From Neodothiora populina (taxonomy: Eukaryota): a stretch of 64,000 nt of DNA. A model generated the notes under the pieces. That model saw only the letters and a program-made list of their open reading frames with translations. It made no database searches and had not been told where the DNA came from. Positions within the stretch are counted from its first letter, which is position 1. Each line of letters begins with the position of its first letter. Shown in pieces: positions 1 through 64,000 of the stretch. The position numbers were made by a program, and so were the translations under genes. The DNA lies in NCBI RefSeq assembly GCF_041146345.1, contig NW_027191417.1, positions 496,001 through 560,000 of the forward strand. The letters run 5' to 3'.

Positions 1-130
1 ACTATTGCTGTTGTATTGGTGGCACTTCTTCTGTTGTGACCTTGTCTACCCTACTCTACTTAGTAGAAACACATTGGGGGCCGTCGCATGCTAGACCCAG
101 AAACCTCTTGCAATCCCATTTCCCCCAGGC

Positions 131-2201
131 TTAAGACCATCTTTTGAACGCAACAATCATACCATAGTCACCCACTGCAATACACCATTTCCCACAATAA
201 CTCCACGCGACCTGCCGACATGCAAAATTCAGTGACCCGGGTATATGAATCAGTTTGTGAGCAGGGATAGGCTTGAGAGGATCCGACAACACTGTGAGCG
301 GTTTTGCTATATCGTTGTCAGTGGCTACTGAGAGTGTCCAGTCGTACGTTTGCAAGAAGTGGGAAATGATGAGTTGCGTCTAGAGTATTTTCAGTATCGG
401 GCGGCTGGTGGGACTCACTGGCTGATTCATCATCGTCCTCAGAGTCGCTCGTAGTCCCTGTATCCTGCTGTCAGTACCGACATATAACTGAAAGGGAGTA
501 GCACGGATGGAGCATCGCGACCGCTGCAATGCCCCGCGATGCACCGGATTTACCCTGTGTATCTGTCGTGTCGTTGTCGAGCTCGTAGGTGTCCAAGAGA
601 TGCTGGAGGTCCCAGAAGCTATACTTGCTGAGCTCGTCGCCCATAGCAAGCATGGGCCGATGGTGTGGCTGGTTGAAAAGACCAAAGCGCATATAGAAGG
701 GTGTTGCTGGCCACAGCTCAAAAGTCAAGAGCAGCTGGAAGCGACCGCCGAATGCTGAGCGAGTGTGAACGCCGGGTTCAGGAATCGGTGGTTCAGGACT
801 ACTGGCGTCAGTATCTATGAGTTGGTAAGGCATTGGTGACAAAGCTCACTCCTCTCCTCCACGCGGAAACCCATCAATTTTCCAGAGAATGATATCATTC
901 CTCTTGAAGTCATCAGGGCTCTTCGTAGGTTTCTTGACCGGGCTGCCTCCGCAAGCGCGCGACAAGATTAGATCACCAAAAAACTCGATGCTGAGACTCT
1001 TTAGATAAGCAGATGTTCAAACAGATCGATGAGCTCTCCACGCACCAATCGACATAATCAGAGTGAATCTCACTCGATGCAAACAGCGGGTAGTGACACT
1101 CCTTGATCACATCCGTGCCCATCTCTTCGTCTGATAGGTCGGGTACGGCCCACTGGTACTTGCATTAGTATTTCCCAGTGGCATGATAGCATTAACATAC
1201 TCACCAGACAGACCATGGTGTCTTCACCTCCCGAAATCAAGTACTTGCCGCTGGAGTGGAAGCCCTATCACAGGTCAGCGACCACGTGCCACACCGCATG
1301 CTGAATGGATGCGATACCAATGTGAGGATGGGCTGAGTATGACCACCGCCGCCCAATATCGCTGCACATGGCTGCTTTTGGTGACGCGGATTTAACGTCC
1401 ACAGTCGGATCGAGTAATCAGCAGAGCCAGACGCCAGTAATGTAGACGATCTCGGTGACACTGCAAGGTCATTGATGTCCTGAGAATCGTGCGGTCAGCA
1501 ATCATACCATAATGTGTACAGATATAGGAGTCTCATGCTTACACCTCCATGACCATTAATCACCTGCGAGTTTCACATATCAGTCCATTGACACATGCAT
1601 TTGGTTGTTTGCATAGACCACAGACCTTGACCAAAGTCCCCGTCAATGGATTAAAGACCTTGATCGACTTCGATCCCGAACCAGCGACACACAGCAGAGG
1701 ATCGCCGGTGCTGATATCCTGCGCCCAGGCAAGAGAGTTGAGTATGAGGTTTTCCTAGGATCGGTTGGCTATTGAGAATCGTGCGCACATTCGGTGTGTT
1801 CTACTTGCATTGGGATCGCGGATGTGTTTCAGAGTATGGAACGTAGTATCGCCCTGACTATCTGGGCGAAGGACGAATACCTACAACAGGCATCAGATGG
1901 CATTCAATGTGAGAGGATCTACCAGGCCAAACAAACATCTCCACTTTCCACTACAGCGAAAATTGGATCGGCATCGGGAACATCGTATGGATAGAACTTC
2001 ACATCGAACACCGGACCTGATTGGGCATTAGATCATGGTCGGAATACAGGCGAGAGGATAAATTACAATCGATGCGTTTCTTTTCCCAGGACGACTGTTG
2101 ACAGTGAGAAACTGCGATAGCGAGAACGCGTGATCCAGAGAACCTACATCGAATAGACGGAAAGTGCCATGGAGTTGCGGAATGTCACCATCAGAAGCCA
2201 T
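131..2201 (-). CDS. eed: Polycomb PRC2 subunit EED/ESC-like WD40 repeat protein (many short introns; the exon structure of the 3' linker is uncertain)
   Basis: Spliced translation from ATG 2201: VFDVKFYPY, LNSLAWAQD..GDPLLCVAG, DINDLAVSP..LLASGSADYSIRLW, CAAILGGGGH..PILTL, SEIHSDYVDC, NDIILWKIDGF, FYMRFGLF, FWDL, CRQVAWS..GKWCIAVGD. These match the fungal EED motif pattern. Stop at 131-133. Confidence 0.85.
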
Positions 2202-2301
2202 TGCTCAATCGATAATCATGCTCTAGGTATCCCACCTAGCGGGGCAAGGTGAGCGAGGCAAGAAATCTGGCGGTGGGAGTTGATCTACAATAACAAGGAA
2301 G

Positions 2302-2307
2302 ACGCGT
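2302..2307. promoter_or_regulatory. Possible MCB (MluI cell-cycle box, ACGCGT) upstream of eed
   Basis: Exact ACGCGT about 100 bp upstream of the eed ATG; a single 6-mer, so weak evidence. Confidence 0.25.
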
Positions 2308-4037
2308 CCAGGCCCGATGCTCGTGACGCCTGGCGGATGTATAACTAATTAAATCGACGATCAAACTTGCTGTTGTGGATATGTTTGCACTCAATCAATA
2401 CATGATATCACATCACGGGAAGGAAATTATGGATGATGCGAGGATGTGAACGTTCTGATTGACTACGAATTGCGTTGACCACCTTGTGTGCATTTGCCAA
2501 TGAGAAAGCGCGCCTACAATCACGCTCACCTTTCGAATGGATGAAAAGCATGCAAAGCAGAAGCTCTGTGTAGTTCAACGCATTGAACAACGAGTAATCG
2601 CAGGGCGGTTTGTTTTGAAGCCCAACAGACGAGAAGGAATCAGCCATGGCATTGGAGAACTTGATTAGAATGGTCTACATGCATGTGTAATCTCATTGTT
2701 CAATCAAGCGGTGGCTGGCATCATATGAGCGCAGATTGCTCCTCAATATATTCATGCGGCAGCTGTACAAGCAGTATTCACGGCGGATATTCCGAGTCTG
2801 TCATCCCTGCCATGCACGAAGTACTGTACAGTGATAATACCAAAGTCCAGCTGTGATTCGTGTCGTTCGTTCTGATAGTGCATGAGGTAAGGCACTGTAC
2901 GTAGCACCTGAAGCACGAAAGGGTCCTGCCGCCTGTTAGTAGCATTTTTGAGGCAGCTTGAGGTATGCCATGCACACTCGGCATAGTACTTTAAGGCACA
3001 CTGCCGAGCGGATCGGCAACGGCTGAACAGCAGCGGCGTTGCTTTGGGGTCGCACCGGTACGCACATCCTGCATCCGCAGAGACCATTTCCCTGTCAATT
3101 GCGCATTCCCAAGATTATTCATTCCCACTCGAGGCTGCTGACGCTGCTAATGCCGTTGTCTAGTACTTCTCCATTGGAATTTGACGATCCCTGGGACGGC
3201 AGGATTGCACATGCAATCGAAGTACATGAAGCGTACCTACAAGGATAAGGTACCTTTTCCTACATTTGTGCACTTGTGTAGATGCTGTGTGCCCGCGCAG
3301 TGGAGTGATTGATGACGTACATGCATTAGGACGGAGGACATGGGCATGTCCCGAAACCACGGCTCTTCAGAAACAGAACGCCAATGGTAGAGAGGGCCAG
3401 CCCGTCTTGCCTCTTGCCCGTTTCTTTCTTCCATTTTTGTAGCTCTGGAAAGCAAACTTCGAAAATATTAAACAGACCCAACACCTCCGACCGTTGCGCA
3501 TTTTCTCAGACGCCGTTCTGAACAGTATCAGTCGTCCACGAATCCCCCAAGATATCAGGTCCTGTTTACCCCGCTATATATTATACATAGTCGGTGGGGC
3601 GCATCCTGTATCCTATACAGTAGCACTCTCGCATGTGGGCTTTGTGACCTGGTCCGGCATCATTGGCCCTACATCGTCGGCTCTGCACACGCACCAGGTA
3701 GTTGCGACTGATCGCGACACCCTGCGTGAGGTAGTGTCTACATTACCGAGGACGGGAGACCTCGCTAGCTGCGCTTTCCTCGCTTGCGCAAAGAGTCTCG
3801 TCGTCCTGCGCCTTCCTCATAAATTCTCGACGTCTACCCTGGTGGCGACCAGACATCTTGAACCACACCTGGCTCCGTTTGTTTTTTAAACTCATCTTCT
3901 AGACTTGTCTTTTTCCGCCTAGGCTTGACGGACCGCCATTCTTTTCTTTTCAAGACTACAGTACCCTGTCGACATACCCAACCCTACTGTCCTTGAATTC
4001 AGCCCTATTCCACCAGACCCGGCACCACTTATCAACC

Positions 4038-5713
4038 ATGGATCTCACCTTCATCTCTATTCATGGTCAAATCATACCTGCCCTGAGCTGTTACATACAA
4101 GTTCGCTAACATGATTTCATGCAGACCTGACGCCCGAGGCTCGGATTCTATATTCCTCCGATTCCATTGTCGATGTGCTCGGATATACTCCCGATGAAAT
4201 CGTCAATCACTCGACGTGGGAATTCTTCCCCGAAGAAGAACTGCCATATGCGCGGAAAGTCCACGCACGAGGAATCGCCATGGACAAGGCTGCGGTGCTT
4301 GCATATTGTCGTGTCAAAGACAGACAGGGCCACTGGATTGGATGCGAATGCTGTTTCACGATTGTCTATGATGTGATGATCGTCTGTACCAGTGTCTACA
4401 GAACCGGCACGGAGAGCCAGAGTGGGTTTTGCTTAGCAACATTACAGCATCACCCAATGCTAATCTTTTGAGCAGAGCGAGCAGCAGAAGCCCCGGTCAT
4501 TCGCAGGCTATTTTCTTCCTCTCCCAAGGACCCGAGATACCACATGTTGTCACACCTCTCTGACAAATTCCGACAGCCAGCGAAGCCTCTCGGCAACGAA
4601 CCTAGAGCGGCCCTTTTCCTCAATCGTTTCACCAGGACCCTGACGATCATGTATGCGACAGGTGGTATCGAGGATGTCTTAGGCATACCGGCCAATGATA
4701 TGCGGGGCCGTAGCTTCTACTACTGCATCTCGGAAAATTGTCTCCCTGATGCAGTCAAGTGTTTGGAGAACGCCAAGGGGAACGACTCGATTGCATATTT
4801 ACGGTTCTGGTTCAGAGATCCAAGACTGGACGATGAGCCACAAAATACTGATGACTCGGCCGACGACAGCGACGAAGAGATGGCAACAGACACGAGTGTG
4901 GATCAAGATGTTGGAGGTGGCGTGCGACTACGCCAGTCAAACGCAACTTCGAGCGCTTCCAACACTATGTCTACAGATGAGGAAATGCACACCGACCAAG
5001 TTCATGACTCCAGGACATCTTCAGGAGCCAGCTCCTCCATGCGGGGGACACATGCGGCAATATTTGGGGACGCTCGAGCGGTAGAGTCATCGACTTCGTC
5101 ACTACCAATCTCACCTGAAGAGAGGAGTAGGTCGCGCCAGAACGATCAACCAATTCTGGATCCAATTGAGCTCGAGGCTGTCATTTCATGCACATCCGAT
5201 GGGCTGGTCGTATGTCTCCGACGTGCTCGCCCAATTGTGCCAACGAGGACTCAAGGACCATACGAGAATGGTCTCTTTGCGGCACCTTGGGCGATGGAGC
5301 CGGTCTTGCCCTCGGTGGAGGCCCGCGCTCAACCCGCATACACTCAGCCGTTTGCACCCGCTTTGGGCCCGCAGTATGCTCATGCACAAAGTCCAATCAG
5401 CGCTGGCGGTCCAGAGCAACACGACTTCATGCAATCGATCCGGGAGCAAGCCGTGTTTGCATGGGCTCTCACGGGCATCAATGGCTCGCTGCAAAAGTTT
5501 GGTTATGGCAGACCATCAGGCGATGCTATGCCTCACGACGGCCTACCTATCTGGGAGAGCGATCCTCATGCTGACCTTTCCCGAAACGATTCCGGACCCA
5601 CCAACCTCGATCCCAAATTTGCTCGCCAGTACCAGAGGGACCGCGATATCTTTGGGGACCCGGGTCTAGACAGGAGTCGACAGAGCACGTCGAGCGCCGA
5701 CAGATCTGCATGA
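4038..5713 (+). CDS. Fungal PAS-domain protein with two PAS folds
   Basis: CAACC-ATG at 4038; introns 4066-4124 and 4422-4475. PAS-like segments ILYSSDSIVDVLGYTPDEIV...YCRVKDRQGHWIGCECCFT and IMYATGGIEDVLGIPANDMRGRSFYYCI. Confidence 0.85.
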
Positions 5714-6227
5714 TGAGCACGACGATTCCAGAGACCATGACCGAGTGCTAGACTTCTGAGTCTAGCAATGATCGGAATGAGATAACGACTTACATTCAAA
5801 CGAGTGATTTTGCGCAAAAGTCAACTCCCAGCGGCATTGGTGTTTTGTTTTGGCAAGCGATTTTGAGCGGACGACAACATCTGAGTAGCGCCTCATACAC
5901 TGACATCAGATCGTATCCGGTGGTCATTCTTTCGGAGATCTACAGGTTAACCTTGAGCGAGCATTTATAGGGTCGGGGACATTACCGGAGAATGAATCGA
6001 TTGAGAGGGAATCATCTGGCGTACAGATTACAACATATTTCAAGGTTGATGGTGAAAAGATATTGTTATATCAAAGGAACTCCACTCATTCGAGGCCGTG
6101 TGCACAAGTAGCGTTGACATTGTCTACCTAGTATGTCCCGAGGTGATGAGGGGTTTTGATGTGGTGATTAGGGCATAATGAGTGACATCTACAATAAGCG
6201 ACATGACCGCCTCGAGTCCCATCACAA

Positions 6228-6331
6228 GGGCTTGTGGTTTAGTGGTATAACGTCTTCTTAGCATCTACAGCCGTGAAGCTGCAGCTCTGACTGAGTGGAG
6301 AAGGTCCCGCGTTCGATTCGCGGCTAGTCCA
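6228..6331 (+). tRNA. tRNA-Ala(AGC) with a 32-nt intron (6264-6295)
   Basis: Acceptor stem GGGCTTG/CTAGTCC, D arm GTTT-AGTGGTA-TAAC, anticodon stem TCTTC/GGAGA with AGC at 6260-6262, T arm CCGCG-TTCGATT-CGCGG, T5 terminator at 6336. Confidence 0.92.
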
Positions 6332-6995
6332 TTGCTTTTTGCGTTTATCCTCCTTGTGCTGCGAAGAGGAATAGCCGTGCTCAGTCGTAGTCGGCTCGTG
6401 GACATATGCGTCTTTCGCGAGTGCAGGTCACGAGATCGTGCTATTCGCGGCACTATTTTTTGGCAGATATCCGTGTAGTAGGCGTCATCGCGGTCCGTGT
6501 AAGGTGGAAGAGGTGTCTGTCAGTCTGATCCAGTCACCTTGCAAGTATTACCTGGGTCCCTTTGACTCATCACATACAATACCTTAGGATACTATAGGCT
6601 GCGACTTTGACCTCCACAGCTTATTCACTCCACCCACACTCAACGTTGATCTGGCGGGGAAAGAGTTGATTGGCGTTCGGTTATCTCGACACACTAACCC
6701 AATGCAAAAGAGATGTGAGAGATAGTCGTACGTATTCGGGTCATCGGTGTATCATGGACTTGTGACTGGTGCAGTGACCCGCTCTCTTTGTCTCTTTGTC
6801 CCTTTGTCCCTTTGTCGCTTCCGACCCCGTCTCCATTCCGTTATCGTCACCACTGCTTCCCCTTGTATTTCCTTTAATACACAACAACGCAACTGCGGTA
6901 CAAGTCACTCTGTTGATTGTCTGATCTCTTCTCCTTTCGGGACTTTGTCTCTTTATCGCTCACCAACCGCTGCCGTACTTTTGCCGTCTTCCATC

Positions 6996-8140
6996 ATGGC
7001 CGTCTTCCCCCCACCGTCGAATTCGAGTGGCGTTGACAGCACTCCCGCCATAGACATCGAAGCCTGGACGGTAAGCCTACCACTGCGCGTGTCTGTACTT
7101 CGGATGTTCGAGCTCAACGTGTCCTGCAGGTAGAGCAAGCAGCGGAGCGTCTCCAGGCCACCAGGATATCGCCCCTTCCCCCGTTGCGCCGAGTCGCCAT
7201 CGAGATCCCACTCGACGAACCCGCCCGTCGCAACCTGCTCGAGACCAGACCCGCCGAAGTCGAATCCACTGCATACCCAGTCTACAAGAAAGAAGCCGTC
7301 CACACCGTCTACAAGCGCAAGGAGCCAGTCCGCCGCGACAGCTTGAAGAGCAGGGAGGCGTCGCTCAAGGGCAAGGAAGGCAGCCGCCGTCGCCAGAGAT
7401 GGGAGAACGATCGCCTGCTGAACAACCCTTATGCGCAACCGCCTCTGCCCAGCGACTGGGAGGTCAGACCCACCTATCCAGTCCACAACGTCCCTTACTT
7501 CCTCGCCCCTCTCTGGGACGCCGAGTACAAGCACAAATCCAGCCTGTCGAACAAGCGATCGCATCGATCCGAAGACCCTCGCGCCCACGGCACTCTCCAA
7601 GACCAAGCAGCGAGCCGCGTGCCTCGCGAGCTCAAGGCCAAGCTGAAAAAAGTCGAGATGCGCCAAGGGCATGCTCCAAGACCTCGAAGAAGAAGTCCGC
7701 CACTTCGTCGAGAGCTGGGACCAGAAGCAGCGCGAGATGGAACACGACGGTCTGATCGATGCAGACAGCGAAGACGAAGAGATTGTCTTCGTCGGCAGGA
7801 ACGGCGCCATGAGCGATGAGCGCAAGCGCGCAAAGGAAGAGGAGCACCTGCGCCGGGATAAATTGATCTACGAGAGTTTGGTCGACGATCACGGCGCCGC
7901 GTTCGGGCACGTTTCTTCTCCCGTCTCCCCTTCATTCTTATTCGTTTGTGAGCAATTTGCTGACTGAACTCACCCAATAGACGCTGGCTCGTCCATTCCA
8001 TCGCCACTTACTACGGCCTCGAGACATGGTCGGTGACCAAGCCCGGTAGTCCCGCGCGCCGCGAGGCCTATGTCGGATTCCGACCCAACTCGCCGCATAA
8101 ACTCGACAAGCTGCCTCAGCCTCTGTGGGGGCTGATTTGA
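6996..8140 (+). CDS. R3H-associated N-terminal domain protein (apparent 1-nt frameshift at A6 run 7646-7651; GC-AG intron 7907-7980)
   Basis: Motifs IDIEAWT, RRDSLKSREASLKGKEGSRRRQRWENDRLLNNP..PPLPSDWEV.PTYP..VPYFLAPLWD, and C-terminal FGRWLVHSIATYYGLETWS; intron 7071-7129. Confidence 0.8.
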
Positions 8141-8481
8141 TTTTTTTCTTCTTTCTCTTCTTTTCTAGCTTCTTGTGGAAGGAGATTCTGGTCCTTCTCT
8201 TCTCTGGCATGGGTCGAGGGCTTTTCTTTGTGGGAAAGAGGGGAGTGATATTTGTTGTTAGATGTATCATTGTACACTCACACACATATCTATATCTATA
8301 TATGCAAAGTCACAGATAGAGCGGGGCTCAAGGTTGTTGCTTCCCCGATGCTTTCTAGATGATCTGATGATTTCTTTCTTGTTTCGTGGGCGAGACACTG
8401 TTCTCCTGTTTCTCATCCTCTTTCCGTTCTCGTCGAGTCTCTATACACTCTTCAGCTTCAAATACATCATGCCCCCAGAGC

Positions 8482-9731
8482 TTAGTTTCCAGTGTCCTCA
8501 CTGCTTTGGGCAGTAGTCTCGATTTTCCTCGCTTCAGCGCCATCAAGTGCTTCACTCTGCTCACGGACAACGGCAGCAGCCGTGCCTTCATCACCGCCCT
8601 TCTTCCCACCACCTCTCCTTCTTGCCCCGCCCGACTTGGCTTTACTCCTAGCCCAGGCCTCCGGCGCCTCCCTGACCACAACGCCATCCTGCACCAGAAC
8701 GCCCAGCCCCCCAGTCCTGTCCTCGACTCTGCTGAAGTACTTCAGTCCGATCAATCCCTGCTCTTCGTTTCCCTCGCTGAGCACGACGCCGTTGGCGCTG
8801 AGCCAGAACTTGTGGCCGCCGTCGCGCATCGCCGAGGCGAGGTCGAGGAATATCAGGATCGACGAGGTCGAGCGCATGCCGGAGATCACCACCGGCTGGT
8901 CTTTTTCCTGTTGTTGTGCTGCTGCATCTTCGGTTGCGCCTGTTGATGGCGGTGCGAGGGGGTTCTCAGAGGAAAGAGGCTTGAAGTGCGCGGGCAGACC
9001 TGATGCGAAATGGATGTGGTTCCGACCCATTTTCATCAGCCCGCCGCTGGCGACGATCGAGACCCATGCTGCGTGTGTGGTGCCGTGCACGATTGTCGAG
9101 CTCGGGATCGTGTCGGGCGTTATGGGTGTCAGCAGGGACTCGGAGGATAGAGCTAGCGAGTGGCCTTGGTTGGCGCGGATGTAGAAGTCTGGGGGGTCCG
9201 TGGGTGTTGAAGAGTCGAGTTGGGCAGTGCTAGCTGGAGGTTGTGCTTCTGCTTCTTTGCTTGAAGGGTCGGAAGAGGATGGTAGTGCTGATTTGTGGAT
9301 CAGAGAGAAGCGCTGTTTATCGTTCTCTGCTACGATTTGTTTCACTTCGTCAAAGGTGACTTTTAGGGACTTCAGATTGCGGTTGTTGAGCTGGGTGGGT
9401 TAGTACGCTGGCCTCGCCACTTTGCGACACGTGAGGTTCATGCTTTCTCCTTTTTCTGTCATGTTGTATCTGGCAATGGATCCGTGGAAGCGGGGATGTA
9501 TAATTTAAGATGAGAACTGTGACCAGGCAGGACTTCAAACTGAATGGGGAACCAAAAGAGGAAAAGGAAAAAGTGGCATCGACTTACAACATCCTTCATG
9601 CTTATGTACCCTCCCTGTCCAAGCTGGAGACCTTCCTTTTCGGCACCATGGCGCAGCAACCAGCTCAACTTCTTTGACACTTGGACTTCTCTGGGCATGG
9701 GACCTCGTCCACCACCTCTTCCGCCAGCCAT
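8482..9731 (-). CDS. TPT1: tRNA 2'-phosphotransferase (Tpt1/KptA family)
   Basis: SKKLSWLLRHG, NDKQRF, IRANQGHS, VHGT, GLMKMGRNHIHFA, ISGMR, FWLSANGVVLSEG; intron 9391-9587. Confidence 0.93.
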
Positions 9732-10638
9732 GAGGAGGCCTTTGAAGGGTATTCTTCTTTTTTTTTTTTTATATTGGGCTTCTCTGCTGTGGTGAAAGGA
9801 AGGTTATTAGTTCGACACCTACGATGGACACGATAGACCGTATCTTGCGACGATACAAGTACGACAGGCAGCAGATGACAGGACTACACTGGACGGTATT
9901 GTGGATCGACGCAACGAGTGAGCAATATCAAGACTCTGGAGAGCTGCTTCCGAGAAGACAAAATACGGGGAAGAAAAAGGCTTGTGACAGCAGCAAGCGT
10001 GTGTGTGCCTGACAGGGCAAGCGGACATAGTCGGACATTCGAGCGACTGCTGCCTCGGAGACCGAGGTTTGCAAAAACATGTGAACAGAGAGAAAAGGAC
10101 AGAACTGGAGGGGCAGACAGGCAGGCAGGCAGGCAGGCAGACAGTCTTCAATGCCGCTGCTCTTGCCAACATACCGACTTCGACAGAGACAGGATGAATG
10201 GTGCCGAATCTCGCAAGGGTTTCCGTATTTCGACAGTCGGGACCCAAGTTGAGAAAACACCGATTCCCGACTACCTAGGTATACATAAGATGACCCAGAC
10301 CGAACTCGAGCGTACCTGGAAAAATGTGGAGGATGTTCCGAGCCCGATCTTCTGGGCGGCACGGCCAATCAACGAGATGAAATTACATGCAATTGTGGCT
10401 TTATGTTTGTGGTTCGGGAATGCAGAGACAGAGACGGAGTTTGAAAAGGCCAGAGTCCGACAGCAGTGCGTCATAGGGCTCTGCCACCACAAACCTTACA
10501 TTGCCAGAGCAGACTGAAAGCAGTAAAGTAGAAGAACCTAGGGTAGGCAGCCGTAAAGTTATACTCAGCAGGCGCCTTTGAATGTTTCTTGTTGTTGTGA
10601 AAAAAGCGATTGTCAGATCCGCAGAGAAATACCCATAC

Positions 10639-10656
10639 CGGCCACCGATACACCCG
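10639..10656. promoter_or_regulatory. CGG-N12-CCG Zn2Cys6-type site matching the AtrR response element spacing
   Basis: CGG-ccaccgatacac-CCG about 400 bp upstream of the atrR-like ATG. Confidence 0.3.
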
Positions 10657-11056
10657 TTCTCGCAATTGTGATGCCCATGAAACCTCATGCCACCCTACCT
10701 TACTCCAAGACTTTCCATGGTCCGTATCGTGCCTGTAAGCCTGTCCTTCTGTCTTGGACCCGGTGCAACTGAATTGCGCCTCACTCTGTAACAAAACGAC
10801 TCGAAGGGTGTCCCCAAGGCAGGGAAGACGCGTCGACAGCCTCGGCATATCTGCCAACACTCGTCCGTGATAGCACCCTTTATCTTATTTTTTCCATACC
10901 TTACTGTATCTCACACTGTACATCATTCTCCACGCGAAAGAAACCACGAGGGTCCGCGGGCTGTAGCTGCCGCCGCCGCCGCCGCCGCCACCTCCGCCGT
11001 CCGCCTTGCTTGAAATACCATTATAGACTTCTTGGCTCACCTGTTGCCCTTGAAAC

Positions 11057-11127
11057 ATGGATCAGTCGCAGCAGCAGCAACAGCAGCAGCAGCAACATCA
11101 GCTCCAACATCATCAACAGCAGCAACC

Positions 11128-11178
<51 letters not shown>

Positions 11179-14100
11179 CCACCAACACCACCACCTCAAC
11201 CAACAGCAACAGCAGCATGTCCCCCAGCAGTATCCTGCCAAACTGACTTACCCTCGTGCCCCTCCCCCGCCCCATCCGCCGTCACTCGCCAGCCAACCCA
11301 CGCACATGTACAACAGCTACTCGACAGAAAACTCCCCGAATGCCCTGCAATCCCACTCCCTCTATGCAGGCGACGCGCAGAACTATGACGACGACCTGGA
11401 CGACCGGCTGGGCGACCAGGGCCAGGGTGATCCCAAGCGGAGGAGGATAGCGCGCGCGTGCGACATGTGCAGGAAGAAGAAGATCAAGTGTGATGGAAAG
11501 ATGCCCAAATGCTCGCACTGCGAAAACTACAGGACCGAATGCATTTTTACTCAAGTGGAGAAGAAGCGCAATCCTCCCAAAGGGTGAGGCTCTGGTTTAT
11601 GTGTTCGTATCCAAGTACGCCTGACTGACAGACAAACAGCGCCAAGTATATCGAAGGCCTGGAAAACAGACTCGGCCGCATGGAGGCTTTACTCAGACTG
11701 TCTGGATTACTCGGCGAAGACGATGCCGGCAAGACGGATCTAGGCACGCTGGAGAAGCGACTGGCCGACAAACAAGCCTCGGTCGGCACAGGCGCTGGCT
11801 CGAATTATGATTCTCCTGCCTCGCCGACAGCGCAGAGAGATCGCTCTGCTTCCGCCAATCCCACTCCACCCGTCAACGGCACTGCCTCGAGTCCGCAGAC
11901 CGCTGCCCCGACACCAGATATGTCCGCGCGCTCTTCCCTCGGTCCCAAACAGGTCGAGGCGTTGGCCGACCAAATGTGCTCATTGGTCACCAACAACTGC
12001 GGAGAAACGAGATACATAGGATCCTCTTCTGGCTTCTCCATATTCTCCCCCAAAGGCATCCAGTGGGTCAACGAGAAGACTGGCGACACTTCTTTTCACG
12101 ACATGATTTCCCAGGCTGCTGCCGACGACAAGCACTGGGCCCACTGGAAACCCGAAGTGTTTGGCGACATATTCCAACGGAAGACTTATAAGCCTCTACC
12201 GCCAAAGGCCGAAGCCCTGGCCCTCCTGAAGGACTTTTTCCAGAACTTCAATGCCATGTTCCCCCTGTTCCATGAACCGACTTTCATGCACCTTGTGGAT
12301 CGGCATTACTCTCTCGAACCGTACGAGGGATCGGGTTGGTGGGCAAGTCTGAACGTCGCTCTCGCCATCGCGCATAGATTGCGTGTCATGAGCGACGTAG
12401 ATCCCCGAGAAGAAGATTACAAGGCTTGGGGTTATCTCAAGAATGCTCTCGCCGTACAGGCCGAATTGACCCTGCGCAACAACGATCTTCTGAGTGTCCA
12501 GGCGCTATTGGGACTGGTAAGTGTCTGCCTGAATTCGGTGTCGAAGGCCGTGCACTGACATGCAGCCAGGCCATGTTCATGCAGGGTACACCGAATCCCC
12601 AACCTGGATTCTTCTTGCTCGCGGCGGCTCTCCGATTGGCCCACAGCATCGGCCTGCACAAGCGAGGGTCTGACTTCAACCTGAACGATGTCGAGACGGA
12701 ACAGCGCAAGCGAGTCTTCTGGATTGCTTATGTCATGGACAAAGACATCTGCTTGCGATCCGGACGACCGCCGATACAAGACGACGATGATATGAATGTA
12801 GATTTACCGAGTGAGGATCCTTCAGACAACATTGGTAATGTAGCACTCTCCGACGGAAAAGGCAAAATCAACCTGTTCCGACTCCAATGCGTCTTTGCCA
12901 TGATTCAATCAAAAGTCTACAAACAGCTATACTCGGTCAAAGCATCTCGGCAGTCGGACGGCGAACTCTTGAATACCATAGGCGAACTGGACCAAGAGCT
13001 CGAAGCCTGGAAAGACTCAATCCCAGTAGACTTTCGACCAGAACATGAAATCAAGGTCCAACACGCGGCACTTACTTTACATGTCGTGACGCTGCATTTC
13101 GCATATTACAATTGTCTCACCACGATACACCGTATGTCTGTGCATCACGGATACTGGACCTCAAGGCTGTCGGACTATGCCATCGCAGGGCTGAATGCAC
13201 GCCCGCTTAACCCGCGGGTCTTCATGTCGGCCGCTCTCTGTGTCAATGCAGCGAGGACGTCCATCTCGCTTGTCAAGTACATTCCAAAGGGTGATCACGC
13301 GTGTGTGTGGTATGTGACCAATTCTTCTTCTTCCGATCACCCATGTGAGACAAGCTGACGATAGCAGGTTGATTTTATACTACCCCGTCTCTGCATTAGT
13401 GACGTTGTTTGCAAACATCCTACAGAATCCGCAAGATGCCCGGGCTCGGTCAGATCTGAAGTTGATGAGCTCAGTATGTCAGTACTTACAAGAACTTTGT
13501 CAAGCGGACTCCAACATACACTGCCGACGCATGCTTTCCATTTGCTCGGAATTCGAGCGCATCGCACGAGTCGCTCTTGAAAAGGCCGAACGCGAGATGC
13601 GCGGTCGTGGCAAGAGAAAGGCACCGGAGAAGGATGCAGAAGCATCGTCTACCGTCAACAGCGAAACGTCACAGCAGCAAGCGCAGAAAGCGAGCCATCA
13701 ATCACAGTCAAATGTCACGATGCCACCTCCCCAAGCTCCCGCAGCACGCAATTCGCCGCTGTCGACATCGTACCAATTACCGAATGCCTCGGCTGATCAT
13801 TCACCGCCATCATTCCAAGCGAACAACGTGCCCAGATCATCATACGGACAGTCGATGATGAACAATCTATCGGCTTTCGCGCCCGCCTCGCCATATACAA
13901 TGCAAGGAAGCGAAGGGCCCTACAGTCAACGACAACAACAACCACACCCGTCGCCAAGCACCAACCCCCTAGGACCGTTCAGTCAGACGGCGTCGGGCAC
14001 TTTGCATTCCAATTCCTCTCCGTCCACTTCGCTATTCTCACAAGACATGCTGAGCAGCGCCGCCGACTACAGCAACGGCCATGGCGGCAACAACAATCAC

Positions 14101-14526
14101 AACAATTGGCAACCATCAACGACAGACGACTTCACCTCTTCCGCGCACACAGCAATGAGCAACAACAACAACAACAACAACAACAGTAACAACAACATGA
14201 ACGGCGCGAGTTTCCAGCAGCCTTTTGTGCCCCAAGATCTGTGGCAAATGCCAATGACTCTCGAGTGGGATTGGGCCGATGTTCTGAACATGCAATCTTC
14301 GTCCGGGGGAGTGTTTGCAGGCATGGGAGGTATAGGCGGCATGGGCGGGTTTGGATTCGACGATGTCGTAGGCGGCGGCGGCACGAGTGGTGGTGGCAGT
14401 GGTGGAGCAGGGGGAGGAGGTGGAGGAGACAGCACACTTGCCTCTGCGTCTACTGTCGCCAATTCAGTGGCAGGCACTGATATGAGTGGCACAGGTGGCG
14501 GTGGTGGGAGGAACGGGGGAGTGTAG
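11057..14526 (+). CDS. atrR: Zn(II)2Cys6 transcription factor, AtrR ortholog (regulator of ABC transporters and azole resistance)
   Basis: [87 protein letters not shown], Fungal_trans domain ([13 protein letters not shown]), C-terminal [22 protein letters not shown]. Recognised from memory as Aspergillus AtrR-like. Introns 11584-11639, 12517-12569, 13310-13367. Confidence 0.85.
11068..11216 (+). repeat. CAG/CAA trinucleotide repeat encoding polyQ/H in atrR
   Basis: Direct inspection; pure (CAA)n at about 11130-11177. Confidence 0.95.
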
Positions 14527-14630
14527 CCGTCAGTTAGAAGCAGACGAAATCAAGAATCGAAATGAAGAGCAGGCCGCGAACCCCAGAAGCCGAATCCTTT
14601 TCACTTCTTGTCTCGACTTGTCTGTTCTGT

Positions 14631-14634
<4 letters not shown>

Positions 14635-14674
<40 letters not shown>
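14635..14674. repeat. (TC)n microsatellite in the atrR 3' region
   Basis: Direct inspection. Confidence 0.95.
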
Positions 14675-14680
<6 letters not shown>

Positions 14681-15017
14681 TCGGATCGGAACATGCAGAA
14701 GCAGAAACAGAAAGACAGCGCAAGCACAAAATCTGAAAGTCCAGACAAGATGCCGGCAAGGCAGTGCGCTGCAACACCAGAGATTGACTGTTACAACAAA
14801 AAAAGACCGAAACAAAGGGTAAAACGAATAAACCCAGATAATAGCTGGATCGATTGATTTTCCTCAGTCAGTCAGGTTTGGATCTACTCACAGCCAACCA
14901 AGTCGTCTCTATACAAGCGCGGAAAGCAAGCCGTGACAATCTTGACATTAAACCCAAGAGCCGAGGAGAACTCAAGCCAAAAAAAAAAAAAAAAAAAAAA
15001 GAAGAAGGCAGAGCTCC

Positions 15018-15579
15018 TCAATCCCTCTTCCCAAAAGAGGAAGACGAAGCCGTCAGACCACCCCCAACACCATACCCATACCCTCCTAACCGTCCGCCCC
15101 CACCACCACCACCTTCCATACTCCCCAACCCGCCCAACCGATCTTTGCCATGATTTCTCAACCGTCTAGGCAATTCGACACCTCTAAACCACGCGAAACA
15201 AACCGCGGCCGCGGCGCCCGCGCTCAACGCGCAGTAGACCAACGTGCTGGCGTAGATATGGCCACCGACGCCGGTCCAGCCCGAGGGCAATTGCGTGGTG
15301 GGGTACCAGCGCACGGAAAAGCGCAGAGGCAAGGAGTCGCCGATGACGATGCGCGCCGGCGGGCCCGCTTGGGTCGCCGACGACAGCGAGGAAATCGAAT
15401 ATGCTGTTCCCGCGGCGATGACGCCCGGGTCGGTGGATTTGGGCGCGGCGTGAAGCAGCACGTTTAGGTGCGAGCCGATGTGCAGGTGGCTTAGTTGCAG
15501 CGTGCCGGTCAGCGCTATGATCAGGGGGATGTAGTCTTCTGAGCCCAGGCTGCCTTGGCCTCGGATGGGGTCTGCGGCG

Positions 15580-15671
<92 letters not shown>

Positions 15672-16310
15672 CGAGGCGGCTTTTGCGCTCGATAGAGACG
15701 AAAGGGACAAAGGGCGCGCGGGGATGCGGCACGTCAGGGGCGCGTCGTTGTGCACGTAGAACTCCAGCAGGTGGAAGAACTCGTCGGAGATGAAGTCCAG
15801 CGTGCAGTTCATGTCTTTCTCGACCCCGAAGTATAGCTCAAGCGGCCGGCCGGTTTCGTTGCATGTTGGGAAGGCTATGTATTGCAGTTGTCCGGATGCA
15901 TCTGTGATCTGTCATCGCGCAGGCTCCTTGCGTCAGTTTGGTTCGAGCTGTCGAGGTTTCGAAGAGGCGCAAGCTGCATGGCTGTGTCTAGAAGAGGGTA
16001 TTCTCACGTGTTCGCCGGTATCACTACAGTATGGATCGAAGTCAGAAAGGTGGACACTTTTATATCTTCATAGAAACAGAATAACGACATGGAATCTATT
16101 CGTGAAGCAATGAAATGATACGAAGAGAGAAGACAGAAAGACATACGATGTTCTGTTCAAGCACGACACCGGAATGGCGTCTCCCTGTTTATACCGTGGC
16201 TTCTCAAGCAAGGGTTCCTGAGCATTCGACGACGACGACACGCCCGCAACCAGCGCCACGTAAAAGGCGATCAACAGGCGCACAGCCAATGGACACCGGA
16301 TGCCGACCAT
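15018..16310 (-). CDS. Conserved-looking fungal type-I membrane protein (signal peptide, C-terminal TM, Gly-rich tail ending GKRD) with a poly-Asn insertion
   Basis: MVGIRCPLAVRLLIAFYVALVAG signal; spliced IPVSCLNRT|..DTGEH|ITDASGQLQYIAFPTCNETGRPL..CTLDFISDEFFHLLEFYVHNDAPLTCRIP; TM TLVYCALSAGAAAAVCFAWF; two introns. Confidence 0.75.
15579..15671. repeat. (TTG)n/(AAC)n microsatellite, about 31 units, encoding poly-Asn
   Basis: Direct inspection. Confidence 0.95.
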
Positions 16311-17055
16311 TATTCCCGTGGTCGTCAGCTTATTTACAAGACAACAAAAGACCACAGATGTTGGAAACCAAGCAAAGAAAAGAACAGATGCAACACCCTC
16401 TTTTTTCTTGTTGTCGACTGCAAGCTGTCGAGCTTGTTTTCCCTTTACGAGGAAATCCCAAGGTTCGAGTTACATAAAGGTACATACATACAGATACACC
16501 ACATGCACACACTTGCAGTAAGGGACAGTACCTAGGCTGCGCTACTGTACAAGTACCCAAGCTGCCAATGCGATACGGACTCGAAGTGGTCCGTGCATTT
16601 AACGGTTTGATAGCTCTCTTCCTACAGAGAAGCAGCATACGAGAGCAATAAAACCCAAGGTACACTCTATGCTCAGCAATGCCGACTTCGAATCACATCA
16701 CAAGGACACAGCAGGGATAGATAACAGTGCAAAAGTGGTATGGCCTCGTTGGCCTCGTTGGAATTTCGTGGTATAAGACCGCTATACAAAGATTACAGCA
16801 ATTACATGGCCCTCGTAAACTAGACATTTTGTTTGTGAACAAACCGCAGATGGCAAAAAACCATACAAAAGGGGTATATGACCAGAAGTGAAGAATCGAA
16901 GTGAACAAGTAAAAGGAAAGAGAAGAAGTGAATGCGACTGGTCCAGCATCTCTCGGAGATGCCATTGAGGAGTCGGGGAATAAAAGTGCAAAGGAGAAGG
17001 TGAAGAAGAAGATAAAGACCCCTTGGAAATAGGAACAATCGAAGATTAAAACGTG

Positions 17056-19137
17056 CTAAACCTCCTCGGTGAAGCGGCTGCCTCTGCTCCCCTCGAAGCT
17101 CGACATGGTCGCTGGCGTGTTGCTGCGATTGGCAGTGCCAGGCGGACTGAGTGGTCCTCTCGGCGTGTGAGGACCCTCGTCAACTGGAGAAAGTACAATA
17201 TGCGGACTCCCGGGCGTCCTGGGCGATGCGGGACCACTGACCGTGTCAGCAGTCGCGGGGTTTATAGTGTATGGTCCACCGTGATGCACCGTCGGGTGTC
17301 TCGCAGGTCCAGGCCGCGGGCTTATGGTCTCATCTCGGTCCAATGCAGCTCCGTCGGCGAAGGGACCTTGATCGCTGTAACCGCCGGCATTGCCGCCGTA
17401 ATACGACTCTCGTCCCTGTCCGAAAGCTGCAGGCATGAGCGGTGGCGGCGAACGCACGCTCTCCATGCCCTCGGAAAAGGCACTCGGAAGCTTGCGACCA
17501 CTGACGCGCTGAAAGCCACGTTCGCCCGTCGCAGCAGGTGTCGTCTCGACCTCGCGTCTGCTCCTGAAGCGCCCTCCACCCAACAATGGCGCCAACACGG
17601 GAACAAGACCTGCCCTCTCTGCCATTCCAGGGGCGCCGCCGCTTGGACCGCCACCACTGGTCGGGCCGTCGAAGTGGTGTGTCGCTTCTCCCCCTGCGAT
17701 TGCCTGCCTGCTGGCCACGCGCTTCCTGTACCAGCGCAGATACACCATCACAACGAGCAGCAAAACCGCCAGACCAGCGACACCACCGACGATGCCACCA
17801 GCTAACACCGAGGTGGGAGGTGTGTTGTCGTCATTGTTGCTACCTGCACCAGATAGTGACGCCGACGACGACGACGACGACGACGAGGCAGATGCAGGTG
17901 CAGTACCGGTCGCCGAACCCGCGGACAGAGCAGATTCTCCCGAGGTCGAAGCGTCGGATGTGGAGCTGGCAGATGGTGAACTCGAAGCCGTCGCGGAGAC
18001 AGATGACGAGTCGTCATCGCTCGAGGAAGACGATGTCGCAGATGAAAGAGTGGACGCTGGCTCGAATGTGCCAAAGGAGGTGGTGTATTGGCCACGTGAG
18101 ACCGTCGTGACCAACTCCTGTCGCGTCAATGCGATGGTCGCAACGACTCCATTTGTCAAAGTGGTGACCATAGTAGAAGAAGCAGTATAGCGGCCGAGCT
18201 CGGAGAAAGAGAGTGAGGTGGTAACGCTCGACGCGGCGGAAGAAGCCTGATTGAAGGTTGAGAATGAGGTGTAGGTCGTTGAAGACCCAGAAACAATGAA
18301 TGCTGCAGTCATAGTATTAGAGGCAGAGGATCCAATTGCTTTCAAAGAGAACTTACCAGATGTTGTGAGATTAGAAGCTATAGATGATGAAGACGATGAA
18401 CCAGAGAGTGTAGGTCGGCCAAGAATCGAGGACGAATTGGCTGCAGCCTGAGTAGCAGACGGAGATGTCGCCACTGTCGGACCGCTGCTGTTCAGTGATG
18501 AGAGGCTCGAGGTCACAGAGGTGATGGTTCCATTCAAACTCGACGAGAGGGAGTTTGACGACGGCTGCGCGGAGGCCGGAGCGGCAGCGGCGGTGGCGTC
18601 TGACGACAGAGAAGTCACGGGCGCTGTGCCTGTGCTGGTGGAATCTGACAATGCCGACGTCGCATCGGAGGTGGACAAGTCGGAAGAAGTGTTGCCAGCC
18701 GCTGTAAGGGTCACGACAGACGAGGACGCAGCAGTGCCAACGAGCGAGGAGGTAGTGGATGGAGGCAATGATGGTGTGAGCGATGGTGCCGTCTGAGGGG
18801 TAGTCGACGAGGCGGCGGGATCGGCAGATTGCGAGAGTGTCACGCTCGCGCCTACTGAGAGGACATTCGAGGCGGAGCTGGATGAAGCAGAGGCGGTAGG
18901 ATCTGGAAAAGAAGAAGACGACGAATAGTCTACCAGACCCGTACCAAGGGGAGTCTGGCGCCGAAGGTATTGGCGACCTTTGCGATCGGGGATGTGGTTC
19001 TTGCCGTGGAGGTGGCCTTCATTGTTGCGCTGGGCCAGTAGCGCATCATGCAAGATTTCTTCCAGGCCGTGAGAGCGAGATGAGTGGTCATCTTGAGGGA
19101 TGGGCGAGAGTTTCCGGCGCTTGGACGGGGCCTCCAT
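17056..19137 (-). CDS. Ser/Thr-rich single-pass membrane protein (Mid2/Wsc-like architecture)
   Basis: 693-aa ORF with a long S/T/A-rich region, TM VLAGGIVGGVAGLAVLLLVVMVYL followed by RWYRKR, and a cytoplasmic tail ERGFQRVSGRKLPSAFS...GSRFTEEV. Confidence 0.8.
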   Translation of the reverse strand: MEAPSKRRKLSPIPQDDHSSRSHGLEEILHDALLAQRNNEGHLHGKNHIPDRKGRQYLRRQTPLGTGLVDYSSSSSFPDPTASASSSSASNVLSVGASVTLSQSADPAASSTTPQTAPSLTPSLPPSTTSSLVGTAASSSVVTLTAAGNTSSDLSTSDATSALSDSTSTGTAPVTSLSSDATAAAAPASAQPSSNSLSSSLNGTITSVTSSLSSLNSSGPTVATSPSATQAAANSSSILGRPTLSGSSSSSSIASNLTTSGKFSLKAIGSSASNTMTAAFIVSGSSTTYTSFSTFNQASSAASSVTTSLSFSELGRYTASSTMVTTLTNGVVATIALTRQELVTTVSRGQYTTSFGTFEPASTLSSATSSSSSDDDSSSVSATASSSPSASSTSDASTSGESALSAGSATGTAPASASSSSSSSSASLSGAGSNNDDNTPPTSVLAGGIVGGVAGLAVLLLVVMVYLRWYRKRVASRQAIAGGEATHHFDGPTSGGGPSGGAPGMAERAGLVPVLAPLLGGGRFRSRREVETTPAATGERGFQRVSGRKLPSAFSEGMESVRSPPPLMPAAFGQGRESYYGGNAGGYSDQGPFADGAALDRDETISPRPGPARHPTVHHGGPYTINPATADTVSGPASPRTPGSPHIVLSPVDEGPHTPRGPLSPPGTANRSNTPATMSSFEGSRGSRFTEEV

Positions 19138-22100
19138 GATAGGCCTGGCCGTGTATGCTCAGTTCTTTTTGGTTATCGCCGGATCTGTGGATGAAGATGA
19201 TGGTGACGATGATAATGCTGCTGTTGCTGATGTTGGAGGTGACGATACTATCGCGACGAGTGACGCTGCATATACTGAAATATGGATGTCGAGACTGATG
19301 TCGGATCAAATGAACGGACGCTGGTGATGAGACCAGCCGGGAGAACGATTCAGTAAAGCGAGTGTCGACACGGAGTACACAATTTTGCCCGGCTAGACAC
19401 TAGGTAGACATCAACGGCGCGATGGTCAATCTACGATGATGGTATGCGTCAAGCACGAAGAGGAAGCGCCGAGCGGTCGATGATGTTCCGCGAAAGTGAA
19501 GACGGACGTCTAGAGGCCAGCAGTCGAGAGGCAGTGGTAAAGGAGTGCAGTTGTCAAAAAAAAGAAAAAAGGTCAATGAATGTGACGTGGTGGTATTAGT
19601 CAATGCCTGCAATTGACTGTGATCGCCCTGTTCTCCTGCAGCTTTTCCCTACTCTTCCTGACTTTTTTTTTCTCGTCTTTGGGCTTTCTCTGCTGTCTCT
19701 GCTGCTCACTAATAAGCAAATGCGATGCAGATGGCGATGATACTGTTGATGAATTTGTTGTTGTTTTGCCAACAGCGAGGATGATGGTCGCTTTGCAAGG
19801 CAGACGAAACACAGCAGCTCAGATGCAAAAGGCAAGGTAGCGACAAGTGTAAGGTAGACAGAACCACGGAGCGGCGGGTCGTGACGGAGTGCAGCGAATG
19901 GAGTCGATTCAGTGTCGTTTGGAGCGAGACGTCTCTTCTCCCCGGGCCATAATCAGACTCTGTTAAGAGGTCTGTGTGTTGGGAAGGAAGGGAAAGGGTA
20001 CGGTAGGAGAGAAAAAGAGACTTTGGGGGAGAGAGTGTGATGGAATGGATTGGATTGGATGGGATCACAGATGGAGCATGTGCATGCACCGACGGAACAA
20101 TGACCAGTGAGTTAGGAATACCCTATTAGCCCAGCGACACAAAGCGAGAAAAACCAAAACTCCAGAGGCTAAAGAGAGCTACTTGCTAAGGTAGTCCAAG
20201 GTAAGGTACCTACCTTAGGCTGCAGATTGGAAGCTGTGGACCACAGAGAAGACACGCAGAAGCCAAGCAAATGTCCTAGTTCGATGCTGCAGACACACAC
20301 TATCACACAGACAAAGATATCGTACAGTACCTTACAACAACACAGTGAAAAGGGCCTCCGTCACTCTCTTCTGCTACACTACTACGGAGCCTGCGGGAGC
20401 CGTTCCAAAGTCTAAAAGCCGCGTTGTTGTTCCAAGGTTGCTGTGGCACGCACAAGTGCCTGCGATGCTGCTTAATTTGGCACCATCAAATTTCATACAC
20501 CTTGGTAGCGTCTACAGTACCCTGCTACCCGTGCTGTACAAGCTTCATCGATGCTCGTGCTCCACCGTCGCTCGTCCGATCAGTGTGTAGAAGCACTATG
20601 ACCTTGACAGCATTTAATTTACTCATCAACCACATCATGTTATGATCGTAATTACTCTCCTCTGACCCGTCCACTCGTGGATCGCTTCAGAGATGAATCC
20701 ACCTATCTGTGTCGAGGGATTGTACACCACCTTGCTGTAATCGAAGACAAGAAACAAGGATGGCCGAAAGCCATGCTCGCTTAGGCCCACCGACTCTCCA
20801 TCGAAACCTCCTCATGATCTTGTGCTTCCGGAGAATGCCTTCTCCACTACGGGTTAGTCTTCTGCCCCAAACCCTGCAGGTACACGGCCAGCGCCTTCTC
20901 ACCCGTACTTGTACGTGCCTGACCCATTTTACCGTCCCACGGCGCACCAGCAGCAGCAGCAGCAGCAGCGCCAGCTCAACCCTGTCGACATGATCTTTGC
21001 CAGTAGTCCTTGCTGCCATACCACCTTCTTGCGCCCCCCTCAATATATAATTTACAGTGCTCCGTACATACAGCAAATCACCCCACCTGCACAGGGTCCG
21101 GACATGCCTTCGCCGTACTACTGTACTTGACTAAAGAAAGCTGCGGGAATCCACACATGTCTCAGCCTTTCACGCACCGCCAGCGTGCTTTTAATAGCCA
21201 TACCACTCGTACAAGCATAGTGCTGCGCTCTGGCTATATGCTCGTTCGATTTTCTCTCTTGTGAGATCTCGTGTGGTACGTCAGCCATTCGCCATGGCTG
21301 CGGCCTGGGAAATTGGCAAGATACACACCCTTGACAGCTCTCGCAACTATTGTCGAGTAAGGCAGAGCCAGATATCACAGGACGATGGCAGCCTCGCATC
21401 GAAGATTCATATTGATTGGTGCACAGATGCCTGACCCATACTGACCCATACTGAGCCGTTGGCTGAACCACGCCAAGACGGCTAGTTGTGCTTCATAAAA
21501 CGTCCCTGAAGTCAATAAACTCTATCGTGGCATCCTACCTTGGACTGTACCGTGGCACTGCACACCGTGACAGCATGGCTGCTTGTTCTTTTCGTTCTGC
21601 ACAGATCGTCGAGAAGTCGGGTTGGAGCTTCCATGGCCCTACTGTAATTGCGACGACACGAGATGCGCGCGAGCTTCAGGTACGCCCGTCGGTCGGACGG
21701 TCGGTCGACAGGTCGGATGGTCGGCCTTGTCCAAAATATATGACTATACAAGTACCCATTTCATAGACTTGCGTCCCCGCACAGCCGGCAATACATTTCG
21801 CAGCTCGACGCAAGCTCGTGCTCGGACAACGTGCACTGTACAGCAGTAGTACTGTAGAGTAAGGTAAGGTAAGTGGGCGCTTGACAAGTGCAAACCTGTG
21901 GAAGCAAGGTAACGTCACTATCACCTGCATAAGCGACTGAGCGGGTGGGCGGGGTGGCATTCTATTCACGAATCATGAGCGATGCCGTGTGTGATCTGTA
22001 TGTAGTCAACGCGTACTGCATCTGCATGGTGGGCAGTTCTGTGTAGTTGGTAGTATAGAACCAGAATGCACACGACATGTCATGCTGCATGCTCATACTA

Positions 22101-22443
22101 CAGTATGCTACGTGCTGGCTGACCTGATCTGCAACATGACGAGCCCGACTGTATGTACCTACACTCCACCACGCGAGCTTGCGAGTCTGTTGCTGCTCTT
22201 GCTGCACATCTCGCTGCTAGTTGCTTTCCTTACTGCTGCTAGCTGCCTTCTCTACCCCACTGTGCAGGTCATCACTCAACTATACCTTAATTGTACCCTA
22301 AATGCACAACCAACCAGAAGCATATCTTCCTCAAGCCTGAGATCTCTAGACATGTCGTTGTCTCGAGTCTGACTGTTTCCAATACATCGTGGAGCAATTT
22401 ATTGACACGAACTCTGGCATTCCTTCTCCGTCAGGCATGAAAC

Positions 22444-24968
22444 ATGTCTGAGAAACACAACTTCACACCGGATCGGTCGCGTCCCCCGCCGCTTCCGCCG
22501 CGAGCTCCATCACATAGCCAGAATGCTGAGAATATCCAAACCTCTTCCACTCCGCCGGAATCTGAAGATGCACCGCCCTCGTATGACTCTATATTTACCC
22601 GTGAGCCGAGTGATGTGCGTCCTCCCTTGGGTGCAGCTGATCCGAGGACCTCGTCGACGCAGTCGCTCAAGCCCGTTCGCTTGAGTGGGGAGCAGTCGGA
22701 CAAGAGAAGGCTGCTTCTGATATACATCCATGGCTTCATGGGAAACGAGACCAGCTTCCAGAGCTTTCCCGCCCACGTGCATCATCTTGCTGCCGCCCTG
22801 CTTGCCGAATCGCATACCGTCCACACCAAAGTCTATCCACGCTATAGGTCCAAGAAGAACATCACGTTTGCCCGTGATGACTTCAGCGGATGGTAAGCGT
22901 ACATCCCACTTGCATCCTGTCACTTCCCTCACTCTTTTGTTGTGCCCTGACCTCTCTATCAAGGCTTGCTCCGCACGAGTCATCTCTCACCGATGTAATC
23001 CTGCTCGGTCACAGTATGGGCGGCCTGGTGTCTGCCGAAGTTGCCCTGTCACAGGTCGACCCTTCGAGTCCATTGCGCCATCGCATACTCGGAACCATCA
23101 ACTTTGACGTTCCTTTCCTGGGCATGCATCCTAGCGTGATCAAGAGTGGCCTCGCAAGCATCTTCAGTCCAGCCCCAGGATCCCCCGCTGCATCTCCCAC
23201 CCCAACCCCCGCCGCTTCTTTCTCAGATAGTGGGAATGCTTCGACAGCAGGCCACTCTTCAGAGCCGCCTGCGCTTCCGCCGAGGCGTCCTGATACACTG
23301 TTCAACCCTCAACAGGCTGCTGATCCAAACTACAATCCCCATTTCGACAATGATGTAGCATTGCCTGTGAGAACGGGCTGGCGAAGTGCATGGCACTTTG
23401 TCAATAAGCACAGTGATGATCTTTTGGGTGCTACTAAGCAGTTGGTCAAGTCGCACATGGAGTTTGGCGGCGCAATGGCAGACTACTCCGGCCTCAAGAA
23501 CAGATACTGTCGCATCAGAGCCCTTGAAGAAGCGAGCATAGAAGTCAGATCTTCCGTCATGTCTGGATCCTGGGGACCGCCCAGAGTCCGCTTCGTCAAT
23601 TACTATACTAGTAGCACTGGTAGGCCTAAGAAGCCCAAGACTCCTGCGGCCACTCCTGGCCTGGGCGATGCGGGCGCGTTGCAGAACCTCGAATCAGCGT
23701 CTAGCCTTTCACTAGTTCAGACACAAGATTCTGCTTCCGCGCCGACAAAGGCTGCCACGCCTCCGGAGGAGGACACTGTACCATCCGAGCCCAAGAGCCA
23801 GAGTCCGTTGATAATGGTGGACAAAGTTGAAGACGACATCGGAGATCCTTCTCATTATGATTTGGAAGAATCCAACGACGCCTTGGGTGGATCTTTGAGC
23901 ATGATGGAACCACTTCCAATGTCAGATTACGATGAAGATGAGTCGGAAGAAGAATCGTGGGCCGATGCGGTGGAAGATGTGCACATCTCTAATGACAATC
24001 CTGTGTCTCTCGAGGAGACTGCCGACACTCATACCGCCTCAGCAAAACCAACCGAGCCGGCAGAGTCCAGCGCACCCAGTAGCAACCCCTTGGAGGAATC
24101 GACGAGTGTCATAACGACCACCTCGTCTCTGACCTCGGATCCAAGTCTTTCTTTGTCCATAACAGCTTCTACACTTCCACCCATCCCAGATGCTCCGCCT
24201 AGACCCGCAGAGCCCGACTTCTCCGCCTACGTTGACAAAGCCACCAGGAAATTAGCCGAGAAGGACTACGCCCGCACCCTGAAGACGTGGGAACGCGCTG
24301 TAAAAGACCGCGAGCGCGCCATCCGCGACCGCGAAAAGCTCGAAGAGAAGCGCCAACGCCAAGCCATCAAAGACGGCAAGCGGGCAGAGCGAGAGTCAGA
24401 CAAAGAAGCCAAACGACTAGAGAAAGAAGCGGAGAGAATGGAAAAAGAAGCCGAGCGAGTAGCTCGACTACAGGACAAACAACAGCACGACTCGCACGAA
24501 AGCGTCTTCGAGATCCAAAGACGAGAAACAGAAAAGGAGTGGAAAGAAGCGCTGAACATGAAATGGAACGACGAAGACGGCACAGTGACGCCCATGGACT
24601 CGTCATCTATGTCTCGAACCAACACCATGACCACCACAACAACAAATGAAGGCCCAACCCCTTCCCTCTCCTCCATCCAAAAATCCCTCGCCGCTCAGGA
24701 AAAAGCAAACGCAAAAGCCAACCTGCCTCCGAGAGAACACACCTTCTGTTCACTTCCCCCGAAGGATGCATCAGGCAACCGCGACCCGACATGGATCAAA
24801 GTCTTCATGCCGGACGTCGACGAGGTCGGCGCTCACTGCGGCTTATTCTTCGAGACCAGTCCTGCCTATGAGCAGTTGGTCGGAGAAGTGGGCGAGAAGA
24901 TCGCTGAGTGGGTTGGTGTGGCGGAAGGTGAGAGGGTTGCTGGGGAGCTTGAGGAGGGGGTTGATTAG
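22444..24968 (+). CDS. DUF676-like alpha/beta hydrolase (putative lipase/serine esterase)
   Basis: LLIYIHGFMGNETSF, nucleophile elbow GHSMGG, INFDVPFLG, VDEVGAHCGLF; intron 22893-22963. Confidence 0.85.
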
Positions 24969-25313
24969 ATTCGTTCGGCCCTCTTTTCTTCTGAGGTTTC
25001 CCTCAACGATGGTGTATACTTTGTGTATAAGCGCTTGTGACGACTGATGTTGTCGTTCCGGATTGGAATGTGTAGACGTTATAGAATATAGATTACGATG
25101 TTCCCTTCCCTGAAGCTTACAACTTTTCCCCCTCTAATGATTATCTATCCACTGCCATGGTGCAGAGAACGTAGACACAATTGCTCTTTCTGTTATGGTG
25201 GTCCTCAAACGCTAGAACGACTCATCTTCGCTTGTGCAATGTAATGCAATGCAGGCCCAGCTTATAGAACATGACCCCCAGCAGCAGCAGAGGCAGAACA
25301 ATCTTTGTTCCCC

Positions 25314-27990
25314 TCAGGTAGTCGCAACAGCAGAAGGCTTAACAGCCATAAACTCCCTAGCCTCCTCCTCAGAAACATGCAGCCCACCCCCAGCCGCAGG
25401 GGAAGACACGTCCCCATCACCCCCAGCCTCTCTACTCGTAACAAGTCCCAACCTCTCCTTCCTTATCAAATACCACATCTCCCTCCTATCACTTTCTCCG
25501 TCATCATCAACGACAATGTCCTTCTTCAACGCCCTCAGAAAATCATTATACATCTCCGGCGCCTCAAAGTCAATGGCTTCCTCTCTCATGACCCGCAGCG
25601 CCTCGAGCGCGCGCTGGTAGTTTGCGTCGCCGAACGAGGAGGTGATGAGGGCTTTTATGATGGCTGAGAACTGCGTGAAGAGGGACTGCACCGAGGCTAG
25701 GGATGTGGTTGTCAGCAGCGCGGATTTGAAGTCTGGGATTGCGTTCGCGGCGGTGATCTGAGGTGTGGCGTCGGTAATGGAGGGAGAGTCTGGGTTCGTG
25801 GGAGGTTTGGATGAGAGGAGAGCCGTCACGTCGAGGCCGGATAGGGGTTTCGGCGCGTCTTTGTTTTTGCGCCCACCGCCGTAGTGTCTCGAGCGGGTCT
25901 TTGGTGGCACTTTTTTCAGGTCGGCTGCATCGAGGATTTTTGAGACGAGGGGCTGGGCGCGGTCGGTGAGGGTTGCGGGTGGTGTTGAGTATTTTGTCAA
26001 GATTTCTGGGACGGGTGGAAGGGGTTTGGTGGGGTGGATTGCTCGGTGGCGGATTACTTGGTTTATTCTGTGGAGGACAGGTGAGAAGGTGTCGTCGATG
26101 TTCATGTATTCTTCCTCTTCTTCGTCCTCGTCCTCGGTCACACTGCTTTCTCCTTCTTTTTTTAGTTTGCGGATGATAGGAGAACCAGACACTGAAAGAG
26201 ATGTAAGGTCCATGGCGTCTACGTAGTCGCTCATTGCATTCATCAAGTCATCATTAGGCAAGTTGCGATGTTGTTTTAGTTGTTTTCCCGACACAGTGAC
26301 GACCTTGTCCAACGAGGGGAATCTGTATGATCGGACATCTTCTGCAAACGGAAGTTCGACTTCGTACAGACACTCGTGGTCGAGTTCGATGGATGGCGCC
26401 AGGAGTACTATCAGGGGCGCCTTGTCAATCTTCGTCACTAACCTTGCCACGGCGTACGAATCCAGTTCAAAGAGGGCGTGAATGAATGACGATAGTGCTA
26501 GGTTCGCTTTGTCGTTGGTTCGCATGCCTATTATGACATTGCTCCTCGACAGGTCCATATATCGTTCGTACTAAATTCCTGGTCAGCCATCGCGCCATCT
26601 TGCTTGAGAGTTCGATACACCACTGACCTGTTGTTTTGTCACAAATCCAAGGATATCCATTCCTTGCTTGGTTTCGAATGTGGTGACATTACGATCAGAT
26701 TCCGAAATGGGTACAGCAGTGCTTCCGTAGCTGTATCCCTTGGCCAGTTCTTCTGGTGAAACATCCCTCTTGCCTCCAGGTGCATTCTCGTCGACGACCT
26801 GGTAAGACCGAGCATTCTTGACAGCTGCCATATCTCCGGCCGTCCTCTCATCGTGACTGGCACCGGGTGCTGGCCCCGAACTCTGGACAAAAGTACTGGC
26901 GGTAGGAGGCCGTTGCACCATGACTCTGGGATAACGTTCGACGTCAATCTCGAATGCACCGTCATATTGCTCGCGATTGCCGAGTGTGAGATGGCCCTTG
27001 TATGAGGGCACTGGCTTGGTGGTCTTGAGTCGTGGTATACTTAATTCTTCGACCGCCTGGGCAATCGTGCCGAAAATGCCGTTACAGCCTTCGCAAAGTT
27101 TTTGGAATACCTGCTCGTTCTTCGCCTGTGTTGACGTCAACTGATGTCCTGCAATTTCACGGAAATTATAAACTCACCTTATCTTCATTCTTGTCTTCTT
27201 CTTTGACTCCATATTCGGGGTCATCAAAGTCCACGCCACTGGGCAATATTAGCTCAGGTCAAGGTAGCCAAAGAATCCCGCCAGATAGCCATACAGTACG
27301 GTGAGCTCTATGTTGTCGTTTGCAATCTTGCCTGCAATTTCTTCGATGTCGTCGGTGTCCATGAGGCCACGGCCATTGGTAACAAGAACTATTCTTCGTT
27401 CATACTTGAGCGCCTTACAGAAGCTGGATATCATCTGTATTGCGATGGCAAGAGCAGACAATGCTATAATGGGGTCAGTCGTGACCATAGTCAAGAAGTT
27501 GCTCACTCACCATCGCCACTTTCGGTATTACTCGGTTTGAGTTGATCTTTTAGTTGACGGATATCGGACATCAAACATCTATAAAGTTAGGACAACACAG
27601 CGAACCAGAATCTCAGCACACTTACTGTCCCAATGGTTTGAGAACTGTTATATGCTCGTAACCATCTTCAGTGTCCAGCTCATTTTGTGTCTCTTATCTG
27701 CTTATCAGAACCTTTGCTGTCCAGGTGTACATCGTCCTGCAGCATATACGTACCATCTGTACGCAAGCCTATTACACCAACATTGAGAGTCTTGCGCTCT
27801 GTAGCGACCTACCATTACAAATCAATCTATAATTCTCACAGCCGACATGGTACGTACTTACAATAGAAGTGATCTTGTCCCAGACATATTCGAGCGTCCA
27901 ATCTAGGTCATGCTGTTCGCGATCATGTCGCTGTTCGCTCGTGGACTGACCTACGTCGACTATGAAAATCGTTGCTTCCTTTGAAGCCAT
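25314..27990 (-). CDS. KU80: Ku80, ATP-dependent DNA helicase II subunit 2 (NHEJ)
   Basis: MASKEATIFIVDVG vWA start, KYERRIVLVTNG, LAKGYSYGSTAVPIS, ALSSFIHALFELDSYAVARLV, LPFAEDVRSYRFPSLD, SSFGDANYQRALE; multiple introns. Confidence 0.93.
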
Positions 27991-28061
27991 TTTGCAGAGA
28001 GTGTATAAGTCGAGTGGTGCAGAACACACACACGGTGCTCCATTAAAGAGAAGTTCTCCTT

Positions 28062-28074
28062 CGCGTCTACGCGT
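28062..28074. promoter_or_regulatory. Tandem MCB-like elements (CGCGT + ACGCGT) upstream of KU80
   Basis: tcgcgtctacgcgt about 75 bp upstream of the KU80 ATG; MCB boxes are typical of DNA repair and replication genes. Confidence 0.4.
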
Positions 28075-28500
28075 TAAACAGGCAGCTACCTAGCATGCCA
28101 AGATCAGGCGACTTTCACATCTGCACTCAGGAAACACTACACGCCAATTTGCTCTATCCGATGCAAATGACCTACGGTAAGAGTACCTACAGCAGCGTCT
28201 GATCTCATAAAATGTTGCGGTGGTTACTTGCAGATACTCTCAGAGATCTGCAGTTCATCAGCGCGTTCGTAACGCGAATGGATTGTGTACTTCAATGGCG
28301 TCATCACCCCATCTGACATCACGCATAGAGTTAGCATATCACTTCTTCCCTGGTACTATATATGCCCTTGTCATCTACGCCTCTCCAGACCAAATTATAT
28401 AAATCCACATGCGCAGCCTCAAATCTAGCAATATATACAAGATTCGATTCTGTACTCTCCTTCCAGCCCGAAAATCATTTCAACCTAGCAATCACGCACG

Positions 28501-29145
28501 ATGCCGTTGTCGCTAGGATCAGTGGTCGACTACAAGGCCTATCACATCCTTAGCTATGGCACCCTTCTCGGTGCCACTGTCTTTCAGTCCTTCATAGGTG
28601 GTGTGGTGGCGTACAAGTGCCTTCCACGACCGCAGTTCTCTACCTTACAGCAGAACATATTTCCGATCTTCTTCGGCATTCAGACAGTGCTTCCTCTGAT
28701 TATGCTTGCTACATATCCTGGAGAGAAGTTGCTAGGTATTGGCGGAGAATACATCAGAGAGAACGTTGGCTTCAGCGGTGTCATGGCCGAGAGTAACAGA
28801 TGGAGCGTTCTTGTGCCACTCGCCACCATACTTATCACTAGTGCTGCGAACATGTTCTTCGTTGGTCCGGCCACAACCAAGACGATGAAGCAGAGACACC
28901 ATCAAGGTAAGACTAGCAGAGTGCACCATACGGCATGTGAGCGTACCACGTTGCGGCCTTCCCTTACTAACGCTCTTCTAGAAACCCGCGATGGCAAGAA
29001 GAGTTATGACCAGGGTCCCCACTCCCCTGAGATGCAACGGCTGAACAAGGCATTCGGAAGCCTGCACGGCATCTCTACTATCCTCAACCTTGCGGGCCTT
29101 GGTGCTATGATTTACTACGCATATGTTCTTGGTTCCAAATTGTAG
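28501..29145 (+). CDS. TMEM205-like / DUF4149 membrane protein
   Basis: YHILSYGTLLG..FQSFIGGVVAY..LPRPQFSTLQQ.IFPIFF..Q, N...VGP.TTK.M, LNKAFGSLHGIST.LNL; intron 28907-28981. Confidence 0.85.
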   Translation: MPLSLGSVVDYKAYHILSYGTLLGATVFQSFIGGVVAYKCLPRPQFSTLQQNIFPIFFGIQTVLPLIMLATYPGEKLLGIGGEYIRENVGFSGVMAESNRWSVLVPLATILITSAANMFFVGPATTKTMKQRHHQGKTSRVHHTACERTTLRPSLTNALLETRDGKKSYDQGPHSPEMQRLNKAFGSLHGISTILNLAGLGAMIYYAYVLGSKL

Positions 29146-29202
29146 ATGGCGGGCATCGTACCTTTTCTGTATATAGCATTCACCTGATCTGGTCGAACCA
29201 CA

Positions 29203-29287
29203 GCCCCTTTAGCTCAGTTGGTAGAGCGCGACACTAGTATTCTAATACGAAATGTCGAGGTCGCCAGTTCGACTCTGTCAGGGGGCA
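29203..29287 (+). tRNA. tRNA-Thr(AGT) with a 12-nt intron (29240-29251)
   Basis: GCCCCTT/AGGGGGC acceptor stem, GCTC-AGTTGGTA-GAGC D arm, CGACA/TGTCG anticodon stem with AGT at 29236-29238, T loop TTCGACT; one C-T mismatch in the T stem. Confidence 0.88.
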
Positions 29288-30482
29288 ACGCAAAGCAGTG
29301 CTGCTGGCTGGTAATTTTGTCTTCATGTTTGGTGCCTGTAAACTCGGCATAGCATCATTTCATCAGAATTGAGAAACGAGCCACTATTTTTGCCATATAT
29401 CCGCGGTCACCAGTGAGACGACTTTGCTTGTTCGCTAACAACCCTTGGCGGCAATTGATGGTGTCTCGATCGCCAACCTGAATAAAGCTGTGCATAACTG
29501 TGATCGGATAATAGAGACATTGATGGCAGGGCAGCAACTTGTATATCTGCTCGGCGTGGCTACGCACTCTGCTTGTCTCCTCGAATTCATCAAATTGAGT
29601 AAGGGACCTATCACAATTGGAAGTCTGAACAGCCTCTTGTATGGTGGCGCTCTACCTAGCTTATGTTAGCACGGATGACGAGCATGTGCCAAGCTCGCTT
29701 CTGGGGCGATATTTTGATCATGGTAGACCTGACTTCATACCTTCCAGACTAGGTGATTATACAATAGAACAGGGCAGCACCACAAGCTGTAGAGAATGCC
29801 TTGAGAACTTCTTCGTATACACAGGTAGGGGTGCCCAAGGGCGAGTAGATCCTTGGTTATGATCCATTTTTCGATTGTTTTCACCAAATCTCTGATCCCC
29901 CTTGATTCTTATGAGAGGTGTGTGAAGCAATTCACTGCCCTCACGAAGGTGACCGTAGTATCGAAAGAAAGTCAGCAAATCACCGCCCAACGATGGACTA
30001 AGTGAGAGTGTAAATCAAATGTAAGTAGCTGGCTAGCTACCATACGGAATGGTGGGTAGCAGCTCAGAAGTCCCCATGTCGTAAAGTTTTGCGGCAAAGG
30101 TCTTGCGTCTGCTGGTGCCTGTTGATGTCCTCTGTATTTGGGACACCCTCACAAGACCTCACACAATTGCAACTCCTCACTTACACCTGCTACGCATATA
30201 ATGGACCTTATCTCTCCCTTCTTCTCTTCTTTTCTTCTTCACAAAGTCAACAACAACAGCGATCACAACAACGATAGCAAAAGCAATCATTAACCGCAAT
30301 TTTATTATCATCTTTGATAATAAAAGAACATCATCAGCAGCAGCATCAGCAGCAGCTCAGTCAATACATTCTCTTGCGTCGCCATCGTCGTCGCTTGTTT
30401 TGTGACTTTTTTGTCACCTCATTATTTCAGCACCAATTCTTCTTCCCATTCCCCTTTTCCCTCCCCGTCCTCCACCATCATC

Positions 30483-33115
30483 ATGATCCCAATCGTGTTC
30501 ATTGGGATCCTGTCGGCTCTCGTCGCAATTCTCAGCGTCGGGAACCTTGGACCTGCCAGTTGGCCTGGCTTGCTCCTACAGGCTCTCCCTCAAGGCGGGA
30601 TCTTGCCCCCTCACTCCCCTCTTCCCCTCTCTCTCCCTCTCCCCTACCATCGCCCTCTCTCCCCTCTTCCCCCAAGCTCGGCCGCCTCGTCGACGTCCTC
30701 CATCTTGACTTCTTTCTTTCTGCCCCCAGTCTTGTCATCCCCCTCTTATCCGGATGTCATTGGCTCTGCTGCCTTACCCACAGCACCCTATGTCATTCCC
30801 TCCCTTGAAAGAGAGACCGTCGGGGCTGCATCGTTGTTGCCCTTCTTCCTTTTACTTCTTCTTGTTCTCGCTGCCTTACTGCTCTACGGCATCTCTGCAA
30901 TCTCTCTTCGCTTGGCCGTGGCCAGACCAGTAGCACCAACTGCTGGCTACCAGCGAGAGATCGAAAACCTCAACCTCCGGCTGGCCCAGCAGTGGGGGGT
31001 TATCGAGGGGCTCGTCGCAGATGCCAAAGAAGCCCGCAATGGCAGTGAAGCCTCCAGAGTCCTGCTTGAGTCTTCCCAGGCCAAAGCACTGGAGCTTCAA
31101 CGCAGACTGCCTCGTCTCCAGAAAGATCTGGAGAACAAGACAGAATGCTTGGAGGAGGAGACAAAGGCACACGATCGCACCTTCAAGAAGTTGGAGCGTC
31201 TCGAGCGCCGCCAGAAGCAGGACAACATCAGCAGGCACAATCGCCCTGATGTTCGTCCATCCCTATCCATCTCGATGTACCCCAGTGTATCGACGACCAC
31301 TGTCCAGCCCACTGCCACCGTTCAACCCTCTCTCTCCGTTGCCTCTACCCAGACAGAGCAACCTGAGCCTCTTGCAATGCTCTTGCCAACTTACAGTGTT
31401 GCCTCTGCCTCTACCCAGACAGAGCAACCTGAGCCTCTTGCAACGCTCCTACCAACCTTCGCCGATGCCTCTATTCAGACAGAACATCATGAGCCTCTCG
31501 GGCTTGAAGCTGCTGTCACACAGCTCAACAAGACCCTTGAGCAGCAACAGAAGGAGCTTGGGGAGAAGAGCAAGGTGATCGAGGTCCTTGAGGCCGAGAA
31601 AGCCTCTCATCTCCACAAGCTGGACGGGGAAGATCGCAAGATCAAAGAGCTTTCCACGACGCTGGAAACAGCCAACGATATTGCTCGAGATCATGCTTCC
31701 AAGGCAGCGGGCTCGGAACTTACACTGCAGGCCAAGGACGAGGAGTTGGCTTCATCCAGATCCGCACAGCTGGAGGTAACGCGCGTGTCTTCGGAGACCG
31801 CAATGAGATTACGCCAGCGTGTTGACTTGGTTGAAGCCGTCAATGAGGGGCTCTTGGAGCAGGTCACGCGCGGCCGTCAATCCATAGGGGAGATCCAGAC
31901 TCTGAAGCAAGACAATGAATATCTTCGGAGACAGATCAGATCCCTGGAGGATGCCGTGGCCAGCATCAGCACCATCAATGAGCCCCCTGCGCAGGCTCCT
32001 CAGGAGCAGAGCACCACCTTGGCCGAGGTGCAGACGGAAGGGATCGACCAGGGCGCCGCTGGCGAGTTGCAGGAAGCACTCGCCATGTTCGATCTTGAGG
32101 GTGTGGACTTCAATGCCCTCGGGCCTCTTGAGCTTCCCTCTCTGAATGTGGACGACTATGAAGCGGCCGTCCGTGATCTTGAGAACCCTCTCGTTCAAGC
32201 CTTTCCCAACGTTTCCTCCGTCGAGGAAGCTAACCCCATGGCGCATGACGCATCAACTCTCGATGTGTCAGTCATGGATACAGCTGAGACTGTAGCGGAA
32301 GTTGGTGAGGAGAACGATGAGGACATGGATGCGGAGACACTGCTCCGACACTTCTTCGATCTTGACACAGACGAAGAAGAAGCAGATGTCAACTTCGAAG
32401 ACGTTCCCAACATCGATTTTGCGGCTCAGGTTACAGAGCCACAACAAACCCTCTGCAAGTTCAGTCCTGCTGTACCATTTGAGGTGGTGCCAAATGAGCC
32501 ACAGCAGACTGTCCAAGCATCAAATACCGCTGACTCTTCAGAGGAGCAGCAAATATCCTTCACTTTCGCCCCCCTAGGCCACTACAGCTGCAGCAGGAGT
32601 CCGAAGAGGACGAGGACGAATTTGAAGCAGAATTGGTACGGGAGTTAGAAACGGCAATGGTTTCCCAACGGGAGCATGATGAGATGCTCTCTCGACGGGT
32701 CATCAAGCCACTCCGTGCACGCCGTGTTGCTATCCAACCGGCTGTGCCCGTGCCAACTCCCGCGGGAATGCTGCCACTCAGCGCGCAGGATAGACCCATG
32801 AGAGCTCTCCCTCGACGTCGCCGTGCGATGCAGACCCAAGTGGAGCAGACTGGGTCATCACCCGTGATTCAGCAGTATAATCCCCACTGGGAGAATATTC
32901 CTGAACCGCCGGAGTTGACGCAGGAGGAGCTTGATTTTCTTCTGGATGAGGCACAAGAACTCAGCTCAAAAATGAAAGCTGAGGGAGAGACCACTTCGGT
33001 ACCTCAGAGTCATCCGCCAGATGCTCAAGAGCCCGAGACTGCCCAACAACCTGTTGAGGAAAAGTTGGTGGTCATCGACCCTCAGCTGCTGGCGCTCGAT
33101 AGAGCACAGCAATGA
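30483..33115 (+). CDS. Orphan membrane-anchored coiled-coil protein with TQT repeats and an acidic tail (apparent 1-nt frameshift at C6 run 32569-32574)
   Basis: Intronless ORF of more than 720 codons from ATG 30483. Two hydrophobic segments, heptad-rich E/K/L/Q stretches and an acidic C-terminal half. The acidic composition continues in the -1 frame to TGA 33113-33115. Confidence 0.7.
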
Positions 33116-34045
33116 ATAGAAAGTGTTTGGGCCAACCATCACTGAATACAGAGTGAATGAGCGCGCTCATCATTGATTACTATCAATGTCGCCATCACAT
33201 CTCACACCTACTGAGGCTTGCCATCGCCCAGTAAGGAATACGGAATGGACTTGTGCATCCCTCCATCGCCAAATACCATCCTCGCGGTCACATCTGTTGA
33301 CATGAAGTCACAAGCTTCATCGGTACCTCAGCACCCTTGAACAGAAGCTCAGAAGCCTTCTCAATCCCTTCTTCCAGAGCCCTGACCCGAGGACGAGCAT
33401 GTGACGATCGACCCTTACCTACTGGCTCTTGTCAGAGCTCAGCCATGATTTATGGCTAACGAGCCTGCGAGTTCCATCCAGTCGTCACACAGCTACCTAC
33501 TGGCGCTCTCGAGAGCCCAGGAGATGGTACAAAGCGAATGAGCGCAGCCGATCAACCCGCTATCATCAGACCACACGCTGGTGCTTCACATAGCCCAGCC
33601 ACGATGAGCGTAACTGATCGACTCGCCAACATCAGAAGTACACCCTGGCGCTTCACATAGCCCAGGTCACGAATACATGGTGAACGAGCGCAGTCAGCCA
33701 ACTCGCCGTACATCCCATTCTTGCTGGTGCTCACTATAGCCCAGCAAACGATACACAGTGAATGAATGCAGCCATCACTGTATATTGCCAACCATGCTGT
33801 CACGACGAAATCCTTCCACCGTTCGTCAGATCACAGCAGCTGATGCAATGAGAGTCTACACACTCGTTACTGAGGCACATCTTACCCATCACAGTCACCT
33901 AGTTGTCACACTACATACCTACTGGTAGCCTGACAGAGTCCAACAACAAACACATTGCAGAAGGGCTCAATCACATCCCTAGAGGCAGAAATTATCACCT
34001 CACTCCTGCATGACCTTGCTACTCGCGCTCAACGCAGCACAGCAG
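33089..34045. repeat. Degenerate array of a 21-bp quasi-palindrome CTGGYGCT-N6-AGCMCAG
   Basis: Copies at 33089, 33211, 33422, 33500, 33578, 33645, 33724, 34022. Confidence 0.75.
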
Positions 34046-34164
34046 CAAGTCCAGAGCGAAGGGCCACTCACTGATCACTGAGTGGAATCTCCATTGCGGT
34101 CGTGGTCAACATCCATTCACGTTACACGTGTCACATGCTTCTCATCATATGCAATCACTTTACC

Positions 34165-34800
34165 ATCACATCGCGTGTCTACTGGCGCTAGACATAGCAG
34201 AGTGAGTGAGCATGCTTGTAAAACTACCTCGAGCTCTCCTTCAATACATAGTCCTCCCGACAACTCATCTTGTCGAAGGAACATCAACCCCACATCACAC
34301 CGCATGTCTACTGGCGCTAGACACAGCACAGTAGATGAGCATTCACGCAACACTGTTTCGAACTCTTGTCGGAACACAGTCCTGGCGACTCATCTCGTCG
34401 ATATAACACCAACTACTATCACACCGCATGTCTATTAGCACTAGACATAGCAGAACGAACGAGCATACATGCGACATTATGTCGAGCTCTTCGTCAAAAC
34501 ACAGTCCTCCGAACAAGTCATCTTGTCGAAGAAACATCAAATACCATCACACCGCATGTCTACTGGCATCAGACACAGCAGAGTGAATTAGCATACATGC
34601 AACACTATTTTAATTTCTTCATTAGAACGCAGTCTTTCAAACAACTCGTCCTGTCGAAGAAACATCAAACAAGATCACACCGCATATCTACTGGCACCAG
34701 AAATAGCAGAGAGGGTTAGCATACATGCAACACTGTTTTGAGCTATGCTCTAGATTCACAGTCCTCTCGATAACTCATCTCATCTTGTCGAAGGAAAACC
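34165..34800. repeat. Tandem repeat of 5 x ~127 bp
   Basis: Units start near 34165, 34291, 34417, 34545 and 34674 (ATCACACCGCATGTCTACTGGCGCTAGACACAGCA...CAGTCCTC..CTCATCTTGTCGAAG). Confidence 0.9.
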
Positions 34801-35764
34801 AAAAACCACCTAAAAACCCAAAAAAGGTCAAAACAAACAAAACAATCACCAAAAAAGTTGAAAAGGAAGATAGGGGATCGAGTGGAGGAAATTTTACCGC
34901 TGGTTTGCCATGAAGGCATCCACATACCAGCACTGGACAGAGCCTAGCAATGGAGGCAGAGCACGCGTTCACATGATCAACTCGTGGTCACAACACAAAT
35001 CTCCAAACAGCCTCAGTTGTCTAAGAGTGATAAAATCATGAGCAATTGATGATTCACAACAAATGCTGAGTGAGCGAGCATACAAACGCACCCAGACACA
35101 TGCTACATCGCCACCACAATATGATACCCTCGCTGGCTTGGCTTGTCGGACGCGAAGGCAACAGCAGCATCTCCGCCCCTCGTCATCAGCAAAATGAAGA
35201 GAAACCTACAAACAAGGCTTTCCTTTCTATGACAACAGAGGGACTACACAGTGAGGTGCATTCAAAAGTATCACTGCGGAGCAAGAAATACCAAGTGAGC
35301 GAGCACACACACTCGTCGCTGAACATGACCATCACATCGTCACAATTCAATGCTCCAGGCGACTCAACTTGTCAGAATCGAAATCAGAGTCGACCGAACG
35401 AGAACCCAAAGCTCAATAGCAATTATCCCTCGTTCAGACAGTGCAAGCGGCTTCAGATGTCTATGACACATAATCAGCCTTGCACATTGAAGGTTCCTCA
35501 CGCTCTTGGCTCCTTTTTCTGCGACCAAATCCATTGAATAGGCCGCGTCGAAACAAGACACGTTTCCCTCAACATTAAACAATTGGGGAATCAACAAATC
35601 AAGACGCGTTGGACAGCTATATGTCTCTTCAAGAGCTATCACCAACCTTACACCAAAAGCGTGTTGCCTTACAACCTACTTGGCCCCTGATGCAGTGCCG
35701 AAACCAAGAATCGGACACATTGCACGATCTCTCTCCATGATCAATCAATTGTGAAATCAAGAAT

Positions 35765-36462
35765 TGGAGAAGGGACGCGCGGCTTCACGTCTCTTGCTGA
35801 GCCATCATCAGTCTTACGCCGAAAGGTTTCCTCTCCATGGAACCAGACAATGAGGGTTAGGAAAGGGGTTGGACACCTGGCTTCACGTGTCTGTCATAGA
35901 CATATCAGCCTTTCACCAAAAGAGTCCCTCCCCTTGGCCCTCAAAATCTTACCAGAGGCACGAGCAGTGTCAGAGGACCAAACATCCGGTCTCTCACTAC
36001 AATCGTATAGCAAGGGTTAGGAAAGGGGTCGGGCGGCTTCATGTGTCTACAAAAGACATATCACCAGCCTTCCACCTAAAAGGCCCCTCCCCTTGGCCCC
36101 CAAGCTCACGCCCATGACCAAAGAAAGAAAAAGGTCAAACGCAATCAGAAGGTCTTTCCACGAGACACCTCCACATGGATATGGGCAATGACGGGTTAGT
36201 AAAGGGGTTAGGCGGCTTCACGTGTCTACAACAGACATATCACCAGCCTTCCACCGAAAAGGTCTCTCCCCTAGGCCCCTCAGCCCGCGAACAAGAAAAG
36301 CGACCCAAAAAGGTCACCAACACACCAGACCACGTTCAACAAGTGGAAAAAGACTTGAGGAAGTAAGGGAACAGAAAAGGGGTTGGCCGGCTTCACGTGT
36401 CTGCAAGAACAGACATATCATCAGCCTCCACCAAAAAGGTCCCTCTCCTTCCCTGAACCCTC
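35765..36462 (-). repeat. Array of five ~90-nt structured units with unrelated spacers (putative ncRNA motif)
   Basis: Plus-strand core GGCTTCAYGT at 35781, 35879, 36035, 36214 and 36389, each followed by a hairpin, ATCA(YCA)GCC and ACC-A-rich-GGT. Confidence 0.85.
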
Positions 36463-36779
36463 GCAAAGCGAAAAATCGAAGAACCCCACCGGCCATTGAT
36501 CAAAGATCTCTGTGTCGATGAACAAAGGGGACACAATCGATTCACTTTGCAAAAAGAAAAAGAAAAAAAAACCCCCCGATCAACCAAGAAGATCGGTGAA
36601 CATCAAAACGTTCAAGACAAAGAAAATGAGTAGATAGTACTATATAGTCGAACGATGGAACGGTGGACGAGCGATGGTATTGCAAAGGGATCTTGACGTT
36701 GATGGTTTTCCTTTTTTCTTTTGCGGTCTTGTCTTCCTTGCTTGCTTTTTTTTCTTTCTTCTGTCTTTTTTTTCTCCTT

Positions 36780-37400
36780 TCTCGCTGTAATTTTTCTCTC
36801 ACCAGTTGTTTCTTCTCACTGGGTTTTCTTATTTCGCTGCATTTCTTCTATTTCCTGGTTCTGCTCTTTCTTTTGTCATTTTTCTCCTCTCTCACTGTAT
36901 CTTTTCTCTGACCAGTTGTTTCTTCTCACTGGGTTTTCTCTCTTCGTTGTATCCTTTCTCTCACCTGTCGTCTCCTCTTACTGGGTTTTCTCCTTTGGCC
37001 GTATCTCTTTTCTTACCAGTTTTCTCTTTCCTCCTGGTTTTCCATTTTTCTCACTGTACTTTTCTTCTCACCAGTTGTTTCTTCTCACTGGGTTCTCTCT
37101 TCTTGCTGTATCCTTTTCTCTTACCAGTTGTCTTTTCTCACTGGATCTTCTCTCCTCGCTGTATCTTTCTCTTGCTGGTTCATTCTCTTCTCGCTGTATT
37201 TTCTCTTTTCACCGGTCATGCTCTTCCTGATGTATTTCTCTTCTTGTCGGTTATCTCTCTTATTACTGTATCCCTTTCCTCGTCGGTTGTCTCTTCTTTT
37301 GCTGTACTTTCTCTCCTCACCGGTCGTCTCTCTTTCTTCTGCATCTCTGTTCTGGCTGTTTATCTACCTTTTCACGGCTTGTCTCTTTCTACTGCTTGGT
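36780..37400. repeat. Pyrimidine-rich ~52-bp tandem repeat (three ~17-bp subunits) that decays rightwards
   Basis: ACCAGT/ACCTGT at 36801, 36911, 36963, 37015, 37070, 37123; unit CTGTA-Yn-ACCAGTTGTTTCTTCTCACTGGG-Yn. Confidence 0.85.
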
Positions 37401-37926
37401 TCTTTTCTTGTTGCTGCTGCTGCTTCTCCCTCTCTTCTCATGGCTTGTCTTCTACTACTTGTCTCTCTTCACTCTGGCTCTCCAGTTGTTTGTTTTCAAA
37501 TTCAGTTTCATCATTTATTTCTCTCTCAAGTCTCTATTATATTCCTCAGATCGCATAGCATGGGATCGTGGCGGTTTTTGTGGTTCTTGTTTTCGGGTAG
37601 TCTGTATGCCGATTGATTGAAGGCGGACGCTTGTGGAGCTTCTCGATGCCTGCTGTATATACTCTGAGTCTAGCTACCAGAGCAGACTTAGCCGAGATCA
37701 TGTATTTGCTTGAAGTCTAGCTACTAGAGCAGACTTGATCGAGGACGTTGATTCCTCCGGCCTATTGAGCTTGATCAACGAAATGGATTCTTCTGCCAAT
37801 CTATCCGACTTGATCCATTGAGTTGTTGCTGTGATATACAAGTTCTGGATTTCGACGATACGAACCTCCTACAAGTTCTGATCCTGTACACCGCGACCAA
37901 AACCTAGCGACATCTCCACTAGACCA

Positions 37927-39074
37927 TCATGTCTCCAACCCTCCCACAGCAGTCCCCTTCCTCCCTTCCTCCCTCTCATCCTCAATCCTCATCCTCAACC
38001 TTACAGCCTCCCACCCTCTCCTCACAACATCACTCATAACCCCACCTCCCAAGCGCCTGCAAGCCTCCGCAACCGGCACCAAAGCACTCTGATACAGCAA
38101 TTCCTCCTCGTCGACGCCCGTACCTTCATATTTCCTAGGTTCATAAACCGACTCACTACCATCTACAGAAGAAGAAATTGAATCGAGCGCGATCCGCTGC
38201 CTCAGCGTCATATTCCTCGGAAACCGAGGCGGGGGAATATAGCGCCTCCTACTCCCTGAGTCCGACGAAGCGCTCTTCTCATCAACGCCCGACGTCTGAA
38301 GAGAAGAAGAAGCAAGGTCCGAAGAGAGATTCAGCGCGTCCTCGTCGTCCTTACAGAGAGTCTCGGCCACGTACCAGTGCAGGATATACTGTGCGGAGCG
38401 CGACTGCGGCACGAGCTGGGTCCAGAGGGGCTCGGTGTCGAAGGAGTGGATCGCGGCTTCTGGGGAGAGCTCGTCCGGGTAGGGTTGTCTGTGGGGGATC
38501 GGCAGGGGGAGGAGGCGGTTGCGGTAGCCGGACTTTTGGGGCATCAGCTCGGGCGTCTGGGCTGTGGGTTTGAGGAAGATGCAAGACATGGGATTGACGG
38601 CGTGGGTTTATGGGATTAGAACAAGACTCGAAGGTACTGTTTTTGGGCAGGGGTATATGTTCTGCAGTGCTTTACGATGGCGGGAATGCAAACTGGTTTG
38701 AGAAAATGAAGAATAGTGGCAAGACTACTCCTTTGACATTCACAAAACCAGACACAACCCTCACGACTACAACAACATATCTAAAAGAGAAATGGAAAAG
38801 AAGATAAGAAAAAGCCGCTCACCTCCTCAAACCCCTCCCTCACAGCAGCGCACCCGGCCTCCTCACTAGCATTTCTCCGTCCCTTCGGCAAGAACCAGTA
38901 CCCATCTCTCGAATGCCAGCAGAGTACCACACGCTCACTGGCGAGGTGGAAAGTGGCTACTCCGGCGCCTATGGTCAAGTTCTCACTTGCGAAGTTGGCG
39001 TATACTGGGGCGCTTGAGTGGGGATGAGATGGTTTGTGCGGTTTGTTGTTATGTGGTAGGCTTGAGGATGACAT
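37927..39074 (-). CDS. Nudix hydrolase
   Basis: Spliced Nudix box WFLPKG-RRNAS-E-EAGCAAV-REGFEE|SG across intron 38533-38822; downstream HRQP, TEPLW, QYILHWYVAET. Confidence 0.85.
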
Positions 39075-41483
39075 TGTTTTTGGGGGTAGATCTGGATCCG
39101 AGATGTGCCTATAGAGGATATTATGGGCTGAGAGCTAGAGAGATCGGTGGTATTCCTGTTTTGGGTAAATATGAATTATCACTTTCCATGTCTATACATG
39201 ATGGTTGTTGTGATGTGACCTCTGTCATGCTTGCAAAGCGTTGTTGGTTAGGATTGGCTTGGCTGTTCTGTGGACGGAGGGCGACCCTGTCTTCTATGAT
39301 GGTACTAGACTGCTTTACATTTACTATATATTATTGTGCCTACATTGATCCCACAACAAAAATCCAGCCCCTGAATTAAGACTGCACGCTTGACATGCCG
39401 TCGTAAAAGTCATGAAACACCATGTTTCTGCTACCAGGCTGTGTGTGATTCACTCCTTGGGGTCTCAAAAATAGTCGTAGTTAAATCACTATCAAGGTCG
39501 TAACAGGAACCGAAGGCGAGACGGATAGCTACGTAGGAGAGTACAAGTACATTCAAGCTATATTGTTCTACATGAAGATCTACCGCAACCTAAAGTACTC
39601 TATCTAACAGCAAAGGGATCTAGAATAGCACAAGTAGTAGCCTCGAGACGGTAATACTATATACTTTGGAGAAAAGTGTTATTTTTTTGCAATTGTCTCG
39701 TGTACAGTGGAGCATTAGCGTTCGCGGTATCTCGGTTCCTACAATGAGTGCACTCCCGAAGCTAAGACTGATCGACATTTACGGAAGACATGGCACTCAA
39801 CCTTAGCCTGTGTGATGATAGTAGCAGTGGTGAGGGTCATATCGCTTGGAAGTAGATAGGCAGAGCGCGGAGTAATCTGAACACATGGATACCGCATCCG
39901 TCGGTGGTGAGAGGATTGAAGCTATCAGACTAGGAGGGTGGAAACGAGTCATTTTACGGAAGACGTGATAGTACGCTGAAGCTACGTGCTGCCTGCCGAA
40001 TATCCAGAGTACGAGATCCTCAGGCGTACATTGTAAGTGATATGACCCACGCGGCTCCTACTGTACCGTAGTCAAACCGCGTTATAACCGCCTTATCTCG
40101 GCCGAGTCTTGATAGTAGAGCTCGTTCTCATCCTTCATGGCATCTAAAGGTGTTTCACAGTGGCCATTGGCGGATGTAACATGCCGAATGCTATGCTGTG
40201 ATAGCGTTTGAAGCCAGAGAAGCCGTGTATGAACCTAGTAGTGTATCTCTCTGCACACCCCTCCTCTCCACGTGGTACGATACGATCGCATGCAGCCAAA
40301 CCTCCAACCGAGACGGTGCTAGGATTGTAAGAATCTAGCAGATTGATTGAGAGTAATAGCATAGACAGTAGTGGCAGTCAGTATGCACAACCGGGATATA
40401 TAGTGGGGGGTTTGACGAGGTACGGGGTAATTGATACGGGCCATGTTCGTCACCCTGACATGCCATCATGCCATGCCGCCTCCAGCCTTAGCATTGTGAT
40501 ACAGCACACGCTGGTACGGTATCTGACGCGCAAGTGGACTGGCAAAAGCAATGGAAGAGAGCAGTTCGACCACGCGTCCAGGGCGGGTAAGGTATAATTA
40601 AAGATCGACGTCAGAGCTCCGAAGCTCTTTCCTCTACAAGCCGGCTCGCGAAAAAGCCCAAGCAACAAGCAGAAAAAGCAACTGCCATGAAGCACTTGGA
40701 GGCTCTGCTAAACTGTTCCCCGTTGATTCCCCGGTGGGGGTTTGGCAGTGCTTCAAAAGAACGTCTGCACCCCGTCCAGTGAGCAAATGTGATTGACTGC
40801 CAGAAGTTCGTTCCATCGTCCATGTGAAGCCTCGATCTCCCGAGCCAGACCGAGTCCACAATTCTTCATTTTTGGAAAATCATAAAACACATGTATACAG
40901 CAAGTTGCATGGCGACATCTCCTCTACTACAAAATGGCTTGGTTTCATATTCAGATCTCTAAGATCGATGACGTTGGATCTCATACTATTCATATCGTTG
41001 GGGGGTGTTTGGTGAAGACAAGAAGGGTGTAGGTGACAAAGTGGAAGATAGCAGATAATGAGGGGGCTTCCCGTCCTCGTTCTGTGGCTTGCCAATATGC
41101 TAATACAACAGGTGGAGGCGGGAGAACTAGACATTGGTAGAGGGAAAGAAAGAAAAAGGCTTGGGAAGGAACGTTCAAAAAAACTCGACGCGCGAGATGC
41201 AACAACCTTGGCTTCAACCTCGTGGGACTCGCGGCCGAAATCGGCTCGTAGTTCGGATTCTTTCGACTGCTATCCCACTCATCGGTACCATTGGAAGGCC
41301 TGCGGAGTTCTGGTGATGCTGATGGAACGAACAAGTGAACCGTATCGGTCCTTTGATACACTGAGAAAGTGAAACAGATCAGGTGGTTGGTCAATGGAAA
41401 AAAGGAAAAAAGAGGAGCAGAAGTGCAGGTCGGGATGTTCATGGATCAATGGAGGGGAGGGGAGCGACTTCAGGTCAAGCAGC

Positions 41484-42739
41484 CTATTCCTCCATGTTCC
41501 CAAAAACGCCCTCATCGGCCTCGTCGATCCTCCGGATGTCTTTGTCGTCTTCTTCGGAATAGGAGTCTTCCTCCATGTCGACGTCTTCTTGAAAACGTCT
41601 GGACGACATCTTGGACAAAGAGCTCTGTTGATACGAGGCGCCAGAGAGTGCGCGGTATTGCTGAGGTAGCTCGGGAACGGGAGGGACATCAGAGGCAAGA
41701 GAAAGAGGGCCGGTTAAGGGCGACTTGTAGCTGCTTGCGCAGTTCAACAAGCCCATGGCAGCAGCCATATCCTGGTCACGCTCATCGTTGGGGTAACTTT
41801 GAGTGACAGAAGTCTGAGCGGTGGGAGGCCTGCTACTGGAAACACTGGACTGCCTCGCACGGGCATTGCTGATCTCGGAGTAATTTGACTGGTATGAAGG
41901 AGAAAGGAAGCTGCTGCCGTTGCTGAAGTTCTTGCGATGGCCGAAGGAAGAGGCCTCGTGCTGCGGAGGCGGGGTCGTCTCGGCAGAGCTGGGCTCGTCC
42001 TCTCGGGAGTCGAAGCCATCGGCGTCGGGCGAGGCAGATGAGTTCTCGCTGTCGCTCATCTTGCCCGAGTCACTGGTAGGCTCGACGTTCATGGCCATGA
42101 GCACGGAGGCGGCCTCGAGCAGCTGGACCTGCTGATGCTTCGAGATCAAGAGCTTGGACGTCAACTGCCATTCCGGAGTGTGTTCCCAGCTGCAGAAAGA
42201 GTCAGTAAGAGATGGGCCACGTTGATGCGATGGCACAATACTGACAGATGTTTGGTCAGACAACTGCTATGCTTGTATCCCTTGCCGCACGTCTCGCACT
42301 TGAGATCAGGGTGTGCCGACTTTTTCTTGACCAGAGCGGGTGCATCGCTGGCACGACGACCCCGGCCGCCCTTGACGCTGGACTTGTCGTTGAGCCCGTC
42401 GGAGAGTGTGCTCGATGCCTTGTTGGGGTATGAAGTGGCCGCTGATTGCTGAGGAAGACTGCTAGGAGGCGAAGGATAGCTGCCTCGGGTCAGAGAGCCG
42501 AGATTGTTTACTGACGAAATGCTTCTCCTGTTCCTCGAAGCGTCGATCTCGCCGTTGGCGTCTATGTTGATGGCAGCCGAGATGGCGGCGGCGCTGGTGG
42601 CAGCGTTGAGCGTCGTGCTCTTCCTTCGAGTGACACGATGAGTGGGGTTGTAGGACCCCGAGCCGAGGGCGAGCGAGTGTGTGTGAGGATGCGAGTGGTT
42701 GCGCGAGTATGAGTTGCGGGCAGGAAGACTCGAAGCCAT
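41484..42739 (-). CDS. C2H2 zinc-finger protein / transcription factor
   Basis: LKCETCGKGYKHSSCLTKHL|WEHTPEW..TSKLLISKHQQVQLLEAASVL across intron 42190-42245. Confidence 0.88.
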
Positions 42740-45700
42740 GGAGGATGTGGAAGCGCGGTGTTGGTTGGACGGTCGAGAAGCGTCCTAATTATTTTGTCAA
42801 TTGATCGGCCTCGAAAGGGTACCCGAGTGGGGAACGATCAGATAAGAGGGCGGAGGAGGGAGTTGTTGTAGAAAAAGGGTGAAAGCAAGGTAGTCGGAAA
42901 GACAGGAGGCAGCAGCAAGTGTGAACATGTAATCGCAGCAGCCGATGGAATTATTGGTGGTGATGAGGATGATGATGGTGATGGTGGTTGTGGTGATGAC
43001 TGGACGGTCAGATTTACTTACTTTGGCGATAGTCATTGTGGGAGATAAAGCCGGCTGAGTGTTCAGCAAGGCAGGAGCAGAGAGTAATGTTGGGGTTGGA
43101 TCGCTTTGTTGTTACTCACTCAATCACTCAGCGATAAAGAGAAAGAGAGAGAGAGAGAGAGGGGGAGATGGTAGAGTCGATGCGCAGCTGCAACAAAGAG
43201 ACAGAAGCGACCAAGAAATTGTTTTGGTTGTGGAGGTGGTAGCGATAGCTGACTGGACCGTTGCCTTGTGCTGGTTGCAATTGCACAGCCTCGCCTATGA
43301 GTACTCCGAAGTCCCGTGGTTCCGGTAGCGCTTGCGTGAGGGTGGGTGAACGAGGTGGGAGACAAGACAGTGAGAGCGTGGTTGGTCAGGGGCGCTTGGA
43401 GCTGTTGCTAGAAAACAGACTGCAGGACAGTTCAATGTTCGGTTGAGTGAGAGTCGAAAGAAGTCTGTCAGACGGAGAAAGAAAAGTTACACTGAGTACA
43501 GCAGACAGGCTGGAAAGGAGGAGATGGGAAATAATGTTGCGAGAGATAATGTTAGAAACGGGCGGGAGAGCCGAGTATCGCGCGCATCGAGCACTACTGG
43601 GCCTACCACTAACCACTTCTTAGAATACAACTAGGACTACTCTAAGACTACGACCGAACGACTAAGGGCATACTGGGTGGGGTCAATTGCGCCGCATCAC
43701 ACTCTCACAACTCTCCAAACTTGGCCCACTTCGACCAATCACAGACCCCTGTGGCCTGTGAGCTGTTGGCCCCGTTCCTAGTCTGCCATCTGCCACCTGC
43801 CACTCCTCCCATCGAGAAAGGCATTGATATTGTCATTATATCCTTGTGTGTTACCCTTTCATAATCTATTCCTGTTCCTGGTTTTTCTTCTTGCCCCTAC
43901 TTGTGCTGGCTCTTGACTCTATTGCTCACGACGTAATTGCTCCGCTCTTCCAACATCCGAGAGTCGAGCTCGGGCCCGCCGTGGCTCAGTCGCTCCCCTA
44001 TGTCAGTCGCATCGTCAGTGAATATGACACCAGCGCACTGCATTCCGTGGGAGCCCATTGACCAGTCGCCATTGACTTGACGTTGTACATGTTTACTGCT
44101 GTGGTGCCCTTGTCGGTCCCACAAAATACCCTAGCCCATATTGAATGTTATTGCACAGAAACCACTCACGTCAGTGAGATGACGAAGTCCTGCAATGTGC
44201 CTCACTCTTGCTGATGCTGTGCTGCCTCACGTTCCCGTTACCACTACAAAACTCCTGACCCCGTGGTCTCTTTTGTCACGCAAGCAAAGCGTCTAGACAC
44301 ATTGCCATTTCCCTTTCCCCCTCTTTGGCGAGCCGACATGCAGGGCTCTGTTGACCCATCTCTCGTGCCGTACGGGAAGTACTGCTTCAAAAGTACATAC
44401 ATAATAATTCATGCATGCATGCATACCAGCTCGATGATCTGTGGACCATCCCGTCTATCCTGCCGACTTGTTCATTGGCTGCCTTGACGATGCCTGCAGT
44501 CGAGGGTCTAGGCATGTTCCGTTGTGTCTCATGATGGACCTTCTCCCCCTCCCGGCTGACCCCTCCAGGCAACTTTTTTTCTCTATTTGACTTTACTCCA
44601 CGGGTACCTGAATTCTTGTCTTTGTCTAGCCTCGGGTCCACGAGGTCTTGTCTGCCACTGTGACGAATACTGTTGCGGCGCCGCATTGACTTTCGGTCAC
44701 GAACAACAATATCAATAGCGAAAACAGGTACGCCGATTCCCTGAAAACCAGAAAAGGGTCATTGGATCCACTCCTTTCAAAAAGTGTAGCAGGTATGCAA
44801 GTTCACATTCGGATAATGCCTCCGCCATTGGCATCATAGGCGTGGAGCACAAGCCTTCGAACCCCATTGCCTAGTCCTTAGCTCCTATATTCTCCACAAT
44901 CTTTTGAACCCGGCCGAACCTGATCACCAGTTAGGCCGCCCAGATTCGGCGGCGTATCTCTTACTGTTATCTCACTTTGTTGACAGACTCCAGGACGGAA
45001 CATGGTTATACAGCTCATTTGTTGTGTTGAACTTGCGAAAATTTGTCCCTCTGTGCACATGCCTCGCATTGACATTGTCCATGTTGTTCCGAGCTCGCTG
45101 ATCAAATAGTGTGACGACGAATAATTTTGACACGTGTACACGCCTGACCTCACCTCAGGATCGCGATCGAGATAACGCCCGCCAAGCTAGGACCCACGCT
45201 TTCCCAGAACCGCTGAACAGTGCTACGCAATCCGCCTATTCGAGCACGCAACAAGTCGAACAAGGAACAGCACCGTACGATACAGTACAAGGCCGATTGT
45301 ATCCGTATCGTTGGTTTCTCAGAGAACTCGTTCCCGTCAACGACTGCCGCAAACAACCCATGTTCTTGACGGGAACTGCTGCTTAGACTGTTTCACAGCG
45401 ACGACTTTCCTATCAAGCTGTGCCCGCATTTGTCGGCGGCACATGATAAGGGCAAAGTCACCCGCCATGGTCCGAAGCCGGCTCAGCGTCACGGAGTCGA
45501 CCTTGTCCAGTCTTCCGTTCGGCTCAAAGTGGAGACCAAATAATCGGCCTTGATAAACCGAAATCCAGAAATAAAAGTCCAGTAAAAATACACAATAAAA
45601 TCCAGAACATCGCCGTGCATCCTTCTTTGTTGTTTCCTCCGACATTAATCTTGAGACTCGTCAAGTAGGTTGTGGCCTAGCATGTATTGACCTTGTGGGC

Positions 45701-47247
45701 AACTTTAGCAGCAAATTTGCAACTTTGTGTGATCAATTGGAGCCGAGCTCAAGTCATCTAAGAAAGAAGCCACCGATAACACTCCCGCTGCGATGATGGA
45801 CATCGTCCAGCTGCTCACAGAGAGATAGGCCCTACCTCTCGAAGAAGTGCGGATACTTTACTCCATCAGAAGTTAGGAGACAAGTTCACCAGTGAACAAA
45901 TCCACGTTATAGTGGGCCATTTGGAAGAATCAGGTGACCAAGCAACGTGCCTGCTAACCTTTTTCCACCGTGCCTCTTGTTGCAGTAATTCCGAAGAATA
46001 CCATGTCTTGTTATGTACAATATAAGCGCCAGCACTATTGGAGTTTGGAAGTCGAGGGTACAAGTTCAGCCTGATGCATGTCATTTGTGGGGTGGGTATT
46101 AAGGTTGACTAGAAGCGCACCTCTGCCGTCCGCAGCAGCACGCAACATGCTCCCCTCATGGATTCCACAGCGATAAGTCAGAGACGTGGCCCCCACCGTT
46201 TGATCTAGCAGCGATCTTGGACCTTCCCCTATCTGCTTGGATCGCATCCACCGCGCTGAACTTGGCATGTCAAGACACTCGTATCGCCACTGTGGCGCAC
46301 CTAGATGGCAGCGGACCCGTGTCTATCATTCATGCTGATGCTGCAACGCCTTGGGGTACCACTACTTGTATTGTCGATGTGGATCAGCGTTGGTTCGACA
46401 AGACACTGGAGATGACAGATGTCCATCCTCATCGACACATGTGTGTGGGTTCTAGATCTTGTCTCTACGGAAAATTAAATATCCGTACCTGGGCAATGGA
46501 TAACATCCGCAAGAGACTTGTCCGAGACCAGGTAGGCACAGAGCCATCGAAAGGCTCAAAAGTGGATTTGTGTCTGATTATCGCTCTAACCATAGATCGT
46601 AAGTGCATTCTGGTCTCCCCGGAGGACTCGGATTGATCGATTGTACTCCAATCAGTAACACCGCGCAGCAAAGTCCGACCGCAATCTTTTCATGTCTCAT
46701 ACAGTATATGGAACGACGAATGTGGTGTGGATTGCGCCTTGGCTGCCTTATCTTGATGCAATTGTCCCCCACATCGAGTGAATTACCAGAAGAGTGCTGA
46801 TGAGCACCTCAGCCAGGAAGAGGTACCAGCATCACATCAGCCAAACTAATTGAGGTAAGGTATGGCAAGGCCGACCTCGCCGTTGCCAGAACTTGTGTGT
46901 TGTGCATGCCTGACTGTTGTGTACTGCGGCTTAGTTTGTTACTGTGCATACCTTACTTGATCTTAGGTACTACTACTGTACCCCAAGTATAAGCTAAGTG
47001 CTCAGAGTCAGCGTCCGGAAAAGGATGAAAGATGCCTGACTAAGGTACCTGCAGTAAGGTAAGCAAGGCCAAAACACATGACATCATCGCAGCAACGAAC
47101 GACGTGTTGGTGAGAAACTTCTGGTGTGTGTTTTGTGTTTTGTCGTATGCACATTATCCAATCCAAGCACCTCCTCTACTGCATTAACATCAACAGCCGG
47201 TCTAGTGTGGGTCTGTAACTAGTGATTGTGGAGGTTATACACCAGCG

Positions 47248-48279
47248 ATGACTACTCGACGGTCTAATACCGTGAATGGGGAAATGCCTTCCTCGCCGTC
47301 CAAACCCACGACCAGGCTACAACCCCCCGGCGCCTCGAGCACATCGCCCAGTGTCTCTTCACCATGGTTACCCACGCCATTAGAATGCGCACTGCTGGCC
47401 ACTTATCCTGCGACTCTTGTTCTAGGGTCGCTGTTCAGCGTCTTCAACAGCTCTGCCCGTAACGCACCTTACAGCGCGACTCTGCAGTCCCATCCACCGA
47501 ATCTGGCTCCCAGCTACTTTGCCAAAAAGTCAAACATCTTCAATGTCTTCTTCGTCAAGGTCGGATGGTTCTGGATGACCACTGCCTTTTGTGCATTCAT
47601 ATTCAGCCATTCCTCGCTCGGTCCTCGATTCTCTTTCACTCTGACGCCCAGACGCCTCCGCGCCATCTTGCGGTACTTGCTTGTGACGAGTGTCTGGTGC
47701 GCCGTCACACAATGGTTCTTCGGCGCCCCCTTGATCGACCGAGGATTCAGATTTACAGGAGGACAATGCGAGATCATCTACTCGGACACACCTGGAGCGA
47801 ACCGGAAACAAGCCGCCATGAGCGACACGAGAGAAATCTTCACTCATGCAGCCTGCAAGACAATCGGAGGAACATGGAAAGGCGGACACGACATTTCCGG
47901 CCACGTCTTCATTCTGATTCTTGGCTCGGCAATGCTCTGGCTCGAGATCCTTCCCGCGGTCCTACGCGCATCTGGTCTACGAGAAGACCGACGCATCCGC
48001 ATGCTCGACGGCGCCGTCAAGAGCGCAGCTGTCGAAACCAGGGACTCGATAGGCAACATGCCCGTGCCAGACTCTCAAGACTTGGGTCTAGGCGTCAAGA
48101 TCGCCGTCGGCGTGGCGGCGATGAGTTGGTGGATGTTGCTCATGACGGCCGCGTTCTTTCATACTTGGTTCGAAAAGTTCACGGGCCTGCTCGTCGCTTT
48201 CACTGCTGTGTATGGAGTCTATTTCGCTCCTAGAGCCATTCCCGCCCTTCGAGAGGTCATTGGTATGCCGGGGGTATGA
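47248..48279 (+). CDS. SCS3: FIT family protein (Scs3/FITM2-like acyl-CoA diphosphatase, lipid droplet biogenesis)
   Basis: YFAKKSNIFNVFFVKVGWFW, TQWFFGAPLIDRGF..TGG.C, W.GGHDISGHVF, WWMLLMTA.FFHTW.EK.TG. Confidence 0.9.
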   Translation: MTTRRSNTVNGEMPSSPSKPTTRLQPPGASSTSPSVSSPWLPTPLECALLATYPATLVLGSLFSVFNSSARNAPYSATLQSHPPNLAPSYFAKKSNIFNVFFVKVGWFWMTTAFCAFIFSHSSLGPRFSFTLTPRRLRAILRYLLVTSVWCAVTQWFFGAPLIDRGFRFTGGQCEIIYSDTPGANRKQAAMSDTREIFTHAACKTIGGTWKGGHDISGHVFILILGSAMLWLEILPAVLRASGLREDRRIRMLDGAVKSAAVETRDSIGNMPVPDSQDLGLGVKIAVGVAAMSWWMLLMTAAFFHTWFEKFTGLLVAFTAVYGVYFAPRAIPALREVIGMPGV

Positions 48280-49374
48280 CAAGGGCGAGAACAGGCACGA
48301 AATAGAAGCAAAACACAGTTCGAAAATGAAAAAAACAATGGGGTATGAACAGCATCAGGCGAAGAAGAGGAGCAGTGCCGGACTTGCTGATTGCTGGTTT
48401 CGTTGTATGATATATGTATAGTCTGAGCGCGTAGACAGAGAGCCCTATCAAAGATTAGCAGAAACAACAAATGGCTGAGATAGAAAGTTTTTATTCATAG
48501 TCTCTTCTTGGGTACACCTTTTTTCTCTCTCGCACCATTGAGGTCCCATCTATGAATTTTGATATAGCAAGTATTTCGATGACCAGTAAGCAGGAGTGTC
48601 ACTACATGCAAGTTTGGAGTACTTGATCAGTAGAACAAATGAGTCGACGCTGTAAGCAAGGTAATTCTGACTAGGTACTAACGAGTTTAACAAGTGACTC
48701 GACATGACAACCTTAGTGGTTCGTTTTATGCATCCTGCTAACACGGCGAGTGCTTCGATCCACCCCATCCATCTGATACAACAAATAGTTCTTATCTATT
48801 ACGATAAGCAATTTGATCCAACAAACAGTCTAATGCCGTAAATATTCCAAGGTACCTTGCCTTGAGCAGTCAGATACAATGACTATACCTATAGTCCGAT
48901 AAAGTCCCGTGTCTCAGTACAGAAAGACATACCGTCATCCATTTATTCAATATACCAAGTAGGTCTATTCAATGAGGAGCCTGATATAGTGGATAGATGG
49001 TTCGATACATCCATCTGTTTGTTCGAATTTAGCATCTGATTCTGTACAACAAGCTTCTTCTAGTTCAATCTGTCAATTTGATTCGTCTACCGGTACAATA
49101 CAATGATTACTTTGATATATCCATCTGTCGAATACTGTAGACAGATCATTTCATCAGTCCATGCATCCATCCATCTATACATCCTTTGGATCAGTAAATA
49201 CCACCCTACCACAAGAACCTGGCAACCTTTCAACATACTATAGAGTCTAATAAATCAGTGATGAGGAGTGAGATCTTCCTCTGCATCACATACCTTACAG
49301 ATCAAAGCTTTGGTGTAAGCAAATGACTGCGGGAAATCGTTCAGCGACGCGTCTCATTGGCTTGAGAGCTGTTC

Positions 49375-49725
49375 TCTGTTCGGGTTTGACTTGTATGATA
49401 CTGTGGTTTGATCTGTTCTGTACTTGGACGACTTTGATCTCTATTCGGTCTGGTTGAACTAGATTGGACTCGTTCGTGATTGATTCGATTGGCTTGGCTT
49501 GGATTGGACTTTGCACTGGTGGACCTTGGGAGGACTTGGTATTCGACTTTGACATGGATTGGACTTGCGACTTGAACTGATCTGTACGTTGGGTTTGAAC
49601 CTGTATCTGGATTTGATTGGATAGTATATTCGCCTTGGAGTGCTCTAACTTGGCTTGGTTTTCTTGACTTGTGTTTTACCTGGGTTTGAACTTGGCCTGA
49701 TTTGACTTGAATTGAGACTGGCTGA
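49375..49725. repeat. Degenerate short-period repeat (GACTT/GATTT/GGATT-like pentamers)
   Basis: Dense ttggacttg/gatttgacttg motifs seen by inspection. Confidence 0.6.
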
Positions 49726-49888
49726 TGATGAGGGCAGTAAGATGAGTGACAAAAAACAACAATAAGATAATAGGATATCAACAGCGACATGTAAAAGCAA
49801 GAAACACCTTAGGCCTCTCCTATCACCACGCTCGTGGGCGGGATCAAGAGCAGTTGAAGGAGGCCGAAAACAAGAAGAAAAGCCATTC

Positions 49889-50799
49889 TCAACAGGCGCA
49901 ACCCTCCTTTGCGCCAGCGTCCCTGATACTGTTCAGATTGACCCTCGAATCGCCTCCAGCCTGTGCATCATCGCCGTTTCCACCCTGTCTGGCGCCCGCC
50001 GCGCCGCCCCTGGGTCCCTTGAGACTAGTCTCCGGGATAGCATTCGCAATAGCCGTGAAGACGTCGGTAACGTTGGTGCCATTCTTTGCGCTCGTCTCGA
50101 AGAACAAGAGGTTTTCCTCGTCGGCGTATGCCTTGGCCTCTCTGGTCGATACTTTCCTCGCATCGCCGTTCAGGTCCGCGTCGTCTTCAGCCGCTGTTTC
50201 CGTCGCCGCGGCCGTCTCGTCATCGTCGTCGTCGTCGGCGCCGAGGCCTTCGCTGTCCTCGCCGCATAAATCCGATTTGTTACCGCACAGCGCAATCACG
50301 ATGCCCGGGCTGGCTTGACGCTGGAGCTCGGCGACCCAGTGGCGCGCCTTGACGAGCGAACTCGGTTTCGTCAGGTCGTAGACGACAAGGGCGGCTTGCG
50401 CGTTGCGATAGTACATTGGTGCGAGCGAGGCGAATCGCTCCTGGCCTGCCGTGTCCCATATCTCGAATTTGATCTGACGCGTGGGGAGAGTGATTTTCTT
50501 GGTCAAGAAGGCGGCGCCGATTGTGGGTTCTTTGTTGGGTTGGAAATCATTGTTGACGAAGCGGAGGACTAGTGAAGACTGGTAGGAGAAAAGGATGGGG
50601 AGTCAGTCATTTTCTTAGTATCTTCAATAACAGGAGAGATTGCAGAACCACTGAGCAAGCTATACATGTAAAGAAGAGAGAAAAAGAGAGATGTGCAATG
50701 TGTAAAATAATCGTCAAGTCTCACCTTTCCTACTGCGGCTTCACCCAGCAAGACGAGCTTGACGCTGCTGCTCGGCTTCGGCGCGTTGCTTTCGCTCAT
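49889..50799 (-). CDS. VPS21: Rab5-family GTPase, Vps21/Ypt51-like
   Basis: [64 protein letters not shown] terminus (GCAC); intron 50579-50724. Confidence 0.92.
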
Positions 50800-53700
50800 T
50801 GTAGATTGGGGATAACTCGCTGTACGATTGTAATGCGGTTGTATTTTGTCACAGTAATCCCAGAGAAAGAGAGATGAAGATATGGAGAATAATGTGGCAG
50901 TGATGGTTGGCGTGGGAAGGCGGTCGTCGATGATCGTTGGCTGCCCGAGCTTCGCCGGACTATCGTCGAAGAAAAGATCAAGTACGGTGGATATTATCTA
51001 ATTGTCCACTGCTATGATCTAGCACTGATATTGCTCGGTATTTCTTTTGATGATTATGAGGGAAACAATCCATCAATTGATGGTATACAGCAGGTACAAT
51101 ACAGTACATCGACTGTATCCTATCACTTTCCAGCCAATGACGCTCCTTCATTCCTGCCGCCGAACATCCGCCCGAGAATGAATCAAGTCCTGTTTGTTGT
51201 GTTTGTCTCTCTGCTACTCGACTCTCATATGCCAGCACCCAGCACCCTGTATCCTCCATCCTCTGTATCCGCACTGAACACTTCAAAAACAATCGTTGAA
51301 TGAGATCGTCAGGACCACTCTGCATTACCCTTGCTTTCTAGCTGTTTTTCGAGGCGACACCCGAGGTTGTCGAACTATGACAGCCATCTTGGGCTCAGTC
51401 GACCAGAGAGGATTTTACCATGCGAGTAATGGACCACACCTCACTGCGCTGGCGGAGGCGCGCCTATCGCGTCTTGACTCAAGAGGGAATCTATCCCTTG
51501 ATCCATAATTCGACCGTCTAGCAAATGACTGCGTACAAACGACGTTCGTGGACAGTAGAACCATCCCAGTCAGCGGGGTGTGTTATATATTTGTCCTTAG
51601 TGTTGCAGCCATGGGTGTAGCATCTCTATGCAACATGAGCTGCACTTTTGGCAAATGACAAATACCTACCTATACAAGCGAACCGATGTGATACACGTCA
51701 GCTTTCCCATCACTCCGACCAAGGTAGGCGCTTACCCGTCCGTTGAGACGGCATCACTGTGTTTTTACGTTCAGCGCTCGTCATCCGTCAAACGAAAAGA
51801 ATTCTTGCACGGCAGATACCTCCCTTGTCTCATATAGCCATGGTGTGTGCAGCGAGAAGTTTGGACATCCATCAAGTGGACATTCATCAAGTCAAAGACG
51901 CGTGTCTTTCTTCAATGCATGTCTGCCCTTGCCAATACTCGGCCTCGCAATGAGGTATACTGTACATTGGCATGTCAATATTTCATCTAATACGCCTGTC
52001 GGCATCATAATGGACACGCTGTCCTGTCGGTTGACGTGTTGATGTTGCATTATCGTGCAGAGCCCGGCCAATCCTTCCCTCGGAATCGGCGAATTACAAC
52101 GTGTATCATACTCCCCGGAATTGCCATGTGTTTTGTGCTGTCACTATCTGGCATTCCTCAGTCGTCCCCTATTGCTGGATATTGGTCCGCCGCGCTGACG
52201 CAGCGATAGCAGATCGTGCTTGAGCACTTCATCAATCAGAGCGTCTTTACACCACGCTCGGGGCTCACTGCGAGCTGTCATCCTCCGACTTGACAACATA
52301 GCGGGACAGGGTCGCGATGCTTTCTCCACCACGCGATCTTCTGGAAAACATCAAATTCCCGCTAGAAACTTCTGGTCTGCGTGCAAGGACGACAAGTCAT
52401 GGTCCCAGCAGTAGAGTCGGAAATTCTCATTATGCTCATCGTGCCCATATCCTCTTCCCTCTTGAGTGTTTTCAGCGCTATGTTACTTTGACCATTTTCC
52501 TCCTGTGGCCACCGCCAACACTCTGCGGAGATAACATCGCCGATTCGGGGGCATGTCGATATGACTGTTAGATTGATTGCCTTTCCAAGCAGTGAGTCGC
52601 AGCCATGTCGTTGTCTACGACGGTGGTAGCGATCGACGTTGTCGCTCCGCCACGTTTGTACCTGATCAGCGACGAACCCGCGGAGCCACAGGCATAGCGC
52701 ATGAAGAAACGTTAGCAACAACACATACGCATGGGCCTTTGATTATATTTGCTCAAGAATGTGTAATGGAAATGCACCCATTTTCAGAAGCAAACATTCA
52801 GACGTAATCAGAGACTGCCTGCCGGCCGCGTGGAGTAAACCTGTCGACTCATCCTTATTGAACCCAACGTCTCTGTTTGCCACAGTCTGCGAATTGAAGC
52901 AGCGAAATGATCATACACATCGGTCGGTGACCGAAGACGTGAGTTGTACTGAGTCGGGCCCGCTCCAGCATGCATTCTTTAGAACCCACCCATAGTTGTG
53001 GCTTGTCTCTGCTGCTCAAGCAATCTGTTGAGACTGCTTCTTGAAATTGGCTAGAGCCCCGAAGGAGAAATGATCAGATGGTCACATTATGTGATCTCGT
53101 CGACGGCGTGATCGTCGGTGTTGTCTTGGAAGACCCCAAGATTTGGCATGCATGAGATCGATCAGTGACCATGAGACCCTTGTGCCCCGCGGATGAGGTG
53201 CTTGGAGTTCTTCCAAAGTCCTGCCGTTGTCAGGTCTCAAGTTGTAACGCCCCCCTTCTAGCTGTTCCAGACGTGTCTGCGGAGAGACCAGAAGATGGAG
53301 CGCTCAACACTATGATTTACTAAAATCCGAGCGCCACCTGCGCCCGGATTTGGTACCTTGTCAGAAAGCGCGCGCTGAGTGCAAATGGAACATGATAATT
53401 CGATCAATTAAGACATGCATCCGCCAGACAGGAGCTTGGTTCACAATCTTAGCATGACGTGGGCTACTCGATGACACAGAGCTGTCAAGCCATCAGTGAA
53501 ACAAGTTTTCTTTATCCTTTGCCCTCCTGCTTGCAGAAATATCAACCGGGTACAGACACTGTGGCGTTCCGTGCTACACGTCGATTAGCCTCATATGCGA
53601 ACTGGTGCCGGTAGTTAGGGGCGATTGTCCTGAGTTCGGTAAGCTGCATCTCACGATCCCGGATGTCAGGATACTTGTGCCGCGGGCGCGGGGACCACCC

Positions 53701-55827
53701 ATGTCACCAAGAGGAGAAAATCGGGCGCAGAGGAAGTGATCCCCGTACGATTGCGAGCTTCTTTAGATTGCACGGGCGATGCAAATGCGAGACAAGAACT
53801 ATCGCAAGACTCTGTGCTCCAGCACATGGCAGATATGATAGTCATGTTCGTCAAGCACAGAAAGGAAGGTGTTGATAAGACACGATCCCGGCACGATGTC
53901 CGGGCTTGCTGAGTATGTGTTTGATGTTCCTGGGTCCGAGCACCTGGTTTCCATCTTTCCAGAAAATTGCAGGGAAGAATGCAAGGTGCAGCGTTGTTGG
54001 TTCTCATGCCTTAATTTAATGAGCCAAGTGATGCTCGCCGCCGAAGACGGAGCGCCCACATTGACGAAAGTCCGTTTGACCTTACATATAATCAATTGCA
54101 GAGATCTACAGTCAAGAAGGGAGGGCCAAAACGGGGCATCCGAATCAGTCACGTCGCAGGATCAGACATGTGTGTACAGAAAGTTATGGAGACGTAAGCT
54201 CTAATATTGTGACGAACACCGATCACACACACTACACTCAAGCTACATTCCCAGTTCGATCCAGAAGGTTTTGTCGAAGGCGCGGCAGAGCAGGTATTTT
54301 TGGGACGGTGGACCAGCAATGGATCTGTGGCTGGCGCATAGAAACTTCGGAAGTAAACCTTCTTTTGGGCTTGCCGGGCTGCTAGCGGTTCCCACAGAGC
54401 TGGAGAGGGACGTTAGGAATGGTGATCACGGCCTAGAGACATGGAATCAACCGAGTTTCTGGTGTGCATCCGCGGGTGGCTTTGCTCCTGCAGCGATTCT
54501 AGAGTTTGGTGGTAAGCCCGCCTATCCGTACTCCCCGTCTTCTAGGTCGTTTCTAGTGTCATTTCCGAATGCCGGTCTACGAGTCGTTGGCGCGGATCTT
54601 ATGATGAGGTTCGTGTTTCGGTAGATTGTTCGAAGGGAAATGGAATTAATTTGTGACGTAAAACCTTAGAGGTTCGACGATATCGATTATCGGGGAAGGA
54701 TCGGGGCGCATTGGGACATACATCGCTTGCTGGATGGTGCAAACAGACAAACATGTGATTGACAGTTTTGCAGATTCCCAGCGGTCAGGATGGATCTTAA
54801 CCGGCCGTTTACGACCACCTCTAGATCTTTTTTATCTTGACAGCTGCAAGGCGGCGGCCTTTTGATTGGACTGCATACGGGTGGATGCGAGCAGTCTGCA
54901 GATTAGCGGGTGTTCCTGCATATGGCGGCTCGGGACATTCGGGCTAACCGTTGCTTCCATAGCGGCGGAAAGGATGCTTTAGCCCTACAGGCAAATGGGC
55001 ACCAAGGGGGCAAGCAAAGAGGATCGCCAGTCCCTTGCTCGCCGCTAGGATGCTTTGCTGGTGAAACAACCAAACAGAGCAGGGTAACGCGCACGGTTGG
55101 CTCTATGCGTCATGTCGCGTTCGAAAAAAAAGCACTCATTTCACCTGCTTGTCTCGCTTGCCAGGGTCGAAAGGGGTCGGGATCAGAAGGCACGTATGTT
55201 GTATGGTTTTGGGAAAATGATAGTGAGTAGCCCGAGTAGATATAACCGTAATCCCTTCGCCGCACGAGGTTCGCTTTTATTTTCCATCTCACTATCATTT
55301 GCATCAAGCGGCCGTCCTAAGTCCTGCAAGACCAGCTCCACACACTCCTTCGTGTCCCCCGCTAGTATCTGTGGTAATCTTTTGTGCCTTGTGCTTCTGT
55401 TTTGAGACCTTTTGGGCTGTCATTCCCATATCACCCTCTTCCTACTTAATCCGATCGACCGCCCGCCCCGCCGCGCTTCTCTACTAAAGAGACATACAAT
55501 ATCGCCCGCGCATTCCAAGCAGAACCCGAACTGCCCTTTGCAACCACTCGCTAAAGAGTCCGCCTTTCGTCGAACCCTTCACTTCCTTGCAATCACACCC
55601 ATCAGCACTTTGCTACAGCCAGGACCCGATTAATTGCCTGTATACAACACACACACGCTCACACACATCATCCACCGCCACTACAGTAAGCTCGACCTTT
55701 TTTGGTGCCACCCGACTTCGATAGTTTTATTTTAGACCGTCAATACTGATTGTTATACAAGTACCACCTCGGACTACGCTTTCCCACCTGCCATATGATC
55801 ACCAGGAACCTCGAATCATCTACCAAC

Positions 55828-55890
55828 ATGGGTCGCGGCGCATACGATACGACTGGCACCATCAAGCAGCCTCCACCACCCAAGAAGTAG
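55828..55890 (+). CDS. Putative 20-aa micropeptide MGRGAYDTTGTIKQPPPPKK in a spliced transcript
   Basis: CCAAC-ATG-G start context, C/T-rich leader, and flanking intron-like segments 55686-55761 (GTAAGC..CTGAT..AAG) and 56015-56157 (GTGAGT..GCTAAC..CAG). Confidence 0.55.
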   Translation: MGRGAYDTTGTIKQPPPPKK

Positions 55891-58800
55891 GATGGTGTCT
55901 TTGTTTGTGGATCATCTGCCACTCTTCCTCCACACCACAACGGCAACGGGAGCGTTGCGTGTTTCAGGAGTCGACGGAAGCTGTTCCAGTCGCGCCGTCC
56001 CCTATTGACAAATTGTGAGTACTGTACCGTTCCTTTTCCTACCTGTTATCTTTTAACCTTTTGGCTTTGTGAACGGTGGTGGAGCGCCCATTTGCACCAC
56101 CTTAAGGTTCAGCGTCGGAAATCTTATAAGGACCTCGCTAACCCGCCTTCGCTACAGCATACCCTCCCGAAGTACTATTCTATCTTACCTCATGCATGCA
56201 TGCTGCAAGTACCGGATGCTCGATCCGACGACTTGATTGCTGCAAATTTCCGACGAGAACCTTACACTTCTCGACCATCGCTCTCGCAGCGCAGCAAACA
56301 ACCTCATTGCTGCGTGGGAATTTTCCTATTTTCTTTTTGTCCTTGATACCATGCAATTTTTCTCGCCCATCGTCGCTCGCGCAAACCCCGCTATCGGCGA
56401 TGTTCGCCATCTATCTGCGCTCGCTCCAGCAATTTTCTTCTCTTTCTCTATCCAGCAAGCGTTATCCGTACTACTCTCTCACTATCGGTTTTTCAGCACA
56501 TCTTTCTATTACTGGATCAGGCATTTGGATACGGCGGTAAAGGACAAGGCGACTGGCTTCTCTCTGGCCCTTTACCATCGAAACAACACATTTATTGGGG
56601 CGCAATCATTCTAAGACATTGCAACGCGGATCACTCTGCAGTCCAGGAGCATGGCGTTATCCTTTTTACCTTTTTTTACTCTTTCAATCAACAATGCTAC
56701 AGCACAGTGGCTTCGGCAATCATCTGGCGCAAACAGGATTTTATTCTGTCTTTGGGTCCTTAACGATTTGCAGTACCTTGGTATCGCCGTGGGCACAGGG
56801 AAGAATACGGTGTCGCTTTCTCCGGAGCACTGACCTGGAGTTGTTCAAACGCCGACTAATACTTTGGGGCTATACGCACATCCGGCATGATGCTATAGCT
56901 TCCCACTCCTCTCTGGCGCGCGAACAAATACTATACGGGTCGATGCATGGTCGAGAATGCTTAATATCTTAAGGGCGTTTATCTGTTGCGGATCATTGTT
57001 CACTTTTCTTCGTCGCTTTATTACCGGAAGGGAATGCGACAAATGGGCTTACGGAATGGAAAAGGTCGGAGTAGGAAACTGAAAAGAAAATTGGCGTGGA
57101 ATTTTGGTTGCACTTTGCTCTTTCACACCGCGCGCATTTTTTGCTCTCTGTTTCGATAACTTTTTTTCTAGATACCCCTCATCTTCCCAGCAAAAGAACA
57201 CTGAAACTTTTTATTTATTGCCCGCTTTTCTTTTTCTCGCTTTCTGTCTTCTTCGGCCTATCTTCGTGTTCATGTTATTCGATCGTCCGTCGCTGCTGTC
57301 TCTCGAAGCTTGAGTTTCACCATCGTCACGGGCACGTGGTCTGGCTTTCCGATGAAAGTCCCTGTGCTTTTGCGCCAACTCACCATTGCGACCTGACCGC
57401 GCTGCACATCACACAATCCCGCTTCTTTGCTGCTGGCAATAGAGAAGGGAATCCACCTCGACACCAGAGGAAAAGCCGCCAGCGACGCCTCCTCTTACCC
57501 CTCTCGGCAATCACACGGCCCACGAGTCAATTTGGCAGCACACGGGACACAGAAAACGACAGCCAACACAGACGGTATGTAGTAGCTCATCTTGCCAAGG
57601 GTCCACCTTTGACGCTGTCGAACCCTGGTGCCGTGCCCGCATACTGTATATACAGTAGCATGAAAGTTTCTATCTTTGGGAGAAAGTACGATGATGATGA
57701 TGATGATGATGATGATTTTGATGAGTGGTGGGCATGCATTTGCAGTGCTGGCTGCCGACATATGGGCGTCAGTGTTGGCGCGTATGCGGTAGGCGGCGGA
57801 CAGCCGGATGGACGCACGAACTAAGCAAAGACGACAACGACACTGCCCTATCTAGTCCTGTCTAGTCGTATGCAGGTGCAGAGCAGTGCCGAGTGTACCT
57901 TTTACTACTTTTCCACAAGTAGAGAGGCCCATGCCATCACAGATCCCGCTACTCAGCTCAACACCACTTAGTCTTCTCCTTCGCAACGAGCTGTTGTGTC
58001 CTGGCGGCCCCATCCACTATCGAACCACTTGACCTGCGACTATTGGATCGAAATGCTAGCGGGTCCACGCTACATATATATAGAGTTGTATACCTATAAT
58101 ATAGACAAGGGACGAAAAAAAAGAGCCGACTTGGCCTGGCTCTGGCTCCCCATCTTTCTACCCACCTCTCGTCATGACTACACTATATGTTTATGTTTCG
58201 GGCGCTACTGCATTCTCCGTTGCCTAATTTGACTATCGCATCATCAGCATCATCGTCACCGACTCGACTCACCTACTATATGTACAATGACATCTGTACA
58301 TCCGAGCAGTAGGATCGGAGTAATATAGATATAGAAAGACAGGGTCCTGCAGACCGATGTGCTGCTACGACTTGCTGCTGTTACCGCTGCCGCGGCTACT
58401 ACTGATGATGCTACAATGAATATGCCAAAAGACGTAAGTGACTGCGCAGCGAATGATGGTCATCCATCTAATCCTCGAAAAATTCCCCTTTATTCCCGAT
58501 AAGCAACAACAAAGGCCCTTTCCCCTCCATCCCCGTTTTTTTTTTTTTTCTTCGGTGACCACTGCACATTCCACATTCGAGCATTACAAAGTCACTAGAG
58601 TAATAGCACAAGTAAACAAACAAACAATTGTGTCCTCTAAATTTTTTTTTGTTTTGCCTGCATGTTCTCACAACCCTCTCTCCTCCCCCCTCTCATCTTA
58701 TCCATCTATTTCATCTATCCACGAACCGTTGGACTTTCTAGGGCTTTGCAAGCGCCAATCGCGCTTTAGCGGGTTCGCTGATGGGCTTTATTCTCGGCCG

Positions 58801-60729
58801 AATATCGTTGCGCGGGGCTAAATGCAAGAAGAGGGCCCTTTTTTTTTAGTGTGTCCTGTGGTCAGTTGTGGTGCAATCATGCATTGCATGTATGTATGCG
58901 CGCGCATATGCCTGCATGCATGTGCGAGTGCGTGACCTCTTACTTCGCCCCCGCTGAGCAATACCTTATCTGTTCACTGTATCTATCCCGTGTCGCTGTA
59001 CCTGTATCGCTCTTGCTAATGTCTATCGCGAGAGGGAGAGATAAGGAGAAGAGGAGACGGCAAGTACAGGGCTTCGGAAGCGGGTCTTAGTTATGATCCG
59101 TCGTGCTGCTGCTGTGTCGCTTGCATTGCACTTATTGAGGTAGGCTAGGCATGTATACGATTCCTCCAGCGATGAAGGGCGAGAGAGATACAAAAAGAGA
59201 GAGGAGATGTGCTACTACTCACCTCCCTCCGATCACGTCACTCCACTGGCCTGGCATACAAGTACAACTTGCCGTATGTTCATCAATCGAAGAACCCACT
59301 TCATCTCTCTCTTCGTGTCTGTACTCCATAAAACAAGCAGTGTAGATGCTCGGTCATGCCATATGCACCACATACATACATTGCATACAGTAGTACGGTA
59401 GTACATACAGTACGATATATGACACGAGAAAGAGAGCCCACTAAAGCCCACAAAAGAACGAACCGTCCCGCACCCGCACTGTACGCTCTGCGTTCTCTGC
59501 TTGCGGACCCTGTGCGCAAGGTAGACAGTACTTGTACTGTATGTAATTACCTGTGCAGTATGCATGTAGACTAGTCTAGTACAGAAGGTGAAGGTCAAGG
59601 TGAGGGTTATTGTCGGTCCAGGCAAGATAATCGGTCGAGTCGGCGTAGGAAGACCCCACTTTACAGTAACAGTAAACAACAGACTCGAGCGGCAAGAACA
59701 GAGAGAGGGGGAAGAGAAGAGAGCGGCTCTCTGTTTATCTTCATCATCATTATCGTGAACATCGATGACAGGAGAGTTGCCGCGGTTCAGATTACCCCTC
59801 TACCTCGACTCCCACTATGGCGTTAAACGCGGAATGGGGTCCGCAATTGGAGCTCTTCCTGTTTGTTCCTATGCCCTTTCTACCTTACCTACCTACCTGC
59901 ATTCCTGTACCTAGCCTTGGGCCCGAGCCGGGCGGTGGGTATACTGTACTTCTCAACTTACTCTGCATAATGCGCATACTGTGAAACACCACTTCCATAT
60001 CTTTGCTTCGAGCCTCGGTTTGGGCCCGGGTATGAGAGTAGAAGCATGGATGAATAAATGGACGCAGACGGGTGATTCTGATTGCGCTCTGTCGTGCATT
60101 TGCAGGGTGCATGTGCATATGCGTGCATCGCATTACATACTGCGTGAAGCTTCAGCCTGCTATTTCTTACGCTGGTTGATGATTCTTGCCTCGAGTCTGG
60201 AGTGCCGCGAAGTACCTTTTGAGTGATATGCTGTTTATCAAGGAAAGGTGTAAGAAGTGTACGCACGGCTTCTGATCGTTAAGGCCTTATAAGGTCTGAA
60301 CAATGGCGCGGCGTTCGATATCTAGATCTTGTATCCGCTCTTCTACGTCTCCAGTTCCAGTCTTTGGTCCGTAGCTCTACCCCCAGCCGGCTGCTCTAGC
60401 TAAGGTAGGTAGGTGGAAGATCAGAGCAGAGCAGGCTGGTGTGCTACGAGGCAACTGACTCGTTGGTTTAGTTGATGGGTGGGCTCTGTATGATTAGTGG
60501 TTAGTGGTTAGTGCTTGCTGTGCTACTTTTAGGATACTACGAAGAAGCGACGAAGAAGACAATTGTAGCTGATTGCCGAAGTGACTAGACTAGTCGAAGT
60601 AAACCAGGGTAGGATTTGGTTGATGGATGAATGAATAGATGGGTGGGGGAGGTGTTTGGCTACAGTAGGTTGGTAGTTGCTTTGCGTATCATGAGTCGGT
60701 GGTGTCTGTGCCTGTGTCGGTATCTTTTG

Positions 60730-60915
60730 TCAAGGGTCAAGTGGCAGTATTCATGTCTCGAGTGGCGGCTGTCGATGGCAAGGGTCAAGTGCTAAGGGTC
60801 AGTACTTTGTGTCATGTGTCAAGGGGCAAAGTGTCATGTTTTGACAGTCAAGGGTCAGTGTCCAAGGTCAAGCCTGTCGAGGGTCAATGTCTAAGTGTCA
60901 AGAGTCAAGTGTCAG
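60730..60915. repeat. Degenerate repeat of a CAAGGGTCAAGTG-like unit
   Basis: About 8 variants of (c)aagggtca(a/g)gtg seen by inspection. Confidence 0.65.
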
Positions 60916-61138
60916 TTCGCTGTGAGCGCCGCATCTATAGTGCCAGATCAGGGTTTGTCGATATAGTAGTTGTAATGTTCGGGCAACAGTCCTGGGGGGG
61001 AAAACCCCAAAGTTGAATATTCGAGCAAGTGTTTCTTATACTCAAAGTCTCCGTGGTAACAAACAGATCATTGTCATTAGAAAAGTAAAGTCGAGAGAGA
61101 ACGCTATACAATGAGGAGGAAAGAAAAACAAGGTCCGA

Positions 61139-62934
61139 CTAGGTACTCTTAAGTCTAAACCTGGTGTAGAAATCGCTTTGACGGACGAACCATGCGTTCT
61201 CCGTCTTCCAATCTTCGCAATCCATCTCGATCTGTAGTTTGTGCACAGCCCAGAGTCAGCAAGAGTAGTGGTACTATGCGCGATTCATGTGATGCCCGAA
61301 AAGGGAAAAGCATGCACAAAAATCCAGACAAGGAACCTTACCTCAAAGTTACGCAAAAGCGTCGGGACCAACTTGTATATCTCAAGCAGAGAAATGTTCT
61401 TTCCGATACACGTTCGAGCGCCCGCGCCGAACTGGAACATGGTGGCCTTCATCTCCTTTAGTTGTTGCGGTGAAGCTTCCAGCCATCGTTCTGGTCGGAA
61501 GGCCTCGACGTCTTGGCCGAATATCTCCTGGCGTCGATGAAGCACCCATGCGTTGCAGCCGACGATGACACCTCCTGGAATGAATTCGCCGAGAATAGTG
61601 ATGCCCTGTGGAGGAGTCACGCGCTCGAGAAGCAGGCCGGCGGCTGGGTGCACACGGAAGGACTCCTGGATCACTGCGTCGAGATAGGGTAGTTTCTGAC
61701 TTTCTGCCCACGACACTTTTTTATTTCCTCGTTCTTCGATCGCACCTGTCGCGGCGGCCTCTTCGAGTTCTTCCATCAATTTCGCGTGTACCTTTGGATG
61801 CTTGAGTAAATGATAGAAAATGCTGCTCAAGCTGATTGCCGTTGTCTCCGAGCCTGCGAAAACCATACTGCAACTAGCTGACAAGACTTGGTCGTTGGTC
61901 ATGAACTCGGGATGATCATGCTGAGCTTGAGTGAACTTGGTAAGCAGATCGATGCCACGACCCGGGCGCTCGACTACTTGACCCGTCTTCTTGACTTTGT
62001 CCATTTCATCTTTGCGTTCGGCCGATCGGGACAGAGCAAATCGTGTGACTGGAAAGACTTTTTTGATGGCACCCCATGCTTCGAGCTGCAACTTCAGGGG
62101 GTTCTTTTCCAGCAGCTCGTCGAACCATGCCATTTGTCCCACCTGCGATCATCAAATCAGCACAGTCAAACATCGAGAGGTTCAGCGGGATACATACCTT
62201 GGCTGCATAAGAAAGAAAGCTTTGCAGAAATGCAACAATGCCGTCGACATCCTCATTTCTTTCAATGTATCCAAGTCGCTTGCTCCAAGTCAACTCGCCA
62301 ATCACATCGAAAGCATAAAAGCGAAGCCATGTAGTCAGATCACAGCGTCCGCCATCGGATCCGGAGTACAACTCTCTGGTACGCTCGACGAAGACGTCCG
62401 TTGTGCTGTCCACAAGTGGTTCGTAGCCCACCAGGGAAGACATGGCAAAAGCACTGTTGACACATCGGCGGAACTTTGCATGATAGTCTTCTGAACGTGT
62501 ACTGAACAGTGACTGTAGACGCTTTCCCTTCGCAACAGCTTGCTGTACCGGGTAGAAAGCAGACTGTTGTATCACACAGGTCAGAATCCCGAATCGAGAG
62601 CGCACTCAAAAGATAGAGGCTAGCAAACCTTGGTCATGCCCTTGTTGAGCCCATATATGATCTTGATAGCTTTCGGGTCCGCGAATGATAAGACATCAGG
62701 GCCTAGTCTCACGATATCGCCATACTTCTTGTGCAACTCATTGTGTGTGATCTCGGGGTGTCCCGTCGACACATTCCAGAAGCGCCACCAACTGGTGTAA
62801 CCAGCTAGAACAGGTCCTGGGTATTTGTTCAATCCCTTATAGAACTTATTGTACAACAGGTGTGCTGCCAGAAGAGCGCAAGTGAAGACAGGCCAGTGGG
62901 CCTTGATGAGAGGTAGGACCTCTGATAGAAGCAT
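61139..62934 (-). CDS. Cytochrome P450 monooxygenase (CYP57/pisatin-demethylase-like)
   Basis: YPGP, HKKYGDIVRLGP, AGSETT (I helix), ESFR (ExxR), FRPERW, FGAGARTCIG heme motif; three introns; stop TAG at 61139-61141. Confidence 0.93.
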
Positions 62935-64000
62935 GTTCGGGTCGCTGGCTGACGTAGGCCGAGAGTGTATATCAGATTGCTCGGACTCGCTCTCCGGATT
63001 CGAGATTGAACTCCACAGCACGTAGTAATAATCCGCAATATGGAGGATTGAAAGAGCAGATTACGATGACAGAGGATAGAGAAAGAGAAGAGTCTTGAAT
63101 ATCTAACTTGAAACCATTCATTCAGCAACACAGAGGGCGATGCAAGCGTGTATATACACTTGACCATCAGAGGCATATCATACCTCTTCGGCAATTACAC
63201 ATGGTCGACTTGCCGGGCGACATACCAACCAACCTAGTTATAATGCAGCTAAGAAAGCGGCAGTTGATGGTTTCCCACCTCCGCAGTGTCGAAACTCACG
63301 ACAAAAGGAGCAAAATACCATCTGCCGAATGTTTTGGTGCTTGGGTCATAGCCCTGCCATGCAACGCCTTTATCAGCAGCGGTCCGCTCGCAGGCAGGTG
63401 ACCTTTTGCGTCCCGAGCGGATGACGATGTCGTTCGGCACGATTGGCGACGTGAGGGTTTGTCGCTTGAGCTAATCTGCTTCGACGACAAGACATCACAC
63501 GCTATCGTATTGAAGAAGTAAAGATGGTCGTCCTTCCATCATGCTGTCCAATTGTTACAAGGGCGAAAGTACTGTACTGACACGGTCTAAATGATGGGAT
63601 CTTGATTGCGGCCCGTACAGCGTACAGTAGTGGTACTGTAGACAAGCCTCTCCCCCAGTTTGACGTGTACCCCACAAACAAGTCCGCCTGGGGAAAGACG
63701 GAAAACGGGAAAGTGGGGAGGCTCAAAGGAGTCGGCAGATGCATCAGTATCAATTGCCGTGTTCTTGGTCAGCCATTGCCTTACATGATCCCCGTTCCAC
63801 AGTATGTTATGCACTGCTATCATGTGCATTGTAATAGTTCCCGAACCAATCGATGATAGCAAGAGACACCTGACGTCGTACGTGCGTCGCGGTAGAGGGA
63901 AGAAGGAGAAGGCGACAAGCGGTAAACCAAATTCTATCGGTCGGTCTAGGTGCGTACTGTGATCAACGCCTTCCCATGCAAACGCCCTTTGCAATGCTTC

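Follow-up and report, generated by a model that had tools for sequence, protein, structure and literature searches.

How does a 4.8-kb block of tandem repeats come to lie behind a gene, and does it act as anything other than spacer DNA? This question is raised by an island in the fungal DNA analyzed here (a stretch of 64 kb, referred to as the window), the features of which are collected in Table 1.

Table 1. Features of the island and its borders (window coordinates)
Feature	Position	Strand	Basis
tRNA gene, 85 nt, apparently intron-bearing	29203..29287	+	Rfam RF00005, 50.6 bits, E = 1.1e-8
TATAA-like box (30197-30201), then CT-rich tract (30206-30242)	30197..30242	+	Read from sequence
Orphan ORF, first frame, 721 codons	30483..32648	+	Stop 32646-48; translation
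Orphan ORF continued, +2 frame, open for 193 codons	32534..33115	+	Stop TGA 33113-15
Last 11 codons of orphan gene (..DPQLLALDRAQ)	33079..33111	+	A-family core copy
Array A, early part, eight diverged terminal-core copies	33116..34160	+	Repeat family D7, profile
Longest pseudo-terminus, decayed copy of the gene's last ~130 nt (about 50 codons)	33313..33451	+	nhmmer, tblastn
Array A128, five units of 124-134 nt	34161..34803	+	TRF; family D2; HMM E ≤ 1.3e-34
Decayed A-type stretch, A-rich	34804..35440	+	One A128 relic
Array B, seven units	35441..36463	+	nhmmer; covariance model
Unique centre, A-rich to T-rich flip on + strand	36464..36740		Composition; sequence
Array C, six units of 52-53 nt, then five of ~36 nt	36741..37350	+	TRF; family D5; HMM; alignment
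Final hairpin pair, direct 29-31-nt copies	37657..37735		Sequence; pattern
NUDIX-family gene, last long ORF, right edge of island	37927..38589	-	ORF; codon score +0.139

Layout of the Island

The initial annotation had placed the island between conserved housekeeping genes; its flanks are Ku80, DUF4149, and tRNA genes on the left and a NUDIX gene on the right. The tRNA gene, which was not found by ARAGORN run in bacterial mode, forms the left edge and lies outside the island. On the right, the NUDIX match (Pfam NUDIX, E = 3.2e-5) sits on an upstream exon at 38781-39074. The orphan gene and the NUDIX gene are convergent, and the non-coding block fills the gap between their 3' ends, from the end of the orphan gene to the NUDIX stop (37927, minus strand). 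Given this position, the block is 3'-flanking DNA, comprising long 3' UTRs and/or intergenic spacer.

Codon scores do not stay positive in any frame of the block, and Pfam searches of its ORFs gave neither a convincing match nor a transposase domain; an ATG ORF of 145 codons (35100-35537) has no coding bias (codon score 0.017) and no Pfam match. Searches of the block for Rfam families and for a RIP signature were also negative. The block is built from three local direct-repeat families, whose members were found only inside it when profiles were run against both strands of the 64-kb window. TRF returned 11 rows with a score of at least 80 in the whole window, and all eight with a period of at least 35 fall within 31336-37335. 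All 14 self-BLAST pairs (E < 1e-4) are direct, each inside one array, and no inverted long repeats or TIR- or LTR-like pairs were found. The layout claimed initially is therefore present and far from chance by TRF and family profiles, and the claimed absence of credible ORFs, transposase, LTR, and TIR was upheld by the codon scores and the Pfam and repeat-pair searches.

The left 3.4 kb of the block shares with the sense strand of the gene a skew of A>T and C>G. GTCT..AGAC hairpins are common to three unit families, with 11 of the 24 matches in the window located in 34177-37734. Sliding-window fold z-scores of the block are no lower than those of the CDS.

The Orphan Gene

The gene preceding the block is a codon-biased ORF on the plus strand (30483-33115). 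Homology searches detected no homologue, which agrees with the orphan status claimed for it, and the gene is probably young and lineage-restricted. Its first frame has a codon log-likelihood of +0.203 bits/codon, in the range of the window's real genes. Translation and hydropathy indicate a hydrophobic N-terminal segment (aa 1-25) followed by a Pro/Ser-rich stretch, together with a TM-like segment (aa 110-147) and regions that are charged and look helical. A 66-nt coding repeat of 2.6 copies is present inside the ORF (31336-31498, TRF). CT-rich tracts are marks of fungal promoters, and the TATAA-like box with its adjoining CT-rich tract may represent a putative core promoter.

The reading frame changes between 32534 and 32600. 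From 32534 to 33115, the +2 frame has a codon score of +0.08, as against -0.25 and -0.23 for the other two. Either the C6 run at 32570-32575 has been miscounted, in which case C7 would restore a single ORF of 877 codons, or the frames would be joined across a 77-nt intron (32511-32587), the GTCCAA donor of which would be weak. Given the frame break at this run, the description of the gene as intronless is unproven, the orphan part of that description being sound. The last 11 codons form a quasi-palindrome, CTGG.GCTC..GAGC.CAG, with a predicted hairpin of -14.7 kcal/mol (z = -2.96).

Array A Is Homologous to the Gene End

An A-core profile built from the 13 downstream cores only, with the CDS copy excluded, gave 14 matches at E ≤ 1.9e-4, all on the plus strand in 33079-34711. 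The end of the CDS (33079-33111) was recovered with E = 3.2e-5 (20.3 bits), and the next-best match in the 64 kb had an E value of 1.4. Judged by its sequence, array A consists of successive copies, now decayed, of the terminus of the gene itself, stop codon included. Array A had been regarded as an independent module, which does not accord with this derivation from the gene's 3' end; copying of the gene end accounts more simply for the origin of 2.2 kb of the block or more.

The early copies lie at 33208, 33419, 33497, 33575, 33642, 33721, 33919, and 34019 (spacing 67-211 nt), and behind most of them stands a motif of the GTGAATGAGC type with an in-frame TGA. TRF calls a 66-nt tandem pair at 33538-33665. 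The longest pseudo-terminus was matched to 32989-33118 by nhmmer (E = 7.6e-7) and to the gene end by tblastn (44% identity over 52 columns, E = 5.8e-4); it contains two in-frame stops and ends in ..TIDPYLLALVRAQP*. On the plus strand of the window, CTGGYGCT is matched seven times, each time in 33089-34311. An LLAL/LVL/LAL..A[QE]-type peptide is read in the CDS frame in 12 of the 13 downstream copies, with a stop at most 8 codons beyond it in 9 of these 12; the copy at 33919 has a 1-nt insertion and lacks such a reading. Across eight lineages, codon differences were 63 synonymous to 73 non-synonymous in frame as against 17:146 and 18:129 in the shifted frames, and the in-frame ratio fits derivation from coding sequence. 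Differences at third positions are only weakly in excess (P = 0.04 for 13 copies, P = 0.14 for eight lineages). The copy at 33208, nearest the gene, is more diverged than the next copy at 33419, so that a simple order in which the oldest copy is the farthest fails.

The 128-nt array was called by TRF at 34161-34744 (4.6 copies). In each A128 unit, a core of the ..ACLLALDIAE* type is accompanied by two hairpins, ATGTCTA/TAGACAT and CGACAA/TTGTCG. The units, spaced at 129, 124, 128, and 128, have lengths that are not divisible by 3, and this was counted in favor of a non-coding block. Substitutions are transition-biased (58:20) and neutral-looking, and compensatory change was observed in none of the 13 pairs of hairpin 1 (covariation term +2.08). 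Behind these units, an A128 relic was recognized at 35279-35373 (A128 HMM, E = 0.003). A hairpin z of -2.2 or lower is kept by 8 of the 14 A cores despite strongly diverged flanks, a count that is biased because the copies were found through the same motif.

Array C, the Unique Centre, and the Final Hairpin Pair

TRF calls the 52-nt array at 36770-37207 (8.2 copies). On the plus strand, array C consists of T 52%, C 29%, G 12%, and A 7% (81% pyrimidine over 600 nt), and the motifs CACCNGT and GCTGTAT are conserved in it. The CCAGT..ACTGG stem that the initial annotation had assigned to each unit occurs only in the long units, the second stem arm being missing from 5 of the 11. No consensus structure was obtained for the array (0 predicted consensus pairs). 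Structural constraint is hardly evident in arrays A and C.

The unique centre, which includes ACTATATAGT, is a possible shared termination zone of both convergent genes. The final hairpin pair reported earlier is present, each copy being an 8-bp bulged hairpin (AGTCTAGCT..AGCAGACT) with pattern matches at 37668-37687 and 37715-37734 and fold z values of -1.3 (plus strand) and -1.5 (minus strand). Lying about 190-270 nt downstream of the NUDIX stop, the pair is more likely to be part of the 3' region of the NUDIX gene.

Array B Shows Compensatory Change

Array B had been described as five structured units of ~90 nt. Seven members were found with nhmmer and a covariance model, at 35441-35501, 35613-35662, 35759-35847, 35849-35951, 36009-36110, 36188-36289, and 36363-36463, sharing the core GGCTTCACGTGTCT..AGACATATCA.CAGCCTTCCACC. 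The model gave seven matches at E ≤ 8e-4 (next best in the 64-kb window, 0.046), and the best candidate outside the block, 60190-60282, lacks the B core. Instead of a three-way junction, each of the five youngest units folds as one long, unbranched, imperfect hairpin of ~100 nt (z = -3.2, -3.0, -1.6, -2.5, and +0.24); the outer helices are lost in the oldest copies.

Compensatory change was detected in 7 of 28 pairs, whereas shuffles gave 2.3 on average (none of 500 reached 7) and slid controls 0-2; the structure was scored on the very sequences that had served to derive it. Among the young units, the changes include well-aligned ones from G-C to A-U. Such change is not predicted by pure neutral decay. 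The pairing has no strand preference (G-U versus A-C, 9 versus 7 columns). CACGTG occurs 12 times in the window and four times in the block, where three of the four sites occupy the same position of B units. Hairpin complementarity appears to be maintained in array B, which may be an exception to the probable lack of sequence-specific function in the block.

Origin of the Block

Array A's homology with the gene end, together with the confinement of all families to this locus within the 64-kb window, points to tandem duplication in situ of the terminus of a young gene, with subsequent decay of the copies, an explanation to which we assign a probability of roughly 0.55. The gene's last 10-50 codons, stop codon, and short 3' flank would have been duplicated head-to-tail many times, most likely through replication slippage or unequal sister-chromatid exchange at the quasi-palindromic core. 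After each event, the first-read copy would remain the working C-terminus, and the copies behind it would become untranslated DNA and decay. One array A sub-family would later have been re-amplified to give the 5 × 128-nt array, and arrays B and C would be two further unit families amplified locally. We infer that descent ran from gene end to array, capture of an array by the ORF being the other possible direction, and that most of the block lacks sequence-specific function. Rather than a proven RNA machine, the block looks to be mainly what repeated duplication of the gene tail has left behind.

Several observations stand against terminus duplication and decay: the array B covariation, the kept A-core hairpins, and the common GTCT..AGAC hairpins. 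The weak third-position excess and the divergence order of copies 33208 and 33419 are to be set beside them.

The block, or at least array B, might instead be transcribed on the plus strand, either within the orphan mRNA as a ~3.4-kb 3' UTR or separately as an lncRNA, with its hairpins serving as multivalent sites for RNA-binding proteins. This we consider rather unlikely, and as a doubtful proposition it survives mainly for array B, where the covariation exceeds that of shuffles and slid controls, units 2-5 beat shuffles on the plus strand (the four negative z values above), and all seven units lie on one strand. The sense-strand skew of the left 3.4 kb is also compatible with it, and a distal termination zone might be provided by the A-rich/TATATA centre at about 36.6 kb. 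By contrast, the G-U and A-C counts do not favor a strand, helices are broken in older B copies, and the B structure was scored on its own source sequences; arrays A and C have no conserved structure, and the block as a whole has no Rfam match and z-scores no lower than those of the CDS.

It is improbable that the units are pieces of a dispersed repeat (MITE, foldback element, Helitron end, or satellite) piled up at this site. They do form hairpins, but no copy of A, B, or C was found outside the block on either strand of the 64 kb, the candidate at 60190-60282 being without the B core; long inverted, TIR-like, and LTR-like pairs and a transposase domain are lacking; and array A shares homology with the end of the gene next to it.

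Less credible still is continued coding by the downstream units, whether as alternative last exons with alternative LLAL..AQ C-termini or as repeat-protein exons joined by splicing at GTGAGT/GTGAAT motifs. The peptide-like pattern with a stop in most copies, the raised share of synonymous differences, the GTGAGT-/GTGAAT-like motifs right behind several cores, and the CAG ahead of a 78-nt segment of the A128 units would suit such a role. However, the A128 units differ by frameshifting indels, the best copy has in-frame stops 13 codons upstream of its core, the donor motif is destroyed in two of five A128 units, a spliced next exon would fall in a different frame, and no frame has codon bias. 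Action of the arrays as DNA, through clustered factor sites (CACGTG in B units), a replication/recombination element, or a triplex-forming tract (the array C polypyrimidine), is just as improbable: the shared position of three CACGTG sites, the strand-neutral B pairing expected of a DNA palindrome, and the pyrimidine content of array C would fit, but there is no obvious promoter to regulate between convergent 3' ends, and four of the window's 12 CACGTG sites are a modest excess contributed by one repeat family.

Comparison with Known Systems

Arrays of protein-binding hairpins occur in 3' UTRs, for example the iron-responsive elements of transferrin-receptor mRNA. The block likewise has several copies of hairpin modules past a stop codon on the sense strand. 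It differs in being known from DNA sequence, not as part of an mRNA, and in distance (A128 units start >1 kb and B units >2.3 kb past the stop); its hairpins have no known loop motif, and those of A type decay without compensation.

Xist and roX are repeat-modular lncRNAs, which the block resembles in having several different tandem repeat blocks in a row in a long ORF-free stretch. Unlike them, the locus is fungal, 4.8 kb, situated between convergent genes, and read as DNA; one of its blocks is derived from a coding end, and structural covariation is confined to one block.

Smaug/Vts1 recognition elements, in the form excerpted from PMC4053848, are hairpins with the loop CNGGN0-3. Taking that form, A128 units 1 and 2 have a 6-7-bp stem and the loop CTGGCGC, which fits CNGGN3, whereas units 3-5 have lost the motif. 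Hairpins of this excerpted type are not enriched in the block, with three on the plus strand, where the 31 on that strand of the window would predict about 2.3.

Local arrays of the minisatellite type arise by replication slippage or unequal exchange, including events promoted by hairpins or quasi-palindromes, and copy-number polymorphism is their usual hallmark. In common with them, the units of the block are arranged head-to-tail, measure 36-180 nt, and are confined to one locus; divergence between copies is graded, sub-arrays have been re-amplified from one variant, and substitutions in A128 have the same neutral-looking transition bias. Unlike minisatellites, the block places three unrelated unit families back to back, retains base pairing in array B through compensatory changes, and has as its probable founding unit the stop-bearing end of the adjacent gene, leaving a trail of pseudo-C-termini.

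Probable Tandem Copies of a Gene End

The 4.8-kb noncoding block between the stop codon of the orphan gene and that of the convergent NUDIX gene is best explained, with a probability of roughly 0.55, by the following series of events. A young gene's end, stop codon included, would have been duplicated in tandem, in situ, such that the live terminus kept the front place and dead termini accumulated behind it; unit families B and C would then have been amplified locally, with all events taking place in the 3′ flanking DNA that separates the convergent gene pair. If this reading is true, the locus is a clear record of young-gene end turnover, in which each tail duplication leaves one dead C-terminus and stop codon behind the live one, and the 3′ flank grows by kilobases and gains raw hairpin-forming sequence. 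Most of the apparent exotic RNA architecture would thereby be explained, and the locus would bear on the growth of orphan genes and long 3′ regions in compact fungal genomes.

Features of the repeat island and of the genes on either side of it
Feature	Position	Strand	Remarks
Ku80 gene		-	Left of island; Pfam Ku and Ku_PK_bind
DUF4149 gene	28501-29145	+	Left of island
tRNA gene	29203-29287	+	85 nt; Rfam, 50.6 bits
Orphan gene, first frame	30483 to stop 32646-48	+	Single frame from start
Orphan gene, second frame	32534 to TGA 33113-15	+	
Array A, five ~128-nt units (A128)	34161-34803		
A128 relic	35279-35373		A128 profile, E = 0.003
Array B	35441-36463	+	Seven units
Array C	36741-37350		Six 52-53-nt units, five ~36-nt units
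Final hairpin pair	37657-37735		
NUDIX gene, ORF	37927-38589	-	Right of island
NUDIX gene, preceding exon	38781-39074	-	NUDIX match

The window as a whole has a fungal look. Given that the orphan gene lies on the + strand and the NUDIX ORF on the - strand, the two genes are convergent and the ORF-free block separates their 3′ ends. The repeat locus is unusual against its surroundings: among the 11 tandem arrays reported by TRF in the 64-kb window (score of at least 80), all 8 with a period of at least 35 fall within 31336-37335. The flanking tRNA gene was missed by ARAGORN in the bacterial setting and, given its length, probably contains an intron.

The Orphan Gene

Frame-specific codon bias was observed in both parts of the orphan ORF, at about +0.20 (+0.215) and +0.08 bits per codon, as compared with -0.17 to -0.32 in its other frames and 0.10-0.34 for the other genes of the window. 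The frame switch lies within 32534-32600, a stretch that includes a C6 run at 32570-32575, and the sequence would allow one of three explanations for the join: a homopolymer miscount, where C7 in place of C6 would yield a single 877-codon ORF; a 77-nt intron (32511-32587), for which the donor would be a weak GTCCAA and the branch-like motif CTGAC; or a recent true frameshift. The intronless state given in the initial annotation is therefore only one of the possibilities. The gene contains a 66-nt coding repeat, and its product has two hydrophobic segments, at residues 1-25 and 110-147, and an acidic tail, and further contains a Pro/Ser-rich stretch and charged regions of helical appearance. 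All Pfam families scored below cut-off. A word-indexed search gave no match, and neither did phmmer against 1.84 billion representatives (E ≤ 0.001) or a search of longer proteins with the C-terminal 175 residues; the best Atlas score, 0.84, was below the meaningful level. The gene thus has a coding signal without detectable homologues and is an orphan (taxonomically restricted), as the initial annotation had stated.

Array A Is Homologous to the Gene Terminus

In the window, the motif CTGGYGCT has seven + strand occurrences, which are all confined to 33089-34311; the first of them lies inside the gene's final codons. A profile was constructed from 13 downstream 41-nt cores, that is, copies of the quasi-palindrome in the gene's last 11 codons, with the gene copy itself excluded. 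Over the window this profile gave 14 matches with E ≤ 1.9e-4, all on the + strand at 33079-34711, the next best having E = 1.4; the end of the coding sequence (33079-33111) was recovered with E = 3.2e-5 and 20.3 bits. By nhmmer (E = 7.6e-7), the segment 33313-33451 is a match to the gene's final 130 nt; as protein, it was 44% identical to the last ~50 residues of the gene product, with two in-frame stops. Read in the gene's frame, the gene itself ends in VIDPQLLALDRAQQ followed by the stop, and the array A copies give TIDPYLLALVRAQP, YLLALSRAQEMVQSE, TLVLHIAQPR, TLALHIAQVTNTW and FLLVLTIAQQTIHSE, each closed by a stop codon, as well as LLLALNAAQQ..; the five 128-nt units give CLLALDIAE and CLLALDTAQ, both ending in a stop, and related forms. 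The stop lies within a conserved GTGAATGAGC-type motif; the window has 11 + strand matches to it, and the block accounts for 8 of these. The A unit therefore consists of a terminal coding piece, the stop and a short 3′ flank, and is not an internal protein repeat. Given the A128 relic, A-type sequence spans about 33116-35400.

The hairpins of array A were also considered. Of 14 cores, 8 fold with z ≤ -2.2 (a count biased by the motif-based finding of the copies), and these correspond to the 21-bp quasi-palindromes of the initial annotation. The register of the stem shifts: early copies pair CTGG.GCT.. with ..AGC.CAG, and the 128-nt units pair ATGTCTA with TAGACAT, CTGGCGC having moved into the loop. 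For hairpin 1 of A128, compensatory change was found in 0 of 13 pairs, several pairs were broken, and the RNAalifold covariation term was a penalty (+2.08). Whole-unit z-scores for A128 were -1.15, -2.42, -2.69, -1.49 and +0.04. Stem conservation is inseparable here from peptide conservation, since the conserved stems fall on conserved codons. The A128 loops fit CNGGN3, and the Smaug/Vts1 SRE consensus is a CNGG-loop hairpin, as given in PMC4053848. An SRE/Vts1 array was rejected, as sense-strand stems with CNGGN0-4 loops number 3 in the block against ~2.3 expected, with no enrichment.

Arrays B and C

Array B stands out as a local family of ~100-nt hairpins, outside known RNA families, in which pairing appears to be kept via compensatory change. 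The initial annotation had five structured ~90-nt units; the count is seven, obtained both by HMM and by covariance model, all on the + strand and with none elsewhere in the window. The best outside candidate in the window, at 60190-60282 (-), lacked the conserved core. Each of the five youngest units forms one unbranched imperfect hairpin (28 pairs, 0 branch points), with z-scores of +0.24, -3.16, -3.03, -1.55 and -2.51 on the + strand and -0.08, -2.27, -1.11, -0.24 and -2.74 on the - strand; the two oldest units keep the inner helices alone, with several mismatches.

When five units were aligned with MAFFT, 87.8% of cells were paired and two-sided changes occurred in 6 pairs (shuffle mean 1.4, with 0 of 500 as high; slid controls 0-2). 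In a model-fitted alignment of seven units they occurred in 7 of 28 pairs (shuffle mean 2.3, 0 of 500; slid 0-2), the structure having been derived from the same sequences on which it was scored and this one of the two alignments being structure-fitted. In well aligned examples from units B2-B4, columns 24/86 change from G-C to A-U, and columns 26/84 hold G-C, G-U or A-U. G-U exceeded A-C by 17 versus 8 cells, but by only 9 versus 7 columns, so that no strand can be called for array B. Judged by these alignments, base pairing in array B does look maintained; selection on RNA, a DNA-level property or template-switch correction of quasi-palindromes may be the cause. The matches to Rfam 15 at E ≤ 1 were confined to the tRNA on the flank and, by chance, an lncRNA family inside the coding sequence, with nothing in the block. 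Judged by eye, H/ACA, C/D, milRNA and telomere-like identities found no support in array B, which has a one-sided pocket and no sensibly placed boxes. Telomere-repeat-like GGGTTAGG/GGGGTTAGG strings are present in the 5′ arm of B units (35855-36215), and CACGTG in the core of three of the seven. A homology between A and B would be speculative: neither the A nor the B profile matches the other array, and common to both is a short GTCTAC..AGACAT hairpin alone.

For array C, the CCAGT/ACTGG stem ascribed to each ~52-bp unit is present in the six long units but not in the five short ones, which lack 19 columns bearing its 3′ arm. On the + strand, T makes up 52%, C 29%, G 12% and A 7%. RNAalifold predicted no pair in this array, and folding energies ranged from -6 to -12 kcal/mol for stretches of ~110 nt (z-scores -0.7, +1.1 and -1.7). 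On these comparisons, the C stem reflects inherited identity and not conserved structure.

At about 36.6 kb, A-rich sequence gives way to T-rich; in either half the A-rich strand is the sense strand of the gene that lies closer, and this center could be a shared termination zone of the two convergent genes. The final hairpin pair of the initial annotation was recovered by pattern matches and folds; it lies ~190-270 nt past the stop codon of the NUDIX gene, of whose 3′ region it is more probably a part. Neither array C nor the final pair showed similarity that would mark it as a copy of the NUDIX gene end. A GTCT..AGAC hairpin is found in A128, array B and the final pair, which are otherwise unrelated families; 11 of its 24 window matches lie at 34177-37734, the whole-window expectation being 15.2.

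The initial annotation had interpreted the block as a repeat-modular long noncoding RNA or giant untranslated region acting as a scaffold. The sequence of array B is mildly in favor of such an RNA, whereas the sequences of arrays A and C are against it, and the proposal appears unlikely. A related possibility, to be given somewhat less weight, is that the mRNA of the orphan gene, or else an independent + strand RNA, might extend to ~3.4 kb past the stop, reaching the A-rich/TATATA center at ~36.6 kb. In that case the seven ~100-nt B hairpins that covary, possibly joined by A hairpins, would constitute a multivalent protein-binding platform evolved in place from the duplicated coding end. If true, a regulatory RNA scaffold would have been born from a gene tail.

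Other Origins of the Units

Self-BLAST (E < 1e-4) yielded 14 pairs, all direct and each within one array. The head-to-tail direct copies at one locus, also seen by TRF, make it a probable local tandem-duplication (minisatellite-type) array. No copy of the A, B or C units was found outside the block within the 64-kb window, and that they represent a dispersed repeat is very improbable. Transposable elements (MITE, Helitron, LTR or DNA transposon) were rejected: the block has no long inverted repeats, Pfam detected neither a transposase nor any other convincing domain among its 14 ORFs, and the window holds no other copies, in agreement with the earlier statement that no transposase, LTR or TIR is visible. 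RIP is marked by TpA/ApT above about 0.89 together with (CpA + TpG)/(ApC + GpT) below about 1.03. The respective values were 0.77/1.16 for A128, 0.62/1.26 for array B and 0.90/1.03 for array C, the last because it is T-rich. RIP-mutated DNA was discounted, with no signature in A128 or B and the four transition types about equal in A128.

The idea that the units are still coding draws on the differences among A copies, which seem to retain a coding flavor: the synonymous to nonsynonymous ratio is 63:73 in frame versus 17:146 and 18:129 in shifted frames, and the third-position entropy excess reaches only P = 0.04 for 13 copies and P = 0.14 for 8 lineages. A128 unit spacings of 129/124/128/128 include no multiples of 3, upstream frames differ from unit to unit, and codon bias is absent from every frame of the block (scores of about 0), which upholds the earlier description of the block as lacking credible ORFs. 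By these measures the A copies appear not to be coding now, and continued coding is scarcely credible. Lengths, in-frame stops and codon scores dispose of a protein-coding repeat, and frames and stops of splicing or alternative terminal exons. A Suv3_C_1 score of 23.0 bits (cut-off 22.5) for an 86-codon ORF at 34117-34377 (-), in the 128-nt array, contained no single passing stretch and is probably summed repeat noise. Equally hard to credit is that the units form a DNA-level element.

Comparison with Other Loci and the Wider Window

With the DUF4149 neighbor as query, a metagenome scan returned six loci. One of these (L001, 70% identity) retains the DUF4149-tRNA order and stops 770 nt past the tRNA. 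Another (L002, 55% identity) has no Ku80, NUDIX or block sequence and is not syntenic with the window; in it, 6.4 kb downstream of the DUF4149 gene (10662-17073) are devoid of ATG ORFs of at least 120 codons and of long-period tandem repeats. Contigs from a read run (X1, share 0.08) are short, have a depth of 2-7, match the window exactly or almost so, and cover genes and block alike; the run is probably DNA and silent on expression. Titles and abstracts of the papers retrieved on minisatellites and intergenic tandem repeats of filamentous fungi describe no such layout, and none of the titles retrieved for the species concerns the repeats of this genome.

Long ORF-free tracts are not confined to the block, as ~11 kb at 50416-61285 contain no ATG ORF of at least 130 codons on either strand. 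Long homo-amino-acid tracts in coding frame occur elsewhere in the window, encoded by a perfect (GTT)31 at 15579-15671, within the ORF 15018-15812 (-), and by (CAA)27.7 at 11105-11187, within the ORF 11057-11587 (+).

Follow-up and report, generated by a model that had tools for sequence, protein, structure and literature searches.

Genomic context of array B

The window analysed here, a 64-kb stretch of DNA, contains genes for Ku80, a FIT/SCS3 protein and a cytochrome P450, a gene content that identifies it as eukaryotic DNA. The FIT protein was 79% identical to its top match overall, and its best named relatives came from Zalaria (69%) and Aureobasidium (68%), both of which are Dothideomycetes. 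Based on these match levels, the host appears to be a dothideomycete without a close sequenced relative.

A repeat array, hereafter array B, was located inside a stretch of approximately 5 kb that lacks a convincing open reading frame (ORF) and is flanked by two convergent ORFs (30402-32648 on the plus strand and 37927-38589 on the minus strand). The same gap harbours 66-nt repeats (33538-33665), a 128-nt repeat array (34161-34744) and a 52-nt array that is purine-rich on the minus strand (36770-37335), and the minus strand is rich in G and U over 33.3-36.6 kb. A TATATA sequence read by eye at 36641-36646 on the minus strand lies about 185 nt upstream of the unit of array B termed U1 and may be a candidate promoter element for a transcript reading through the array. 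A coding interpretation of array B was rejected, because the spacings between its units are not multiples of three and the overlying ORFs are short and out of register.

Identification of seven units

By repeat search, alignment and a covariance model, array B was resolved into seven head-to-tail units of about 87 nt on the minus strand (35432-36458). A previous sequence-only reading of this DNA had counted five units. Their position, strand and head-to-tail order were recovered by the repeat search, which also returned the same core spacing of 98, 156, 179 and 175 nt; the count itself has to be raised, as two additional diverged copies were present at 35598-35683 and 35432-35518. The covariance model (R1) was built from all seven units, so that the 57-98 bits obtained by them are training-set scores. 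With all filters switched off, no eighth R1 match could be found in the 64-kb window, the best other score being 11.2 bits (E = 0.94).

All units are described here as they read on the minus strand. U1 (36372-36458; 78.2 bits) is built from a purine/pyrimidine stem that closes the unit, a short hairpin with a U-loop and a kink-turn (K-turn) hairpin; the last of these (36389-36426) consists of GGCU, a GAU bulge, GA/GA, U.U, a 6-7-bp stem and AGCC, and matched a strict K-turn descriptor. So did the hairpins of U2 (36197-36284; 91.8 bits; hairpin at 36214-36248) and U3 (36018-36105; 98 bits; hairpin at 36035-36069), two units that are 88% identical to each other. The core was conserved in U4 (35858-35946; 78.6 bits), in which the bulge, at alignment columns 50-52, was gapped. 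The bulge was GAU or GGU in the other four units known from the sequence-only reading, just as had been described there. The remaining units were 63-70% identical to other units and to one another. Among them, U5 (35764-35849; 75.9 bits) was diverged, with about 66% identity to U1-U4, and retained CUGAUGAU and CGUGAAGCC with one A.C mismatch in the stem. U6 (35598-35683; 71.1 bits) and U7 (35432-35518; 57.1 bits) were decayed: U6 reads AUAUAGCU where GUGAAGCC would be expected and has lost the 3' GA of the K-turn, and in U7 the first G of the tandem G.A is replaced by U (GAUUAU). A very degenerate sequence at 35007-35028 on the minus strand, 68% identical to its reference and below detection by R1, may represent the 3' half of the hairpin of an eighth unit.

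Unequal divergence of cores and spacers

The cores of U1-U4 (about 87 nt each) shared an identity of 0.74-0.88 per alignment column, and their similarity was clearly above chance (z scores of 19-27). In contrast, the spacers between them reached 0.47-0.53 per column, compared with 0.47-0.51 ± 0.03 for shuffled sequences, and contained 26-38 gap columns versus 0-16 in the cores. The spacers had previously been called unique and unrelated. This description holds for U1-U4 as far as their shuffled-level identity is concerned, but it is not entirely correct, since short homologous blocks were observed in Q2 versus Q3 and the spacers S56 and S67 were similar to each other (z = 5.8). Such residual homology in full-period alignments implies that the array arose by tandem duplication of a period of about 175 nt, and hence that core and spacer, as parts of one duplication unit, are of equal age. 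Given this equal age, the difference in identity suggests that the cores of U1-U4 either evolved several-fold more slowly than the spacers or were homogenised.

Divergence in a neutral satellite should be even over the whole period. It was uneven among U1-U4 and even for U6 and U7, whose identity was 0.60 in the spacer versus 0.54 in the core, and no core-specific protection was visible at this downstream end of the array. The earlier view that array B is unlike a simple satellite fits U1-U4, but not U6 and U7, which in this respect resemble a neutral satellite. The neighbouring array A was evenly similar, with 82% identity over the whole unit, as in a neutral satellite.

Consensus fold and covariation

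RNAalifold analysis of the seven units on the minus strand yielded a three-way junction of 22 pairs (-11.61 kcal/mol), independently returning the architecture proposed in the sequence-only reading. In the consensus, the closing stem has two parts and pairs a G/A-rich 5' arm with a C/U-rich 3' arm; the U-loop hairpin has 3 bp, and the long hairpin combines a 4-bp GGCU/AGCC stem with a 6-bp distal helix. Standard pairs occupied 86.9% of 153 cells, compared with 41-55% when the partners were slid. When columns were shuffled, 81.8 ± 1.5% of cells were paired and the observed value was matched in 1 of 500 shuffles; the covariation score was 0.245 versus 0.176 (3 of 500), and four double-change pairs were found versus 2.7 expected (117 of 500), although it should be noted that kinship alone can beat column shuffles without any structure. 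The covariation term of RNAalifold was +0.69, which gives no net covariation support. In general, the structure exceeded chance modestly, and compensatory change in the units was weak.

Two clean double changes could be identified, a G-C to C-G change in the hairpin (U5 and U6) and an A-U to U-A change in the closing stem, both of which are carried by U5. Among the pairs that had changed, those still paired numbered 5 of 10 in U5, 8 of 14 in U6 and 2 of 9 in U7 (15 of 33 for U5-U7). Within U1-U4, 37 of 44 paired columns were invariant, compared with 18 of 38 unpaired columns (Fisher p = 0.0008); both hairpin loops varied in sequence, and the length of the long loop ranged between 5 and 8 nt. 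This conservation pattern fits an RNA fold, with the reservation that the test is partly circular, as the structure was derived from the very sequences tested.

Folding energy and strand preference

The minimum free energy of U1 on the minus strand was -38.5 kcal/mol (z = -4.0), and U1 was the sole unit with a clearly low z score; those of the other six units on this strand ranged from -1.4 to +0.5. The mean z score of single units was -1.26 on the plus strand versus -0.99 on the minus strand, and the spacers folded on a par with the cores (z scores down to -3.4). In sliding windows, the whole gap surpassed shuffled sequences on both strands (mean z scores of -0.7 to -1.4), whereas two control regions did not, and the minus strand was no better than the plus strand. 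As the spacers and both strands of the gap are foldable, hairpin potential appears to be a regional property of this DNA.

A different picture emerged from the consensus, whose 153 cells contain 20 G.U versus 6 A.C combinations, so that 86.9% are paired on the minus strand and about 78% on the plus strand. On the plus strand, RNAalifold recovered 17 pairs (-9.5 kcal/mol) and kept neither the small hairpin nor the greater part of the closing stem. The asymmetry between G.U and A.C is partly compositional, since the minus strand is rich in G and U. It had been claimed that the closing stems need G-U pairs that work on the minus strand only. The G.U excess and the RNAalifold energies (-11.6 versus -9.5 kcal/mol) are in line with this claim, but single units folded about as well on the plus strand, and sliding windows were no better on the minus strand; pairing and RNAalifold thus favour the minus strand modestly.

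The K-turn hairpin

In U1-U3, the base of the long hairpin on the minus strand reads GGCU, a 3-nt bulge (an unpaired G followed by R-U), G.A, A.G and U.U. The U.U is followed by an irregular internal loop of small size and then by a 6-bp helix, from which the 3' strand leads back through U-G-A to AGCC. The GGCU/AGCC stem was 96.3% paired over the seven units; a competing helix (CCUUUU/GGAAGG) that would abut CUGAUGA, and on which a hammerhead-like fold would depend, was 78% paired and was rejected. The letters of a box C/D-type K-turn were intact in U1-U3 and, with one A.C in the stem, in U5, where both K-turn strands are retained unaltered. In U4, deletion of the bulge converts the motif into a tandem G.A internal loop, and the kink motif is gone. 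Of the five copies listed in the sequence-only reading, four have the K-turn in their letters and U4 does not. Considered at the sequence level only, the tandem GA/GA letters were present in U1-U5 and lost in U6 (on the 3' strand) and U7 (G to U), and the K-turn was absent from three of the seven units (U4, U6 and U7). Accordingly graded by their letters, U1, U2, U3 and U5 appear to be intact modules, U4 a probable kink-less one, and U6 and U7 likely decaying pseudo-units.

When both strands of the window (128 kb) were searched, the strict C/D-type K-turn descriptor had three matches (U1-U3), all of them in the array. Shuffled sequences gave a mean of 0.17 matches per window, and at least one match occurred in 30 of 200 shuffles. 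A loose K-turn-hairpin descriptor matched 27 times in the window versus 17.65 times in shuffles and is common by chance. The strict motif is therefore uncommon, yet not rare on a genome-wide scale, and the three matches share one ancestor.

The box letters in the K-turn register are RUGAUAU and GUGA, which agree at five of seven positions with RUGAUGA and at three of four with CUGA, the C/D consensus as given in fungal survey work and a mouse preprint (PMC5640933/PMC8216456; 10.64898/2026.07.28.740266); CUGA itself was found in U7 alone. The terminal 4-bp stem and the lone unpaired nucleotide agree with how the preprint describes C/D RNAs (10.64898/2026.07.28.740266). The two boxes are 27-30 nt apart, and the sequence between them is wholly self-paired as a hairpin.

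Search for known families and relatives

At the gathering cut-off, Rfam detected only a tRNA in the whole window, and none of its 4227 families matched positions 34000-38000 at E<=10; as far as Rfam is concerned, the element is undescribed, as had been supposed. In the metagenome contigs, a specific hairpin pattern had no match and a looser K-turn pattern had 35 single matches, all of which were scored with R1 and judged to be chance occurrences. The best of these 35 loci reached 30.7 bits and looks like GC-rich protein-coding sequence by inspection, and the others were at or below 16.8 bits. The translated plus-strand ORF over U3-U4, which was used as a protein-level proxy for relatives, gave no candidate. 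A scan for canonical C/D snoRNAs found nothing on the minus strand; on the plus strand it gave a single weak candidate, which has a stem of 4 bp.

Two further ideas were discarded. Units hosted in introns were considered, and GUGAGC or GUAAGA upstream together with CUAAC downstream occurred at U3 and U4 only. Telomere- or template-like CUAACCC letters are present in U2-U4, which we judge to reflect the shared ancestry of three paralogues; no telomere arrays were seen in the window, and no telomerase RNA family of Rfam was matched.

Possible explanations for array B

Our tentative view is that array B represents a family of C/D-like K-turn RNA modules that lack guides, arranged in tandem and specific to this lineage, a reading that we hold at somewhat below an even chance. 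It is suggested by the contrast between cores and spacers, the recovery of the fold, the pairing in comparison with shuffles, the strict K-turn matches and the retention of the K-turn in U5. The weak covariation, the ordinary folding z scores, the regional foldability, the absence of the K-turn from three of seven units, the frequency of loose K-turn hairpins by chance, the even divergence of U6 and U7 and the reliance on a single genome point in the other direction. The structured RNA with a K-turn that was proposed in the sequence-only reading is plausible and partly supported: the core/spacer contrast and the absence of a match in Rfam speak for it, but weak covariation and the three of seven units without the K-turn speak against it.

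Almost as probable, though itself somewhat unlikely, is that array B is a hairpin-rich minisatellite without function. Here, the gap would have duplicated one palindrome-bearing ancestor, giving rise to arrays A and B and the 66-nt repeats; the K-turn letters would be a chance feature of that ancestor, and the core identity of U1-U4 would come from short-tract gene conversion or recombination rather than from selection. Such an origin would account for the presence of three repeat families on one strand of the same gap that have the letters AUGUCU...AGACA followed by GUGA in common, and for the A-type and B-type pieces that are interleaved at 35.0-35.3 kb. It also agrees with the foldability of the whole gap on both strands, unlike that of the two control regions, with spacers that fold as well as cores, with the decay of U5-U7 without core-specific protection and weak covariation, and with the lack of any similar element in Rfam or the metagenome contigs searched. 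However, a neutral array would be expected to diverge evenly, and in U1-U4 the core identity is 74-88% against a random level in the spacers, indels concentrate in the spacers (26-38 gap columns versus 0-16) and variation within the cores spares the stems. One would also have to explain separately why conversion tracts ended at the two edges of the core in each of four units.

The other explanations are less probable. It seems improbable to us that array B is an array of DNA-level cis-elements, under selection as double-stranded DNA, with each core offering transcription or chromatin factors a composite binding platform. U1, U2 and U4 contain CACGTGA, with CACATGA in U3 and GACGTGA in U5, and AGGGG and CCCCT occur in both arms; the former letters are of the E-box type, and both types would be putative factor sites. 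The position of the array, flanked by convergent genes in a 5-kb stretch free of other genes, and the lack of a thermodynamic strand preference would also suit such elements. On the other hand, the motif matches were made post hoc, about 87 bp are conserved, far beyond the needs of a few factor sites, and the hairpin arms stay complementary despite a loop length that varies between 5 and 8 nt, which a dimeric site would not readily accommodate; in addition, arms about 65 nt apart remain complementary, mostly via G.U on one strand. Foldback (MITE-like) mobile elements inserted repeatedly at one locus are very unlikely. Each core does have imperfectly inverted arms at its ends (AAGGGGAGGG and CCCCUUUCCU), with unrelated sequence between one core and the next, but these arms match only when G.U is allowed and are not true DNA inverted repeats, the seven units are co-oriented with quasi-regular spacing, the residual spacer homology indicates duplication of the ~175-nt period, inspection revealed no target-site duplications beside U2-U4, and the other 63 kb of the window contain no dispersed copy.

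Least probable of all is that array B encodes canonical C/D snoRNAs that guide methylation, clustered together, or else self-cleaving, hammerhead-like ribozymes in a tandem satellite; taken jointly with mobile elements, these readings still amount to a small chance, below that of DNA-level cis-elements. UGAUGA and UGA letters lie beside a 4-bp stem, and in U1 and U5 CUGAUGA...GAA falls within a three-way junction whose helices are ordered as in a type III hammerhead. In the hammerhead core, CUGANGA and GAAA abut helices I, II and III, and cleavage occurs at an NUH site. By comparison, CUGAUGA is confined to U1 and U5, with CUGGUGA in U2 and U3 and a deletion in U4, GAA is followed by G (GAAG, not GAAA), the 15.1/16.1 pair is impossible and helix III has no closing pair where the helices meet, and on inspection the core is set apart from helix II by an internal loop (2x3). 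With regard to snoRNAs, the scan gave no minus-strand candidate combining C box, D box and terminal stem, and the 27-30 nt between the boxes, all of them in the hairpin, could accommodate neither a guide nor D'/C' boxes. No snoRNA or ribozyme family of Rfam was matched at E<=10. The catalytic motif that the sequence-only reading had offered as one option can consequently be set aside, as its hammerhead-like letters are situated outside a hammerhead junction on inspection and no Rfam ribozyme matches.

A proposed model for possible K-turn RNA modules

If array B is a family of K-turn RNA modules, its transcription, strand, protein binding and processing may, as we infer from the DNA, be pictured as follows. 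The array would be read out from the minus strand as part of a long non-coding transcript, made by RNA polymerase II across the 5-kb gene-free gap. Each intact module would fold into a three-way junction formed by the closing arms, the small U-loop hairpin and the long hairpin, and the base of the long hairpin would adopt a box C/D-type kink-turn with a 4-bp stem, an unpaired nucleotide plus R-U, G.A/A.G and U.U. Snu13 would bind this kink-turn co-transcriptionally and nucleate a small RNP, which would protect the module against the exonucleases that clear the spacers. The outcome could be either stable, guide-less small RNAs or a long RNA studded with Snu13. The loading of Snu13 by the units, as suggested previously, is a prediction from their K-turn letters.

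A bolder version, which we regard as rather improbable, would make U1-U3 and U5 genes of a class not yet recognised: guide-less fungal RNAs of about 90 nt with a three-way junction, whose C/D-type kink-turn recruits Snu13 and several of which are carried by one polymerase II transcript, with a role other than methylation. Further snoRNP proteins would perhaps be recruited alongside Snu13, the neighbouring arrays would contribute sister modules to one and the same long RNA, and possible roles would include a buffer for free Snu13 or the seed of a nuclear RNP.

Comparison with known systems

The organisation of array B resembles that of tandem orphan snoRNA arrays and of tiny C/D-like RNAs. The former are represented by SNORD115 and SNORD116, the mammalian tandem clusters of orphan box C/D snoRNAs (PMC3413130, PMC12429941). 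They share with array B the head-to-tail repeats, the conservation of a K-turn-containing core of about 90 nt with divergence of the remainder, and the lack of an obvious rRNA target. However, they possess full C, D, C' and D' boxes as well as antisense elements, and each lies in an intron of a repeated host gene, whereas array B has only seven copies, is guide-less, with imperfect box letters 27-30 nt apart, and shows splice signals beside U3 and U4 only.

Tiny C/D-like RNAs are the subject of a mouse preprint on 20-50-nt box C/D-like RNAs associated with Fibrillarin and Snu13, named tiSNORDs (10.64898/2026.07.28.740266). According to its sections on these RNAs, they have C- and D-box-like letters 20-50 nt apart, a possible K-turn and sometimes a terminal or external stem, and they are poorly conserved between species, all of which are likenesses to array B; cryptic k-turns are discussed there as binding sites for Snu13 rather than as guides (10.64898/2026.07.28.740266). 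As described in the same sections, tiSNORDs are dispersed, mostly intronic and defined by RNA ends and immunoprecipitation, and have no conserved three-way junction. Array B differs in being fungal and tandem and in the conservation of about 50 nt around the hairpin as well, and it is known from DNA sequence alone.

If the cores proved to be expressed and bound by Snu13, they would represent, in a fungus, box C/D-like RNPs that lack a guide and have been amplified in tandem. K-turn mini-RNAs of the mouse type would thereby be shown to be open to selection and to amplification into a gene family, and the array, with four intact and three mutated copies side by side, would serve as a natural test set for a guide-less K-turn RNP. 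If they proved to be unexpressed, array B would still illustrate clearly how the palindromic core of a tandem repeat can evolve several-fold more slowly than the spacers, for which a DNA-level explanation would be needed.

In fungi, surveys of Pezizomycotina have reported intergenic and intronic structured RNA candidates, among them an 'atypical snoRNA' whose C and D boxes are approximate (PMC5640933, PMC8216456). The atypical snoRNA has rRNA-complementary guides and 81 examples in 52 species, whereas no relative of array B was detected in Rfam or the metagenome contigs. The words k-turn, kink and tandem are absent from the main text of both surveys, and our literature searches found no fungal tandem array of K-turns.

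Type III hammerhead satellites, to which PMC3088659 relates, are likewise tandem and have a three-way junction with CUGAUGA, a helix, GAA and tandem G.A; array B departs from them in its junction geometry, in the absence of the A15.1-U16.1 pair and of a cleavage triplet, and in the deviating core of most copies. The K-turns bound by L7Ae or Snu13 are closer in their elements, since the canonical stem, 3-nt bulge, tandem G.A/A.G and non-canonical stem (PMC10573300) all have a counterpart in the letters here. The k-junction, in which a third helix branches off the non-bulged strand of the K-turn (PMC10573300), is a different arrangement: in array B the junction is 4 bp away from the K-turn, so that the motif would be an ordinary K-turn hairpin on one arm of the three-way junction.

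Possible relationship between the repeat sets of the gene-free gap

Array A, a minus-strand tandem array at 34161-34744, consists of 128-nt units present in 4.6 copies, and column identity across the full unit was 82%. RNAalifold predicted four hairpins for this array, with a covariation term of -1.4 and double changes in five pairs. The long hairpin of array A (AUGUCUA...UAGACAU) is followed by GUGUGAUGG, and the hairpin of array B (the seven K-turn-like units U1-U7) together with GUGAAGCC is similar to it. Given this similarity, arrays A and B may have originated from a common ancestor. In the interval between U7, the unit of array B at 35432-35518, and array A, a repeat-family search identified a B-type remnant (35007-35028) and two copies of the A-type motif (35057-35087 and 35282-35312). 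A-type and B-type pieces interleave here, an arrangement that suggests the arrays are not separate but form a single evolving zone of repeats.

Additional hairpins were found at 33400-34000, and they have CCAGUAGGUA...GUGUGAC in common with the 66-nt repeats at 33538-33665. One copy in this set contains GUGAAGC and CUGAUGAUAGC, in an order opposite to that in array B.

Composition, folding and recurring motifs

The minus strand of the entire gene-free gap (33300-36600) is G+U-rich, and both strands of this region folded better than shuffled sequences, whereas two control regions had no such excess. GGGTTAG (CUAACCC on the minus strand) recurs in the conserved-core units U2-U4, at plus-strand positions 35854, 36014, 36193 and 36205. 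It is similar to the telomere repeat and to the fungal branch point alike; no telomere arrays were found in the window.

Array C (36770-37335) has a 52-nt period and approximately eight copies, and its minus strand is strongly purine-rich (AT skew about -0.7). Splice-signal-like letters, GGUGAG/GGUAAG and UACAG, recur in this array, but their spacing is too short for intron boundaries.

Region upstream of U1 and other features

Reading of the minus strand upstream of U1 (36372-36458) revealed TATATA at 36641-36646, approximately 185 nt from this unit, followed by a long T-rich run (36548-36576). Judged from these letters, the two elements may represent the promoter region of a transcript running into array B.

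Elsewhere in the window, a 66-nt in-frame repeat (31336-31498) is present within the 748-aa ORF (30402-32648). A tRNA gene of 85 nt, a length sufficient for an intron, is located at 29203-29287, and a perfect (GTT)31 microsatellite at 15579-15671.
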